Assembly: GCA_039188505.1 (NCBI GenBank)
Contig: JBCCZC010000021.1
Span: 1-25,965 of the forward strand
From: Pseudomonadota bacterium
GTDB taxonomy: Bacteria; Pseudomonadota; Gammaproteobacteria; Xanthomonadales; SZUA-38
Direction: 5' to 3'
DNA length: 25,965 nt
Shown here: one piece after another, positions 1 through 25,965 of the stretch
How the letters are laid out: each line of letters begins with the position of its first letter
How positions within the stretch are numbered: position 1 is the stretch's first letter
Notes under the pieces: generated by a model
The model's input: only the letters and a program-made list of their open reading frames with translations
What the model was told of the DNA's origin: nothing
Database searches by the model: none
Position numbers and translations under genes: made by a program

Positions 1-87
1 CTCTGGCTCGACGACGGGCGGACGCTCGTCATCGCATCGCGGGGCCGGCTCTCGCCGACGCCCGGCAAGCCCGGCAGCTACCGTTGA
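1..87 (+). CDS. 3' end of an upstream CDS, 5'-truncated by the window edge; product unknown
   Basis: Open frame from base 1 (LWLDDGRTLVIASRGRLSPTPGKPGSYR*). Its stop TGA at 85-87 overlaps the hslO TTG start at 84 (TTGA), the same 4-nt overlap style seen elsewhere in this window. Too short to assign. hslR (Hsp15) precedes hslO in E. coli but I cannot confirm it here. Confidence 0.3.
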   Translation, partial: LWLDDGRTLVIASRGRLSPTPGKPGSYR

Positions 88-965
88 TCCGCAGTGATGC
101 GCTGACGCGCTTCGCGTTTCGGGGCATTCCCGTACGCGGCGCGATCGTCCAGCTCGGTCCGACCTGGAAGGCGGTCCGGACCCGCAACCCGGACGCGGCG
201 TCCATCCAGCACGTGCTCGGCGAGGCGTGCGCGGCGGCGGCCCTGATGTTCAGCAACATCAAGCTCGACGGCCAGATCTCGCTCCAGCTCCAGGGCTCGG
301 GGCCGCTACGCCTGCTCCTGGCGCAGTGCTCCTCGGACGGCACGCTACGCGCCATCGCCCGCCCGGGCGAGGACGCCAACGGAGAGGCCATGGGATTCCC
401 GGAACTGACCCGGGGCGCGACGCTCGCCATCACGATCGAACGCCAGTCCCGGGGCAATCAACGCTACCAGGGGATCGTTCCCCTCGAGGGCGATTCGCTG
501 GGCGAAGCGCTGGAAGGCTACTTCGAGCAGTCGGAACAGCTGCCCTCGCGCATCTGGCTGATGGCGGATGGGCAGGCCGCGGCAGGCCTGCTGCTTCAGC
601 GCCTGCCTGGTGAACTGGAGGATCCGGACGACTGGAACCGGGTGACCCAGCTGAGCGAGACCATCACACCCGGCGAGATGCTGGCGCTGCCGGCGCTCGA
701 CATCCTGCATCGCTTGTTTCACCGGGAGCCGGTGGAGGTCTTTCCGCAGCTGGACGTGCGCTTTTCGTGTCCGTGCAGCCGCGACCGGGTCAAGGACGTG
801 CTTCGGTCCCTGGGTCAGGCGGAGATCGAGGCGGCTGCCCGCGAACGGGGTGATGTGGAAGTCGCGTGCGAGTTCTGCAATGAGCAGTATCGTTTCGACG
901 CTGTCGACCTGGGTCAGATCTTCAGCGACTTTGCGCCCGACGCAACGCCCCGGACGCGGCAGTAG
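84..965 (+). CDS. hslO: Hsp33 redox-regulated chaperone (33 kDa chaperonin)
   Basis: The 293-aa ORF aligns to the Hsp33 N-terminus (LTRFAFRGIPVRGAIVQLG vs E. coli LHRYLFENFAVRGELV). The C-terminus carries the zinc centre CPCS...CEFC (FSCPCSRDRV, ACEFCNEQY). A TTG start at 84 is assumed from the alignment. Confidence 0.9.
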   Translation: MIRSDALTRFAFRGIPVRGAIVQLGPTWKAVRTRNPDAASIQHVLGEACAAAALMFSNIKLDGQISLQLQGSGPLRLLLAQCSSDGTLRAIARPGEDANGEAMGFPELTRGATLAITIERQSRGNQRYQGIVPLEGDSLGEALEGYFEQSEQLPSRIWLMADGQAAAGLLLQRLPGELEDPDDWNRVTQLSETITPGEMLALPALDILHRLFHREPVEVFPQLDVRFSCPCSRDRVKDVLRSLGQAEIEAAARERGDVEVACEFCNEQYRFDAVDLGQIFSDFAPDATPRTRQ

Positions 966-971
966 CGCCCC

Positions 972-1163
972 CTATTCGAAGGCGCAGCGGGCGCCCGCTA
1001 CGGATTGCGGCGCCACGGGCCCGAAGACCAACTCGTTCGCCTTCGCCACGGTCCAGGTGCTGAGTCCGAGTCCAGCGGCCAGGCCGCCGACGACAAACAG
1101 CGCGAACGCCGCCGCCTGTAGCACCGTTTTCGGATTGGAAGCGGAGAGTATTCTCGCTGCCAT
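972..1163 (-). CDS. small hypothetical membrane protein (about 64 aa, one predicted TM helix)
   Basis: Internal ATG at 1163 is preceded by AGGGAGA (rev-comp of tctccct at 1171-1177) 7 nt upstream. Hydrophobic stretch VLQAAAFALFVVGGLAAGLGL. No recognisable family. Convergent with the hslO 3' end. Confidence 0.4.
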   Translation of the reverse strand: MAARILSASNPKTVLQAAAFALFVVGGLAAGLGLSTWTVAKANELVFGPVAPQSVAGARCAFE

Positions 1164-1389
1164 TGTTCGTTCTCCCTTTGTGCGCGTCCTTACTACTCTG
1201 ACGCGCGAAACCACCGATGGGTTACATCGATCTTCCTCACGCGCACCCCACGCCGCGTTGAGCCCGAGGATCGCGACCGCCGGGCCCGTCCGAGTCGACC
1301 CGTGACGCGATCCTCATGTCAGCTAGACCCCGCAGGCGCCGAAAAGATCGCGTTTCCTGGCTCAACGCGCAGGAAAAGCTTCAAGAGAC

Positions 1390-1418
1390 CTACCAATGTG
1401 TTTGTTTTCTGCTAGAAT
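1390..1418 (+). promoter_or_regulatory. putative sigma70 extended -10 promoter (TGcTAGAAT) for the 1506 gene
   Basis: tctGCTAGAATtt at 1408-1420: TGn immediately 5' of TAGAAT (1413-1418). The surrounding AT-richer tract tgtgtttgttttc lies in an otherwise GC-rich intergenic. RBS GGAGTGAG precedes the GTG start at 1506. Confidence 0.4.
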
Positions 1419-1505
1419 TTCTGGCACGGCTCGGAGGAGCAGAACTTTTTCCCGGAGACCGCATCTAAAGCGCGAACCCATCGATTTCGGAGTGAGAACC
1501 GCGTC

Positions 1506-2363
1506 GTGAACGCACCGGCTCGAACCATAACCGTTGCCCTGGCCCTGCTGGGCGCTGGGGCGCTGTTCTCGCCGGCAATCGCCCAGGACTCCGAAGACAG
1601 CGCGCTCCTCCTGGTCTCACGCAGCAACGAAGAGGTCATCAGCGCAGGCACGGACCGCGTCCGGTCCAGCGTGACGGCGACCGAATACGGCCTTCCGGGC
1701 ACACCGACGATCATCGAGTCCCGCGCGGAATGGCGTCCGCGCCAGGATCTCGCGGTGCACGCCGACATCTCCACGGCAACCTATGCCCCCTGTTCCGCCG
1801 ATGTCGATGAGGACTGTCGCTGGTCGCTCCCCGACAACCGCGATGAAGCCGTCGGCTTCAGCGTGGGGGCAAGCTGGCAGCCACTCAACTCGCTCCAGTT
1901 CGACGTCGGCTATGCGTCTCGGCCCGCGCTGGGCAGCGATCTGACCCTCTCGCCGCAGGTGGCGGCCTTCGGACCGAAGGAAGACCTCACCCTGAGCTGC
2001 AAGCTCGACACGCTGGCCTGGGGCGACCTGGAACTTGGACTCAAGCTTTCCCGGTGGAACGATCTGGCCGGCGATGTCGAGGGCCCCGACGCCAGCGCAG
2101 CGCTCGGCGTTGCCTGGGAACTCGGCGCCTTCCGCGGAGACGTCACCAGCCGCTATGTGGATCTCGTTGGTGGCCGCTCGGCCGAGGGCGGTTGGAGCAC
2201 CTTCGACATCAGCTTCGCCTGGCGCACACCCTGGAACGCTCGGCTGAGCGTAGGCGCTCGCAATCTGCTCAACGAGCCAGCTCCCGACGCGGCCATCAAT
2301 GAAGGGCGGATCGAGGATTTCCTCGGTCGCGTGCCCTACGTTCGCTACCAGCAGGACCTCTGA
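1506..2363 (+). CDS. secreted / possible outer-membrane beta-barrel protein, uncharacterised
   Basis: GTG start with GGAGTGAG RBS. Sec signal peptide MNAPARTITVALALLGAGALFSPAIAQD (AxA cleavage site). Gly/Ser/Asp-rich with alternating amphipathic segments. C-terminus GARNLLNEPAP...VPYVRYQQDL loosely recalls beta-barrel C-terminal strands. No firm family assignment. Confidence 0.65.
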   Translation: MNAPARTITVALALLGAGALFSPAIAQDSEDSALLLVSRSNEEVISAGTDRVRSSVTATEYGLPGTPTIIESRAEWRPRQDLAVHADISTATYAPCSADVDEDCRWSLPDNRDEAVGFSVGASWQPLNSLQFDVGYASRPALGSDLTLSPQVAAFGPKEDLTLSCKLDTLAWGDLELGLKLSRWNDLAGDVEGPDASAALGVAWELGAFRGDVTSRYVDLVGGRSAEGGWSTFDISFAWRTPWNARLSVGARNLLNEPAPDAAINEGRIEDFLGRVPYVRYQQDL

Positions 2364-2457
2364 CCCGACGGCCGCGCGGACGCGCACCCCTGGGGCTTGC
2401 AATGCCCTCCTCGCGTGGCCAGTATTGGCGCGCTCTGCGCTACCCAACGATCAGCCC

Positions 2458-3123
2458 ATGACCGACATCCAGGTATCCCCCGGTTTTGCCACGCCGTTCG
2501 TCGTCCGCCATCACCCGGATCCGACCGCACTCAATACGGAACTCAAGGCGCTCTTTCTGGAGCGCGAGGGAGACCCGCGCTGGGCCGAGAAGACGCCGAC
2601 GCTCACGCTCAAGGTCAAGCTGTTCGAGAGCGAGTTCGACGTCTTCAAGTGGCCGGAACCGTGCGTACAGCAACTCAAGCAGTTCTGCTTCGAGTCGCTC
2701 GGCAAGACCCTGATGCAGGTCAACGGCTGCTCGCCCGAGGACCTCAGCAACCTGCGGATCCACAATCACGCCTGGTTCCATGTGACCCGCCCCGGCGGCT
2801 ACATGGGCACGCATAACCATCCCATGGCCTCCTGGTCCGGGGTCTACTGCGTCGATACGGGCGGTGCGGACGCCGACAACGCCGACAGCGGGGTCATCCG
2901 CTTCCACGACCCGCGGATCTCGGTCACCATGTACATGGACGCCGGCAATAATCACCTGCTGCCGCCGTTCGAGCCCGGCATGCGCAACTATCAGTTCAAA
3001 CCTGGCCAGCTGGTCATCTTTCCGTCGTTCCTGATGCACGAGGTGGCGCCCTTTACCGGAGACGGCACGCGTATCACCGTGGCCTTCAATGCCTGGATCA
3101 AGGACAGCCGGGCCGGTGGCTGA
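2458..3123 (+). CDS. putative 2OG-Fe(II) oxygenase, TIGR02466/PF13759-like
   Basis: ATG at 2458 (the ORF-track frame opens at 2299, but homology starts at MTDIQVSPGF). Motifs HNHPMASWSGVYCV and FPSFLMHEVAPF match the His-x-His...His cupin pattern of the 2OG-FeII_Oxy_5 family. No signal peptide. The 3' end overlaps the next gene. Confidence 0.75.
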   Translation: MTDIQVSPGFATPFVVRHHPDPTALNTELKALFLEREGDPRWAEKTPTLTLKVKLFESEFDVFKWPEPCVQQLKQFCFESLGKTLMQVNGCSPEDLSNLRIHNHAWFHVTRPGGYMGTHNHPMASWSGVYCVDTGGADADNADSGVIRFHDPRISVTMYMDAGNNHLLPPFEPGMRNYQFKPGQLVIFPSFLMHEVAPFTGDGTRITVAFNAWIKDSRAGG

Positions 3124-4384
3124 GACTGCCGACCGGTTCGACGCCGCCTGGGAAGCCGCCCAGGCCGGTGACGCCGATGCGCAGCTCGCGCTCGGGCGCC
3201 ACTACCTGGCGGCGGACGATTTCGGTCGGGCCAGGCGGTGGTTCGGACGTGCGGCGCGCGCCGGCCAGGCCGCCGGCTACACGGAGCTCGCCCTGCTCGA
3301 GCTCCAGGGCCTCGGCATGGCGGAAGACGCCGCGGGCGCGCGGGAGCACTTCATGGCGGGGATCGCCGCGGGCGACGCCCGCGCGCGCTACGAACTGGCG
3401 CTCATCGACTACCGCACCGGCCGTCGGCCCGCAACCGAATGCCTCGAGGCGCTCGCCGAGGCGGCCCGGGGCGGTTACGCGCCGGCGCAACGCGAGGTCG
3501 GTGTGCTCCTGCTCGCCGAAAACGACGTCGCCGCTCGCGGCGCGCTGAAGCTCGCGGCCCGTGCCAACGACATGCTCGCGATCTCGACGCTCCTCTGCCT
3601 CGCCCAGACCGACGGCGACACCGCCCTGGCCGGCGACCTGACACGGCGGGGGCGTGAACTCGGGAGCTACTGCGCCGAACGCTTCGGTACCGAGCCCACC
3701 GGGGCCGTCCTGGACGCCCTCGAAACGCCGCTCACGGCCGCCGCTATCCCGGCTCCGACCGCGGCCGCTGCGTCCGCGCCGGTGCCGGAGCGCCCGCTCG
3801 GTGACGACCGCGTGCGCGTCTACGACGATATGCTCTCGGCGATCGAGTGTCGCTACCTCATCGAGGTCACGGCGCCACAGCTGCGCCCGTCGCACACGGT
3901 GCACCCGGAAACGGGCGAGTCGGTACGCAACGACATGCGCACCAGCTACGGCTACAGCCTCCACCCGCTGCAGGAAGACTTCGTGATCCTTGGAGCGAAA
4001 GCCCGGCTCGCCGCGGAGACCGGGTTTCCGGTCGGCCACGCGGAGCCTTTCGCGCTGCTGCGCTACGAACCCGGGCAGGAATACAAGCCGCACTTTGACT
4101 ACATCGATCCGGCATCAGGGGAGGCAGGCCAGGAGCTGGCCACGCGCGGCCAGCGCGAGGTCACCATCTTCTCCTATCTGACTTCGGTCGCCGGCGGCGG
4201 CGAGACTGTGTTTCCGCGCCTTGATGTTCAGGTGGCCTGCCGGGCGGGTCGGGCCCTGATGTTCCGCAATACGCGCCCGGACGGCGCTCCGGACCCCGAA
4301 AGTCTGCACGCGAGCCTGCCGGTCGAGAGCGGCGAGAAGTGGATTGCCACGCTCTGGATTCGCGGGAGGACGCTCCTCTCATGA
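3089..4384 (+). CDS. Sel1-repeat protein fused to a prolyl 4-hydroxylase-type 2OG-Fe(II) oxygenase domain
   Basis: N-terminal half holds about four Sel1/TPR-like repeats (AQLALGRHYLAADDFGRARRWFGRAARAGQAAGY..., ARYELALIDYRTG..., APAQREVGVLLLAEND). C-terminal P4Hc signature: YKPHFDYID (HxD), GGETVFP, GRALMFRN, SLHASLPVESGEKWIATLW. Alternative GTG start at 3116. Stop TGA 4382-4384 overlaps the next ATG (ATGA). Confidence 0.85.
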   Translation: MPGSRTAGPVAETADRFDAAWEAAQAGDADAQLALGRHYLAADDFGRARRWFGRAARAGQAAGYTELALLELQGLGMAEDAAGAREHFMAGIAAGDARARYELALIDYRTGRRPATECLEALAEAARGGYAPAQREVGVLLLAENDVAARGALKLAARANDMLAISTLLCLAQTDGDTALAGDLTRRGRELGSYCAERFGTEPTGAVLDALETPLTAAAIPAPTAAAASAPVPERPLGDDRVRVYDDMLSAIECRYLIEVTAPQLRPSHTVHPETGESVRNDMRTSYGYSLHPLQEDFVILGAKARLAAETGFPVGHAEPFALLRYEPGQEYKPHFDYIDPASGEAGQELATRGQREVTIFSYLTSVAGGGETVFPRLDVQVACRAGRALMFRNTRPDGAPDPESLHASLPVESGEKWIATLWIRGRTLLS

Positions 4385-4971
4385 TGCAGCTCACGCCCAC
4401 GCGGCGCGGCACCGTCGACGGTCGCCTGGTCCTGGTTTACGACAATCTCGTCTCCCCGGGGGTGCTCGAGGAAATATCCCGGGCCCTCGACGGGGCGGCG
4501 TTCACGCGCAACGAGATCGCCAAACCGGAGACGGCAGATCATCGTCACTGGGCCCACAACATGTCGGTCGAGGCAGCGGGCCAGCTACCGCTCTTCAAGC
4601 CAACGATCCTCGCGGCGCAGCCTTTCTGCCAGGACGGATCGCGCTACCGGCTCTATCGCGCCTACACCAACTACGCATCCTACGGGGACATGCTTTTCAC
4701 CCACACGGACTGCCTACCCGACGCCCGTGAGATCACGGCACTCTGGTTCATCAGCACCGAATGGGATCCCGAGTGGGGCGGTGAGACGCTGTTCTTCAAC
4801 GAGGCGATGGATGCGGAGTTCGTGGCGAGCCCGAGGCCGGGCCGACTCGTCATGTTCGACGGCGCCATTCCTCATTGCGGTCGCCCACCGAACCGGATCT
4901 GCTACCGGCCGCGCTATACCTTTGCCATGAAGCTAGAGCGCCTGCCACCCGAGGAGCCGAAGTCGCCATGA
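4381..4971 (+). CDS. 2OG-Fe(II) oxygenase family protein (P4H-like, 2OG-FeII_Oxy_3-type)
   Basis: Start ATGATG at 4381 is coupled to the upstream stop. Motifs LFTHTDCLPD (HxD), WGGETLFF, GRLVMFDGAIPHCG (distal His) and RPRYTFAMK (2OG-binding Arg). About 196 aa, no signal peptide. Confidence 0.75.
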   Translation: MMQLTPTRRGTVDGRLVLVYDNLVSPGVLEEISRALDGAAFTRNEIAKPETADHRHWAHNMSVEAAGQLPLFKPTILAAQPFCQDGSRYRLYRAYTNYASYGDMLFTHTDCLPDAREITALWFISTEWDPEWGGETLFFNEAMDAEFVASPRPGRLVMFDGAIPHCGRPPNRICYRPRYTFAMKLERLPPEEPKSP

Positions 4972-6215
4972 AGCCGGCCGATGTTCGTCGGCGTTCAGAG
5001 CAGCTCGTTGCGAGCGGCCAGGTCCAGCAGGCGGGGACGCTCATCGCAGACGCGCTGAAGCTGCAACCGTTCGAACCTGATCTCGTGCTCGCGAAGGCGA
5101 ACATCATGCTCGCGGGACGCCAGTACCAGCAGGCGGTCGAGACGCTTGCGGAGCTGATTCGGCGCAAGCCAGACAACCCGGACGCCTTCTTTTTGCTTGG
5201 CAACGCCTACCGGGCGACCCAGCTCGTGACCGAGGCGGCGAAGGCCTATGGGCGCACCCTCGAGCTGGCGCCCGATTACCCGGGCGCTGCCCATTTCCTT
5301 GGCCTCGTCAGCCAGCAGATCGGAGACCTCGACACTGCCGAGTCCGCCTTCCGGGCCGCGTGCGAACAGCGACCGGAACTACCGGTACTCCGCTTCCGCC
5401 TCGGGAGCGTGCAGCACATGCAGGGACGCTATGCCCAAGCGGCAAACTCCTATCGTCAGGCGCTACGGCGCGACGCGACGCACCCACCGACGCTGACCAA
5501 CCTCGGCCTGGCGCTCATCGCGCTCGACGAGGACGCCGAAGCGGTCGAGGTCGCGCGGCAGCAGCTCGCCCACGTCCCGGGCCACACGCTCGCGCTTGCA
5601 AATCTGCTTTACGCGTCCCTCGGCGCTGGCGACAGCGCCACCGTCGCGGAACTGCTCGACGGGACTCTCATCCAAGAAGGCAGGCTCCCGAGCTCGGCCC
5701 TCGATGACTGGGCCGCTGCGCTCGAGGCCCTACCCCGGACGCGGGAGAGCGACGACGACCGGTACACCACGCTCGAATTCCGCATCGAGGAGCAGCCGGC
5801 GTTCCGCGCGATGGGCGATGCCCTCGAGGCCATGGTCGCCGCCCATATCGCTGTGTGCCGCACGCGTACGGCGCATCCCTGGGCAAATCATCTGCCGGAT
5901 GGCTGGACCCTGCGCCTATGGGGGGAGAGCAAGCACGGCGGCGATGAAGAACCGACGCACTGCCACCCGCGGGCCTTCATGAGTGGTCTTGCCTATCTCT
6001 CGATTCCGCCGGGCGCGGGGCCGAACACCGTCGAGTTCGGTATCGGTGATGAGGCGTACGGCGGCCGCGTACCACCGGACTCGCCCCGCATCGAGGTGAA
6101 CGCCGGTTCACTGCTGCTCTTTCCCGCCTACTTCTTCCACCGCACGTCGGCCTTCGCCGGCGAGGGCAACCGCGTGCGCATCGCCTTCGACGTCCTCGCG
6201 CCGACGCGGAGCTAG
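4968..6215 (+). CDS. TPR-repeat protein fused to a PF13759-like 2OG-Fe(II) oxygenase domain
   Basis: ATG 4968 overlaps the previous stop (ATGA). The N-terminal 250 aa is a run of TPRs (LVLAKANIMLAGRQYQQAVETLAELIRRKPDNPDAFFLLGNAYRA..., AAKAYGRTLELAPDYPGAAHFLG..., etc.). The C-terminus THCHPRAFMSGLAYL...LLLFPAYFFHRT is paralogous to the gene at 2458 (THNHPMASWSGVYCV...FPSFLMHEV). Confidence 0.8.
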   Translation: MKPADVRRRSEQLVASGQVQQAGTLIADALKLQPFEPDLVLAKANIMLAGRQYQQAVETLAELIRRKPDNPDAFFLLGNAYRATQLVTEAAKAYGRTLELAPDYPGAAHFLGLVSQQIGDLDTAESAFRAACEQRPELPVLRFRLGSVQHMQGRYAQAANSYRQALRRDATHPPTLTNLGLALIALDEDAEAVEVARQQLAHVPGHTLALANLLYASLGAGDSATVAELLDGTLIQEGRLPSSALDDWAAALEALPRTRESDDDRYTTLEFRIEEQPAFRAMGDALEAMVAAHIAVCRTRTAHPWANHLPDGWTLRLWGESKHGGDEEPTHCHPRAFMSGLAYLSIPPGAGPNTVEFGIGDEAYGGRVPPDSPRIEVNAGSLLLFPAYFFHRTSAFAGEGNRVRIAFDVLAPTRS

Positions 6216-6282
6216 CCCCTGATGGGCCGACCGGACCGGCTCTCCCCATGCACCGATGTGCACTCGGTCCCACGGAACCGCC

Positions 6283-7197
6283 ATGAGTAGCTGGATCCGC
6301 TACTGGTGGCGCGTCGCCCGTCGCACGTTGAGCATCTGGCTGGACATCAACGCTTTCGCCCAGGCGGCTTCGCTGGCCTTCTTCACCCTGTTCTCAATCG
6401 CACCCGTCGTCATCGTGATCGTCAGCATTATCGGCTTCTTCTTCGGCGAGCAGGCCGCGGAAGGGCAGATCGTTGGTCAGCTCGAGAGGACCATCGGCGC
6501 GGAGCCCGCTGCGGTGGTCGAGTCGGCCGTGGCGCGGTCACGGCTCGAGGGCGGCGGCCTCTGGGCCACGATCGCCGGCGTTGCGGCAATGCTCGTTGGC
6601 GCAACGGCGGTCTTCGGACAGATGCAGTCCGCGCTCAACGCAGTCTGGGAGGTCGCACCTAAACCGTCGCGAAACAGTCTTTTCCTCCTCGCGCGCAAAC
6701 GGTTGGCCTCGCTGTCCATCGTCCTCGCGATCGGCTTGATCATGCTTGGCAGCCTGGGTCTCAGTGTTGCGCTGAACGCCACCGTGCGTTTCGCCACCGA
6801 TTGGTTACCACTTCCCGCCGTTGCCCTGAAGGGCATGGACTGGACGCTGTCGCTGCTCGTGATCTCCAGCCTGTTCGCGATCATCTACCGCGCGCTACCC
6901 GATGTGCAGCTCGGCTGGCGTGACGTCCTTCCCGGCGCGCTTCTGACGGCGCTGCTCTTTTCGTTGGGTCGGATTCTCATCGCGCTCTATCTCACCCATA
7001 CCGCCACGGCTTCGACCTTTGGCGCTGCGGCGTCGGTCGTGCTCCTGCTGCTCTGGGTCAACTACTCGTCACTGATCCTGCTCTTCGGCGCGGCCTGGAC
7101 GCGGGCCCAGCTCGAGGCGCGCGGCAAGCCGATCCGCCCCCGCTCCGTCGCCGTTCGCGTACGCCGCGAGTTGCTGAATGAGGACCCCGACGCCTAG
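6283..7197 (+). CDS. YihY/BrkB (virulence factor BrkB / former 'RNase BN') family inner-membrane protein
   Basis: ATG at about 6283 (MSSWIRYWWRVARRTLSIW...). Six predicted TM helices with the family pattern (LAFFTLFSIAPVVIVIVSIIGFFFG; LFGAAWTRAQLEARGK C-terminal end). The ORF track opens at 6256. My manual base count of this line was off by one relative to the ORF track, so the start is approximate. Confidence 0.8.
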   Translation: MSSWIRYWWRVARRTLSIWLDINAFAQAASLAFFTLFSIAPVVIVIVSIIGFFFGEQAAEGQIVGQLERTIGAEPAAVVESAVARSRLEGGGLWATIAGVAAMLVGATAVFGQMQSALNAVWEVAPKPSRNSLFLLARKRLASLSIVLAIGLIMLGSLGLSVALNATVRFATDWLPLPAVALKGMDWTLSLLVISSLFAIIYRALPDVQLGWRDVLPGALLTALLFSLGRILIALYLTHTATASTFGAAASVVLLLLWVNYSSLILLFGAAWTRAQLEARGKPIRPRSVAVRVRRELLNEDPDA

Positions 7198-7221
7198 GCG
7201 CGCCGAAGTCGACCTGCGCTG

Positions 7222-8670
7222 CTAGACGTGAATCAGCGTTACCGAGGGCAGGTTCGACACGGCCTCGGTATCGAACCCACGCACCATCAGCACGGTCTGA
7301 CCCGCCTCCGCGAGTCCGAGTTCCGACGCCAGCGTCCGGATGCGCGGCACCGGATCGTCGAGCTCGGCCGCGTCGCAAGCGACGGGAAGGGTTCCCCACA
7401 GCAGCGCGCTGCGGCGCAGGGCCTGTTCGTCCGCCGCCAGGAGGATGATCGGCGCCGCGGGGCGTTCACCGGACATCGCCCGGCCCGAGAAGCCGGTCCG
7501 ACTGACCACGAAGATGGCCCGAACCATCAGGTCCCGGGACAGCTGGGCGGTTGCCCGACCGACCGCGTGGGCGTAGCCCAGCTCGTCGCCGTCGTCGAGC
7601 GTCTGCTGCAGCTGGCCGAACTGCCCGTGCGTCCACAGGTAGGCCTCGGCCTCGCGAGCGATGCGGTCCATCATCGCGACCGCTTCCCTCGGGTAGCTGC
7701 CCGCAGCACTCTCCGCCGAGAGCATCACCGCGTCCGCGCCGAGATTGACCGAGTGGGCAACGTCCGTGACCTCCGCCCGGGTCGGGCGCGGATTGTCGAT
7801 CATGGACTCGAGCATCTGCGTGGCGACGATAACCGGCTGATGGCGCGCCCGCGCCCGATCGACGAGGTGCTGCTGGGCGACAGGCACGGCCTCCGGCGGC
7901 AGTTCCACCCCGAGGTCGCCTCGAGCAACCATGATGGCGTCGGTGTGATCCAGGATCGCGTCGATGCCGCTGACCGCCTCCGGGCGCTCGATCTTCGCGA
8001 CGATGCGAGCGGCGCTGCCGTGGGCGTCCAGCCGCTGGCGCAGCTCGATCACGTCAGCAGCCGTGCGCACGAACGATAGCGCTACGAAATCCACCCCGAG
8101 ACCCACCGCGAACTCGAGGTCCCGGAGATCCTTCTCGGTCAGGCATTGCGCACTGACGGTCGAATCCGGCAGGTTGATCCCCTTCCGTTCCGTGAGGCGA
8201 CCGCCATGCACGATGCGGCAGCGAACGTCCTCTTCCTCGATGGCGAGTACCTCCAGCGTCATGAGGCCATCGGCAAGGAGCAGACGATGTCCGACCTCGA
8301 CATCCGTCGGCAGGCCGGCGTACTGGGAATGCACGAGTCCCGGCTCACCCTGGACGGCCCGCGTCGTCACCATGAGCTCCTCACCGGGAATGAGGTCGAT
8401 GCCACCGTCGGCGAAGGTTCCTACGCGGATCTTGGGGCCGCAGAGGTCCGCCAGCACGGCGACGTGGCGGCCGCGGCGCGCGGCCTCCTCTCGCACGCGC
8501 TGGTAGACCCGCGCGTGCGTGGCGTGCTCGCCGTGGGACATGTTGAGCCGGACGACATCGACGCCGGCGTCGAGCAGGCGACCGATCATCTCGCTGCTGT
8601 CCGATGCCGGACCCAGCGTCGCCAGGATCCGGGTGCGGCGGTATCGTAGCCGCGTCAGTTCTTGCCCCAC
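7222..8670 (-). CDS. pyk: pyruvate kinase
   Basis: 482 aa. N-terminus RRTRILATLGPASDSSEMIGRLLDAGVDVVRLNMSHG and motifs MVARGDLGVE and VIVATQMLESM are diagnostic for pyruvate kinase. Sits 39 nt downstream of, and on the same strand as, the HMGS-family gene. Confidence 0.95.
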   Translation of the reverse strand: MGQELTRLRYRRTRILATLGPASDSSEMIGRLLDAGVDVVRLNMSHGEHATHARVYQRVREEAARRGRHVAVLADLCGPKIRVGTFADGGIDLIPGEELMVTTRAVQGEPGLVHSQYAGLPTDVEVGHRLLLADGLMTLEVLAIEEEDVRCRIVHGGRLTERKGINLPDSTVSAQCLTEKDLRDLEFAVGLGVDFVALSFVRTAADVIELRQRLDAHGSAARIVAKIERPEAVSGIDAILDHTDAIMVARGDLGVELPPEAVPVAQQHLVDRARARHQPVIVATQMLESMIDNPRPTRAEVTDVAHSVNLGADAVMLSAESAAGSYPREAVAMMDRIAREAEAYLWTHGQFGQLQQTLDDGDELGYAHAVGRATAQLSRDLMVRAIFVVSRTGFSGRAMSGERPAAPIILLAADEQALRRSALLWGTLPVACDAAELDDPVPRIRTLASELGLAEAGQTVLMVRGFDTEAVSNLPSVTLIHV

Positions 8671-8709
8671 GCTGTCGCCTCCTTGCCGGACCGGATGCCG
8701 GGTTACCCG

Positions 8710-10224
8710 CTAGCCTGATGCCTGGGCCGGCGCTGCTGCCGGCTCGGGAACCAGGCAGTCGTAGTACTCGATGCCGAAATCGATGAATCGACCCGACTCG
8801 CTGTCGCCGATGCCGGCCAGCGCAAACCGCTGTCCGACGGGCGCCGGCAGGTCGTCCGCCTCGCCGGAATCGTGCAGCTGTTCGTACTGTTTCCGATTGA
8901 TGTCGATGCCGCCCGCGAGCGCGTCCGCCATGCCGATTCGCCCCGCTGCCTCGCGCCACTCCGGTCGCACGATGCAGGGGATGGCCTCCGCGGCATCACC
9001 GCTGCCGTATCCCATCAGCAACACCTCCCGACCGACCAGCTCTTCGCCGGTGCCGGCGGCCTCCTCGAAGCCGGCCGCAACCCAGGCCGGCAGAGCCGCC
9101 GTGTAGAGGTTGCCGACGTCACCCATCGACTCTGCGCCCAGTCCGAAGCTTTGCGCCAGCATCGCCTTCGCCTCGGGTGTCCCGCGGAAAGCCTTGAGCG
9201 CACCCATCGCCAGCGGATAGACCTCCTCGTCGATTTGCCGCGATTCGATTATCGGCGTGAAATCGGGGCTTCGCTTCAGCTCTGCGGCGCAGTCCTCGGG
9301 GTCGACGCCGGCCGTTTCGCAGGCGGCCCGGAACAGTTCGCGGTCGGCCCGCGAGCCAACGGAAAGGGCCATGAGATAGGACAGCAGCAAGCCCGACTCC
9401 GGCATGCGCCGGTAGGGACGGTGGAAGAAGGCTGCGCGGAGGTCGCGGAGGTAACCGGCCGCGTGGCGGGTTCGACGGATCAGCATGTCGCGCACCGCGT
9501 GGAGCGTGGCGTCGAGGTAGCAGGTCGTCGAGTACTTTCCGTTGAAGACGGGAAAGTCCCGGATCTGCCCGAGCACGCGCTGCTGCTCGCCCAGCATGCG
9601 CCCGATCGGCTTGCGAAAGTCCACGCGCCGGTCGTCGGATGCGCTGCCCGCCGCCTCCAGCCGCAGCTCGAGCAGCTTCGGGTTCTTCTCGACGAGCATC
9701 GCGACGGCCCCTGCGCCCTGCGTCGGCTCACCGGAGCTGCCGCGGGCGTACTCCGCCACGTCACCGCTCACGACGATCGCGAGGGGATCACCCGGTTCGA
9801 ACGCGAGGAACCTGACCGCGTTCTTGAGCCCGTAGACGCCGCCGAGGCACGCGTGCTTGAACTCGGGCACCTCGCAGTAGCGGGAGATCGGCGGACGGCC
9901 GAGCCTTGCGAGCGCGCGGTTCACGAGCCCCTTCACGACCACCGTGCCGGCGGCGTTGTCGGTGCTCGATTCTGTTCCGAGGGCCAGAAAGCGGATCCGA
10001 CCGGGATCGACGTCGTAGCGTTCGATGAGCTCGACCACCGCGGACGCTGCCATCGTGTAGACGTTCTCGGTCGATCCGCGGACGCGGAAGCTGGTGCCGA
10101 CGACGTTTCGGATCTTGTCCCACGGCTGGTCGTACCAGTCACACCACGCTTCGAGGTCGACCCGGTAAGGCGGCAGATAGACCGCGGCGCCGCTGATGCC
10201 AATGGATTGCTGGATGCTGCTCAT
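8710..10224 (-). CDS. hydroxymethylglutaryl-CoA synthase family protein (thiolase-fold condensing enzyme), about 504 aa long form
   Basis: Start chosen at ATG 10224 (MSSIQQSIGISGAAVYLPPY), preceded by AAGGAGAG 5 nt upstream. HMGS-like blocks: LGTESSTDNAAG, active-site Cys in EFKHACLGGVYGL, VVSGDVAEYARG...TQGAGAVAMLVE. The C-terminal about 150 aa extends beyond the classical HMGS core. Confidence 0.85.
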   Translation of the reverse strand: MSSIQQSIGISGAAVYLPPYRVDLEAWCDWYDQPWDKIRNVVGTSFRVRGSTENVYTMAASAVVELIERYDVDPGRIRFLALGTESSTDNAAGTVVVKGLVNRALARLGRPPISRYCEVPEFKHACLGGVYGLKNAVRFLAFEPGDPLAIVVSGDVAEYARGSSGEPTQGAGAVAMLVEKNPKLLELRLEAAGSASDDRRVDFRKPIGRMLGEQQRVLGQIRDFPVFNGKYSTTCYLDATLHAVRDMLIRRTRHAAGYLRDLRAAFFHRPYRRMPESGLLLSYLMALSVGSRADRELFRAACETAGVDPEDCAAELKRSPDFTPIIESRQIDEEVYPLAMGALKAFRGTPEAKAMLAQSFGLGAESMGDVGNLYTAALPAWVAAGFEEAAGTGEELVGREVLLMGYGSGDAAEAIPCIVRPEWREAAGRIGMADALAGGIDINRKQYEQLHDSGEADDLPAPVGQRFALAGIGDSESGRFIDFGIEYYDCLVPEPAAAPAQASG

Positions 10225-10312
10225 GCCTCTCCTTACCGGCGCCGGTCCGCGCCGAGCTGCTGTCACCGCATCGTAAGGGGGCGTCGCGCGCGCCGCAACG
10301 CCGCCGCCGCCG

Positions 10313-10318
10313 TATACT
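10313..10318 (+). promoter_or_regulatory. candidate -10 hexamer TATACT upstream of the 10343 gene
   Basis: ccgTATACTcaggggctcacGGGAGGAGtcacgATG. The hexamer lies 24 nt upstream of the ATG. No convincing -35. Confidence 0.3.
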
Positions 10319-10342
10319 CAGGGGCTCACGGGAGGAGTCACG

Positions 10343-10594
10343 ATGACGGACAAGACCATCAAGCGAGTCCAGACGGGCATGCGCATCGAACAGCGCCTGC
10401 TCAAGGTGATGAAGGGCCTGGCTGAGTACCTTGATCTGTCGCTCGGTGACCTGACCGAAGGCATCGTGCTGCATGCGCTCGACGGGAAGGACCCGTTCGG
10501 CGAGTCGACTCGGGCAAAGATCGAACAGCTACGGGCCGTCTACGACCTCGACCTGCGAGCCGAGGACAGCCACCGCTTGCACGAGGACCCATGA
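10343..10594 (+). CDS. small ribbon-helix-helix-like (CopG/Arc/MetJ-type) putative DNA-binding protein
   Basis: Strong RBS GGGAGGAG 5 nt before the ATG. 83 aa. N-terminal KRVQTGMRIEQRLLKVMKGLAEYLDLSLGDLTEGIVLHAL fits the beta-strand plus two helices of RHH repressors. Sits directly upstream of the SPFH operon. Family assignment comes from pattern only. Confidence 0.5.
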   Translation: MTDKTIKRVQTGMRIEQRLLKVMKGLAEYLDLSLGDLTEGIVLHALDGKDPFGESTRAKIEQLRAVYDLDLRAEDSHRLHEDP

Positions 10595-10624
10595 CCAGGG
10601 GCAGCCGCCGGACGCGGGCGCCAC

Positions 10625-10640
10625 TGCTATACTTTTTTGT
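10625..10640 (+). promoter_or_regulatory. extended -10 element TGcTATACT followed by a T6 run (promoter for the SPFH operon and/or terminator tail of the RHH gene)
   Basis: cacTGCTATACTTTTTTgtcgg at 10622-10643. TGn-TATACT is a textbook extended -10. A T6 run is rare in this 67% GC sequence, and an imperfect GC-rich palindrome (gcagccgccggacgcgggcgccactgc) lies just 5'. The two roles cannot be separated from sequence alone. Confidence 0.35.
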
Positions 10641-10709
10641 CGGTGCGGAGCACCAGTCCGCCGAACGTCGGAACTGGCCGCCCATCCAATGCGCGGGAGG
10701 AGAACGACA

Positions 10710-11729
10710 TTGATCTGGGATGCAGTCAAGAAGCAGCTTCGTTCGGTCATCGAGTGGGAAAATCCGGATCACTCGGTGCTGTTCGAGCTCTGGTCCGAGC
10801 GCGGCGACGAGATCAAGGATGCCTCGCAGCTCATCGTCAAGCCCGGCCAGGGGGTGGTCTTCCTCTACGAGGGCAAGATCCAGGGGGTGATGACCGACCC
10901 GGGCACCTACGATCTCCAGACGGCCAATGTACCGTTCGTCACGACGCTCGAGAAGTACATGCAGGCCTTCGAGAGCGAGCACAAGGTGGGCATCTATTTC
11001 TTCTGGCAGACCGAGTTTCTGAACCAGAAGTGGGGCACGGTCAGCCCGATCAAGTACCAGGATCCGGTCTATGACTTCCCGGTCGCCCTGCGCGCGTTCG
11101 GCAATTTCAGCTTCCGCCTGAGCGAGCCCGAGCCGTTCTTCGTGAACCTGCTGGGATCCCGGGAACGCTTCCTTGTCGACCAGCTGCGGCAAACCGTGGC
11201 GAACCGTATTCAGCAGCCGCTGACCGACCTCATGGCGGAATCAGGCTTCAGCTACGCCGAGATCGATCGCAACCGCGACGAGCTGGCAGCGGCTCTCGCC
11301 CAGAAGCTAGCGCCGGAGTTCGAGCGCCTGGGCCTCGAGATGACGGATTTCCGCATCGAGTCCACGAGCTTCGACGACGCCACCAACGACCGGATCGCCC
11401 GCATCGCGGACATCACCGCGGAAGCGCGGGCCGCAGAGAAGGCCGGCCTTGACTACGCTCAGTTGCAGCAGCTCGAGGCGCTCCGGGAGGCGGCTCGCAA
11501 CGAGGGCGGCGCGGCCGGCGCCGGCGTCGGCATCGGCGCGGGGATCGGCCTGGGCCAGACCTTTGCCCAGTCCATGGCACCCGGAGCCGCCGGCGGCGGC
11601 GGCCAGGGCGCAGCGCCTGCGGCCGATATCGAGTCGAGGCTCGAGCGGTTGAAGTCGCTCCTCGACAAGGGCCTCATCAGCGACGCCGACTACCAGGCCA
11701 AGAAGGACGCGATCCTCAGCGAGCTATGA
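10710..11729 (+). CDS. SPFH (Band-7-like, PF13421-type) domain protein with C-terminal SHOCT domain
   Basis: TTG start at 10710, preceded by GGGAGGAG with a 9-nt spacer, giving an N-terminus (L/M)IWDAVKKQLRSVIEWENPD typical of this family (MGIFDKIK...). Alternative ATG at 10689. A Gly/Ala-rich linker precedes the C-terminus LERLKSLLDKGLISDADYQAKKDAILSEL, which is a SHOCT motif. Stop overlaps the next ATG (ATGA 11726-11729). Confidence 0.85.
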   Translation: MIWDAVKKQLRSVIEWENPDHSVLFELWSERGDEIKDASQLIVKPGQGVVFLYEGKIQGVMTDPGTYDLQTANVPFVTTLEKYMQAFESEHKVGIYFFWQTEFLNQKWGTVSPIKYQDPVYDFPVALRAFGNFSFRLSEPEPFFVNLLGSRERFLVDQLRQTVANRIQQPLTDLMAESGFSYAEIDRNRDELAAALAQKLAPEFERLGLEMTDFRIESTSFDDATNDRIARIADITAEARAAEKAGLDYAQLQQLEALREAARNEGGAAGAGVGIGAGIGLGQTFAQSMAPGAAGGGGQGAAPAADIESRLERLKSLLDKGLISDADYQAKKDAILSEL

Positions 11730-12331
11730 GCCGAAGCTTCACCTGCCCCTCGTGCGGCGCCCCCCTCGAGGTCGAGCATCGATTCTCGAGGGTGGTGATC
11801 TGTGGCTACTGCAACCAGAGCGCGAACATCACCTCGGGCGGCCTCGATCCCGCGGGCAAGGGCGCGAAGCTCGTCGGCGCGCCCTCCCGGCTCAGCATCG
11901 GCGCTACCGGGCGGATCGACGAAACCGCCTTCCGGACCCTGGGCCGCCTGCGCTACGGCTATGACGGCGGCTTCTGGGATGAGTGGTTTCTCGCGCTAAG
12001 CGACGATCGTCAGCTCTGGCTCCAGGAGGATGACGGCACGTTCACGGCTTTCGAAAAAACACCGATCACCGCCGCCCTCCCCGAGTTCGACGACGTTAGG
12101 GTCGGCCAGACCATCACGGTCAATGGCCGCTCAATCTTCATCGTCGAGCGCACGGAGGCGATGATCCTCGGCGGTGAGGGCGAGCTCTACTTCAACGTGA
12201 CCCCGGGCGCCGATGTCTTCAGCGTCGACGGCTCGGCCGACGGCGAAACCTGGAGCGTCGAGTACCAGCCGGACGAGATCACCCTATCCCGCGGCACGCC
12301 CGTCGCCCACGCGGCGCTCGAGCTCGACTGA
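11726..12331 (+). CDS. zinc-ribbon + DUF4178 domain protein
   Basis: N-terminal CPSCGAPL...CGYCNQ zinc ribbon. Then DUF4178-type beta-rich region (GRLRYGYDGGFWDEWFLALSDDRQLWLQEDDGTF...). Paralogous to the N-terminal half of the next gene. Translationally coupled on both sides. Confidence 0.8.
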   Translation: MSRSFTCPSCGAPLEVEHRFSRVVICGYCNQSANITSGGLDPAGKGAKLVGAPSRLSIGATGRIDETAFRTLGRLRYGYDGGFWDEWFLALSDDRQLWLQEDDGTFTAFEKTPITAALPEFDDVRVGQTITVNGRSIFIVERTEAMILGGEGELYFNVTPGADVFSVDGSADGETWSVEYQPDEITLSRGTPVAHAALELD

Positions 12332-12333
12332 CC

Positions 12334-13821
12334 ATGGAGCTGCGCGACAAGGTCAGCGAGCTGCCGCCGGAAAAAGTCGTTGCCTACGTCAAGCGCCAGC
12401 TTTCGCTCGGCAAGATCCAACCGGTTCTCGGGCTGTTTCCCGAGATCCTCGAGTCTCACGCCGACTACGCGGAAGCACTCGAGCAGATCCACCAGCGAGC
12501 CCTGAAGAAAGAGGCGATGCTGGCCGAGACACAGCCAACGGAGCTCGACGTTTCGCAGACGACCTGCCCCGGCTGTGGCGCGGTCCTGCATCGCGCCCGG
12601 CCCGACGCCCAGGCCATCGCCTGCAGCTACTGCGGGACGCGCTTCATGCCTGCGGACCCGGCAGGAACCGCGGTGAAGACCCTGAACCCCGAGCACTACC
12701 GGCCGCGCTCGTTTCTACGCCTGGGCATGGTCGGGAGAATGGGCGAGCATCCCTGCCAGGTGGTCGGGCGGATGGTCTGGTCCGGGCGTTGCCGGGAGTG
12801 GGATAGCGAAGATCGGTCCTGGGAGTCCAACCCCTGGACCTACGAGGAATGGCTGCTGCTGACGGAGAACCGTCAGTTCTTCTACCTTTGCCACGACGAC
12901 GAAGGGCTCAGTGTCGCCACCGAATTCACGCCGTCGCAGCCGAATTTCCCCGGTCGGCAGGATCGCAAGATGACGCTTGAGGCGGGCCGCCAGAGGACGG
13001 TGGACGAACACGGCGAATACGACCTGCGCTACTTCGAGGGCGAGTTTGGCTGGGTGCCGCAGGTGGGCGAACCGATCGCGACATCGGAGTACTCCTCGGG
13101 CAAGGCGCTCCTGTCGGCGGAGGCACGCCTGCATCCCGAATCCCGGGAGATCGTCGAGCTGGAGTTTTTCCGGACCATTCCCTACACGCCGAAGCGGCTG
13201 TTCCGGGCCTTCGACCGAGACCAGGAGCTGGCGGAACTCGTGCGACGGAAGCACGTGGCGGGCCAGTACCGCCGCTGGCGCTGGGCGAGCTTCGCGACGG
13301 CGACCCTGCTGGGCATCCTCGCCATCGTGCTCGGCGGCGCCGGCGACCCGGTCTACAGCGAGACCTACGACTTCAGTGCCTTCGGCGAAGACGGCATAGT
13401 TGCCGGCCCCTTCGAGCTCAGCAAGGCCGGACGCCCCCACCGGCTGGCCCTGAGCGCCAGCATCGGGGACAACAGCTGGGCCTGGATCGGCGCGGAGCTC
13501 CTCGATACGGAGCGCAACAGCATCAACGCCATGGCCGGCGACTTCTGGCGCGAGTCCGGCTACGACGATGGACACTGGTCGGAATCGGACGTCAGGGAGG
13601 AGCAGCATTTCCGCCTGACCGAGCCGGGACGCTATTTCGTCCGGATGCAGCTCGAGGCGGGCACCGCGGGGACCGGCAGGGTCAGCCTCCAGGTCTATGA
13701 GAACACGATCCTCGGACGCTACTATGTGGTGAGCGCGGTCATCGCACTGGTGCTGGGGCTCCTGCTCCTGCGCGGCGTTCGCACCGACGACCTCCTGCGA
13801 GGCCTGCCGACAACAGCATGA
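12334..13821 (+). CDS. membrane protein with zinc ribbon, DUF4178-like domains and two TM helices
   Basis: Starts 3 nt after the previous stop. Has CPGCGAVL...CSYCGTRF and a DUF4178-like segment (VGRMVWSGRCREWDSEDRSWESNPWTYEEWLLLTENRQFFYL). TM helices WASFATATLLGILAIVLGGAG and YYVVSAVIALVLGLLLL bracket an about 130-aa domain. Stop overlaps the next ATG (ATGA 13818-13821). Confidence 0.8.
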   Translation: MELRDKVSELPPEKVVAYVKRQLSLGKIQPVLGLFPEILESHADYAEALEQIHQRALKKEAMLAETQPTELDVSQTTCPGCGAVLHRARPDAQAIACSYCGTRFMPADPAGTAVKTLNPEHYRPRSFLRLGMVGRMGEHPCQVVGRMVWSGRCREWDSEDRSWESNPWTYEEWLLLTENRQFFYLCHDDEGLSVATEFTPSQPNFPGRQDRKMTLEAGRQRTVDEHGEYDLRYFEGEFGWVPQVGEPIATSEYSSGKALLSAEARLHPESREIVELEFFRTIPYTPKRLFRAFDRDQELAELVRRKHVAGQYRRWRWASFATATLLGILAIVLGGAGDPVYSETYDFSAFGEDGIVAGPFELSKAGRPHRLALSASIGDNSWAWIGAELLDTERNSINAMAGDFWRESGYDDGHWSESDVREEQHFRLTEPGRYFVRMQLEAGTAGTGRVSLQVYENTILGRYYVVSAVIALVLGLLLLRGVRTDDLLRGLPTTA

Positions 13822-14057
13822 AACCCCTGACCCAGATCCTGATTGCCCTCGTCCTCATCGTGCTGATCGCGGTCCCCGTCCTGGGAGCGCGAAGCGGTTG
13901 GGGACTGGGAACCCAGGCGGATCAGAAGATCATTGCCGATTCCGATTCCTTCTGCCCGACCACCATGCGGGCTCCGGATGGCACCTGCCGGCGAACGGTT
14001 CGCAGCTATTACTTCGGGCGCAGCTTCATCGGCGGCGGCCCGCGTACGGGAAAATGA
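13818..14057 (+). CDS. small single-TM membrane protein, 79 aa, uncharacterised
   Basis: ATGA overlap with both the upstream gene (13818) and the downstream gene (14054). N-terminal TM LTQILIALVLIVLIAVPVLG, then CPTTMRAPDGTCRR. No family recognised. Kept mainly because of the coupling and position inside the operon. Confidence 0.5.
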   Translation: MKPLTQILIALVLIVLIAVPVLGARSGWGLGTQADQKIIADSDSFCPTTMRAPDGTCRRTVRSYYFGRSFIGGGPRTGK

Positions 14058-14362
14058 GCAAGCGGGGAGTGAGCATGAGAAACGCAACGTTGTCCGGCCT
14101 GGCGCTGATGGCCTCTAGCACCGCGGTCCAGGCCGCGGGGGATTTGACGGCCGACGCACTCCTTGCGGGCATCGTGTCGACCGTGATCTACAGCCTGCTC
14201 GGCATCGGTATGGCTATGCTCGGCTTCAAGATGATCGACTGGATGACGCCGGGCAACCTCCGTGAGCAGATCGCCGAGCACGAGAACCGCGCACTCGGGA
14301 CAGTCGTCGGCGCGACGATCCTCGGCATCTGCATCATCATCGCCGCCGTCCTCGTCTCCTGA
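14054..14362 (+). CDS. DUF350 family membrane protein
   Basis: ATG 14054 is coupled to the upstream stop. Alternative ATG 14075 has a better SD (GGGGAG) and gives signal-like MRNATLSGLALMASSTAVQAAG. Two-TM DUF350 pattern: LLAGIVSTVIYSLLGIGMAMLGFKMIDWMTPGNL...NRALGTVVGATILGICIIIAAVLVS. Confidence 0.75.
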   Translation: MSKRGVSMRNATLSGLALMASSTAVQAAGDLTADALLAGIVSTVIYSLLGIGMAMLGFKMIDWMTPGNLREQIAEHENRALGTVVGATILGICIIIAAVLVS

Positions 14363-14505
14363 GCCAGCCCGAACCGCCCTCCGCGGGCCCGCTGAGCGCC
14401 GCTGACAGCGGCCTCCTGGTCGGGAGCCTGCTGATCGTCTCCGCCTGCACGCTCGTCTACGAGCTGCTGATCAGTGCGCTGTCGTCGTATTTTCTCGGCT
14501 CGAGC

Positions 14506-15888
14506 GTGCTCCATTTCTCCATCACGATCGGGCTGTTCCTGTTCTTCATGGGCGTGGGATCCTTCCTGTCGCGCTTCTTCCATTACGACCTGCTCGACCG
14601 CTACGTCCTGATCGAAATCCTCATCGGCCTCATCGGTGGTCTGAGTGGTGTGCTGCTCTACGCGGCCTACGCGACGACCGAGCACTACTACCTGGTCGCT
14701 CTGCTCCTGATCGCCGGAATCAGTGTTCTCGCGGGCCTCGAGATTCCGCTCGTGACGCGCCTGCTGCAGGACGCCCGGGGCCTACGCCGATCGCTTTCGG
14801 ACGTCTTGGCCTTCGACTACCTCGGCGCGCTTTTCGCGGCGCTGCTGTTCCCCCTCGTACTCGTCCCCTACGTCGGCCTGCAGCGGACGGCCTTCGCCGT
14901 CGGCCTCGTGAATCTCGGCGTCGCGGGCGTCCTGCTTGCGAGGCTGTCGCCACGCCTGGGGCAGGCCGCGCCGCTGCGGCTGCTCGCCGTCGGCGTGGGT
15001 GTGATCCTCGCGCTGGGCCTGGTCTACACGAGCTCGCTCACCCGTTGGTTCGAGCAATACCTGTACCAGGACGAGATCGTCCACGTCGCCCAGACGCCCT
15101 ATCAGCGCATCGTTCTGACGCAGCGAAAGAACGACCTGCGCCTGTTCCTCAACGGCAGCCTCCAGTTCTCGAGCATCGACGAGTACCGCTACCACGAACC
15201 GCTGGTTCATCTCGCCGCCGGCGCCGCCCGGCGCCTCGATGAGGTGCTGGTGCTGGGCGGTGGCGACGGCCTGGCCGTCCGTGAGCTGCTGCGCTACCCC
15301 GAGGTGGGCCGCATCACGGTCGTGGATATCGACCCGGCCGTGACCGAGCTGGCGTCGACCCACGCCATGCTGCGCTCCCTCAACGCCGGCGCGCTGCAGG
15401 ACCCGCGGGTCTCCATCGTTCACCAGGACGCCTTCGAGTATCTCGAGGGTGCGTCGACGCGCTACAACCTCGTCGTTGCCGATCTGCCGGATCCATCAAC
15501 GCTGGATCTCGGCAAGCTCTACACGGTCACCTTCTACCGCCTCCTGCAAGCCCGCCTCGCGGCCGACGGCGTCTTCGTGACCCAGGCCTCGTCTCCGTTC
15601 TTCGCCCGCAAAGCCTATTGGTGCATCGGCGCGACGCTCGGCGAGGTCTTCGACGAGGTCGTTCCGGTCCAGAGCTACGTCCCCGCCTTCGGCCTCTGGG
15701 GATTCCACATCGCCAGCCAGGCCTCACTGGCTTTCGAAGCCCGCCCGCTCCCGTCGGACCTCCGCTTCGCCGAGGCTGGCTATGCAGGTCGCGCCCGCCA
15801 CCTGCCTCCCGACGTCGGCCCGCTGGATGTCGACGTCAACCGGCTCGAGAACCAGGTCCTGGTGCAGTACTACAGCACGGCAAACTGA
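14506..15888 (+). CDS. speE: polytopic-membrane polyamine aminopropyltransferase (spermidine/spermine synthase family) with N-terminal multi-TM domain
   Basis: C-terminal SpeE fold (VLVLGGGDGLAVRELLRYP, ITVVDIDPAV, ADLPDPS). N-terminal TM domain homologous to membrane-anchored SpeE (IEILIGLIGGLSGVLLYAAYA; LEIPLVTRLLQ). The conserved N-terminal helix (SACTLVYELLISALSSYF) is encoded upstream of the first GTG/ATG at 14506. The frame is open back to a TGA at 14263, with no ATG/GTG/TTG in between. The true start is therefore upstream and non-canonical; see findings. Confidence 0.9.
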   Translation: MLHFSITIGLFLFFMGVGSFLSRFFHYDLLDRYVLIEILIGLIGGLSGVLLYAAYATTEHYYLVALLLIAGISVLAGLEIPLVTRLLQDARGLRRSLSDVLAFDYLGALFAALLFPLVLVPYVGLQRTAFAVGLVNLGVAGVLLARLSPRLGQAAPLRLLAVGVGVILALGLVYTSSLTRWFEQYLYQDEIVHVAQTPYQRIVLTQRKNDLRLFLNGSLQFSSIDEYRYHEPLVHLAAGAARRLDEVLVLGGGDGLAVRELLRYPEVGRITVVDIDPAVTELASTHAMLRSLNAGALQDPRVSIVHQDAFEYLEGASTRYNLVVADLPDPSTLDLGKLYTVTFYRLLQARLAADGVFVTQASSPFFARKAYWCIGATLGEVFDEVVPVQSYVPAFGLWGFHIASQASLAFEARPLPSDLRFAEAGYAGRARHLPPDVGPLDVDVNRLENQVLVQYYSTAN

Positions 15889-15999
15889 ACGTGTTGTCAT
15901 CCGGTGCCGACAGGCCACCCTGGCAAGACCCCGCGCTGCTTCTACGTTTGCGCAACGAGAGCCAGCGAGACCACCAGCTCGCCGAAAGGCACTCCGCTG

Positions 16000-16113
16000 C
16001 TACGCCTCTGAAAACAAAGCTAGCGAATCTGAGCGGCTTTGAGTGGCGCGAGCCAGTCAAAGAAGCGATACGAGCCTTCCCTCTGGTCCTCGCCCCGCCC
16101 GCAGCGCGGAGCA
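16000..16113 (+). repeat. copy A of an about 110-nt repeated structured element (hairpin with GNRA-type loop)
   Basis: ctacgcCtctgaaaacaaagctagcgaAtctgagcgg [ctttgagtggc-gcga-gccagtcaaag] aagaagcgatacgagccttccc...cgcc [second GC hairpin] ggagca. About 85% identical to copy B outside the hairpin. Inside the hairpin the sequence differs but the pairing is preserved. Confidence 0.6.
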
Positions 16114-16167
16114 ACACTACCCGTCCCTTTTGAATCGTAAACCCTTGTTGTTCTTTGATTCGGATCG

Positions 16168-16195
16168 TTGCACCCCCTGAACCCGCTGCTATAAC
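16168..16195 (+). promoter_or_regulatory. near-consensus sigma70 promoter (TTGCAC-N16-TGcTATAAC) for the 16226 ORF
   Basis: TTGCAC at 16168-16173, 16-nt spacer ending in TGc, TATAAC at 16190-16195. Sits in an AT-richer stretch. SD GGGGGAG lies 7 nt before ATG 16226. Confidence 0.5.
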
Positions 16196-16225
16196 TGAAC
16201 ACAAGGAACACTCGGGGGAGTTACC

Positions 16226-16468
16226 ATGGAAGACCGACGCCACGATCAACGCAGGCTCAACGTCCACGCCCTCAAGCGAGAGCTCAATGCCGATCAGCTC
16301 GCAACGCTGAACAGCCTGGAATCCTTCGGCTGGGAGCTCAAGTTCGTCCGCAAGCCGCTCTTCCAGGACCCGGTGCCCATCGTCTTCGACGACTCCCGCG
16401 AACACTTCGCGGTCCTCGAAGCCGACGGCACCCTGAACGAGGAGCCGGGGATCACGATCAGGGATTAG
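16226..16468 (+). CDS. small hypothetical protein, 80 aa
   Basis: Strong SD (GGGGGAG) and promoter upstream. Hydrophilic. Sequence MEDRRHDQRRLNVHALKRELNADQLATLNSLESFGWELKFVRKPLFQDPVPIVFDDSREHFAVLEADGTLNEEPGITIRD. No family recognised. It is the only ORF in a lower-GC islet flanked by the two repeat copies. Confidence 0.55.
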   Translation: MEDRRHDQRRLNVHALKRELNADQLATLNSLESFGWELKFVRKPLFQDPVPIVFDDSREHFAVLEADGTLNEEPGITIRD

Positions 16469-16657
16469 TGGAGCTCGCCGTGACTCTCGGACCGGGTCAG
16501 CCCAGAGCGAGCGCCGCCTGGCCGTTCACATCCAGACCGGAATGACCGACACGGTGCTCCCTGGCCCTGGCAGAAGCGCACCGCTCCCAGGCGTTTGCAG
16601 CTCGAATAGTGGCGACACGAGCCCGCACGAACGCCTGCCACAGCCCCTCCGCACATA

Positions 16658-16697
16658 CGCTTCAACGCTTCAACGCTTCAACGCCTCTACGCTTCTG
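16658..16697 (+). repeat. short tandem array of 8-nt units (cgcttcaa x3, then degenerate cgcctcta, cgcttctg) leading into repeat copy B
   Basis: acgcttcaacgcttcaacgcttcaacgcctctacgcttctg, read directly from the sequence. The 5' end of the structured repeat begins inside the degenerate units. Confidence 0.6.
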
Positions 16698-16797
16698 AAA
16701 ACAAAGCTAGCGAGTCTGAGCGGTTTTTCGAGCACAGCTCGAAAAGAAGCGATACGAGCCTTCCCCTTGGTCTTCGCCCGGCTTGCCGGGCGGAGCA
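16688..16797 (+). repeat. copy B of the about 110-nt repeated structured element
   Basis: ctacgcTtctgaaaacaaagctagcgaGtctgagcgg t[ttttcgagc-acag-gctcgaaaa]g aagaagcgatacgagccttccc...cgcc[cggc-ttg-ccggg]cggagca. Same orientation as copy A, 688 nt apart. Lies between the convergent 3' ends of the 16226 ORF and the PilZ-domain gene. Confidence 0.6.
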
Positions 16798-16815
16798 GCG
16801 ATACGAGGCCACCAA

Positions 16816-18471
16816 TTAGTCTCGCGCATACCCCATCAGCACGACTTCCGAGGTCTTCTCGAGCTTCTCGCTCGTGGCGATGGGGCCGCAGAAGCTCTTG
16901 CGGCTGTCGCCAACGCAGATCGCGGTCGGTCCGGCGATCGCGGACATGCCCGCGGTCGCGAAGCGGTCCTTGCCATTGCCGTCCCCGTCCCGGAAGGGCC
17001 GGTAGCCCAGGGCCCGGTGCGGCACCGCGGCGTCGCCGCTCTGGGTCGCGAGCAGCGCGGCCGGAACCAGGTCGCGGCCCACCACACCGATGCCGAGCTC
17101 GATCTCGCGGACGTCGATGGCATTGAGCCAGCGCACGATGCCCATCATCCAGAGCGGAGTCCGCTCGAACAGCGAGTCCGCGCAGAGCACCACGAGTTCC
17201 CCGACGCGAACCTGGAGCCGTTCGACGTCGACAAGGCGCAGGCGATAGCCGCCGAGGCTCTGGTTGAGCACCTCCGCCTCGTAGGCCGGCGGCCGTCCCT
17301 CGACCGTGTCCTGGCCGCCGAAGCGGGGGCGGTCGCGGCTCGCCGCCTCGACGAATGACGGATCGCCATACTCCCGGAGGAAGCGCGTAAACGGTCCCTC
17401 GTCTGCAAGCATGAAGTGGGCCGCGTGCAGCCCCACGAAGAGGCGCACCATGTGATGGCCCTGCAGCCGCTGGAAGGACCGCTTGCGTCGAATCCCCCAG
17501 GTTGCCAGGAGCTGGTTGATCAGATCCCGGTCGATGATCAGTGGCTTGCCGTCGTTATCCTTGAAGGACAGCTCACGCAACTGCTCCTGGGCCGTTTCCT
17601 CGACCTCGAGCAGCCAGTTCCGGAGTTCGCGTACGTCGAAGACGAGGTCGAACTTGGCCGGGACCTCGCCATCCGTGATCAGGACCGGGGGATCGTCGCC
17701 CTCGACCTCGATTTCGAAGAGTCCGGCCGCTGCCTTGTCGAGCGACACGGCGGCATTGACCCGGATCCGACGGGCCCAGAGCGCGGCGGCCTGGGCCAGC
17801 GCCCGCATCGCGCGCTGTCCGAGCCGGCTAGGATCGCTGATGCCGAAGAGCGCGATTCGCCGGAACAGATCATCGATCGACGCCGAGGTGGCGAGGCACA
17901 GATCGGACTCGATCACCCGTTCGTGCATGTCGTTCTGGCGAGCAAACGCGTAGAGCACGTTGATCTCGTTCCACACCTGCGGGGCGGCCTGCTGGTAGAG
18001 CATGCCCTGGCGATAGAGCATCTGTTCAAGGCAGGCGAGCGCGGCATGCAGGCACCGGCCGACGGCGCGCTTCTGCATAAAGCCCACGGAAGTGGAGGTG
18101 CCGACCATGTCGTAGGCCGCGAGCCGGTAGCCCATCGACAGTTCGCGGAAGAACTGCACGGCCACGCGACCGACGCGATCACGCTTCTCGTCGAGGGGGA
18201 AGGCCGTATCGCGATAGTGCCGATCAAGGACACCCACGACGGTGAGTACCGGCGAGATGGTGTGGTCGAGCATCTCCAGGCGCTGCTTCTGGGGAATCTC
18301 CGCCTGGTTCATCTCCTGCAGTGCGAGCAGCAGCTGATTACCGGCGGCGGTCATGTTCCCGAGCGGCAGCGATTCGAGCCACGCCAGGTAGCGCTTGACC
18401 TGCGCCAGCCGTGAACTCTTCTCCGGCCGGCCCTGTTCCGGGCGATGCAGGCTGAGTTTGACTTTCTTCAT
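16816..18471 (-). CDS. PilZ-domain protein (putative c-di-GMP effector) with a large uncharacterised N-terminal region
   Basis: 551 aa. Near the C-terminus, RDRPR (RxxxR) is followed 22 residues later by NQSLGG ((D/N)xSxxG). Together these form the bipartite c-di-GMP-binding signature of PilZ domains. A beta-rich segment follows (YRLRLVDVERLQVRVGELVVLCADSL...). The about 370 N-terminal residues and about 80 C-terminal residues are unassigned. Confidence 0.7.
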   Translation of the reverse strand: MKKVKLSLHRPEQGRPEKSSRLAQVKRYLAWLESLPLGNMTAAGNQLLLALQEMNQAEIPQKQRLEMLDHTISPVLTVVGVLDRHYRDTAFPLDEKRDRVGRVAVQFFRELSMGYRLAAYDMVGTSTSVGFMQKRAVGRCLHAALACLEQMLYRQGMLYQQAAPQVWNEINVLYAFARQNDMHERVIESDLCLATSASIDDLFRRIALFGISDPSRLGQRAMRALAQAAALWARRIRVNAAVSLDKAAAGLFEIEVEGDDPPVLITDGEVPAKFDLVFDVRELRNWLLEVEETAQEQLRELSFKDNDGKPLIIDRDLINQLLATWGIRRKRSFQRLQGHHMVRLFVGLHAAHFMLADEGPFTRFLREYGDPSFVEAASRDRPRFGGQDTVEGRPPAYEAEVLNQSLGGYRLRLVDVERLQVRVGELVVLCADSLFERTPLWMMGIVRWLNAIDVREIELGIGVVGRDLVPAALLATQSGDAAVPHRALGYRPFRDGDGNGKDRFATAGMSAIAGPTAICVGDSRKSFCGPIATSEKLEKTSEVVLMGYARD

Positions 18472-18753
18472 TGGTGCTGCGGCCTCCCCTAGCCGGAGTA
18501 TTTCGTCAGTTGCCCTGCAGCCGAAATTTTTGCCTTTTCAATCATGGGCTTAGACCATAACTCGGGCATTAGAACGTCACGCTATCTGACGCCGCCGATC
18601 TCTCGCTGCCCCTGGCGGCACAGCTCGTACGATCTGCACTCGCCAGCGACACCGAGAATTCCGGCAACCGACGAAATAATCCGCCGAGCGCCGATCCAGC
18701 GTACGGATCAACGATAACGGAAAGTCGCACACCTTTGAATGAGAAGCGCGCCG

Positions 18754-20148
18754 CTAGCGCTTACGATTAACGAATCTTTTCAAGCGTTTGCGTTTCGCCA
18801 GCTGACGACCCGAAAGCTGGTTGCGGCGGCCCTTGAAGGGATTCTCCGACTGCCGCAGATCCAGCAGGATCGGCGTCCCCACGAGCTGGAGACGCTTGCG
18901 GAAGACGCCGGCCAGGTAGCGCCGGTAGCTGTCGGGGATCGTGTGCACCCGCGTGCCATGGATCACGATCCGGAGCGGCACGTTGCCACCGAGGTGCGCG
19001 TATCGCAGCTTGGCGGTCCGACCATGCACCATCGGGGGCTGATGGGCGTCGTAGGCACCCTGGAGAATCTCCGTGAGCCGCTTGGTGCTGAGCTGCTGGT
19101 GGGAAGCGTCGTAGGCCGCCTCCACGGCGTCCATCATCTCGCCAAGTCCGCTGCCGTGGAGCGCCGAGATGAAGACCTGCTCGGCGTAGGGGACGAAGGT
19201 CAGGCGACGATCCAGCTCCCGGCGAACGGTGTCGCGCTGTTCGGTCGGCAGGTGGTCCCATTTGTTGATGGCGATGACCAGCGGCCGCGCTGCCTTCAGC
19301 ACCAAACCCAGCAGCGTGGCGTCCTGCTCGACGATTCCTTCCTGCGCATCGATGGTGACGATGATGACATCGGACTCCTCGATCGCCCGAAGCGCCTTGA
19401 TCACGCTGAACTTCTCAACGCTCTCGTCCACCCGGGAGCGCCGCCGGACACCTGCGGTATCCACGAGGGTGAAATCGCGCCCCTCGTAGACCCAGGGAAT
19501 CTCGATCGCATCGCGCGTCGTCCCGGGCGCGTCAAAGGCGACCACCCGCTCCTCGCCCAGGAGGCGATTCACGAGCGTCGACTTGCCGACGTTCGGCCGG
19601 CCGATCACCGTCAGGCGAATGCGCCGCTCCTGCTCGCCGTCCTCGGGCGTCGGCTCGACACCGGCCGCCTCGGCAACGATCTCACCGAGCTGCGTCGTGC
19701 CCCGCCGGTGCGCCGCGGCCACGGGCAGCACCTCCTCGAAGCCGAGCGTGTAGAAATCCGCGACGGCCACCGCCTCGTCCAGCCCATCGGTCTTGTTGAC
19801 GATGATCATCACGGGCTTGCCGGCGGTGCGCAGGCGTGCGGCGATGCGCTCGTCCTCCGCCACCAGCCCCGCCCTGCCGTCGACCACGAAGAGTACGAGC
19901 GATGATTCCTCGACCGCCGCCTGAACCTGGCCCTCCGTGAGGGCGTCGATGCCCTCGGTCGCGCCCGTCAGCCCGCCGGTATCGACCAGCACGAAGTTGC
20001 CCGAAACCGTTTCGGCGATACCGTAGCGGCGATCGCGGGTCAGGCCTTCGAAATCGGCCACCAGCGCATCGCGGCTCCGGGTCAGCACGTTGAAGAGCGT
20101 TGACTTGCCGACGTTGGGTCGGCCGACGAGGGCGACGACGGGAACCAT
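18754..20148 (-). CDS. der: ribosome-associated GTPase Der (EngA), tandem GTPase domains + KH-like domain
   Basis: N-terminus MVPVVALVGRPNVGKSTLFNVLTRSRDALVADFEGLTRDR is almost identical to E. coli Der. A second G-domain is present (IRLTVIGRPNVGKSTLVNRLLGEER), and the C-terminal tail is basic. Confidence 0.95.
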   Translation of the reverse strand: MVPVVALVGRPNVGKSTLFNVLTRSRDALVADFEGLTRDRRYGIAETVSGNFVLVDTGGLTGATEGIDALTEGQVQAAVEESSLVLFVVDGRAGLVAEDERIAARLRTAGKPVMIIVNKTDGLDEAVAVADFYTLGFEEVLPVAAAHRRGTTQLGEIVAEAAGVEPTPEDGEQERRIRLTVIGRPNVGKSTLVNRLLGEERVVAFDAPGTTRDAIEIPWVYEGRDFTLVDTAGVRRRSRVDESVEKFSVIKALRAIEESDVIIVTIDAQEGIVEQDATLLGLVLKAARPLVIAINKWDHLPTEQRDTVRRELDRRLTFVPYAEQVFISALHGSGLGEMMDAVEAAYDASHQQLSTKRLTEILQGAYDAHQPPMVHGRTAKLRYAHLGGNVPLRIVIHGTRVHTIPDSYRRYLAGVFRKRLQLVGTPILLDLRQSENPFKGRRNQLSGRQLAKRKRLKRFVNRKR

Positions 20149-20157
20149 GTCGGCGCG

Positions 20158-21300
20158 TCAGGGTGCCGCTTCGAAGGCGGAGACCTTTCCGTCCTGGCTC
20201 TGCACGATGAGGAGGTTGCCGACGACCTGCGGCCGGACGACGAGCCCGCTGCTTCCGGCCTTCTGCCGGGCAACGAAGCGACCATCGTCCTCGGCCATCC
20301 AGTGCAGATAGCCTTCGAAGTCCCCGACCACGACCGCGTCACCGTGGTAAGCCGGGCCGGTAACGAGACGACGAACGAGCGCGTCCTGCTTCCACAGCGT
20401 ACCGCCGGTGAGGCGATCGATGCCCCAGACGGCATCGTTCGAGTCCGCGACCGCCAGCTGCGTGCGCGAGACGGAGACGCCGCCAGCAGAGGACATGTCC
20501 TTCACCCAGAGCAGGCGCCCGGAGTTCGCGGTAAGGGCCGCGAGCAGTCCCTGGTAGGTGACGGTGTAGATGTCGGATGCGACCATGACCATCGCGCCGT
20601 CGATGTCGACGATGCGCTCGAGCTCGGTCCGGCCCTGGGGGGCCGAAACGGTCTGTTCCCAGACCACCGTGCCGTCGGCGATGCGCAGCGCTGCCATGCG
20701 ACCGTTGTCGAAGCCGAGATACGCGTAGCCGCCGCGGAGCAACGGCTCGCCGGTGCCCCGTAACGTCAGCAGCGGCACGCTCTGGTCGTAGACCCAGGCG
20801 CGGCGCCCGGTCTCGGACTCGAAACCGAAGACGCGGCCGTCCTGGGACCGGACGATGACCATGCCATCGGCGGCCTGCGGTGCTGCGAGAATCTCCGAAG
20901 AGGTCTGGGCGCGCCAGCGCTCGGCACCGGTCACTTCGTCGAGCGCAATGACCTCACCGTCAAGCGAACCGACGAGAATCAGGTCATCGCCGAGGCCCGG
21001 ACCCGCGCTGAGCGGCTCATCGAGCTCCGTGGTCCAGAGGATGCGGCCGGTCGCCGGATCGATCGATCGCACCCGGCCACCCGCGCCAGCTGCGTGAACC
21101 TTGCCGCCACGCACCGACGGTCGCAGCCCGCCAAGCGGCAGCTTCGACTTGCCGCCGACCTCCACGCTCCAGGCCCGCTTCACGGCGATCTCGGGCGTAA
21201 AGTCGATCAGCTTCGCAGGCTTGAGCTCGTCGTCACCACCGAAGAGCGAACAGCCGCTCACCAGCAGCGCGAGGAAACCCGCCGCCGCAGCCCGGATCAT
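20158..21300 (-). CDS. bamB: outer-membrane protein assembly factor BamB (PQQ-repeat beta-propeller lipoprotein)
   Basis: Lipoprotein signal peptide with lipobox (MIRAAAAGFLALLVSGCSLF). Repeated PQQ-like blades (GKVHAAGAGGRVRSIDPATGRILW, etc.). Conserved position between yfgM and der. ATGA overlap with the yfgM stop. Confidence 0.9.
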   Translation of the reverse strand: MIRAAAAGFLALLVSGCSLFGGDDELKPAKLIDFTPEIAVKRAWSVEVGGKSKLPLGGLRPSVRGGKVHAAGAGGRVRSIDPATGRILWTTELDEPLSAGPGLGDDLILVGSLDGEVIALDEVTGAERWRAQTSSEILAAPQAADGMVIVRSQDGRVFGFESETGRRAWVYDQSVPLLTLRGTGEPLLRGGYAYLGFDNGRMAALRIADGTVVWEQTVSAPQGRTELERIVDIDGAMVMVASDIYTVTYQGLLAALTANSGRLLWVKDMSSAGGVSVSRTQLAVADSNDAVWGIDRLTGGTLWKQDALVRRLVTGPAYHGDAVVVGDFEGYLHWMAEDDGRFVARQKAGSSGLVVRPQVVGNLLIVQSQDGKVSAFEAAP

Positions 21301-21944
21301 GTCGATCCGCCGCCGTCGCCGACGTCCGCGAGGTCGTCGTACTTCATCTGCAGGAGATTGCGGTCTCCGCCGGAATCCAGCTCGTTCAGCGCAACCTCAT
21401 AGGCCTCGCGGGCCCCGGCGCGATCGCCCTGGGCCAGCAGGATGTCGCCGCGAAGCTCGGCTGCGAGGCCCTCGAAGGCGCCGCTACCGAAGCGATCCAC
21501 GGTTGCCAGCGCGGCCGCGTGCTCGCCCTGGGCGAGCTGCACGCGAGCGAGCCGCAGGCCCGCCACGGACCGCAATGCCTCCGGCTGCGCGATCTCGGTC
21601 GCCCGGCGCAGATACTGAGCCGCCTCGTCGAGGTTGCCCGCATCGTTGGCCGCCTTGGCCAGCGACAGCGCCGCGAAGCCAACGAAGGCCGACCCGTCGT
21701 GGGCGGTTTCGAACTGTTGTAGGGCTTCAGGTGCGTTCTCGCCCCGGTCCAGCGCGGCCGCAAGGTCCACGTAGCTCCGGGCCGCCGCCACGCGCTGCGA
21801 GGTCTGGAAATCCTGCCAGTAGCGGAACCCGAAGAGTCCGCCGATGGCCAGGGCCACGCCCATGAGGATGGCGCCGCCGTTGTCGCGGACCCATTGCTTG
21901 ACGGCTTCCGCCTGTTCGTAATCGTCTAGATATTCGTTCGCCAT
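21297..21944 (-). CDS. yfgM: YfgM family (UPF0070) membrane-anchored TPR-like protein, ancillary SecYEG/PpiD partner
   Basis: ATG at 21944 (MANEYLDDYEQAEAVKQWVRDNGGAILMGVALAIGGLFGFRYW) gives the typical N-terminus, single TM and TPR-like periplasmic domain. Conserved hisS-yfgM-bamB-der order. The ORF-track start at 22034 would overlap hisS and is rejected. Confidence 0.85.
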   Translation of the reverse strand: MANEYLDDYEQAEAVKQWVRDNGGAILMGVALAIGGLFGFRYWQDFQTSQRVAAARSYVDLAAALDRGENAPEALQQFETAHDGSAFVGFAALSLAKAANDAGNLDEAAQYLRRATEIAQPEALRSVAGLRLARVQLAQGEHAAALATVDRFGSGAFEGLAAELRGDILLAQGDRAGAREAYEVALNELDSGGDRNLLQMKYDDLADVGDGGGST

Positions 21945-22005
21945 CGTGTGCGTCAGTGAAATCAAAAGCCCTGCATTGTAGCCCAAGCCTGGACCACGGG
22001 TAAGT

Positions 22006-23283
22006 CTAGATGGGTGACCCCACGGAGTTCGCAAGAAGGGTCACGATCTCGTCGAAGGGCAGCGTCGTCTGCTCGCGATCGTCCCGGAGGAACTTGACCG
22101 TGAGTCGGTCGGCGGCCAATTCATCATCGCCGACCACCAGTGCCAGCCGCGCGCCGCTCCGGTCAGCCCGCTTGAACTGTGCCTTGAAGCTGCCGCCGCC
22201 GAAGTTGCATTCCAGATGGATCGTGGGCAACGCGTTCCGCAGACGCTCGGCCAGGGCCACGCCGGACCGCTGCGCCTGATCGCCGGCGAGCACCAGGTAC
22301 ACGTCGGGCGCTGCCGCCGGTGGCTCGAGGCCCTGCACCCGCGTCAGCTCGACGATGCGATCCACGCCCATGGCGAAGCCGATTCCGGGCGTCGGCTTGC
22401 CACCCTGGGCCTCGACGAGTCCGTCATAGCGGCCGCCGGCACAGATCGTACCCTGCGCCCCGAGCTGGTCGGTGATCCATTCGAAAACCGTCCGCGAGTA
22501 GTAGTCGAGCCCGCGCACCAGGCGCGGGTTGACGGTGTAGGGAATAGCCAGCGCGTCGAGCACGGCCCGGACCCCGTCCAGGTGAACCCGGGATTCCTCG
22601 TCGAGGCTGGCAAGCAGCGACGGAGCCCCGGCGATCACGTCGGCAAGCGCCGGATTCTTGCTGTCGAGAATCCTGAGGGGATTCACCTCGAGCCGGCGCA
22701 GGCTGTCCTCGTCGAGGGCAGACCGGTGCTGCTCCAGGTACGCGACCAGCGTCGCGCGGTAGGCCGTGCGGCTCTCGGGGGTTCCCAGCGAATTGATCTC
22801 GAGGCGTACGTCGCTGAGCCCGAGCGCACGCCACAGCCGCGCCAGCATCGCAATCTGCTCGGCGTCGATGTCCGGTCCCGACTGACCGAAGGCCTCGGCG
22901 CCGATCTGGTAGAACTGACGGTTGCGCCCGCGCTGGACGTTCTCGCGCCGGAACATTGGCCCGCTGTACCACAGGCGGGTGACGTGGCCCTGGAGGAGAC
23001 CGTTCTGGATCGCCGCGCGGACGGTGCCCGCCGTACCCTCCGGTCGCAGCGCCAGATGATCGCCGTTGCGATCCTCGAAGGCATACATCTCCTTGGCGAC
23101 GACATCGGTCGTCGAACCCATCGCGCGAGCGAACAGCGACACCTGCTCGAGGATGGGCAGCCGTAGCTCCGCATAGCCATAGCCATCAAGAAGGTCGAGC
23201 GCCGTCCGCTCGACCCAGTGCCATCGAGATACTTCCGCGGGCACGATGTCGTACATGCCCTTGACGCGCTTGCTGGCGCTCAT
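22006..23283 (-). CDS. hisS: histidine--tRNA ligase
   Basis: 425 aa, class II aaRS motifs: MYAFEDRNGDHLALRPEGTAGTVRA (motif 2 region), GGGRYDGLVE, FAMGVDRI (motif 3). Confidence 0.95.
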   Translation of the reverse strand: MSASKRVKGMYDIVPAEVSRWHWVERTALDLLDGYGYAELRLPILEQVSLFARAMGSTTDVVAKEMYAFEDRNGDHLALRPEGTAGTVRAAIQNGLLQGHVTRLWYSGPMFRRENVQRGRNRQFYQIGAEAFGQSGPDIDAEQIAMLARLWRALGLSDVRLEINSLGTPESRTAYRATLVAYLEQHRSALDEDSLRRLEVNPLRILDSKNPALADVIAGAPSLLASLDEESRVHLDGVRAVLDALAIPYTVNPRLVRGLDYYSRTVFEWITDQLGAQGTICAGGRYDGLVEAQGGKPTPGIGFAMGVDRIVELTRVQGLEPPAAAPDVYLVLAGDQAQRSGVALAERLRNALPTIHLECNFGGGSFKAQFKRADRSGARLALVVGDDELAADRLTVKFLRDDREQTTLPFDEIVTLLANSVGSPI

Positions 23284-23316
23284 GTGATGTTCCTGCGAGA
23301 GGGGACTGCTGGGAGG

Positions 23317-24270
23317 TCAGCTGTCGTCGTCGGACGACGGCAGCTGGAAATCGGCGACATCGCGGTCGATGTGCGGCGACAGATCGAACGGCTCGCCATC
23401 GATCGCCGCCACCACCGCGTGTGCATTGCCCATGCGGGCGTCGATGCCCTCGCCAAGGGGCAGCCGGTGCGTGGTCCCGGCAGCCTGCGTGCCGAACAGG
23501 AGCCGCCGGCCACTGGCATCCCGGATGTCGACCCAGACATCCTCGCGGAGCGACAACTCCAGCACGGCCTCGAGTCGCGCCGCTTCCGGGGGCTCATCGG
23601 CGACAGCCTCGGTGTCCACCGGCAGGGCCTCGGCCTCCGCCGCCGTGTCGGCGGGCACCTCGAAGCCGGTCGCGAAGCTCGGCGCCGCCGCAGGGAGCGG
23701 CGAATCAGCGCGCTCGCGACGCGTCGTCAACCCCGTCATCGATGCGATCATCGGTACCGGATCCGCCACTTCCGTGCCGTCCGGGGCCTCGACGTCGGTC
23801 GCCGCAGGTGCATCGGCGGTTGCCCCGACGACCTCAGCAGCCTCCTGCGCATCGAACAGGGAGCCATCGAACGCGCGAATCACGATCACGAGCGCCGGAA
23901 TAGCGATCAGAGCGGTTGCGATCGAATAGCTCACAGCGCGACGATATCCCTGCATCCGCTGCGGGCGCGCGCGGGCGAGTGCCGGCATCTCCTCAGTCTG
24001 TTCGACGGCCTGGAGCGACAGCTGCTCGATCGCGTCGGACACGTCAACATCAACCAGGCGCCCATAGGAGCGCAGGTAGCCCTTGAGATAGACCGGAGCG
24101 CCCAGGACCGCCCAGCGGCCGGCCTCGATGTTGCGCACCGACGTCACCGTAAGCTTCAGCTCGGCCGCGACGGCCTCGATGGAGCGATCCCCGGCCTCGC
24201 GCGCATCACGCAGCGCGACGCCGAGGCTCTCAGCGATGCTATCGAACAGATGGGTGGTCTCGCTGCTCAT
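23317..24270 (-). CDS. rodZ: cytoskeleton protein RodZ (XRE-type HTH, single TM, C-terminal DUF4115)
   Basis: N-terminal HTH (LGVALRDAREAGDRSIEAVAAELKLTVTSVRNIEAGRW...YLKGYLRSYGRLVDVD). TM helix VSYSIATALIAIPALVIVI. Acidic/Ala-rich linker. C-terminal LELSLREDVWVDIRDASGRRLLFG (DUF4115). Sits in the conserved position after pilW/rlmN. Confidence 0.85.
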   Translation of the reverse strand: MSSETTHLFDSIAESLGVALRDAREAGDRSIEAVAAELKLTVTSVRNIEAGRWAVLGAPVYLKGYLRSYGRLVDVDVSDAIEQLSLQAVEQTEEMPALARARPQRMQGYRRAVSYSIATALIAIPALVIVIRAFDGSLFDAQEAAEVVGATADAPAATDVEAPDGTEVADPVPMIASMTGLTTRRERADSPLPAAAPSFATGFEVPADTAAEAEALPVDTEAVADEPPEAARLEAVLELSLREDVWVDIRDASGRRLLFGTQAAGTTHRLPLGEGIDARMGNAHAVVAAIDGEPFDLSPHIDRDVADFQLPSSDDDS

Positions 24271-24273
24271 GTC

Positions 24274-25035
24274 CTATTCCGAGTTCTGACTGCTGGGCCG
24301 CCGCCCCGCGTCAGGAAACAGCCGCTTCAGGCGGTCTTCGTATTGCTGGATCCCTTCCTGATTGTCGAGCGCCCGCTCGATCTCGATGCCCAGCTCGAGC
24401 GATTCCGGCAGTGGCGCTGCCGCCGATTCGTAGCGCTGCAGAAACGCACGCGCCCGAAAGGCATCGCCCTTTGCCAGGAGCAGCCGCGCCATCAGGAACA
24501 GCGCGTCGCCGAAGGCCGGATCGACCTCGAGCGACTGCCGGTAGAACAGCTCGGCCTGTTCGACGTCACCGTCGCCTTCCCAGCAGACGCCCGCGTTCGT
24601 GAGGGCCGCGGCGGGGGTTGCGTAGAACGGATCCCGGACGGCCCGCACAAGGTGATCAACGCCTTCTTCGACCTCGCCCGCCTTGCACAGGAACACCCCG
24701 TAGTTATTGAGGGCCTGCCCGGACTCCCCGTCGAGCTGCACCGCCCGACGGTAGTGTTTGCGCGCTTCCGCTTCGTTGCCGATGCGCTCTTAGATGATGC
24801 CGGCAAGCGTGTGCGCTTCGGGCGAAGACGAGTCGAACTCGAGCGCACGCTGGACCTTCTCCAGCGCGACCTCCGTGTTGCCCTGGTTGAAATAGCCGGA
24901 AGCCAGGGAGACGTTGGTCCGCGCCGCGGCGGCTCGTCGTTCACCAGCCTCCTCGCGCGTTTCGTTAGCCCGCTGGCCCGAATTTGCACAGGCGGAGAGC
25001 AGAACGATCAGCAGCGCCGGCAGCAGTCGTCTCAC
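24274..25035 (-). pseudogene. pilW: type IV pilus biogenesis/stability lipoprotein PilW (PilF in P. aeruginosa), interrupted by an in-frame TAA
   Basis: GTG start at 25035 (SD GGGGAGG 7 nt upstream) overlaps the rlmN stop (GTGA). Lipoprotein signal [19 protein letters not shown] repeats follow. At 24790-24792 (minus strand) a TAA interrupts ...AHTLAGII*ERIGNEAEARKHYRRAVQLD..., and the same frame continues to 24274. The two pieces sum to about 253 aa, the normal PilW/PilF length. Confidence 0.7.
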
Positions 25036-25965
25036 GCCATCGCCTCCCCGCTCAAGGTTTCGATCCGCAACCGGTGCCGTTCCTGACGACGGGTACGATC
25101 CTGGACGCGCCCGACGAGCTGGCCGCACGCCGCGTCGATATCGTCCCCGCGGGTCTTGCGAACGGTCGCCACCAGCCGGGATGCCATGACGATCTCCTGG
25201 AATCGGCGGATGCGCTCCGGCGATGACCGCCGGTACTGGGTGCCCGGGAACGGGTTGAAAGGAATCAGGTTGAGCTTCGACGGCACGGTGTGAAGGAGCT
25301 TCACGAGCGCGCGCGCGTGCTCGGGCTCGTCGTTGACGCCGTCGATCAGCGTGTATTCGAAGGTGACCCGGTTTCGCGTGCCGCGCACGTAGCGCCGACA
25401 GGCCTCGAGCAGCTCCGCGATCGGATACTTCTTGTTCAGCGGCACGAGCTCGTTACGCAGTTCGTCGAACGGCGCGTGCAGAGACACGGCAAGGCTGACG
25501 TCGATCTCCTCGCGGAGCCGATCGATCATCGGCACGAGGCCCGCGGTGCTAAGCGTCACGCGCTTCCCGGCCAAACCGAAGGCAAAGTCGTCGCGCATGA
25601 GCGACATGGCCGAGATCACGTTGTCGAAGTTCATGAGCGGCTCTCCCATGCCCATCATGACAACGTTGGTGATCCGGCGGTTGTTCGGATCGTGCCCGAG
25701 CGCGCGAGCGGCGGCGTAGACCTGGCCGATGATCTCGGCCGTCGACAGGTTGCGATTGAAGCCCTGCGTCGCGGTCGAGCAGAAGGAACAGTTCAGAGCA
25801 CAGCCGACCTGCGAACTCACGCACAGGGTGCCGCGGTCCCCCTCGGGGATGAACACGGTCTCGACGGCATTCTTGCCGGCCAGCCGGATCAGCCACTTGC
25901 GCGTGCCGTCCTCGGAGCGCTGCTCGGTGATGACCTTGGGTGGCCGAATCTCGGCGACGTCGGCA
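25032..25965 (-). CDS. rlmN: 23S rRNA m2A2503 / tRNA m2A37 methyltransferase RlmN (radical SAM), N-terminus beyond window edge
   Basis: Frame open to the window edge (…[55 protein letters not shown]). CxxxCxxC radical-SAM motif and MGMGEPL are present. Stop at 25032-25034. Confidence 0.9.

Follow-up and report, generated by a model that had tools for sequence, protein, structure and literature searches.

A translationally coupled operon for a putative membrane-embedded aminopropyltransferase with an accessory SPFH-SHOCT protein

Related systems

The PspA-CesT/Tir operon codes for a 7TM spermine synthase, YjfL/DUF350, the lipoprotein Ctha_1186, DUF4178 and RHH, as in the SO_3765 region of Shewanella oneidensis; in some variants, a Band-7+2TM+SHOCT combination replaces the PspA dyad (Ravi et al. 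2024, PMC11237479). The locus analyzed here is part of a 25,965-nt stretch of DNA from a Pseudomonadota bacterium (the window). It has in common with this operon, as contiguous genes, a 7TM-Spermine_synth protein (SpeE), YjfL/DUF350, DUF4178 and, just upstream of DUF350, a low-complexity protein of 79 aa that is predicted to be extracytoplasmic and whose equivalence to Ctha_1186 is positional only. An RHH gene is sometimes attached to the PspA-CesT/Tir operon, as an RHH-like gene adjoins the operon of the window. The window differs in being devoid of PspA and CesT, in having two zinc-ribbon DUF4178 paralogs (one with two TM segments and a periplasmic domain) and in its DUF350 protein, which has two TM segments rather than eight. 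The PspA version is described, and the Band-7/SHOCT replacement mentioned, by Ravi et al. (2024, PMC11237479). The operon of the window is therefore a variant of a kind already known from computational work, and the arrangement, which an earlier note on this DNA took for a candidate uncharacterized module, is not undescribed. The four-family core spans many bacterial phyla, and earlier comparative genomics has already drawn attention to the gene set. New here are the Gly-Lys tail, the predicted placement outside the membrane, the co-variation of zinc ribbons with SPFH versus PspA and the probable CTG start of SpeE.

The E. coli operon yjfIJKLMC, to which the locus had accurately been compared, combines DUF350 (YjfL) with a PspA-family protein, features shared with the window or related loci. 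In this operon and in tolC-ygiBC, the gene of a polyamine-conjugating enzyme immediately follows that of a membrane-anchored protein whose C-terminal tail is Gly-rich (YjfM ends in ...GHWGG, YgiB in ...RSMGG). The enzymes, YjfC and YgiC, are described as peptide-spermidine ligases (Pederick et al. 2023, as cited in PMC11762307). They catalyze ATP-grasp ligation, whereas aminopropyl transfer is predicted for the window, and the partner is DUF1190 there but the GK family here. Unlike the window, both operons lack DUF4178, SPFH and SpeE.

In the B. subtilis operon pspA-ydjGHI (samGHI), a soluble, TM-less SPFH protein is recruited to the membrane by a zinc-ribbon membrane protein from the same operon (PMC8581546; bioRxiv 10.64898/2026.02.06.704340). 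The SPFH protein of the window may be of this YdjI/SamI type: it is free of TM segments, and two zinc-ribbon proteins, the candidate partners D1 and D2, are encoded alongside. The likeness is taken at the level of the SPFH superfamily; the C-terminus is a zinc finger in YdjI but SHOCT in the window. Unlike the window, the B. subtilis operon also has PspA and a TPM-domain protein, and it has no polyamine enzyme.

MFS-SpdSyn-like fusions were reportedly found by Li et al. in 2019 to be linked to AdoMetDC and DUF350, and a non-putrescine acceptor is said to have been proposed. The window enzyme is instead of the 7-TM PRK03612 type (NF002956 585 versus NF037959 61 bits). The nearest solved catalytic domains are those of ACL5 thermospermine synthase/Thermus-type enzymes (6bq2, 1uir, 3anx and 7xif; E 1e-35 to 1e-32), with 6bq2 (thermospermine synthase), 1uir and 3anx (both aminopropyltransferases) as the best. 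These share the D-L-x-D-P acceptor motif, YHE and GGG(D/E)G (GGGEG in two solved relatives, GGGDG in the window). They are, however, soluble and lack the 7-TM domain, while the window family adds an invariant Arg in DEYRYHE. Fungal NHMT (AN4663) does have a 7TM + SpdS-like architecture and acts on a protein terminus in an extracytoplasmic compartment, but it uses SAM and has Ile in place of the window's Asp. Since its 7TM domain is fungus-specific according to its authors, the likeness counts as analogy rather than as demonstrated homology.

Organization and conservation of the operon

Six genes on the + strand (10710-15888) code for the SPFH protein, D1, D2, the 79-aa protein, the DUF350 protein and SpeE. 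By sequence reading, they are linked by 4-nt overlaps or one 2-nt gap (junction distances, 5' to 3': -4, +2, -4, -4 and -4 nt), with ATGA overlaps at the SPFH/D1, D2/79-aa and 79-aa/DUF350 junctions. The tight coupling claimed for them is borne out by the overlaps at 11726, 13818, 14054 and 14359; the gap between D1 and D2, given as 3 nt in the earlier note, is 2 nt. TM segments number two in D2, one in the 79-aa protein, two in the DUF350 protein and seven in SpeE, with none in the SPFH protein and D1. Profile HMMs recovered all proposed assignments (SPFH, SHOCT, DUF4178, DUF350 and SpeE), that of DUF4178 in D2 via paralogy and homologs.

Conservation was analyzed in 80 SpeE-anchored loci from more than 10 phyla, the most similar of 470, with several genera (Corallococcus, Granulosicoccaceae) over-represented; the family HMMs were built from the same 80 loci in which they were counted. 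In this sample, the core consists of DUF4178 protein(s), a small single-TM GK protein, DUF350 and 7TM-SpeE. DUF350 is found beside SpeE in 69/80 loci and DUF4178 in 65/80; DUF4178, DUF350 and SpeE are linked in 64/80, and DUF4178, DUF350 and the GK tail occur together beside SpeE in 60/80. The exact six-gene order of the window recurs in ten operons with different flanking genes, where SPFH is directly upstream, the junctions are 4-nt overlaps or short gaps, and identity is 59-76%. The expected co-conservation is thus confirmed. All six genes are on one strand with overlapping or near-abutting reading frames, and their order is kept in these ten operons. As judged from overlapping reading frames and conserved order, the operon is one translationally coupled unit.

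The predicted aminopropyltransferase and the Gly-Lys protein

SpeE (14359-15888, +) is matched by NF002956 with 584.8 bits (cut-off 472; residues 8-507, model positions 10-516), by PF01564 with E 2e-36 and by NF037959 with 61 bits. The full-length NF002956 match, seven TM segments and intact signatures agree with its earlier description as a SpeE-family enzyme with a multi-TM N-terminal domain. Across 83 sequences, the motifs GGGDG, DLPDP and YHE do not vary, and neither do D303, D375, D378, Y278, H279 and E280 (83/83); for the set D303, D323, D325, D357, D375, D378 and Q269 plus the YHE motif, conservation is 82-83/83. The enzyme thus carries the aminopropyltransferase signatures: an acidic dcSAM-selecting residue in GxG(D/E)G, a catalytic Asp in DxxDP, and Y-H-E. 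The invariant Arg of DEYRYHE is R277, which is I or Y in the solved relatives. Four intramembrane acidic residues of the 7-TM domain are conserved (76-83/83). SpeE is predicted to be a membrane-embedded, dcSAM-using polyamine aminopropyltransferase.

The 79-aa protein (13818-14057, +) has one TM segment, as had been noted, and is matched by none of the Pfam models. Its tail, RSYYFGRSFIGGGPRTGK, ends in a Gly-Lys that is invariant in the family alignments, where C-terminal ...GGGxxxGK is kept throughout; a GK tail occurs in only 2/4905 background reading frames. This Gly-Lys C-terminus is the most informative feature of the operon and had been overlooked. The DUF350 (YjfL-type) protein (14054-14362, +) has a signal-like N-terminus and one two-TM repeat (TM 31-49 and 83-101), consistent with the claim of a two-TM DUF350 protein. 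PF03994 matches with 53.6 bits (cut-off 26, E 3e-14); the match takes in positions 2-66 of the 133 in the profile and a single one of its two repeats.

The number of K+R per SpeE loop is 1.67, 0, 1.87, 0.10, 3.11, 0.27 and 1.64 (83 sequences), and one related locus, L045, carries a DUF4178-1TM-...GK fusion. Because of this family-wide charge bias and the fusion, the catalytic domain and the Gly-Lys tail are placed outside the cytoplasmic membrane, a topology predicted from the positive-inside rule and simple hydropathy scanning rather than by a dedicated predictor. To our knowledge, there is no route that supplies dcSAM outside the cytoplasm; an outward-facing dcSAM enzyme needs one, which counts against this placement.

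With moderate confidence, we propose that the coupled operon codes for a dcSAM-using, membrane-embedded aminopropyl-transfer machine with an ancient four-family core, to which SPFH is accessory. The thermospermine-synthase-like catalytic domain and the Gly-Lys tail would both be displayed outside, and the 7-TM domain with its four acidic residues may conduct dcSAM or a polyamine as its cationic ligand. The end product, located at the envelope, would be aminopropylated and cationic. A free triamine or diamine may be the acceptor, in which case the product would resemble thermospermine; we regard this as possible rather than probable. We rate the small protein's terminal Lys as a rather unlikely acceptor, and the remaining probability goes to something else, e.g., a lipid, or to a tail that acts as a pseudo-substrate.

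A possible, though not probable, alternative is that SpeE is a conventional synthase: working at the membrane, it would simply turn a soluble amine into spermidine, thermospermine or a longer polyamine. Regulation or export of this polyamine would then fall to the other four proteins, and the Gly-Lys tail would not serve as a substrate. The catalytic domain is nearest to thermospermine synthase and to triamine/agmatine aminopropyltransferases, and both substrate-binding Asp residues are invariant. Classical polyamine genes are also neighbors: AdoMetDC within 3 kb in 30/80 loci, flavin amine oxidase in 20/80, and an Orn/DAP/Arg-decarboxylase-family gene in 4 loci, all from Campylobacterota. Norspermidine has been demonstrated to arise via thermospermine synthase and an oxidase (PMC11531321). 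A conventional synthase, however, would account neither for the obligatory partnership with the GK protein, DUF350 and DUF4178 in different phyla nor for the invariant, family-specific R277. Furthermore, the related membrane SpdSyn-like fusions of Li et al. (in 2019) reportedly fail to complement speE, and their hosts are said to lack spermidine. Against our own proposal, it counts that the window contains none of AdoMetDC, PspA and amine oxidase.

The DUF4178 proteins and the SPFH protein

D1 (11726-12331, +) is a cytoplasmic zinc-ribbon + DUF4178 protein of 201 aa (PF13785, 45 bits, cut-off 25, E 1e-11). D2 (12334-13821, +; 495 aa) has no direct match in a Pfam search, but it is paralogous to D1 (BLASTP 3e-10), and its homologs carry PF13785. 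Its predicted order is helical N-terminus, zinc ribbon, DUF4178, TM1, periplasmic beta-sandwich and TM2, so that the claim of two paralogs, the second with two TM segments, holds.

The SPFH (Band_7_1)-SHOCT gene (10710-11729, +) starts with TTG, with GGGAGGAG located 8 nt upstream, and its product is identical to NCBI protein P0001. PF13421 matches with 147 bits (cut-off 24, E 6e-43) and SHOCT with 32.3 bits (cut-off 27, E 7e-8). The protein is soluble and comprises a Gly/Ala-rich linker and, at the C-terminus, SHOCT; no TM segment was found by the hydropathy scan. SPFH adjoins SpeE in 5/80 loci and PspA in 6/80. The earlier note had put SPFH into the slot of PspA. The two do take alternative positions beside the same core, but SPFH is accessory in a minority of loci and does not define the module. 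A search of the window with a PspA HMM derived from related loci found nothing; the window thus lacks the PspA of the phage-shock (PSP) system. The proposed membrane-stress function is suggested solely by the association with SPFH or PspA.

DUF4178 proteins have a zinc ribbon in 5/5 SPFH-type loci, as in the window, versus 0/6 PspA-type loci. An adjacent SPFH gene is missing from 48/58 loci with zinc-ribbon DUF4178 proteins; the link is therefore facultative. Outside the operon, SPFH homologs usually precede a multi-zinc-ribbon protein. Because of these ribbon neighbors, the co-variation and the B. subtilis precedent, we infer that SPFH may dock on the ribbons of D1 and D2. In this model, which follows the recruitment of YdjI/SamI by the zinc-ribbon membrane protein YdjG, a soluble SPFH oligomer would bind at the inner leaflet via the N-terminal ribbons. 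D2 would cross the membrane and display a PPC-like beta-sandwich outside. SPFH-SHOCT would serve as an accessory sub-membrane scaffold, with PspA in the neighboring position in other lineages.

A reading in which SPFH, and RHH with it, is a mere neighbor working independently of DUF4178, DUF350 and SpeE is improbable as a whole. SPFH is found beside SpeE in only 5/80 loci, and 6/12 examined homologs are outside the operon, where the copy from L002 (62% identity) is as close as operon-borne copies (59% for that from L003). This is opposed, for SPFH, by the zinc-ribbon co-variation and by the ten same-order operons, with 59-76% identity in unrelated neighborhoods. The RHH-like gene (10343-10594, +; 83 aa) has its own SD, as claimed, ends 115 nt upstream of the SPFH gene and is outside the conserved set. 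Its product belongs to a real conserved family (807 representative clusters), of which 22/33 members weakly match PF13467 RHH_4 (best E 1e-4); a Pfam search with the window protein itself gave no match. No homolog was found among 84 related loci, so that the suggested role as operon regulator is unsupported, and the gene is probably merely a neighbor.

Start codon of SpeE and upstream elements

The SpeE frame contains no ATG, GTG or TTG from the preceding in-frame stop to GTG 14506, and a start at the latter would remove TM1. CTG 14359 (cTGA) is at the same coupled position as the TTGA of the relative L001; it is the probable start, in line with the overlap suggested in the earlier note. A defective gene in an operon decaying in a MAG would also account for the missing canonical start upstream of TM1 and for the absence of both the CTG-start and the GTG-14506 products from the protein collection searched. 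This is quite doubtful, as the frame is open and full-length (585 bits over model positions 10-516), the CTG is exactly at the coupled start, where L001 has TTGA, and no catalytic residue is lost. An enzyme that is no aminopropyltransferase but uses SAM to methylate the terminus of a secreted protein would fit the NHMT-like architecture and the predicted outside location, but is very improbable, given Ile in the GxG(D/E)G of NHMT versus a dcSAM-selecting Asp invariant here in 83/83 (criterion from bioRxiv 10.1101/2022.10.03.510680) and AdoMetDC linkage in 30/80 loci.

For the operon, a possible promoter is the extended -10-like element TGcTATACT (10625-10633, +), read directly from the sequence between the RHH-like and SPFH genes. 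A consensus scan for two-hexamer sigma-70 promoters called no promoter or terminator, this element included. A second TATACT hexamer is located at 10313-10318.

Operon layout and start codons

Six genes on the forward strand between 10710 and 15888 code for an SPFH protein (10710-11729), two paralogous zinc-ribbon/DUF4178 proteins, D1 (11726-12331) and D2 (12334-13821), a 79-aa protein (13818-14057), a DUF350 protein (14054-14362) and a polyamine aminopropyltransferase with seven transmembrane (TM) helices (SpeE; 14359-15888). The junction distances are -4, +2, -4, -4 and -4 nt. The operon described in an earlier note is confirmed. Its six-gene coordinates and ATGA overlaps were correct upon re-reading of the sequence, except that the gap between D1 and D2, given as 3 nt, measures 2 nt. 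The window, a contig of 25,965 nt from an NCBI metagenome-assembled genome (MAG) labelled Pseudomonadota bacterium, contains hslO, pyk, der, bamB, hisS, rodZ and rlmN-like genes in the flanks, which look like a gammaproteobacterial chromosome. Gene calling in this analysis was simple. A promoter and terminator scan of 10100-16900 found none, and an Rfam search of the whole window gave no match.

The SPFH gene starts with TTG at 10710, preceded by GGGAGGAG, and encodes exactly the protein given by NCBI. In the SpeE frame, ATG, GTG and TTG are all absent upstream of a GTG at 14506. Initiation at this GTG is ruled out, as it would cost the conserved TM1. A CTG at 14359 is part of cTGA (14359-14362), which overlaps the DUF350 stop codon, and a related locus (L001) shows TTGA there. 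Because no ATG, GTG or TTG occurs before 14506 and the CTG matches the TTGA position of L001, SpeE probably starts with this CTG and is translated by coupling. A minor alternative is that SpeE of the window is a defective allele. An exact look-up in a protein collection retrieved neither a SpeE product (with either start) nor a DUF350 protein starting at 14054.

Domain assignments

The SPFH protein matches PF13421 (Band_7_1, 6e-43) and SHOCT (7e-8), and hydropathy indicates no TM helix. D1 is also devoid of TM helices; it matches DUF4178 (1e-11) and has a four-Cys ribbon in front of this domain. D2 has two TM helices by hydropathy and no direct Pfam match; its homologs have PF13785, and it is a paralog of D1 (BLASTP 3e-10 over ribbon and DUF4178). 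The AlphaFold model of D2 (pLDDT 85) consists, in this order, of a helical bundle, the ribbon, DUF4178, a TM helix, a beta-sandwich and a second TM helix. PDB sequence searches with SPFH, D1 and D2 gave no usable match. A reading of the periplasmic domain of D2 as a third copy of DUF4178 was rejected (profile-profile probability 7.6%), as the two have only a 12-residue GYDxGxWxE motif in common. This aromatic/acidic-rich motif, GYD(G/D)G(F/H)W(D/S)E, is found at residues 77-88 of D1 (cytoplasmic DUF4178) and 408-419 of D2 (periplasmic domain). It may be a putative cation/polyamine-binding site or a chance similarity. By hydropathy, the 79-aa protein has one TM helix, and the DUF350 protein (PF03994, 3e-14, a single 2-TM repeat) has two plus a signal-like N-terminus. 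SpeE, with seven TM helices by hydropathy, matches PF01564 and NCBIfam NF002956 (585 bits, cut-off 472).

Conservation of the module

A SpeE-anchored scan, using one genome per GTDB species, matched at least 470 species genomes. The best 80 of 470 loci (39-52% identity) were analyzed. They are from Gammaproteobacteria, Bdellovibrionales, Myxococcota, Bacteroidota, Campylobacterota, Melainabacteria-type Cyanobacteria and Clostridia, and also from Planctomycetota, Nitrospirota, Chloroflexota, Elusimicrobiota and candidate phyla radiation (CPR) bacteria. Neighbors were counted in these best 80 of 470 loci by iterated HMMs on six-frame ORFs; with family HMMs built from the same loci as were scored and with counts inflated by related genera, DUF350 is adjacent in 69/80 loci, DUF4178 (one to three copies) is found in 65/80, AdoMet decarboxylase (AdoMetDC) within 3 kb in 30/80, a flavin amine oxidase in 20/80 and PspA in 6/80. 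SPFH is found in just 5/80 loci and the RHH-like gene in 0/84. For the most part the interpretation in the earlier note holds, but it makes too much of the novelty and of the part played by these two genes. Judged by gene neighborhood, the arrangement is conserved, but not uniformly. We conclude that the core consists of DUF4178, the small protein, DUF350 and 7-TM SpeE, with SPFH and PspA as alternative accessories.

An SPFH-anchored look-up showed the identical six-gene order for 6 of 12 homologs (L001, L003, L085-L088) and not for the other six. Together with L006, L018, L020 and the window, this makes ten operons of identical order, which have different flanking genes and an SPFH identity down to 59%. 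Ten syntenic operons rule out a chance adjacency of the six genes. AdoMetDC is directly upstream of the operon in 2/10 cases (L003, L088). L088 also carries a QueC/Asn-synthase-like gene between DUF350 and SpeE (9448-10125). L086 (5469-6872, ~9846-10199) has an NfeD gene before SPFH and an in-frame stop codon in the D2 homolog.

A PspA version of the operon was analyzed by Ravi et al. 2024 (PMC11237479). According to that paper, some polyamine-linked variants swap the dyad for Band-7+2TM+SHOCT, beside AdoMetDC and a polyamine oxidase. Its supplement holds a Shewanella example only, with no explicit Band-7+SpeE operon. On sequence grounds, the window operon is a variant of this computationally described system. 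Hundreds of species (at least 470 genomes), including myxobacteria, Bacteroidota and Campylobacterota, have membrane SpeE-like enzymes with DUF350/DUF4178 neighbors. A similar SpeE-like/DUF350/DUF4178 arrangement has been described for mycobacteria.

The membrane aminopropyltransferase

SpeE carries D303, D375, D378, Q269 and a YHE motif, all of which are invariant (n=83). As a precedent, fungal NHMT shares the architecture of seven TM helices and a spermidine-synthase-like domain; it methylates secreted proteins at the N-terminus once their signal peptide has been removed (bioRxiv 10.1101/2022.10.03.510680). The two differ at the acid by which aminopropyltransferases select decarboxylated SAM (dcSAM), which is D303 in SpeE. 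Because this Asp is invariant where NHMT has Ile, the predicted chemistry of SpeE is aminopropyl transfer. A function as methyltransferase was rejected on account of the invariant Asp in GGGDG. The nearest solved relatives are thermospermine synthase and the Thermus-type triamine/agmatine aminopropyltransferases. All members of the SpeE family have an Arg beside the catalytic Tyr (DEYRYHE), a position taken by I or Y in the solved relatives. Li et al. (2019) reportedly described membrane SpdSyn-like fusions, accompanied by AdoMetDC and DUF350, that make no spermidine.

Topology was assigned from the positive-inside K+R pattern and hydropathy. The mean number of K+R per SpeE loop (n=83) is, from the N-terminus, 1.67, 0.00, 1.87, 0.10, 3.11, 0.27 and 1.64, and the catalytic domain begins immediately past TM7 (WFEQ...). 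Due to the K+R alternation, the seven helices and the start of the domain right after TM7, the N-terminus is predicted to be inside and the catalytic domain outside. D2 likewise has its globular domain outside by prediction, in agreement with the outward topology. DUF4178 would be cytoplasmic, because D1 has the ribbon and lacks a signal peptide. The TM bundle of SpeE contains four acidic residues (n=83); three of them (E35, E128, D153) show full or almost full conservation, and E86 is found in 76/83. Four intramembrane acids would be odd for a plain anchor and fit the handling of a cationic ligand. An obvious difficulty for an outward-facing enzyme is how dcSAM would reach the periplasmic side.

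Proposed docking of the SPFH scaffold

Outside of the operon, the gene for an SPFH-SHOCT homolog is usually followed by one for a multi-Zn-ribbon protein of ~220-240 aa (PF13453; L004, L091, L093, L094). The first of the ribbons in this protein is similar to the D1 and D2 ribbons, and the pair is a widespread two-gene unit. The Zn ribbon of DUF4178 is found in 5/5 SPFH-type loci, in 48/58 loci without adjacent scaffold and in 0/6 PspA-type loci. In B. subtilis, membrane targeting of the soluble SPFH protein YdjI/SamI requires both YdjH and YdjG, a membrane protein with a Zn ribbon (PMC8581546; bioRxiv 10.64898/2026.02.06.704340). Based on these partners, counts and the YdjI/YdjG precedent, we suggest that the SPFH oligomer is docked by the D1 and D2 ribbons. 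The best-supported model, which we consider reasonably likely, is an SPFH-scaffolded, dcSAM-dependent aminopropyl-transfer complex at the envelope.

The small GK-tail protein and candidate acceptors

The 79-aa protein was overlooked in the earlier note, and a Pfam search found no model for it. Apart from a single TM helix, which follows a short N-terminus of basic character, and a low-complexity stretch that varies and leads into a C-terminal tail, its relatives have little in common. The tail has the form R-S-x-x-G-G-G-x-x-x-G-K, with the stop codon right after it. Among 51 automatically extracted sequences, Gly -2 and Lys -1 are invariant (51/51), Gly -6 is found in 47/51 and Gly -7 in 42/51. 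The Gly-rich segment before the terminal GK is probably flexible. A GK-tail frame is present in 60/64 loci with both DUF4178 and DUF350 (60/80 overall) and in 10/10 SPFH-type operons; only 2/4905 background frames outside modules have one. In L086, the GK-tail ORF was overlooked by automatic gene calling. The 79-aa protein resembles the "Ctha_1186 + low-complexity" lipoprotein of Ravi et al. in its position. In a Clostridiales MAG (L045, 321-1454), one protein comprises DUF4178, one TM helix, a ~190-aa domain and the GK tail. The fusion would tie DUF4178 functionally to the small-protein family. Because the tail is fused via one TM helix to a cytoplasmic DUF4178, it is predicted to be outside.

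As acceptor of the aminopropyl group, a free polyamine is a plausible, tentative candidate, and the Lys that ends the small protein is a doubtful one. In a bold and rather unlikely reading, the 7-TM enzyme, at the outer face of the cytoplasmic membrane, would aminopropylate the epsilon-amine of the C-terminal Lys once or repeatedly, with dcSAM delivered by the acidic 7-TM domain or DUF350. The product would be a protein-tethered, polyamine-like cationic tail. We raise it because of the enrichment and invariance of the GK tail, the Gly-rich segment, the outside location of the tail (L045) and of the catalytic domain, and the family-invariant Arg. If true, the operon would encode a bacterial system for protein aminopropylation, and the non-putrescine acceptor long sought for membrane SpdSyn-like enzymes would be named. 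E. coli YjfM/YjfC and YgiB/YgiC would then be a possible ATP-grasp counterpart, with a Gly-Gly tail ligated to spermidine.

The E. coli yjfIJKLMC operon codes for PspA-like YjfJ, DUF350 protein YjfL, DUF1190 protein YjfM and YjfC; the current annotation of YjfC is peptide-spermidine ligase (Pederick et al. 2023, as cited in PMC11762307). DUF1190 genes are directly upstream of both ligases: yjfM (L089, 8388-9026) before YjfC and ygiB (L090, 1745-2416) before YgiC. YjfM and YgiB end in Ser/Arg/Gly-rich tails with a terminal Gly-Gly (...GHWGG, ...RSMGG), which parallel the GK-tail protein of the window operon. They could be candidate peptide substrates of YjfC and YgiC, although these ligases look cytoplasmic, and YjfM and YgiB periplasmic.

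The window operon is a compact, well-defined variant with two testable handles: a flotillin-like scaffold, apparently docked through Zn ribbons, and a tiny partner with an invariant terminal Gly-Lys, maybe substrate or plug of the enzyme. If either is true, a long-standing polyamine/envelope-stress puzzle becomes a direct mass-spectrometry experiment, and the peptide on which the E. coli peptide-spermidine ligases act may also be accounted for.

Other features of the window

The RHH-like gene (10343-10594) is not counted as a module component, since an HMM search of 84 related loci found no homolog in any of them. Pfam has no model for its 83-aa product. It nevertheless belongs to a genuine, large and conserved family of 807 representative clusters, in which 22/33 members match RHH_4 weakly and the core motif is ERVQTGVRxEKRLLKVLKGLAEYLDxSLGDLLEGIVLHAFEGK.

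Further upstream (2299-6215), four consecutive genes have a 2OG-Fe(II) oxygenase domain, one of them fused to TPR repeats. Downstream of the operon, a direct repeat of ~125 nt (15995-16120 and 16682-16804; 82-89% identity, spacing ~685 nt) flanks an 80-aa ORF (16226-16468, forward strand). The ORF has no Pfam match and there is no Rfam match; the repeat may represent a small RNA or a REP/MITE-like element. On the reverse strand (16816-18471), a 551-aa protein is encoded between the operon and der; its only match is a weak one to PilZ (E 0.014).

Follow-up and report, generated by a model that had tools for sequence, protein, structure and literature searches.

A predicted membrane-anchored polyamine aminopropyltransferase gene whose first helix is encoded upstream of every canonical start codon, with probable initiation at CUG

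The Escherichia coli gene infC starts at AUU, and this weak start serves the autoregulation of IF3. Near-cognate starts as a group (CUG, AUU, AUC, AUA) are read by the initiator tRNA at low efficiency; in E. coli, CUG supports ~1–2% of the initiation seen with AUG, and some annotated bacterial genes begin at CTG (Hecht et al.). Termination-reinitiation pairs, of the ATGA and TGATG kinds, join genes within an operon through a 4-nt overlap and without a Shine-Dalgarno (SD) sequence (Huber et al. 2019, PMC6728339; reviewed in PMC12548453). The overlap triplet in these pairs is ATG, GTG or TTG, and non-canonical codons at stop/start overlaps are not addressed in the reviewed literature that we searched on coupled gene pairs. 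The PSP-associated polyamine operon combines a 7TM-spermine/spermidine-synthase with DUF350 (YjfL), DUF4178 and Band-7/SHOCT proteins, and in one variant Band-7 and SHOCT replace CesT/Tir-PspA (Ravi et al. 2024, PMC11237479). That work covers gene neighbourhoods only, with start codons not mentioned and the function of the operon inferred. The window analysed here, the whole of a 25,965-nt contig, holds an operon of the same domain content and gene order, in the Band-7/SHOCT arrangement. Its last gene, hereafter SpeE, meets the stop codon of the DUF350 gene in a 4-nt overlap with the geometry of such coupled pairs, though the overlapping triplet is CTG. Exceptional starts of this sort are rare but have precedents, and the GenBank entry for this gene already begins at a CTG. 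There is no sign that the SpeE CTG has a regulatory role such as that of the infC start.

The operon lies on the forward strand and consists of the Band-7/SHOCT gene (10473–11729), the DUF4178 gene (11726–12331), a gene for a 495-aa protein (12334–13821), a gene for a 79-aa protein (13818–14057), the DUF350 gene and SpeE, an order identical in four relatives (L004 and L165–L167). The junctions at 11726 and 13818 are ATGA overlaps without SD. The DUF350 gene (14075–14362; PF03994, E=3e-14) ends at TGA 14360–14362. Its probable start is ATG 14075, preceded at 5 nt by a GGGGAG SD (dG −9.1), and an alternative ATGA at 14054 is less likely; the DUF350 genes of relatives are called at 95–96 aa. A preliminary description had likened the SpeE junction, cTGA, to eight other four-base overlaps in the window. 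The overlap of CTG 14359 with TGA 14360–14362 is real, and the tally of comparable junctions comes down to about seven (2299, 4381, 4968, 11726, 13818, 14054 and, on the reverse strand, 21300), the remainder being shadow ORFs. Most coupled genes in the window are also without SD. Promoter- or terminator-like sites were not found in 13700–16300, so none separates DUF350 from SpeE, and 13500–17000 gave no Rfam match.

SpeE is best explained as an intact gene under selection, encoding a membrane-anchored (7TM) polyamine aminopropyltransferase (NCBIfam NF002956 / PRK03612) with predicted activity. The proposed coding region (14359–15888, forward strand, 509 codons) has seven hydropathy peaks that make up an N-terminal 7-TM domain and a C-terminal spermine/spermidine synthase domain (PF01564, E=1.6e-36), in which, reading the translation, the GGGDG motif appears as VLGGGDG and the D-x-x-DP motif as ADLPDP; PDB chains of SpeE and thermospermine synthase match residues 222–466. 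As the preliminary description had it, the frame is open from an in-frame TGA at 14263–14265, the 5' limit for any SpeE start, to the stop at 15886–15888, and there is no ATG, GTG or TTG in it from 14266 to 14505. The first canonical in-frame start is GTG 14506–14508. The further claim that 14362–14505 is free of such triplets in every frame needs correction, as GTG 14474 lies in another frame; the stretch from 14263 to 14473 does lack [A/G/T]TG in any frame. The resulting start-free gap (14262–14474, 212 nt) is the longest on the forward strand, but ~1.7 such gaps are expected per window. The case for a CTG start is significant because of homology and not because of gap length.

This homology is clear. 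The upstream translation, LLVGSLLIVSACTLVYELLISALSSYFLG, belongs to the family, with the NF002956 alignment beginning at 14380. The first helix, TM1 (14416–14472, LVGSLLIVSACTLVYELLI, hydropathy peak 2.17), is the in-frame C-x-(L/I)(V/I/L)YEL helix; the whole of it precedes the first canonical start, and it aligns to all relatives. It would be translated only from a start ahead of it. Against NF002956, whose curated equivalog cut-off for the whole protein is 472 bits, the product scores 536.0 bits from GTG 14506, 579.2 from CTG 14392 and 584.8 from CTG 14359, all above the cut-off. TM1 is thus worth 43 bits, and the segment 14362–14391 only 5.6 bits, family conservation there not being clear. 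The 460-aa product of GTG 14506 lacks TM1 and aligns only from profile position 54. Among 164 related loci, a canonical start precedes TM1 in all 163 complete relatives and none starts at the equivalent of 14506; the window alone has no canonical start before the helix. Both the identification of the upstream segment as the family helix and the view that the protein begins before 14506 are borne out by these comparisons.

Upstream of TM1, CTG is the only near-cognate codon in the frame. The in-frame CTGs already reported at 14329, 14359 and 14392 are present, and further near-cognates follow downstream (CTG 14416, 14428 and 14431; ATC 14434). Two of the CTGs, 14359–14361 and 14392–14394, lie at offsets −34 and −23 from the conserved YEL glutamate, and both fit the unambiguous N-termini of relatives, which range from −19 to −53. 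Neither has an SD (dG +0.7 and −2.6, respectively). From the homology, the missing canonical starts, the junction geometry and the purifying selection observed here, we infer that SpeE initiates at CUG upstream of TM1, at one or other of these positions, with a probability of about three in four. Sequence cannot by itself fix the true N-terminus. Of the two codons we tentatively favour CTG 14359, at somewhat less than even odds.

Comparison of the junction in relatives points to CTG 14359. Across relatives, the C-terminus of DUF350 and its stop codon occupy homologous positions (IIIAAVLVS* in the window, IIIAAVLMS* in L167), and the DUF350/SpeE junction is TTGA in L167, at offset −35 and as its sole candidate start, and ATGA at offset −34 in three others (L005, L089 and L091). 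In L165 and L166 the sole candidate is a TTG that overlaps the DUF350 stop by 8 nt. Overall, 21 of the 67 DUF350-adjacent relatives have a canonical start of SpeE that overlaps the stop of DUF350. Thus the earlier proposal of the cTGA triplet as start site gains comparative backing. The C of cTGA is the silent third base of the last DUF350 serine codon (TCC; AGT in L167), and cTGA and TTGA differ solely at that base. On the other hand, an in-frame cTGA is expected by chance at ~1 in 8 junctions (phase 1/3 × C before TG ~0.42), the site has no SD, and the GenBank record chose 14392. The closest relative (L001) also has an in-frame cTGA, together with canonical GTG (−28) and TTG (−23) codons further on, and in that clade cTGA is therefore not necessarily the start. 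A check of this junction in related genomes had been suggested to see whether CTG is conserved. It is in L001, and all complete relatives nevertheless possess a canonical start. The spacer is GC-rich and of low complexity, and its MAFFT alignment as DNA was ambiguous, so codon-anchored comparison was used instead.

We propose that the ancestral SpeE start overlapped the DUF350 stop as NTGA, N being the silent third base of the last DUF350 serine codon, and that in a GC-rich lineage this base would have become C, turning TTGA or ATGA into CTGA. The resulting CUG, read by initiator tRNA, would be the present start: a ribosome that ends DUF350 at UGA 14360–14362 would most likely re-initiate on the overlapping CUG 14359, using no SD, as at other overlap junctions of the operon. 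The expected SpeE yield would be low, a few percent of that from AUG. The family tends to favour weak starts, with TTG or GTG used in half of its lineages; loci with one candidate use ATG in 38 cases, TTG in 23 and GTG in 22, compared with 81.8, 13.8 and 4.35% for ATG, GTG and TTG in model genomes. The weak codon of SpeE looks as if a start that was weak to begin with (TTG) had eroded further.

The main alternative is that SpeE starts at CTG 14392, an ancestral TTG at −23 having mutated from T to C in the lineage of the window and L001, with ribosomes scanning 30 nt from the DUF350 stop. The aligned codon is TTG in L001–L003, which makes a TTG-to-CTG change at 14392 an equally simple history, although such a difference is also a plain synonymous leucine change. 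No NTG triplet intervenes, in any frame, between the DUF350 stop and CTG 14392, which retains 579.2 of the 584.8 bits, and a start there would be only 1–2 residues short of the shortest natural N-termini (−24 and −25 in L117, L012 and L104). It is also the start of GenBank entry MEM9301125.1 (MAG: polyamine aminopropyltransferase, Pseudomonadota bacterium), which represents the same gene on the same contig and includes TM1; P0001 is identical to what is translated from 14392, except for M in place of L. That choice (498 aa) was automatic, and the junction comparison points instead to CTG 14359 (509 aa). Position −23 is moreover a conserved internal L/I/V/F in relatives, with S/T next to it, which places the ancestral start further upstream. 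Its codon is CTC in L004 and L167 and TTC in L165, whose starts are unambiguously upstream, and in L001 the gene caller prefers GTG at −28. With the missing SD, this leaves CTG 14392 as a possible but rather unlikely start.

Another reading takes the start codon as lost and the gene as defective at its N-terminus, a recent loss-of-function allele in which translation, if any, would begin at GTG 14506 and give a 6-TM protein without TM1. GTG 14506 is the first canonical start, its 460-aa product scores above the NF002956 cut-off even so (536 vs 472), and a very recent loss would be invisible in dN/dS. However, SpeE is under normal purifying selection, with no decay. Of the changes specific to the window, 49 are synonymous and 20 non-synonymous, vs 66 and 23 on the L001 branch; the TM1 region has a pN/pS of 0.20–0.23, vs 0.15–0.28 downstream; and unique amino-acid changes number 16 in the window, vs 19 and 17. 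Constraint is thus relaxed neither on the window branch nor in the TM1 codons. Besides, GTG 14506 has no SD (dG −2.2), loss of one helix of seven would, judging from hydropathy, invert the topology of the remainder, and such an architecture occurs in 0 of the 163 complete relatives. The preliminary description had left a rare start, a defective gene and a sequence error side by side; we favour the first, and regard the second as improbable.

A start inside TM1 has a comparably small probability. Here CTG 14431 or ATC 14434, served by GGGAG 14422–14426 (together 14422–14436, forward strand), or else CTG 14416, would begin a protein with a shortened first helix. GGGAG lies 4 and 7 nt before the two codons (dG −6.6), the AGC codon that creates it and the ATC codon are both window-specific substitutions, and in L072 the sole canonical start is a TTG at −15. 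Equal SD strength is found, however, at 17% of random positions. Codons −16 to −10 carry only synonymous window-specific changes, including a multi-step serine-to-serine switch (TCG to AGC at codon −12), which implies that they are translated. In two relatives (P0004 and P0005) for which gene callers chose starts inside TM1, a TTG further upstream is the better candidate.

Sequence or consensus error in this single-assembly MAG, with T, A or G as the true base at 14359 or 14392, is about as improbable. A single assembly spans the junction. Searches for exact copies of the 460-aa, 95-aa and 498-aa products gave no match, and the one with the 79-aa product led to a 99.3%-identical contig (L168) ending at window position 14301, 58 nt short of the junction. 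A protein search with the N-terminal 150 aa returned no fragment above 59% identity, and metagenome and genome scans returned relatives at ≤52% identity only, which suit family-wide statistics and not strain-level checks. The existence of the 99.3%-identical strain, represented by SRR22824305, means that polymorphism is present, and L001 has T at the 14392 position. Consensus substitution errors are nevertheless rare, the C of cTGA is common to the three independent assemblies of the closest relative (L001–L003), and an indel error could not explain the missing start, every frame being devoid of [A/G/T]TG from 14263 to 14473. Finally, programmed −1 frameshifting close to where DUF350 ends, which would yield a DUF350-SpeE fusion with no need of a separate start, is extremely improbable: SpeE and DUF350 differ in frame by −1, and the former's frame extends, without a stop, over 97 nt of the latter, but no X_XXY_YYZ slippery heptamer or homopolymer run was found in the overlap, RNA at the junction is less stable than its shuffles (z +1.25, no signal), the DUF350 domain is in 0 of the best 120 homologues, and relatives have spacers of 19–41 nt, or differing frames, between the two genes.

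If CUG 14359 is the start, it is conceivable, though we hold this only tentatively, that termination-reinitiation at the NTGA overlap persists after GC-biased silent drift eroded the start to CUG. On this reading SpeE would have remained under purifying selection ever since the split from the closest relative. Were this to hold, non-canonical starts would be much better tolerated by post-termination ribosomes than in de novo 30S initiation, and synonymous sites of the upstream gene at the overlap would tune expression of the downstream gene. A substitution that leaves the upstream protein unaltered can abolish a start codon, and weak starts may hold the membrane enzyme at low stoichiometry within an envelope-stress/polyamine operon. 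No major concept is altered by a CTG start, and the locus is well suited to a test of whether ribosomes that re-initiate at a stop/start overlap can use CUG. For annotation, callers limited to ATG, GTG and TTG would yield the 460-aa protein with its first membrane helix missing and its topology inverted, an error of the same class as that seen in P0004 and P0005.

The speE frame, which is spermidine-synthase-like, is bounded upstream by TGA 14263-14265 and closes at the stop 15886-15888. A codon scan bore out the preliminary description in finding no ATG, GTG or TTG in this frame between 14266 and 14505, so that GTG 14506 is its earliest canonical start, and CTG 14359 is indeed seen to overlap the DUF350 stop (TGA 14360-14362) as cTGA. 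The added statement that no frame holds a start from 14362 to 14505 was slightly off, as GTG 14474 is present in another frame; ATG, GTG and TTG are absent from every frame across 14263-14473. This 212-nt gap is the longest of its kind on the plus strand of the window and is itself unremarkable, because about 1.7 gaps of that size are expected at the window's composition. Near-cognate in-frame codons are CTG 14329, 14359, 14392, 14416, 14428 and 14431, and ATC 14434. The top protein match (P0001) comes from the window's own 25,965-nt contig: GenBank MEM9301125.1, [quoted passage not shown] (498 aa), is the translation from 14392 with CTG read as Met. The existing annotation thus has a CTG start, placed at 14392 and not at the cTGA; CTG initiation at speE is not new in principle and is partly anticipated by this record.

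Three lines of sequence evidence concur in indicating that the segment upstream of GTG 14506 is really coding. NF002956, the NCBIfam equivalog model for the membrane polyamine aminopropyltransferase (PRK03612), begins its alignment at codon 14380 and scores 536.0 bits from GTG 14506, 579.2 from CTG 14392 and 584.8 from CTG 14359, with the conserved first transmembrane helix (TM1) contributing 43 bits. Hydropathy gives seven membrane segments and places the first of them at 14416-14472, in agreement with the "7TM + spermine/spermidine synthase" architecture known for this operon type (PMC11237479). In 164 related loci anchored on the YEL-motif glutamate (window 14461, offset 0, counted in codons), all those not interrupted by a contig end have a canonical in-frame start upstream of TM1, which is absent in the window alone. 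Under a stricter limit (-17 or further upstream), the distant relative L072 joins the window. Family alignment, NF002956 scores and the upstream TM1 of relatives thus uphold the view that the protein must begin before GTG 14506; complete relatives start upstream of TM1 instead of at the 14506 equivalent.

There is no sign of decay in speE. Against the two closest relatives, pN/pS is 0.20-0.23 over 31 TM1-region codons and alike (0.15-0.28) over the next 106. With codon changes polarised by the related locus L004, 49 synonymous and 20 non-synonymous changes are window-specific, vs 66 and 23 on the branch to the closest relative, L001; lineage-unique amino-acid states number 16 in the window vs 19 and 17. 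Within TM1 the window-specific changes are three synonymous ones, including a TCG-to-AGC serine switch, and one V-to-I. The catalytic motifs GGGDG and DLPDP are intact in the translation, and PDB aminopropyltransferases align with residues 222-466.

The window and its closest relatives share the operon order Band-7/SHOCT, DUF4178, ~495-aa, 79-aa, DUF350 and 7TM-SpeE. This six-gene operon (window 10473-15888; also in L004 and L165-L167), whose 495-aa member is a zinc-ribbon/TM protein, matches in domain content and gene order the PSP-associated polyamine operon variant of PMC11237479. The DUF350 C-terminus is positionally conserved, ending IIIAAVLVS in the window and L001 and IIIAAVLMS in L167. 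In L167 (60% identity) the sole possible SpeE start is the TTG of a TTGA at -35. In L165 and L166 (62%) the sole start keeping TM1 is a TTG at -32, which overlaps the DUF350 stop by 8 nt (TTGGCTGA) and comes right after an in-frame TGA. The public calls for these two (P0004 and P0005; regions L165 2947-3003 and L166 2938-3003) begin at GTG/ATG inside TM1, at -14 and -11; the truncation of their products is probably a mis-annotation. Three distant Bacteroidota loci (L005, L089, L091) have ATGA at -34, exactly the window's offset. In L004 (73%) the SpeE ATG lies 19 nt past the DUF350 stop. A canonical SpeE start overlaps the DUF350 stop by 1, 4 or 8 nt in 21 of 67 DUF350-adjacent relatives. Since the base preceding TGA is the third position of the last DUF350 serine codon (AGT in L167, TCC in the window), a DUF350-silent change turns TTGA into CTGA. 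DUF350 itself has two start candidates in window 14054-14077: ATG 14054, whose ATGA overlaps the 79-aa gene, and ATG 14075 after GGGGAG (dG -9.1), the latter favoured because relatives' calls are 95-96 aa. A Logan contig from a further strain (public run SRR22824305) matching window 12318-14301 is 99.3% identical (14 mismatches in 1,984 nt) and ends 58 nt before the DUF350/SpeE junction.

SpeE probably starts at a CTG coupled to DUF350 termination. From homology, the missing canonical starts, junction homology and selection, we infer that the ribosome ending DUF350 would re-initiate with initiator tRNA, either directly at CUG 14359 or at CUG 14392 once it has scanned 30 nt. The earlier proposal of CTG initiation was essentially right in kind, with the coupling probable and 14359 somewhat favoured over GenBank's 14392. 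We give 14359 a rough probability of 0.45. It occupies the position of the canonical overlap starts in relatives, the terminating ribosome would arrive exactly there, SD-less ATGA junctions occur just upstream in the same operon (11726 and 13818), and it gains 5.6 bits over 14392. Against it, an in-frame cTGA arises by chance at about 1 in 8 junctions (phase 1/3, observed 21/68, times 0.42 for C before TG), and L001 (76% identity) has one at -43 alongside GTG -28, in a 9-codon insertion, and TTG -23. The less likely CTG 14392 is the earliest NTG in any frame past the DUF350 stop, its aligned codon in L001 is that TTG, and its N-terminus at -23 would be slightly shorter than the shortest natural ones (-24 and -25). 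However, across the family -23 is internal to the protein and conserved as hydrophobic, with S/T next; its codon is CTC or TTC in relatives that unambiguously start upstream, so the TTG/CTG difference is equally a synonymous leucine change. Neither CTG has an SD, and RNA structure, promoter, terminator and Rfam searches at the junction gave nothing informative.

An SD-assisted start inside TM1 (GGGAG 14422-14426, then CTG 14431 and ATC 14434) is conceivable, both flanking codons being window-specific, but the SD scores no better than background frequency and codons upstream of GGGAG change synonymously only. A truncated 460-aa product from GTG 14506 is improbable, contradicting the selection data and all relatives, which also disfavour the suggested N-terminal defect. 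Slightly less credible still is a sequence error at the junction, as the nearest relative has the same C of cTGA in three independent assemblies, and an indel error can be excluded since every frame lacks a canonical start. A -1 frameshift fusion of DUF350 and SpeE, lacking a slippery site and precedent among the top 120 homologues, can be practically dismissed.

CUG is an annotated though rare bacterial start, initiating at ~1-2% of the AUG level in E. coli reporters (Hecht et al.), and SD-less coupling via ribosomes remaining on the mRNA is documented for overlapping gene pairs. The 7TM-SpeE family leans unusually often to weak, non-ATG starts: single-candidate starts in 83 loci are ATG/TTG/GTG 38/23/22 (16/7/9 per 70%-identity cluster), vs 81.8/4.35/13.8% in model genomes. 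Several clades that are unrelated to each other (Myxococcaceae, Granulosicoccaceae and that of the window) use TTG. A membrane enzyme of low abundance may tolerate the further weakening from TTG to CTG. In L072 (78-309; 45% identity, no DUF350 upstream) the sole canonical in-frame start before YEL is TTG -15, although no stop interrupts the frame as far back as -77. Either its N-terminus is very short, or it would be a second case of non-canonical initiation.

Elsewhere in the window, a direct repeat of ~125 nt (15995-16120 and 16682-16804; 82-89% identical), without an Rfam match, flanks a small ORF (16226..16468, 80 aa) between speE and a minus-strand 551-aa gene. The minus strand of 18754-25856 carries der, bamB, a yfgM-like gene (TPR_21), hisS, rodZ and an rlmN-like radical SAM gene, an order typical of Gammaproteobacteria and consistent with the "Pseudomonadota" MAG label.

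Follow-up and report, generated by a model that had tools for sequence, protein, structure and literature searches.

A pair of diverged intergenic repeats from an undescribed structured non-coding family in an uncultivated proteobacterium

A 25,965-nt stretch of DNA (the window) from an uncultivated proteobacterium carries a structured non-coding element, previously undescribed, in two diverged copies. They form a genuine structured repeat that is conserved beyond chance or neutral intergenic DNA. The copies are most likely sRNA-type elements or selfish intergenic repeats and not the borders of a mobile cassette. The best explanation, with a probability of about 40%, is a lineage-restricted structured RNA family that resembles sibling sRNAs or 3' UTR modules and spread by local duplication.

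The repeat copies

Copy A (15993 to 16125) and copy B (16680 to 16812) are direct repeats on the + strand, with starts 687 nt apart. Both were recovered by repeat finding, MAFFT alignment and blastn (80.5% identity over 118 nt, E = 3e-24), and the covariance model R1 scored A at 140.5 bits and B at 144.5 bits. A first-pass annotation, made by a model from the letters, had reported two copies in the same orientation with conserved flanks, and both statements held. The left block is identical at 35 of 37 positions and the right block at 51 of 62. Within the window, the 19-mer CTGAAAACAAAGCTAGCGA is present exactly twice, as is the 22-mer AAGAAGCGATACGAGCCTTCCC; shuffling predicts 0 for either. 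The centre between the blocks is unalignable and contains two unrelated hairpins. Copy B ends 3 nt short of the stop codon of a convergent FimW_N-like gene. An independent Logan assembly of run SRR22824305 matched the window base for base from 15740 to 16715 and from 16736 on, with a 20-nt gap between its contigs L141 and L145. Weaker homology extends copy A 5' to about 15960.

A third copy was retrieved from L008, a related metagenomic contig from another organism. It is upstream of an ORF80 homologue (ORF80 is the small gene between A and B) and matched the covariance model on the minus strand with 72.6 bits. This copy is inverted relative to ORF80, and the element is thus found in both orientations. 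It retains the blocks GAAAACA, AGCGATACG, GCCTTCCC and CTTCGC, lacks the central hairpin and carries +1 and -1 indels relative to A and B. Non-coding DNA of the window and L008 can be aligned only in the ORF80 promoter block and the element. All three known complete copies adjoin ORF80. All copies are intergenic and lie 3' of + strand genes.

A decayed partial copy, B', is present at 16598 to 16641 on the + strand. It was recognized by alignment to B and to the L008 flank. Its first part, CAGCTCGAATAGTGGCGACACGAGCC (16598 to 16623), matches B 16735 to 16760 at 22 of 26 positions, a score reached by 0 of 300 shuffles. Next comes CGCACGAACGCCTGC, a sequence that the L008 copy also has in its 5' flank. 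Tandem-repeat analysis placed an array of the 8-mer ACGCTTCA at 16657 to 16695 on the + strand, running into the 5' end of B. The array had been noticed as three units and is longer, with 4.9. It arose by expansion of the 5' end of the element itself (ACGCYTCT).

The phylogenetic range of the element is very narrow in genome and metagenome pattern scans. The pattern GGAAGGC-N0-1-CGTATCGC-N20-50-TGTTTTC gave seven hits in 596 Gb of species-representative genomes. The one inspected (L013, the sole gammaproteobacterial record) is within coding sequence. Archaea and unrelated phyla account for the other six, which were judged by taxonomy and number, uninspected, to be chance. The genome of the window is absent from this collection, since the scan did not return the window itself. 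The pattern GCGATACG-N0-1-GCCTTCCC-N6-CYTCGC gave one hit in JGI metagenomes, in coding sequence. Viral contigs gave only chance hits to a 15-base core pattern, which was too permissive, and blastn against plasmids gave no match. Across the window and 13 related loci, the only R1 matches were A, B, the L008 copy and the Logan versions of A and B. High copy number is not indicated in these 26 kb and 13 loci.

Known RNA families were not recovered. Rfam 15 gave 0 matches over the whole window at gathering thresholds. With permissive filters over 15850 to 16900, it gave only P26 at E = 9, inside ORF80. ARAGORN found 0 tRNA or tmRNA genes in the window. A literature search with the conserved 14- to 16-mers found no paper.

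ORF80 and its locus

ORF80 (16226 to 16468, + strand; AAGE01_03390 at NCBI) encodes an 80-aa conserved hypothetical protein, supported by homology and codon composition. It is a real gene, as had been proposed, with homologues in 196 clusters at 56 to 85% identity. The gene is native to the locus and distinct from the repeat; its family is widespread and conserved across many Gammaproteobacteria. Its predicted structure has two helices and three strands (mean pLDDT 78.6). It matched nothing in the PDB at E <= 0.001, has no recognizable DNA-binding fold and received no Pfam, NCBIfam or structural assignment.

The upstream block of ORF80 (16144 to 16225, + strand) contains a weak -35/-10 pair and a GGGGGAG Shine-Dalgarno sequence. 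About 85 nt before the ATG are conserved in L008, and DNA further upstream is not. The promoter had been called near-consensus, which was overstated. TTGCAC matches 3 of 6 positions of TTGACA, TATAAC lacks the final T, and a consensus scan found no sigma-70-like promoter in 15800 to 16950 or in 6000 to 25965.

Comparison of the locus in relatives recovered ORF80 without the repeats. In L018, L019, L020 and L144, ORF80 is convergent to a FimW_N-like gene 0 to 33 nt away, with no repeat on either side. The same spacer is 347 nt in the window. The spacer upstream of ORF80 in L144 is 128 nt and does not contain the element. The repeats were added around a resident ORF80, because these relatives keep the gene and its convergent neighbour without them. 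ORF80 was not carried in between the repeats.

The first-pass annotation had also described a lower-GC islet, taken it as consistent with an inserted or mobile micro-island and offered, among other options, a mini-cassette delimited by recombination sites. None of these readings survived. The islet amounts to two intergenic regions of ordinary composition, with GC of 0.59 and 0.63 beside 0.57 in the fimW-der spacer, and the GC3 of ORF80 is 0.852, compared with 0.84 to 0.87 in its neighbours. The widespread occurrence of ORF80, its native codon composition and its unchanged convergent neighbour in repeat-free relatives argue against an inserted island. An attC core site is missing from both copies, and the window encodes neither an integrase nor a transposase.

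Predicted fold

The + strand fold emerges once the L008 copy is added. It contains helices P1 and P2 with a conserved GAAAACA loop and helix P4 with a conserved UUCCC loop. In copy A, P1 is predicted to pair 15995-15999 with 16031-16035, and P2 pairs 16003-16009 with 16018-16025 around the loop GAAAACAA (16010-16017). P4 pairs 16065-16076 with 16085-16093 around TTCCCTCT (16077-16084). In copy B, P1 is predicted to pair 16682-16686 with 16718-16722, and P2 pairs 16690-16696 with 16705-16712 around the same loop sequence, GAAAACAA (16697-16704). P4 pairs 16749-16760 with 16769-16777 around TTCCCCTT (16761-16768). All of these helices are on the + strand.

The variable hairpin, P3, lies on the + strand at 16037 to 16062 in copy A. 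Its arms are CTTTGAGTGGC and GCCAGTCAAAG, and its 10 of 11 pairs and GCGA loop are those described earlier. It folds with -14.6 kcal/mol on the + strand, compared with -11.1 kcal/mol on the minus strand. P3 of copy B (16725 to 16745, + strand) has the arms TTTTCGAGC and GCTCGAAAA, which are unrelated in sequence to P3 of A. All 9 of its 9 pairs were borne out, and its loop is ACA, not the ACAG first given. The first reading had credited this hairpin with compensatory changes, and that was overstated. P3 of A and P3 of B cannot be aligned by position and are different palindromes in one slot. The L008 copy does without the hairpin, and the real compensatory pairs fall in P2 instead. The anatomy of the element is modular; a whole hairpin is exchanged or missing and the remainder is undisturbed.

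A second GC-rich hairpin had been reported for both copies. It is strong in B (P5, 16772 to 16795, + strand; CTTCGCCCGG-CTTG-CCGGGCGGAG, -19.0 kcal/mol). Its equivalent in A, at about 16092 to 16109, is weak (-8.8 kcal/mol) and has not been maintained. No U tract follows P5 of B on either strand.

In the + strand consensus, 93% of cells are paired, compared with 30 to 44% when the partners are slid. The three sequences contain two compensatory pairs, both in P2, and six G·U cells that would be A·C mismatches on the opposite strand. Compensatory pairs number 0 in the minus-strand consensus, whose covariation term is positive (penalizing). The covariation score on three sequences was reached by 46 of 500 shuffles. 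On the + strand, the folding energy of A (z = -0.7) and that of B (z = -1.9) are not clearly better than in shuffles. The preference of the fold for the + strand is mild. Conservation is highest in the predicted loops (GAAAACA and UUCCC), and the stems vary.

Neither strand yielded a sigma-70-like promoter or a terminator-like site near the copies. Inspection by eye of the three upstream regions revealed no shared -10/-35, sigma-54 or RpoE-type motif. Nor did it reveal a sigma-54 promoter in front of ORF80, an RpoE-type promoter built on the element's TCTGA or enrichment of the GGA (RsmA/CsrA) motif on the minus strand. Each copy was also scored for duplex energy with 20 translation-initiation regions of the window, and nothing specific emerged. 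ORF80 ranked 19th of 20, and the L008 copy was within shuffle noise.

Candidate explanations

If the element is a structured RNA family, then A, B, B' and the L008 copy would be members of one small lineage-restricted family of about 130 to 160 nt that acts as + strand RNA. P1 would close P2 in a 5' domain that displays the conserved 8-nt loop, and P3 would be an optional, freely replaceable hairpin slot. P4 would be built on the conserved 12-mer GCGAUACGAGCC and would present its loop as a conserved C-rich surface. P5 would be a GC-rich hairpin at the 3' side. The conserved single-stranded loops may be where the RNA acts, through base-pairing or through bound protein. The likeliest role would be that of a sibling regulatory sRNA pair or of 3' UTR modules of a speE-like gene and ORF80. 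The family would have spread through local duplication beside ORF80. We infer that the element is transcribed and that RNA, not DNA, is the functional form, as well as any regulatory target.

Several features favour an RNA family. They include the paired + strand consensus with its compensatory pairs and G·U cells, loops more conserved than stems, a hairpin that is exchanged or missing with the rest intact, the placement of all copies 3' of + strand genes in intergenic DNA, and the lack of any sign of high copy number in the window, the 13 related loci and the protein collections searched. The conserved blocks count for it because they are kept in two organisms whose intergenic DNA is otherwise unalignable. 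The near-identical ends and divergent middle of neighbouring paralogues count for it because OmrA and OmrB are built alike, with their first 21 and last 35 nt nearly identical (PMC4211561). OmrA/OmrB, PrrF1/PrrF2 and AbcR1/AbcR2 resemble A and B as adjacent paralogues of about 100 nt on the same strand. A and B also have the arrangement by which sibling sRNAs are recognized, that is, at least two paralogous copies with conserved ends and a divergent centre. As with the element, the copy number and arrangement of sibling sRNAs differ among relatives (PMC4211561). Unlike the known siblings, A and B have no orphan promoter, Rho-independent terminator or Rfam family and enclose a protein gene, and one relative has the element inverted.

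Other observations weigh against an RNA family. No sigma-70-like promoter or intrinsic terminator accompanies the copies, they match no Rfam family, the z-scores are weak, and shuffles reach the covariation score. P5 is not preserved in A, and one copy is decayed. Inversion, as in the L008 copy, is seen more often in mobile repeats than in sRNA genes. The loops of the element have no special complementarity to the ORF80 ribosome-binding region.

A narrower form of the RNA reading is tentative. It would be an undescribed structured-RNA family of one uncultivated gammaproteobacterial clade, physically linked to ORF80. Its members would be sibling riboregulators without canonical promoters or terminators, for example processed from 3' UTRs. 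They would carry a conserved A-rich loop (GAAAACA), a conserved C-rich loop (UUCCC) and a slot into which different hairpins can be plugged. If the RNA reading is true, it would add a new lineage-specific riboregulator family from an uncultivated group and give a first functional handle on ORF80, an uncharacterized small protein.

The main rival, possible though doubtful, is a non-autonomous selfish intergenic repeat (MITE, REP-BIME or ERIC-like) that is passively transcribed. Such DNA would insert or duplicate between genes in either orientation, cluster and decay. The earlier proposal of a functional RNA or structured element is upheld as far as a genuine conserved structured repeat, and paralogous sRNAs and REP/MITE-like repeats remain its two leading explanations. 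A selfish repeat would account for the expansion of both carrier spacers relative to syntenic relatives, for the L008 copy at the equivalent place in opposite orientation and for the replaceable palindrome. It also fits the decayed copy and microsatellite beside B, the very narrow range, the lack of a detected promoter or terminator and the breaks of short-read contigs within the element (L008 start, L141 end and L145 start). REPIN spacers likewise retain hairpins by compensatory change (PMC3116915).

The anatomy fits such repeats less well. REP, REPIN and BIME sequences are intergenic, often 3' of genes or between convergent genes, with hairpins kept through compensatory change (PMC3116915). 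A and B are similarly intergenic, clustered with decaying members and lineage-specific in sequence. Unlike these RAYT-mobilized repeats, they are asymmetric, with three to five separate helices and with left and right blocks that are not complementary. Their only inverted repeats are the local ones of P3 and P5; the element is neither an overall palindrome nor a pair of short inverted REPs folding into one long hairpin. REP and REPIN sequences number tens to hundreds per genome and come with a cognate RAYT gene; the window encodes no transposase or RAYT protein.

ERIC (IRU) sequences, MITE-type elements of about 127 nt, lie between genes in either orientation and include variants with internal insertions. 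Like other MITEs, they have terminal inverted repeats and target-site duplications and form an imperfect palindrome over their whole length. The element resembles them in length, internal-insert variants, both orientations and an intergenic, probably transcribed location. None of the three MITE hallmarks was found in A or B. No terminal inverted repeat lies at the homology boundaries. Long-range inverted repeats are only 9 nt (15931-39/16101-09 in A and 16552-60/16792-800 in B), at non-equivalent positions and of chance size. No target-site duplication was recognized in comparison with relatives at 62 to 67% protein identity, which are too diverged for exact junctions.

Further observations speak against a selfish repeat. 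There is a single cluster in 26 kb, and a search of some 15 billion predicted proteins turned up no spurious ORFs called over other copies. Although A and B are old (82 to 95% identity in blocks), they retain perfect internal blocks of 19 to 22 nt. If the selfish reading is true, the element would be another species-specific intergenic repeat, mainly useful as a strain marker. Under either the RNA or the selfish reading, it is not a new kind of mobile cassette and has no bearing on a long-standing open question.

An array of protein-binding sites at the DNA level is improbable. The 12-mer GCGATACGAGCC and its relatives would be operator- or iteron-like direct repeats, and the hairpins would be incidental. 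With at most one mismatch, the 12-mer has four sites within 750 nt (16065, 16612, 16749 and 16798) and one other in the window, at 18369 within the fimW-like coding sequence. Related motifs, CGNACGAACGCC, precede the element in B and L008, and an element that faces either way relative to ORF80 would suit an enhancer-like site. The spacings, however, are irregular (49 and 114 to 137 nt), and at three mismatches the 12-mer is not enriched in the window (50 found, 55 expected). G·U-dependent pairing and compensatory changes are unexpected for a DNA site. No regulator gene is adjacent, and a DNA-binding fold is not recognizable in ORF80.

A functionless remnant of local segmental duplication, with similarity not yet decayed, has a similarly low probability. 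The short distance between the copies, the decayed fragment between them and the slippage repeats are what such a remnant would leave. Its divergence would not be expected to be as uneven as it is, with perfect 19- to 22-nt blocks beside a wholly different segment of 21 to 26 nt. L008 also retains the same blocks, although its neighbouring non-coding DNA is unalignable with the window.

It is very improbable that A and B are paralogous small protein genes (...LKTKLA(N/S)LSGF...KEAIRAFPLV...), even though one + frame is open across both copies, their hairpins differ by 3 nt, which is in frame, and 7 of 14 substitutions are synonymous in aligned codons read by eye. The L008 indels place the conserved GCCTTCCC in a different frame, there is no Shine-Dalgarno sequence, and the B frame would continue for 310 nt on the antisense strand of the fimW-like gene. 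A protein query joined from the six-frame translations of A and B, searched against 5.8 billion protein clusters, revealed no ORF called over other copies. No homologue was found in those clusters or in 1.84 billion representatives, bar one unrelated repeat protein that shares LASLSG, the sole match in a full HMMER scan with the open + frame of B. NCBI annotates no gene there, and locus tags 03390 and 03395 are consecutive.

Integron attC or other recombination sites bounding an ORF80 cassette are effectively refuted. A and B share with attC sites their length (about 110 to 130 nt), internal hairpins and direct repetition around one short ORF, but not core sites, an integrase or cassette behaviour. 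The sole RYYYAAC or GTTRRRY match in 15889 to 16830 is inside ORF80, and no window gene has an integrase domain. The region upstream of ORF80 is conserved in its own right, the GC3 of the gene is native, and relatives without the repeats keep its convergent neighbour.

Paired copies around ORF80

The element presented here is a genuine structured repeat of intergenic DNA, restricted to one lineage and so far undescribed. Two same-orientation copies, A (15993-16125, +) and B (16680-16812, +), lie on either side of ORF80, an 80-aa protein gene (16226-16468, +). Both copies were retrieved by direct-repeat search (families D1 and D6) and MAFFT alignment. The window contains exactly two occurrences each of the 19-mer and the 22-mer reported in the first-pass annotation, where 0 are expected. 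The copies are 80.5% identical over 118 nt (blastn, E 3e-24), with 35/37 identities in the left block and 51/62 in the right block.

The central slot between the blocks contains one hairpin in each copy, and the two are unrelated in sequence. The hairpin of A has 10 of 11 pairs and a GCGA loop, as first described. That of B has the expected 9 of 9 pairs, but its loop is ACA and not ACAG. These are different palindromes in one slot, and the claim of compensatory changes is overstated, as they do not covary base by base. The second, GC-rich hairpin (P5, at the 3' end) was said to follow in both copies. It is strong in B (-19.0 kcal/mol) but poor in A (-8.8 kcal/mol), where it is not maintained. 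The 8-mer array before B is present with 4.9 units of ACGCTTCA (16657-16695) instead of three. Because the array continues into the opening bases of copy B, it looks like slippage at the 5' end of the element itself.

Over 15740-16715 and from 16736 onward, the window is reproduced exactly by Logan contigs of run SRR22824305, so the repeat arrangement is not one assembler's artefact. The first contig (L141) stops at 16715, and the second (L145) begins at 16736. The 20 unassembled nt (16716-16735) are at the 5' arm of P3, the central variable hairpin, in B. The gap could reflect hairpin-slot polymorphism, other copies with common flanks, or low coverage.

Further copies of the element

Among relatives, the element was found only in L008, an ENA contig of 504 nt with an ORF80 that is 85% identical. 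About 85 nt preceding its ATG can be aligned with the window. Farther upstream, homology resumes solely on the opposite strand, gcgaagccctatgggaaggc-cgtatcgctgc...tgttttcgg. Read in the window's + orientation, this copy keeps GAAAACA, GAGCG, AGCGATACG, GCCTTCCC, and CTTCGC and lacks the entire central hairpin. All three copies share a 5' extension of homology (CGNACGAACGCCTGC), within which copy B contains 23 extra nt and the 8-mer array. All three complete copies adjoin ORF80. Since ORF80 was the route by which L008 was found, this is in part an ascertainment bias. Right after the L008 ORF80 stop codon (481-504) is GTCTTCGCCGGGC. A 9-mer in this stretch, GTCTTCGCC, is also present at the P4/P5 junction of B. 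The match may be fortuitous (p about 0.015) or may mark the beginning of a second copy truncated where the contig stops.

A decayed fragment, B' (16598-16623; CAGCTCGAATAGTGGCGACACGAGCC), agrees with B 16735-16760 in 22 of its 26 positions, a score reached by 0/300 shuffles. The partial copy spans 16598-16641 and lies 137 nt 5' of the corresponding position in B. Its presence indicates at least two repeat generations in the spacer between ORF80 and the fimW-like gene.

The element had no match in Rfam, and no copy was found on plasmids. Pattern scans of genomes (a collection without the window's own genome) and metagenomes gave matches that lay within coding sequence where inspected, and the remainder were judged chance. 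A six-frame protein search found no ORFs miscalled over other copies. The covariance model built for the element, R1, retrieved no further copies over all related loci, and no match to the motifs was found in the literature.

Consensus fold and competing readings

RNAalifold of the three copies in + orientation gave three helices. In copy A (+), these are P1 (15995-15999/16031-16035), P2 (16003-16009/16018-16025; conserved loop GAAAACAA), and P4 (16065-16076/16085-16093; loop UUCCCNNN). The + strand fold has 93% of cells paired, versus 30 to 44% with partners slid, and includes six G·U cells. It contains two compensatory pairs, both in P2 (C-G to U-A and U-A to C-G). The early structural intuition was right in kind, but the compensation is in P2 and not in the central hairpin. 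The minus-strand consensus has 0 compensatory pairs and a positive covariation term. With three sequences, the covariation score was reached by 46/500 shuffles, and the + strand folding z-scores were -0.7 (A) and -1.9 (B). The loops are conserved while the stems vary and one hairpin slot is optional, a pattern typical of a functional RNA that favors the + strand. Support for it is thin, also because P5 is not kept in A and neither strand has a recognized promoter or terminator.

We give a probability of roughly 40% to an RNA-level element, with the copies as putative sibling sRNAs or 3'UTR modules. Loop conservation and strand-specific pairing point this way, as does the fact that nothing suggests a high copy number. 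So does the combination of conserved ends and a divergent middle, a known pattern in OmrA/OmrB (PMC4211561) that copies A and B resemble. No complementarity of the element to the ORF80 ribosome-binding region was found.

A selfish intergenic repeat is the other serious reading and somewhat less probable. It would fit the expanded spacers, the inverted L008 copy, the decayed neighbor copy, and the contig breaks within the element. The missing transcription signals also suit it, as no promoter or terminator was found at the element on either strand. However, terminal inverted repeats and a transposase are absent, no target-site duplication was recognized, and the element lacks the whole-length hairpin of the REPIN type (PMC3116915). 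The 12-mer GCGATACGAGCC recurs with at most 1 mismatch at 16065, 16612, 16749, and 16798; a DNA-level binding array based on it is improbable. A neutral leftover duplication is unlikely, given the very uneven divergence and the persistence of the blocks in L008 amid unalignable non-coding DNA.

Copies A and B are open in one + frame (15891-16133 and 16542-17126). The hairpin length differences, 3 nt between A and B and 24 nt relative to L008, are in frame. A coding role is unlikely, since compensating +1/-1 indels in L008 shift the frame of the conserved GCCTTCCC and a full HMMER scan of the open frame gave no homologous protein.

ORF80 as a resident gene

The window, a contig of 25,965 nt, is from an NCBI metagenome-assembled genome labeled "Pseudomonadota bacterium", and its genes are core chromosomal content. 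They include hslO, three 2OG-oxygenase genes, brkB, pyruvate kinase, and an HMG-CoA-synthase-like gene. A five-gene block follows (10473-15888), containing SPFH, DUF4178, a gene without assignment, DUF350, and a speE-like membrane-fused polyamine aminopropyltransferase (14506-15888). ORF80 (AAGE01_03390; following gene, AAGE01_03395) is convergent to a FimW_N-like gene (16816-18471, -; 551 aa), and der, bamB, a TPR_21 gene, and hisS make up the rest. No transposase or integrase is among the genes of the 26-kb window.

The FimW_N-like gene had no match in local Pfam/NCBIfam scans (E-value limits, 0.01 and 0.1). PF27104 (FimW_N) is the precomputed annotation of its protein and homologues, with PF27125 added in more distant homologues. 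The source name of one homologue is cyclic-di-GMP-binding protein.

ORF80 homologues form 196 clusters with 56 to 85% identity. Members are about 80 aa and carry an invariant FGWELK motif, and 19 columns are invariant when 38 sequences are aligned; several members have a G-rich Shine-Dalgarno sequence (GGGGG). ORF80 matched no Pfam or NCBIfam family, and its AlphaFold model (mean pLDDT, 78.6) had no PDB match at an E value of ≤0.001. Gene contexts differ by lineage, with at least four kinds across loci L001, L003, L006, L009, L019, L020, L144, and the window. They include atpC-ORF80-PTPS (L001 and L009) and TonB receptor-ORF80-Fur (L003).

Relatives with the closest FimW_N-like protein (58 to 67% identity) have the same convergent pair. 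Stop-codon spacing is 33 nt in loci L018 and L144, 3 nt in L019, and 0 nt in L020, versus 347 nt in the window. L144 has just 128 nt upstream of ORF80 and no element copy by R1. The short spacers and the lack of a copy in L144 indicate that the gene pair came first and that repeats were then added on either side of it. The first-pass interpretation of a mobile mini-cassette or micro-island is therefore wrong; attC core sites are absent from both copies. The supposed low-GC islet is merely two ordinary spacers (GC, 0.59 and 0.63; fimW-der spacer, 0.57). The GC3 of ORF80 (0.852) resembles that of its neighbors (0.84 to 0.87). Its "near-consensus" promoter matches the -35 box at 3/6 positions and lacks the final T of the -10 box, and a promoter scan reports no site.

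L144 (3359-5001) lacks the SPFH-to-speE-like block, and its HMG-CoA-synthase-like gene directly borders the 128-nt spacer. In the window, copy A is at the right-hand junction of this block, and the left junction (10267-10472) has no copy.

A stretch of roughly 85 nt before ORF80 (window, 16144-16225; L008, 143-236) is strongly conserved between the two, GAATCGTAAACCCTTGTTG...TTGCA...TGCTAT(A/T)A...CACTCGGGGGAGTT. Its conservation does not extend to more distant ORF80 loci. The block is probably a clade-specific promoter with a regulator site.
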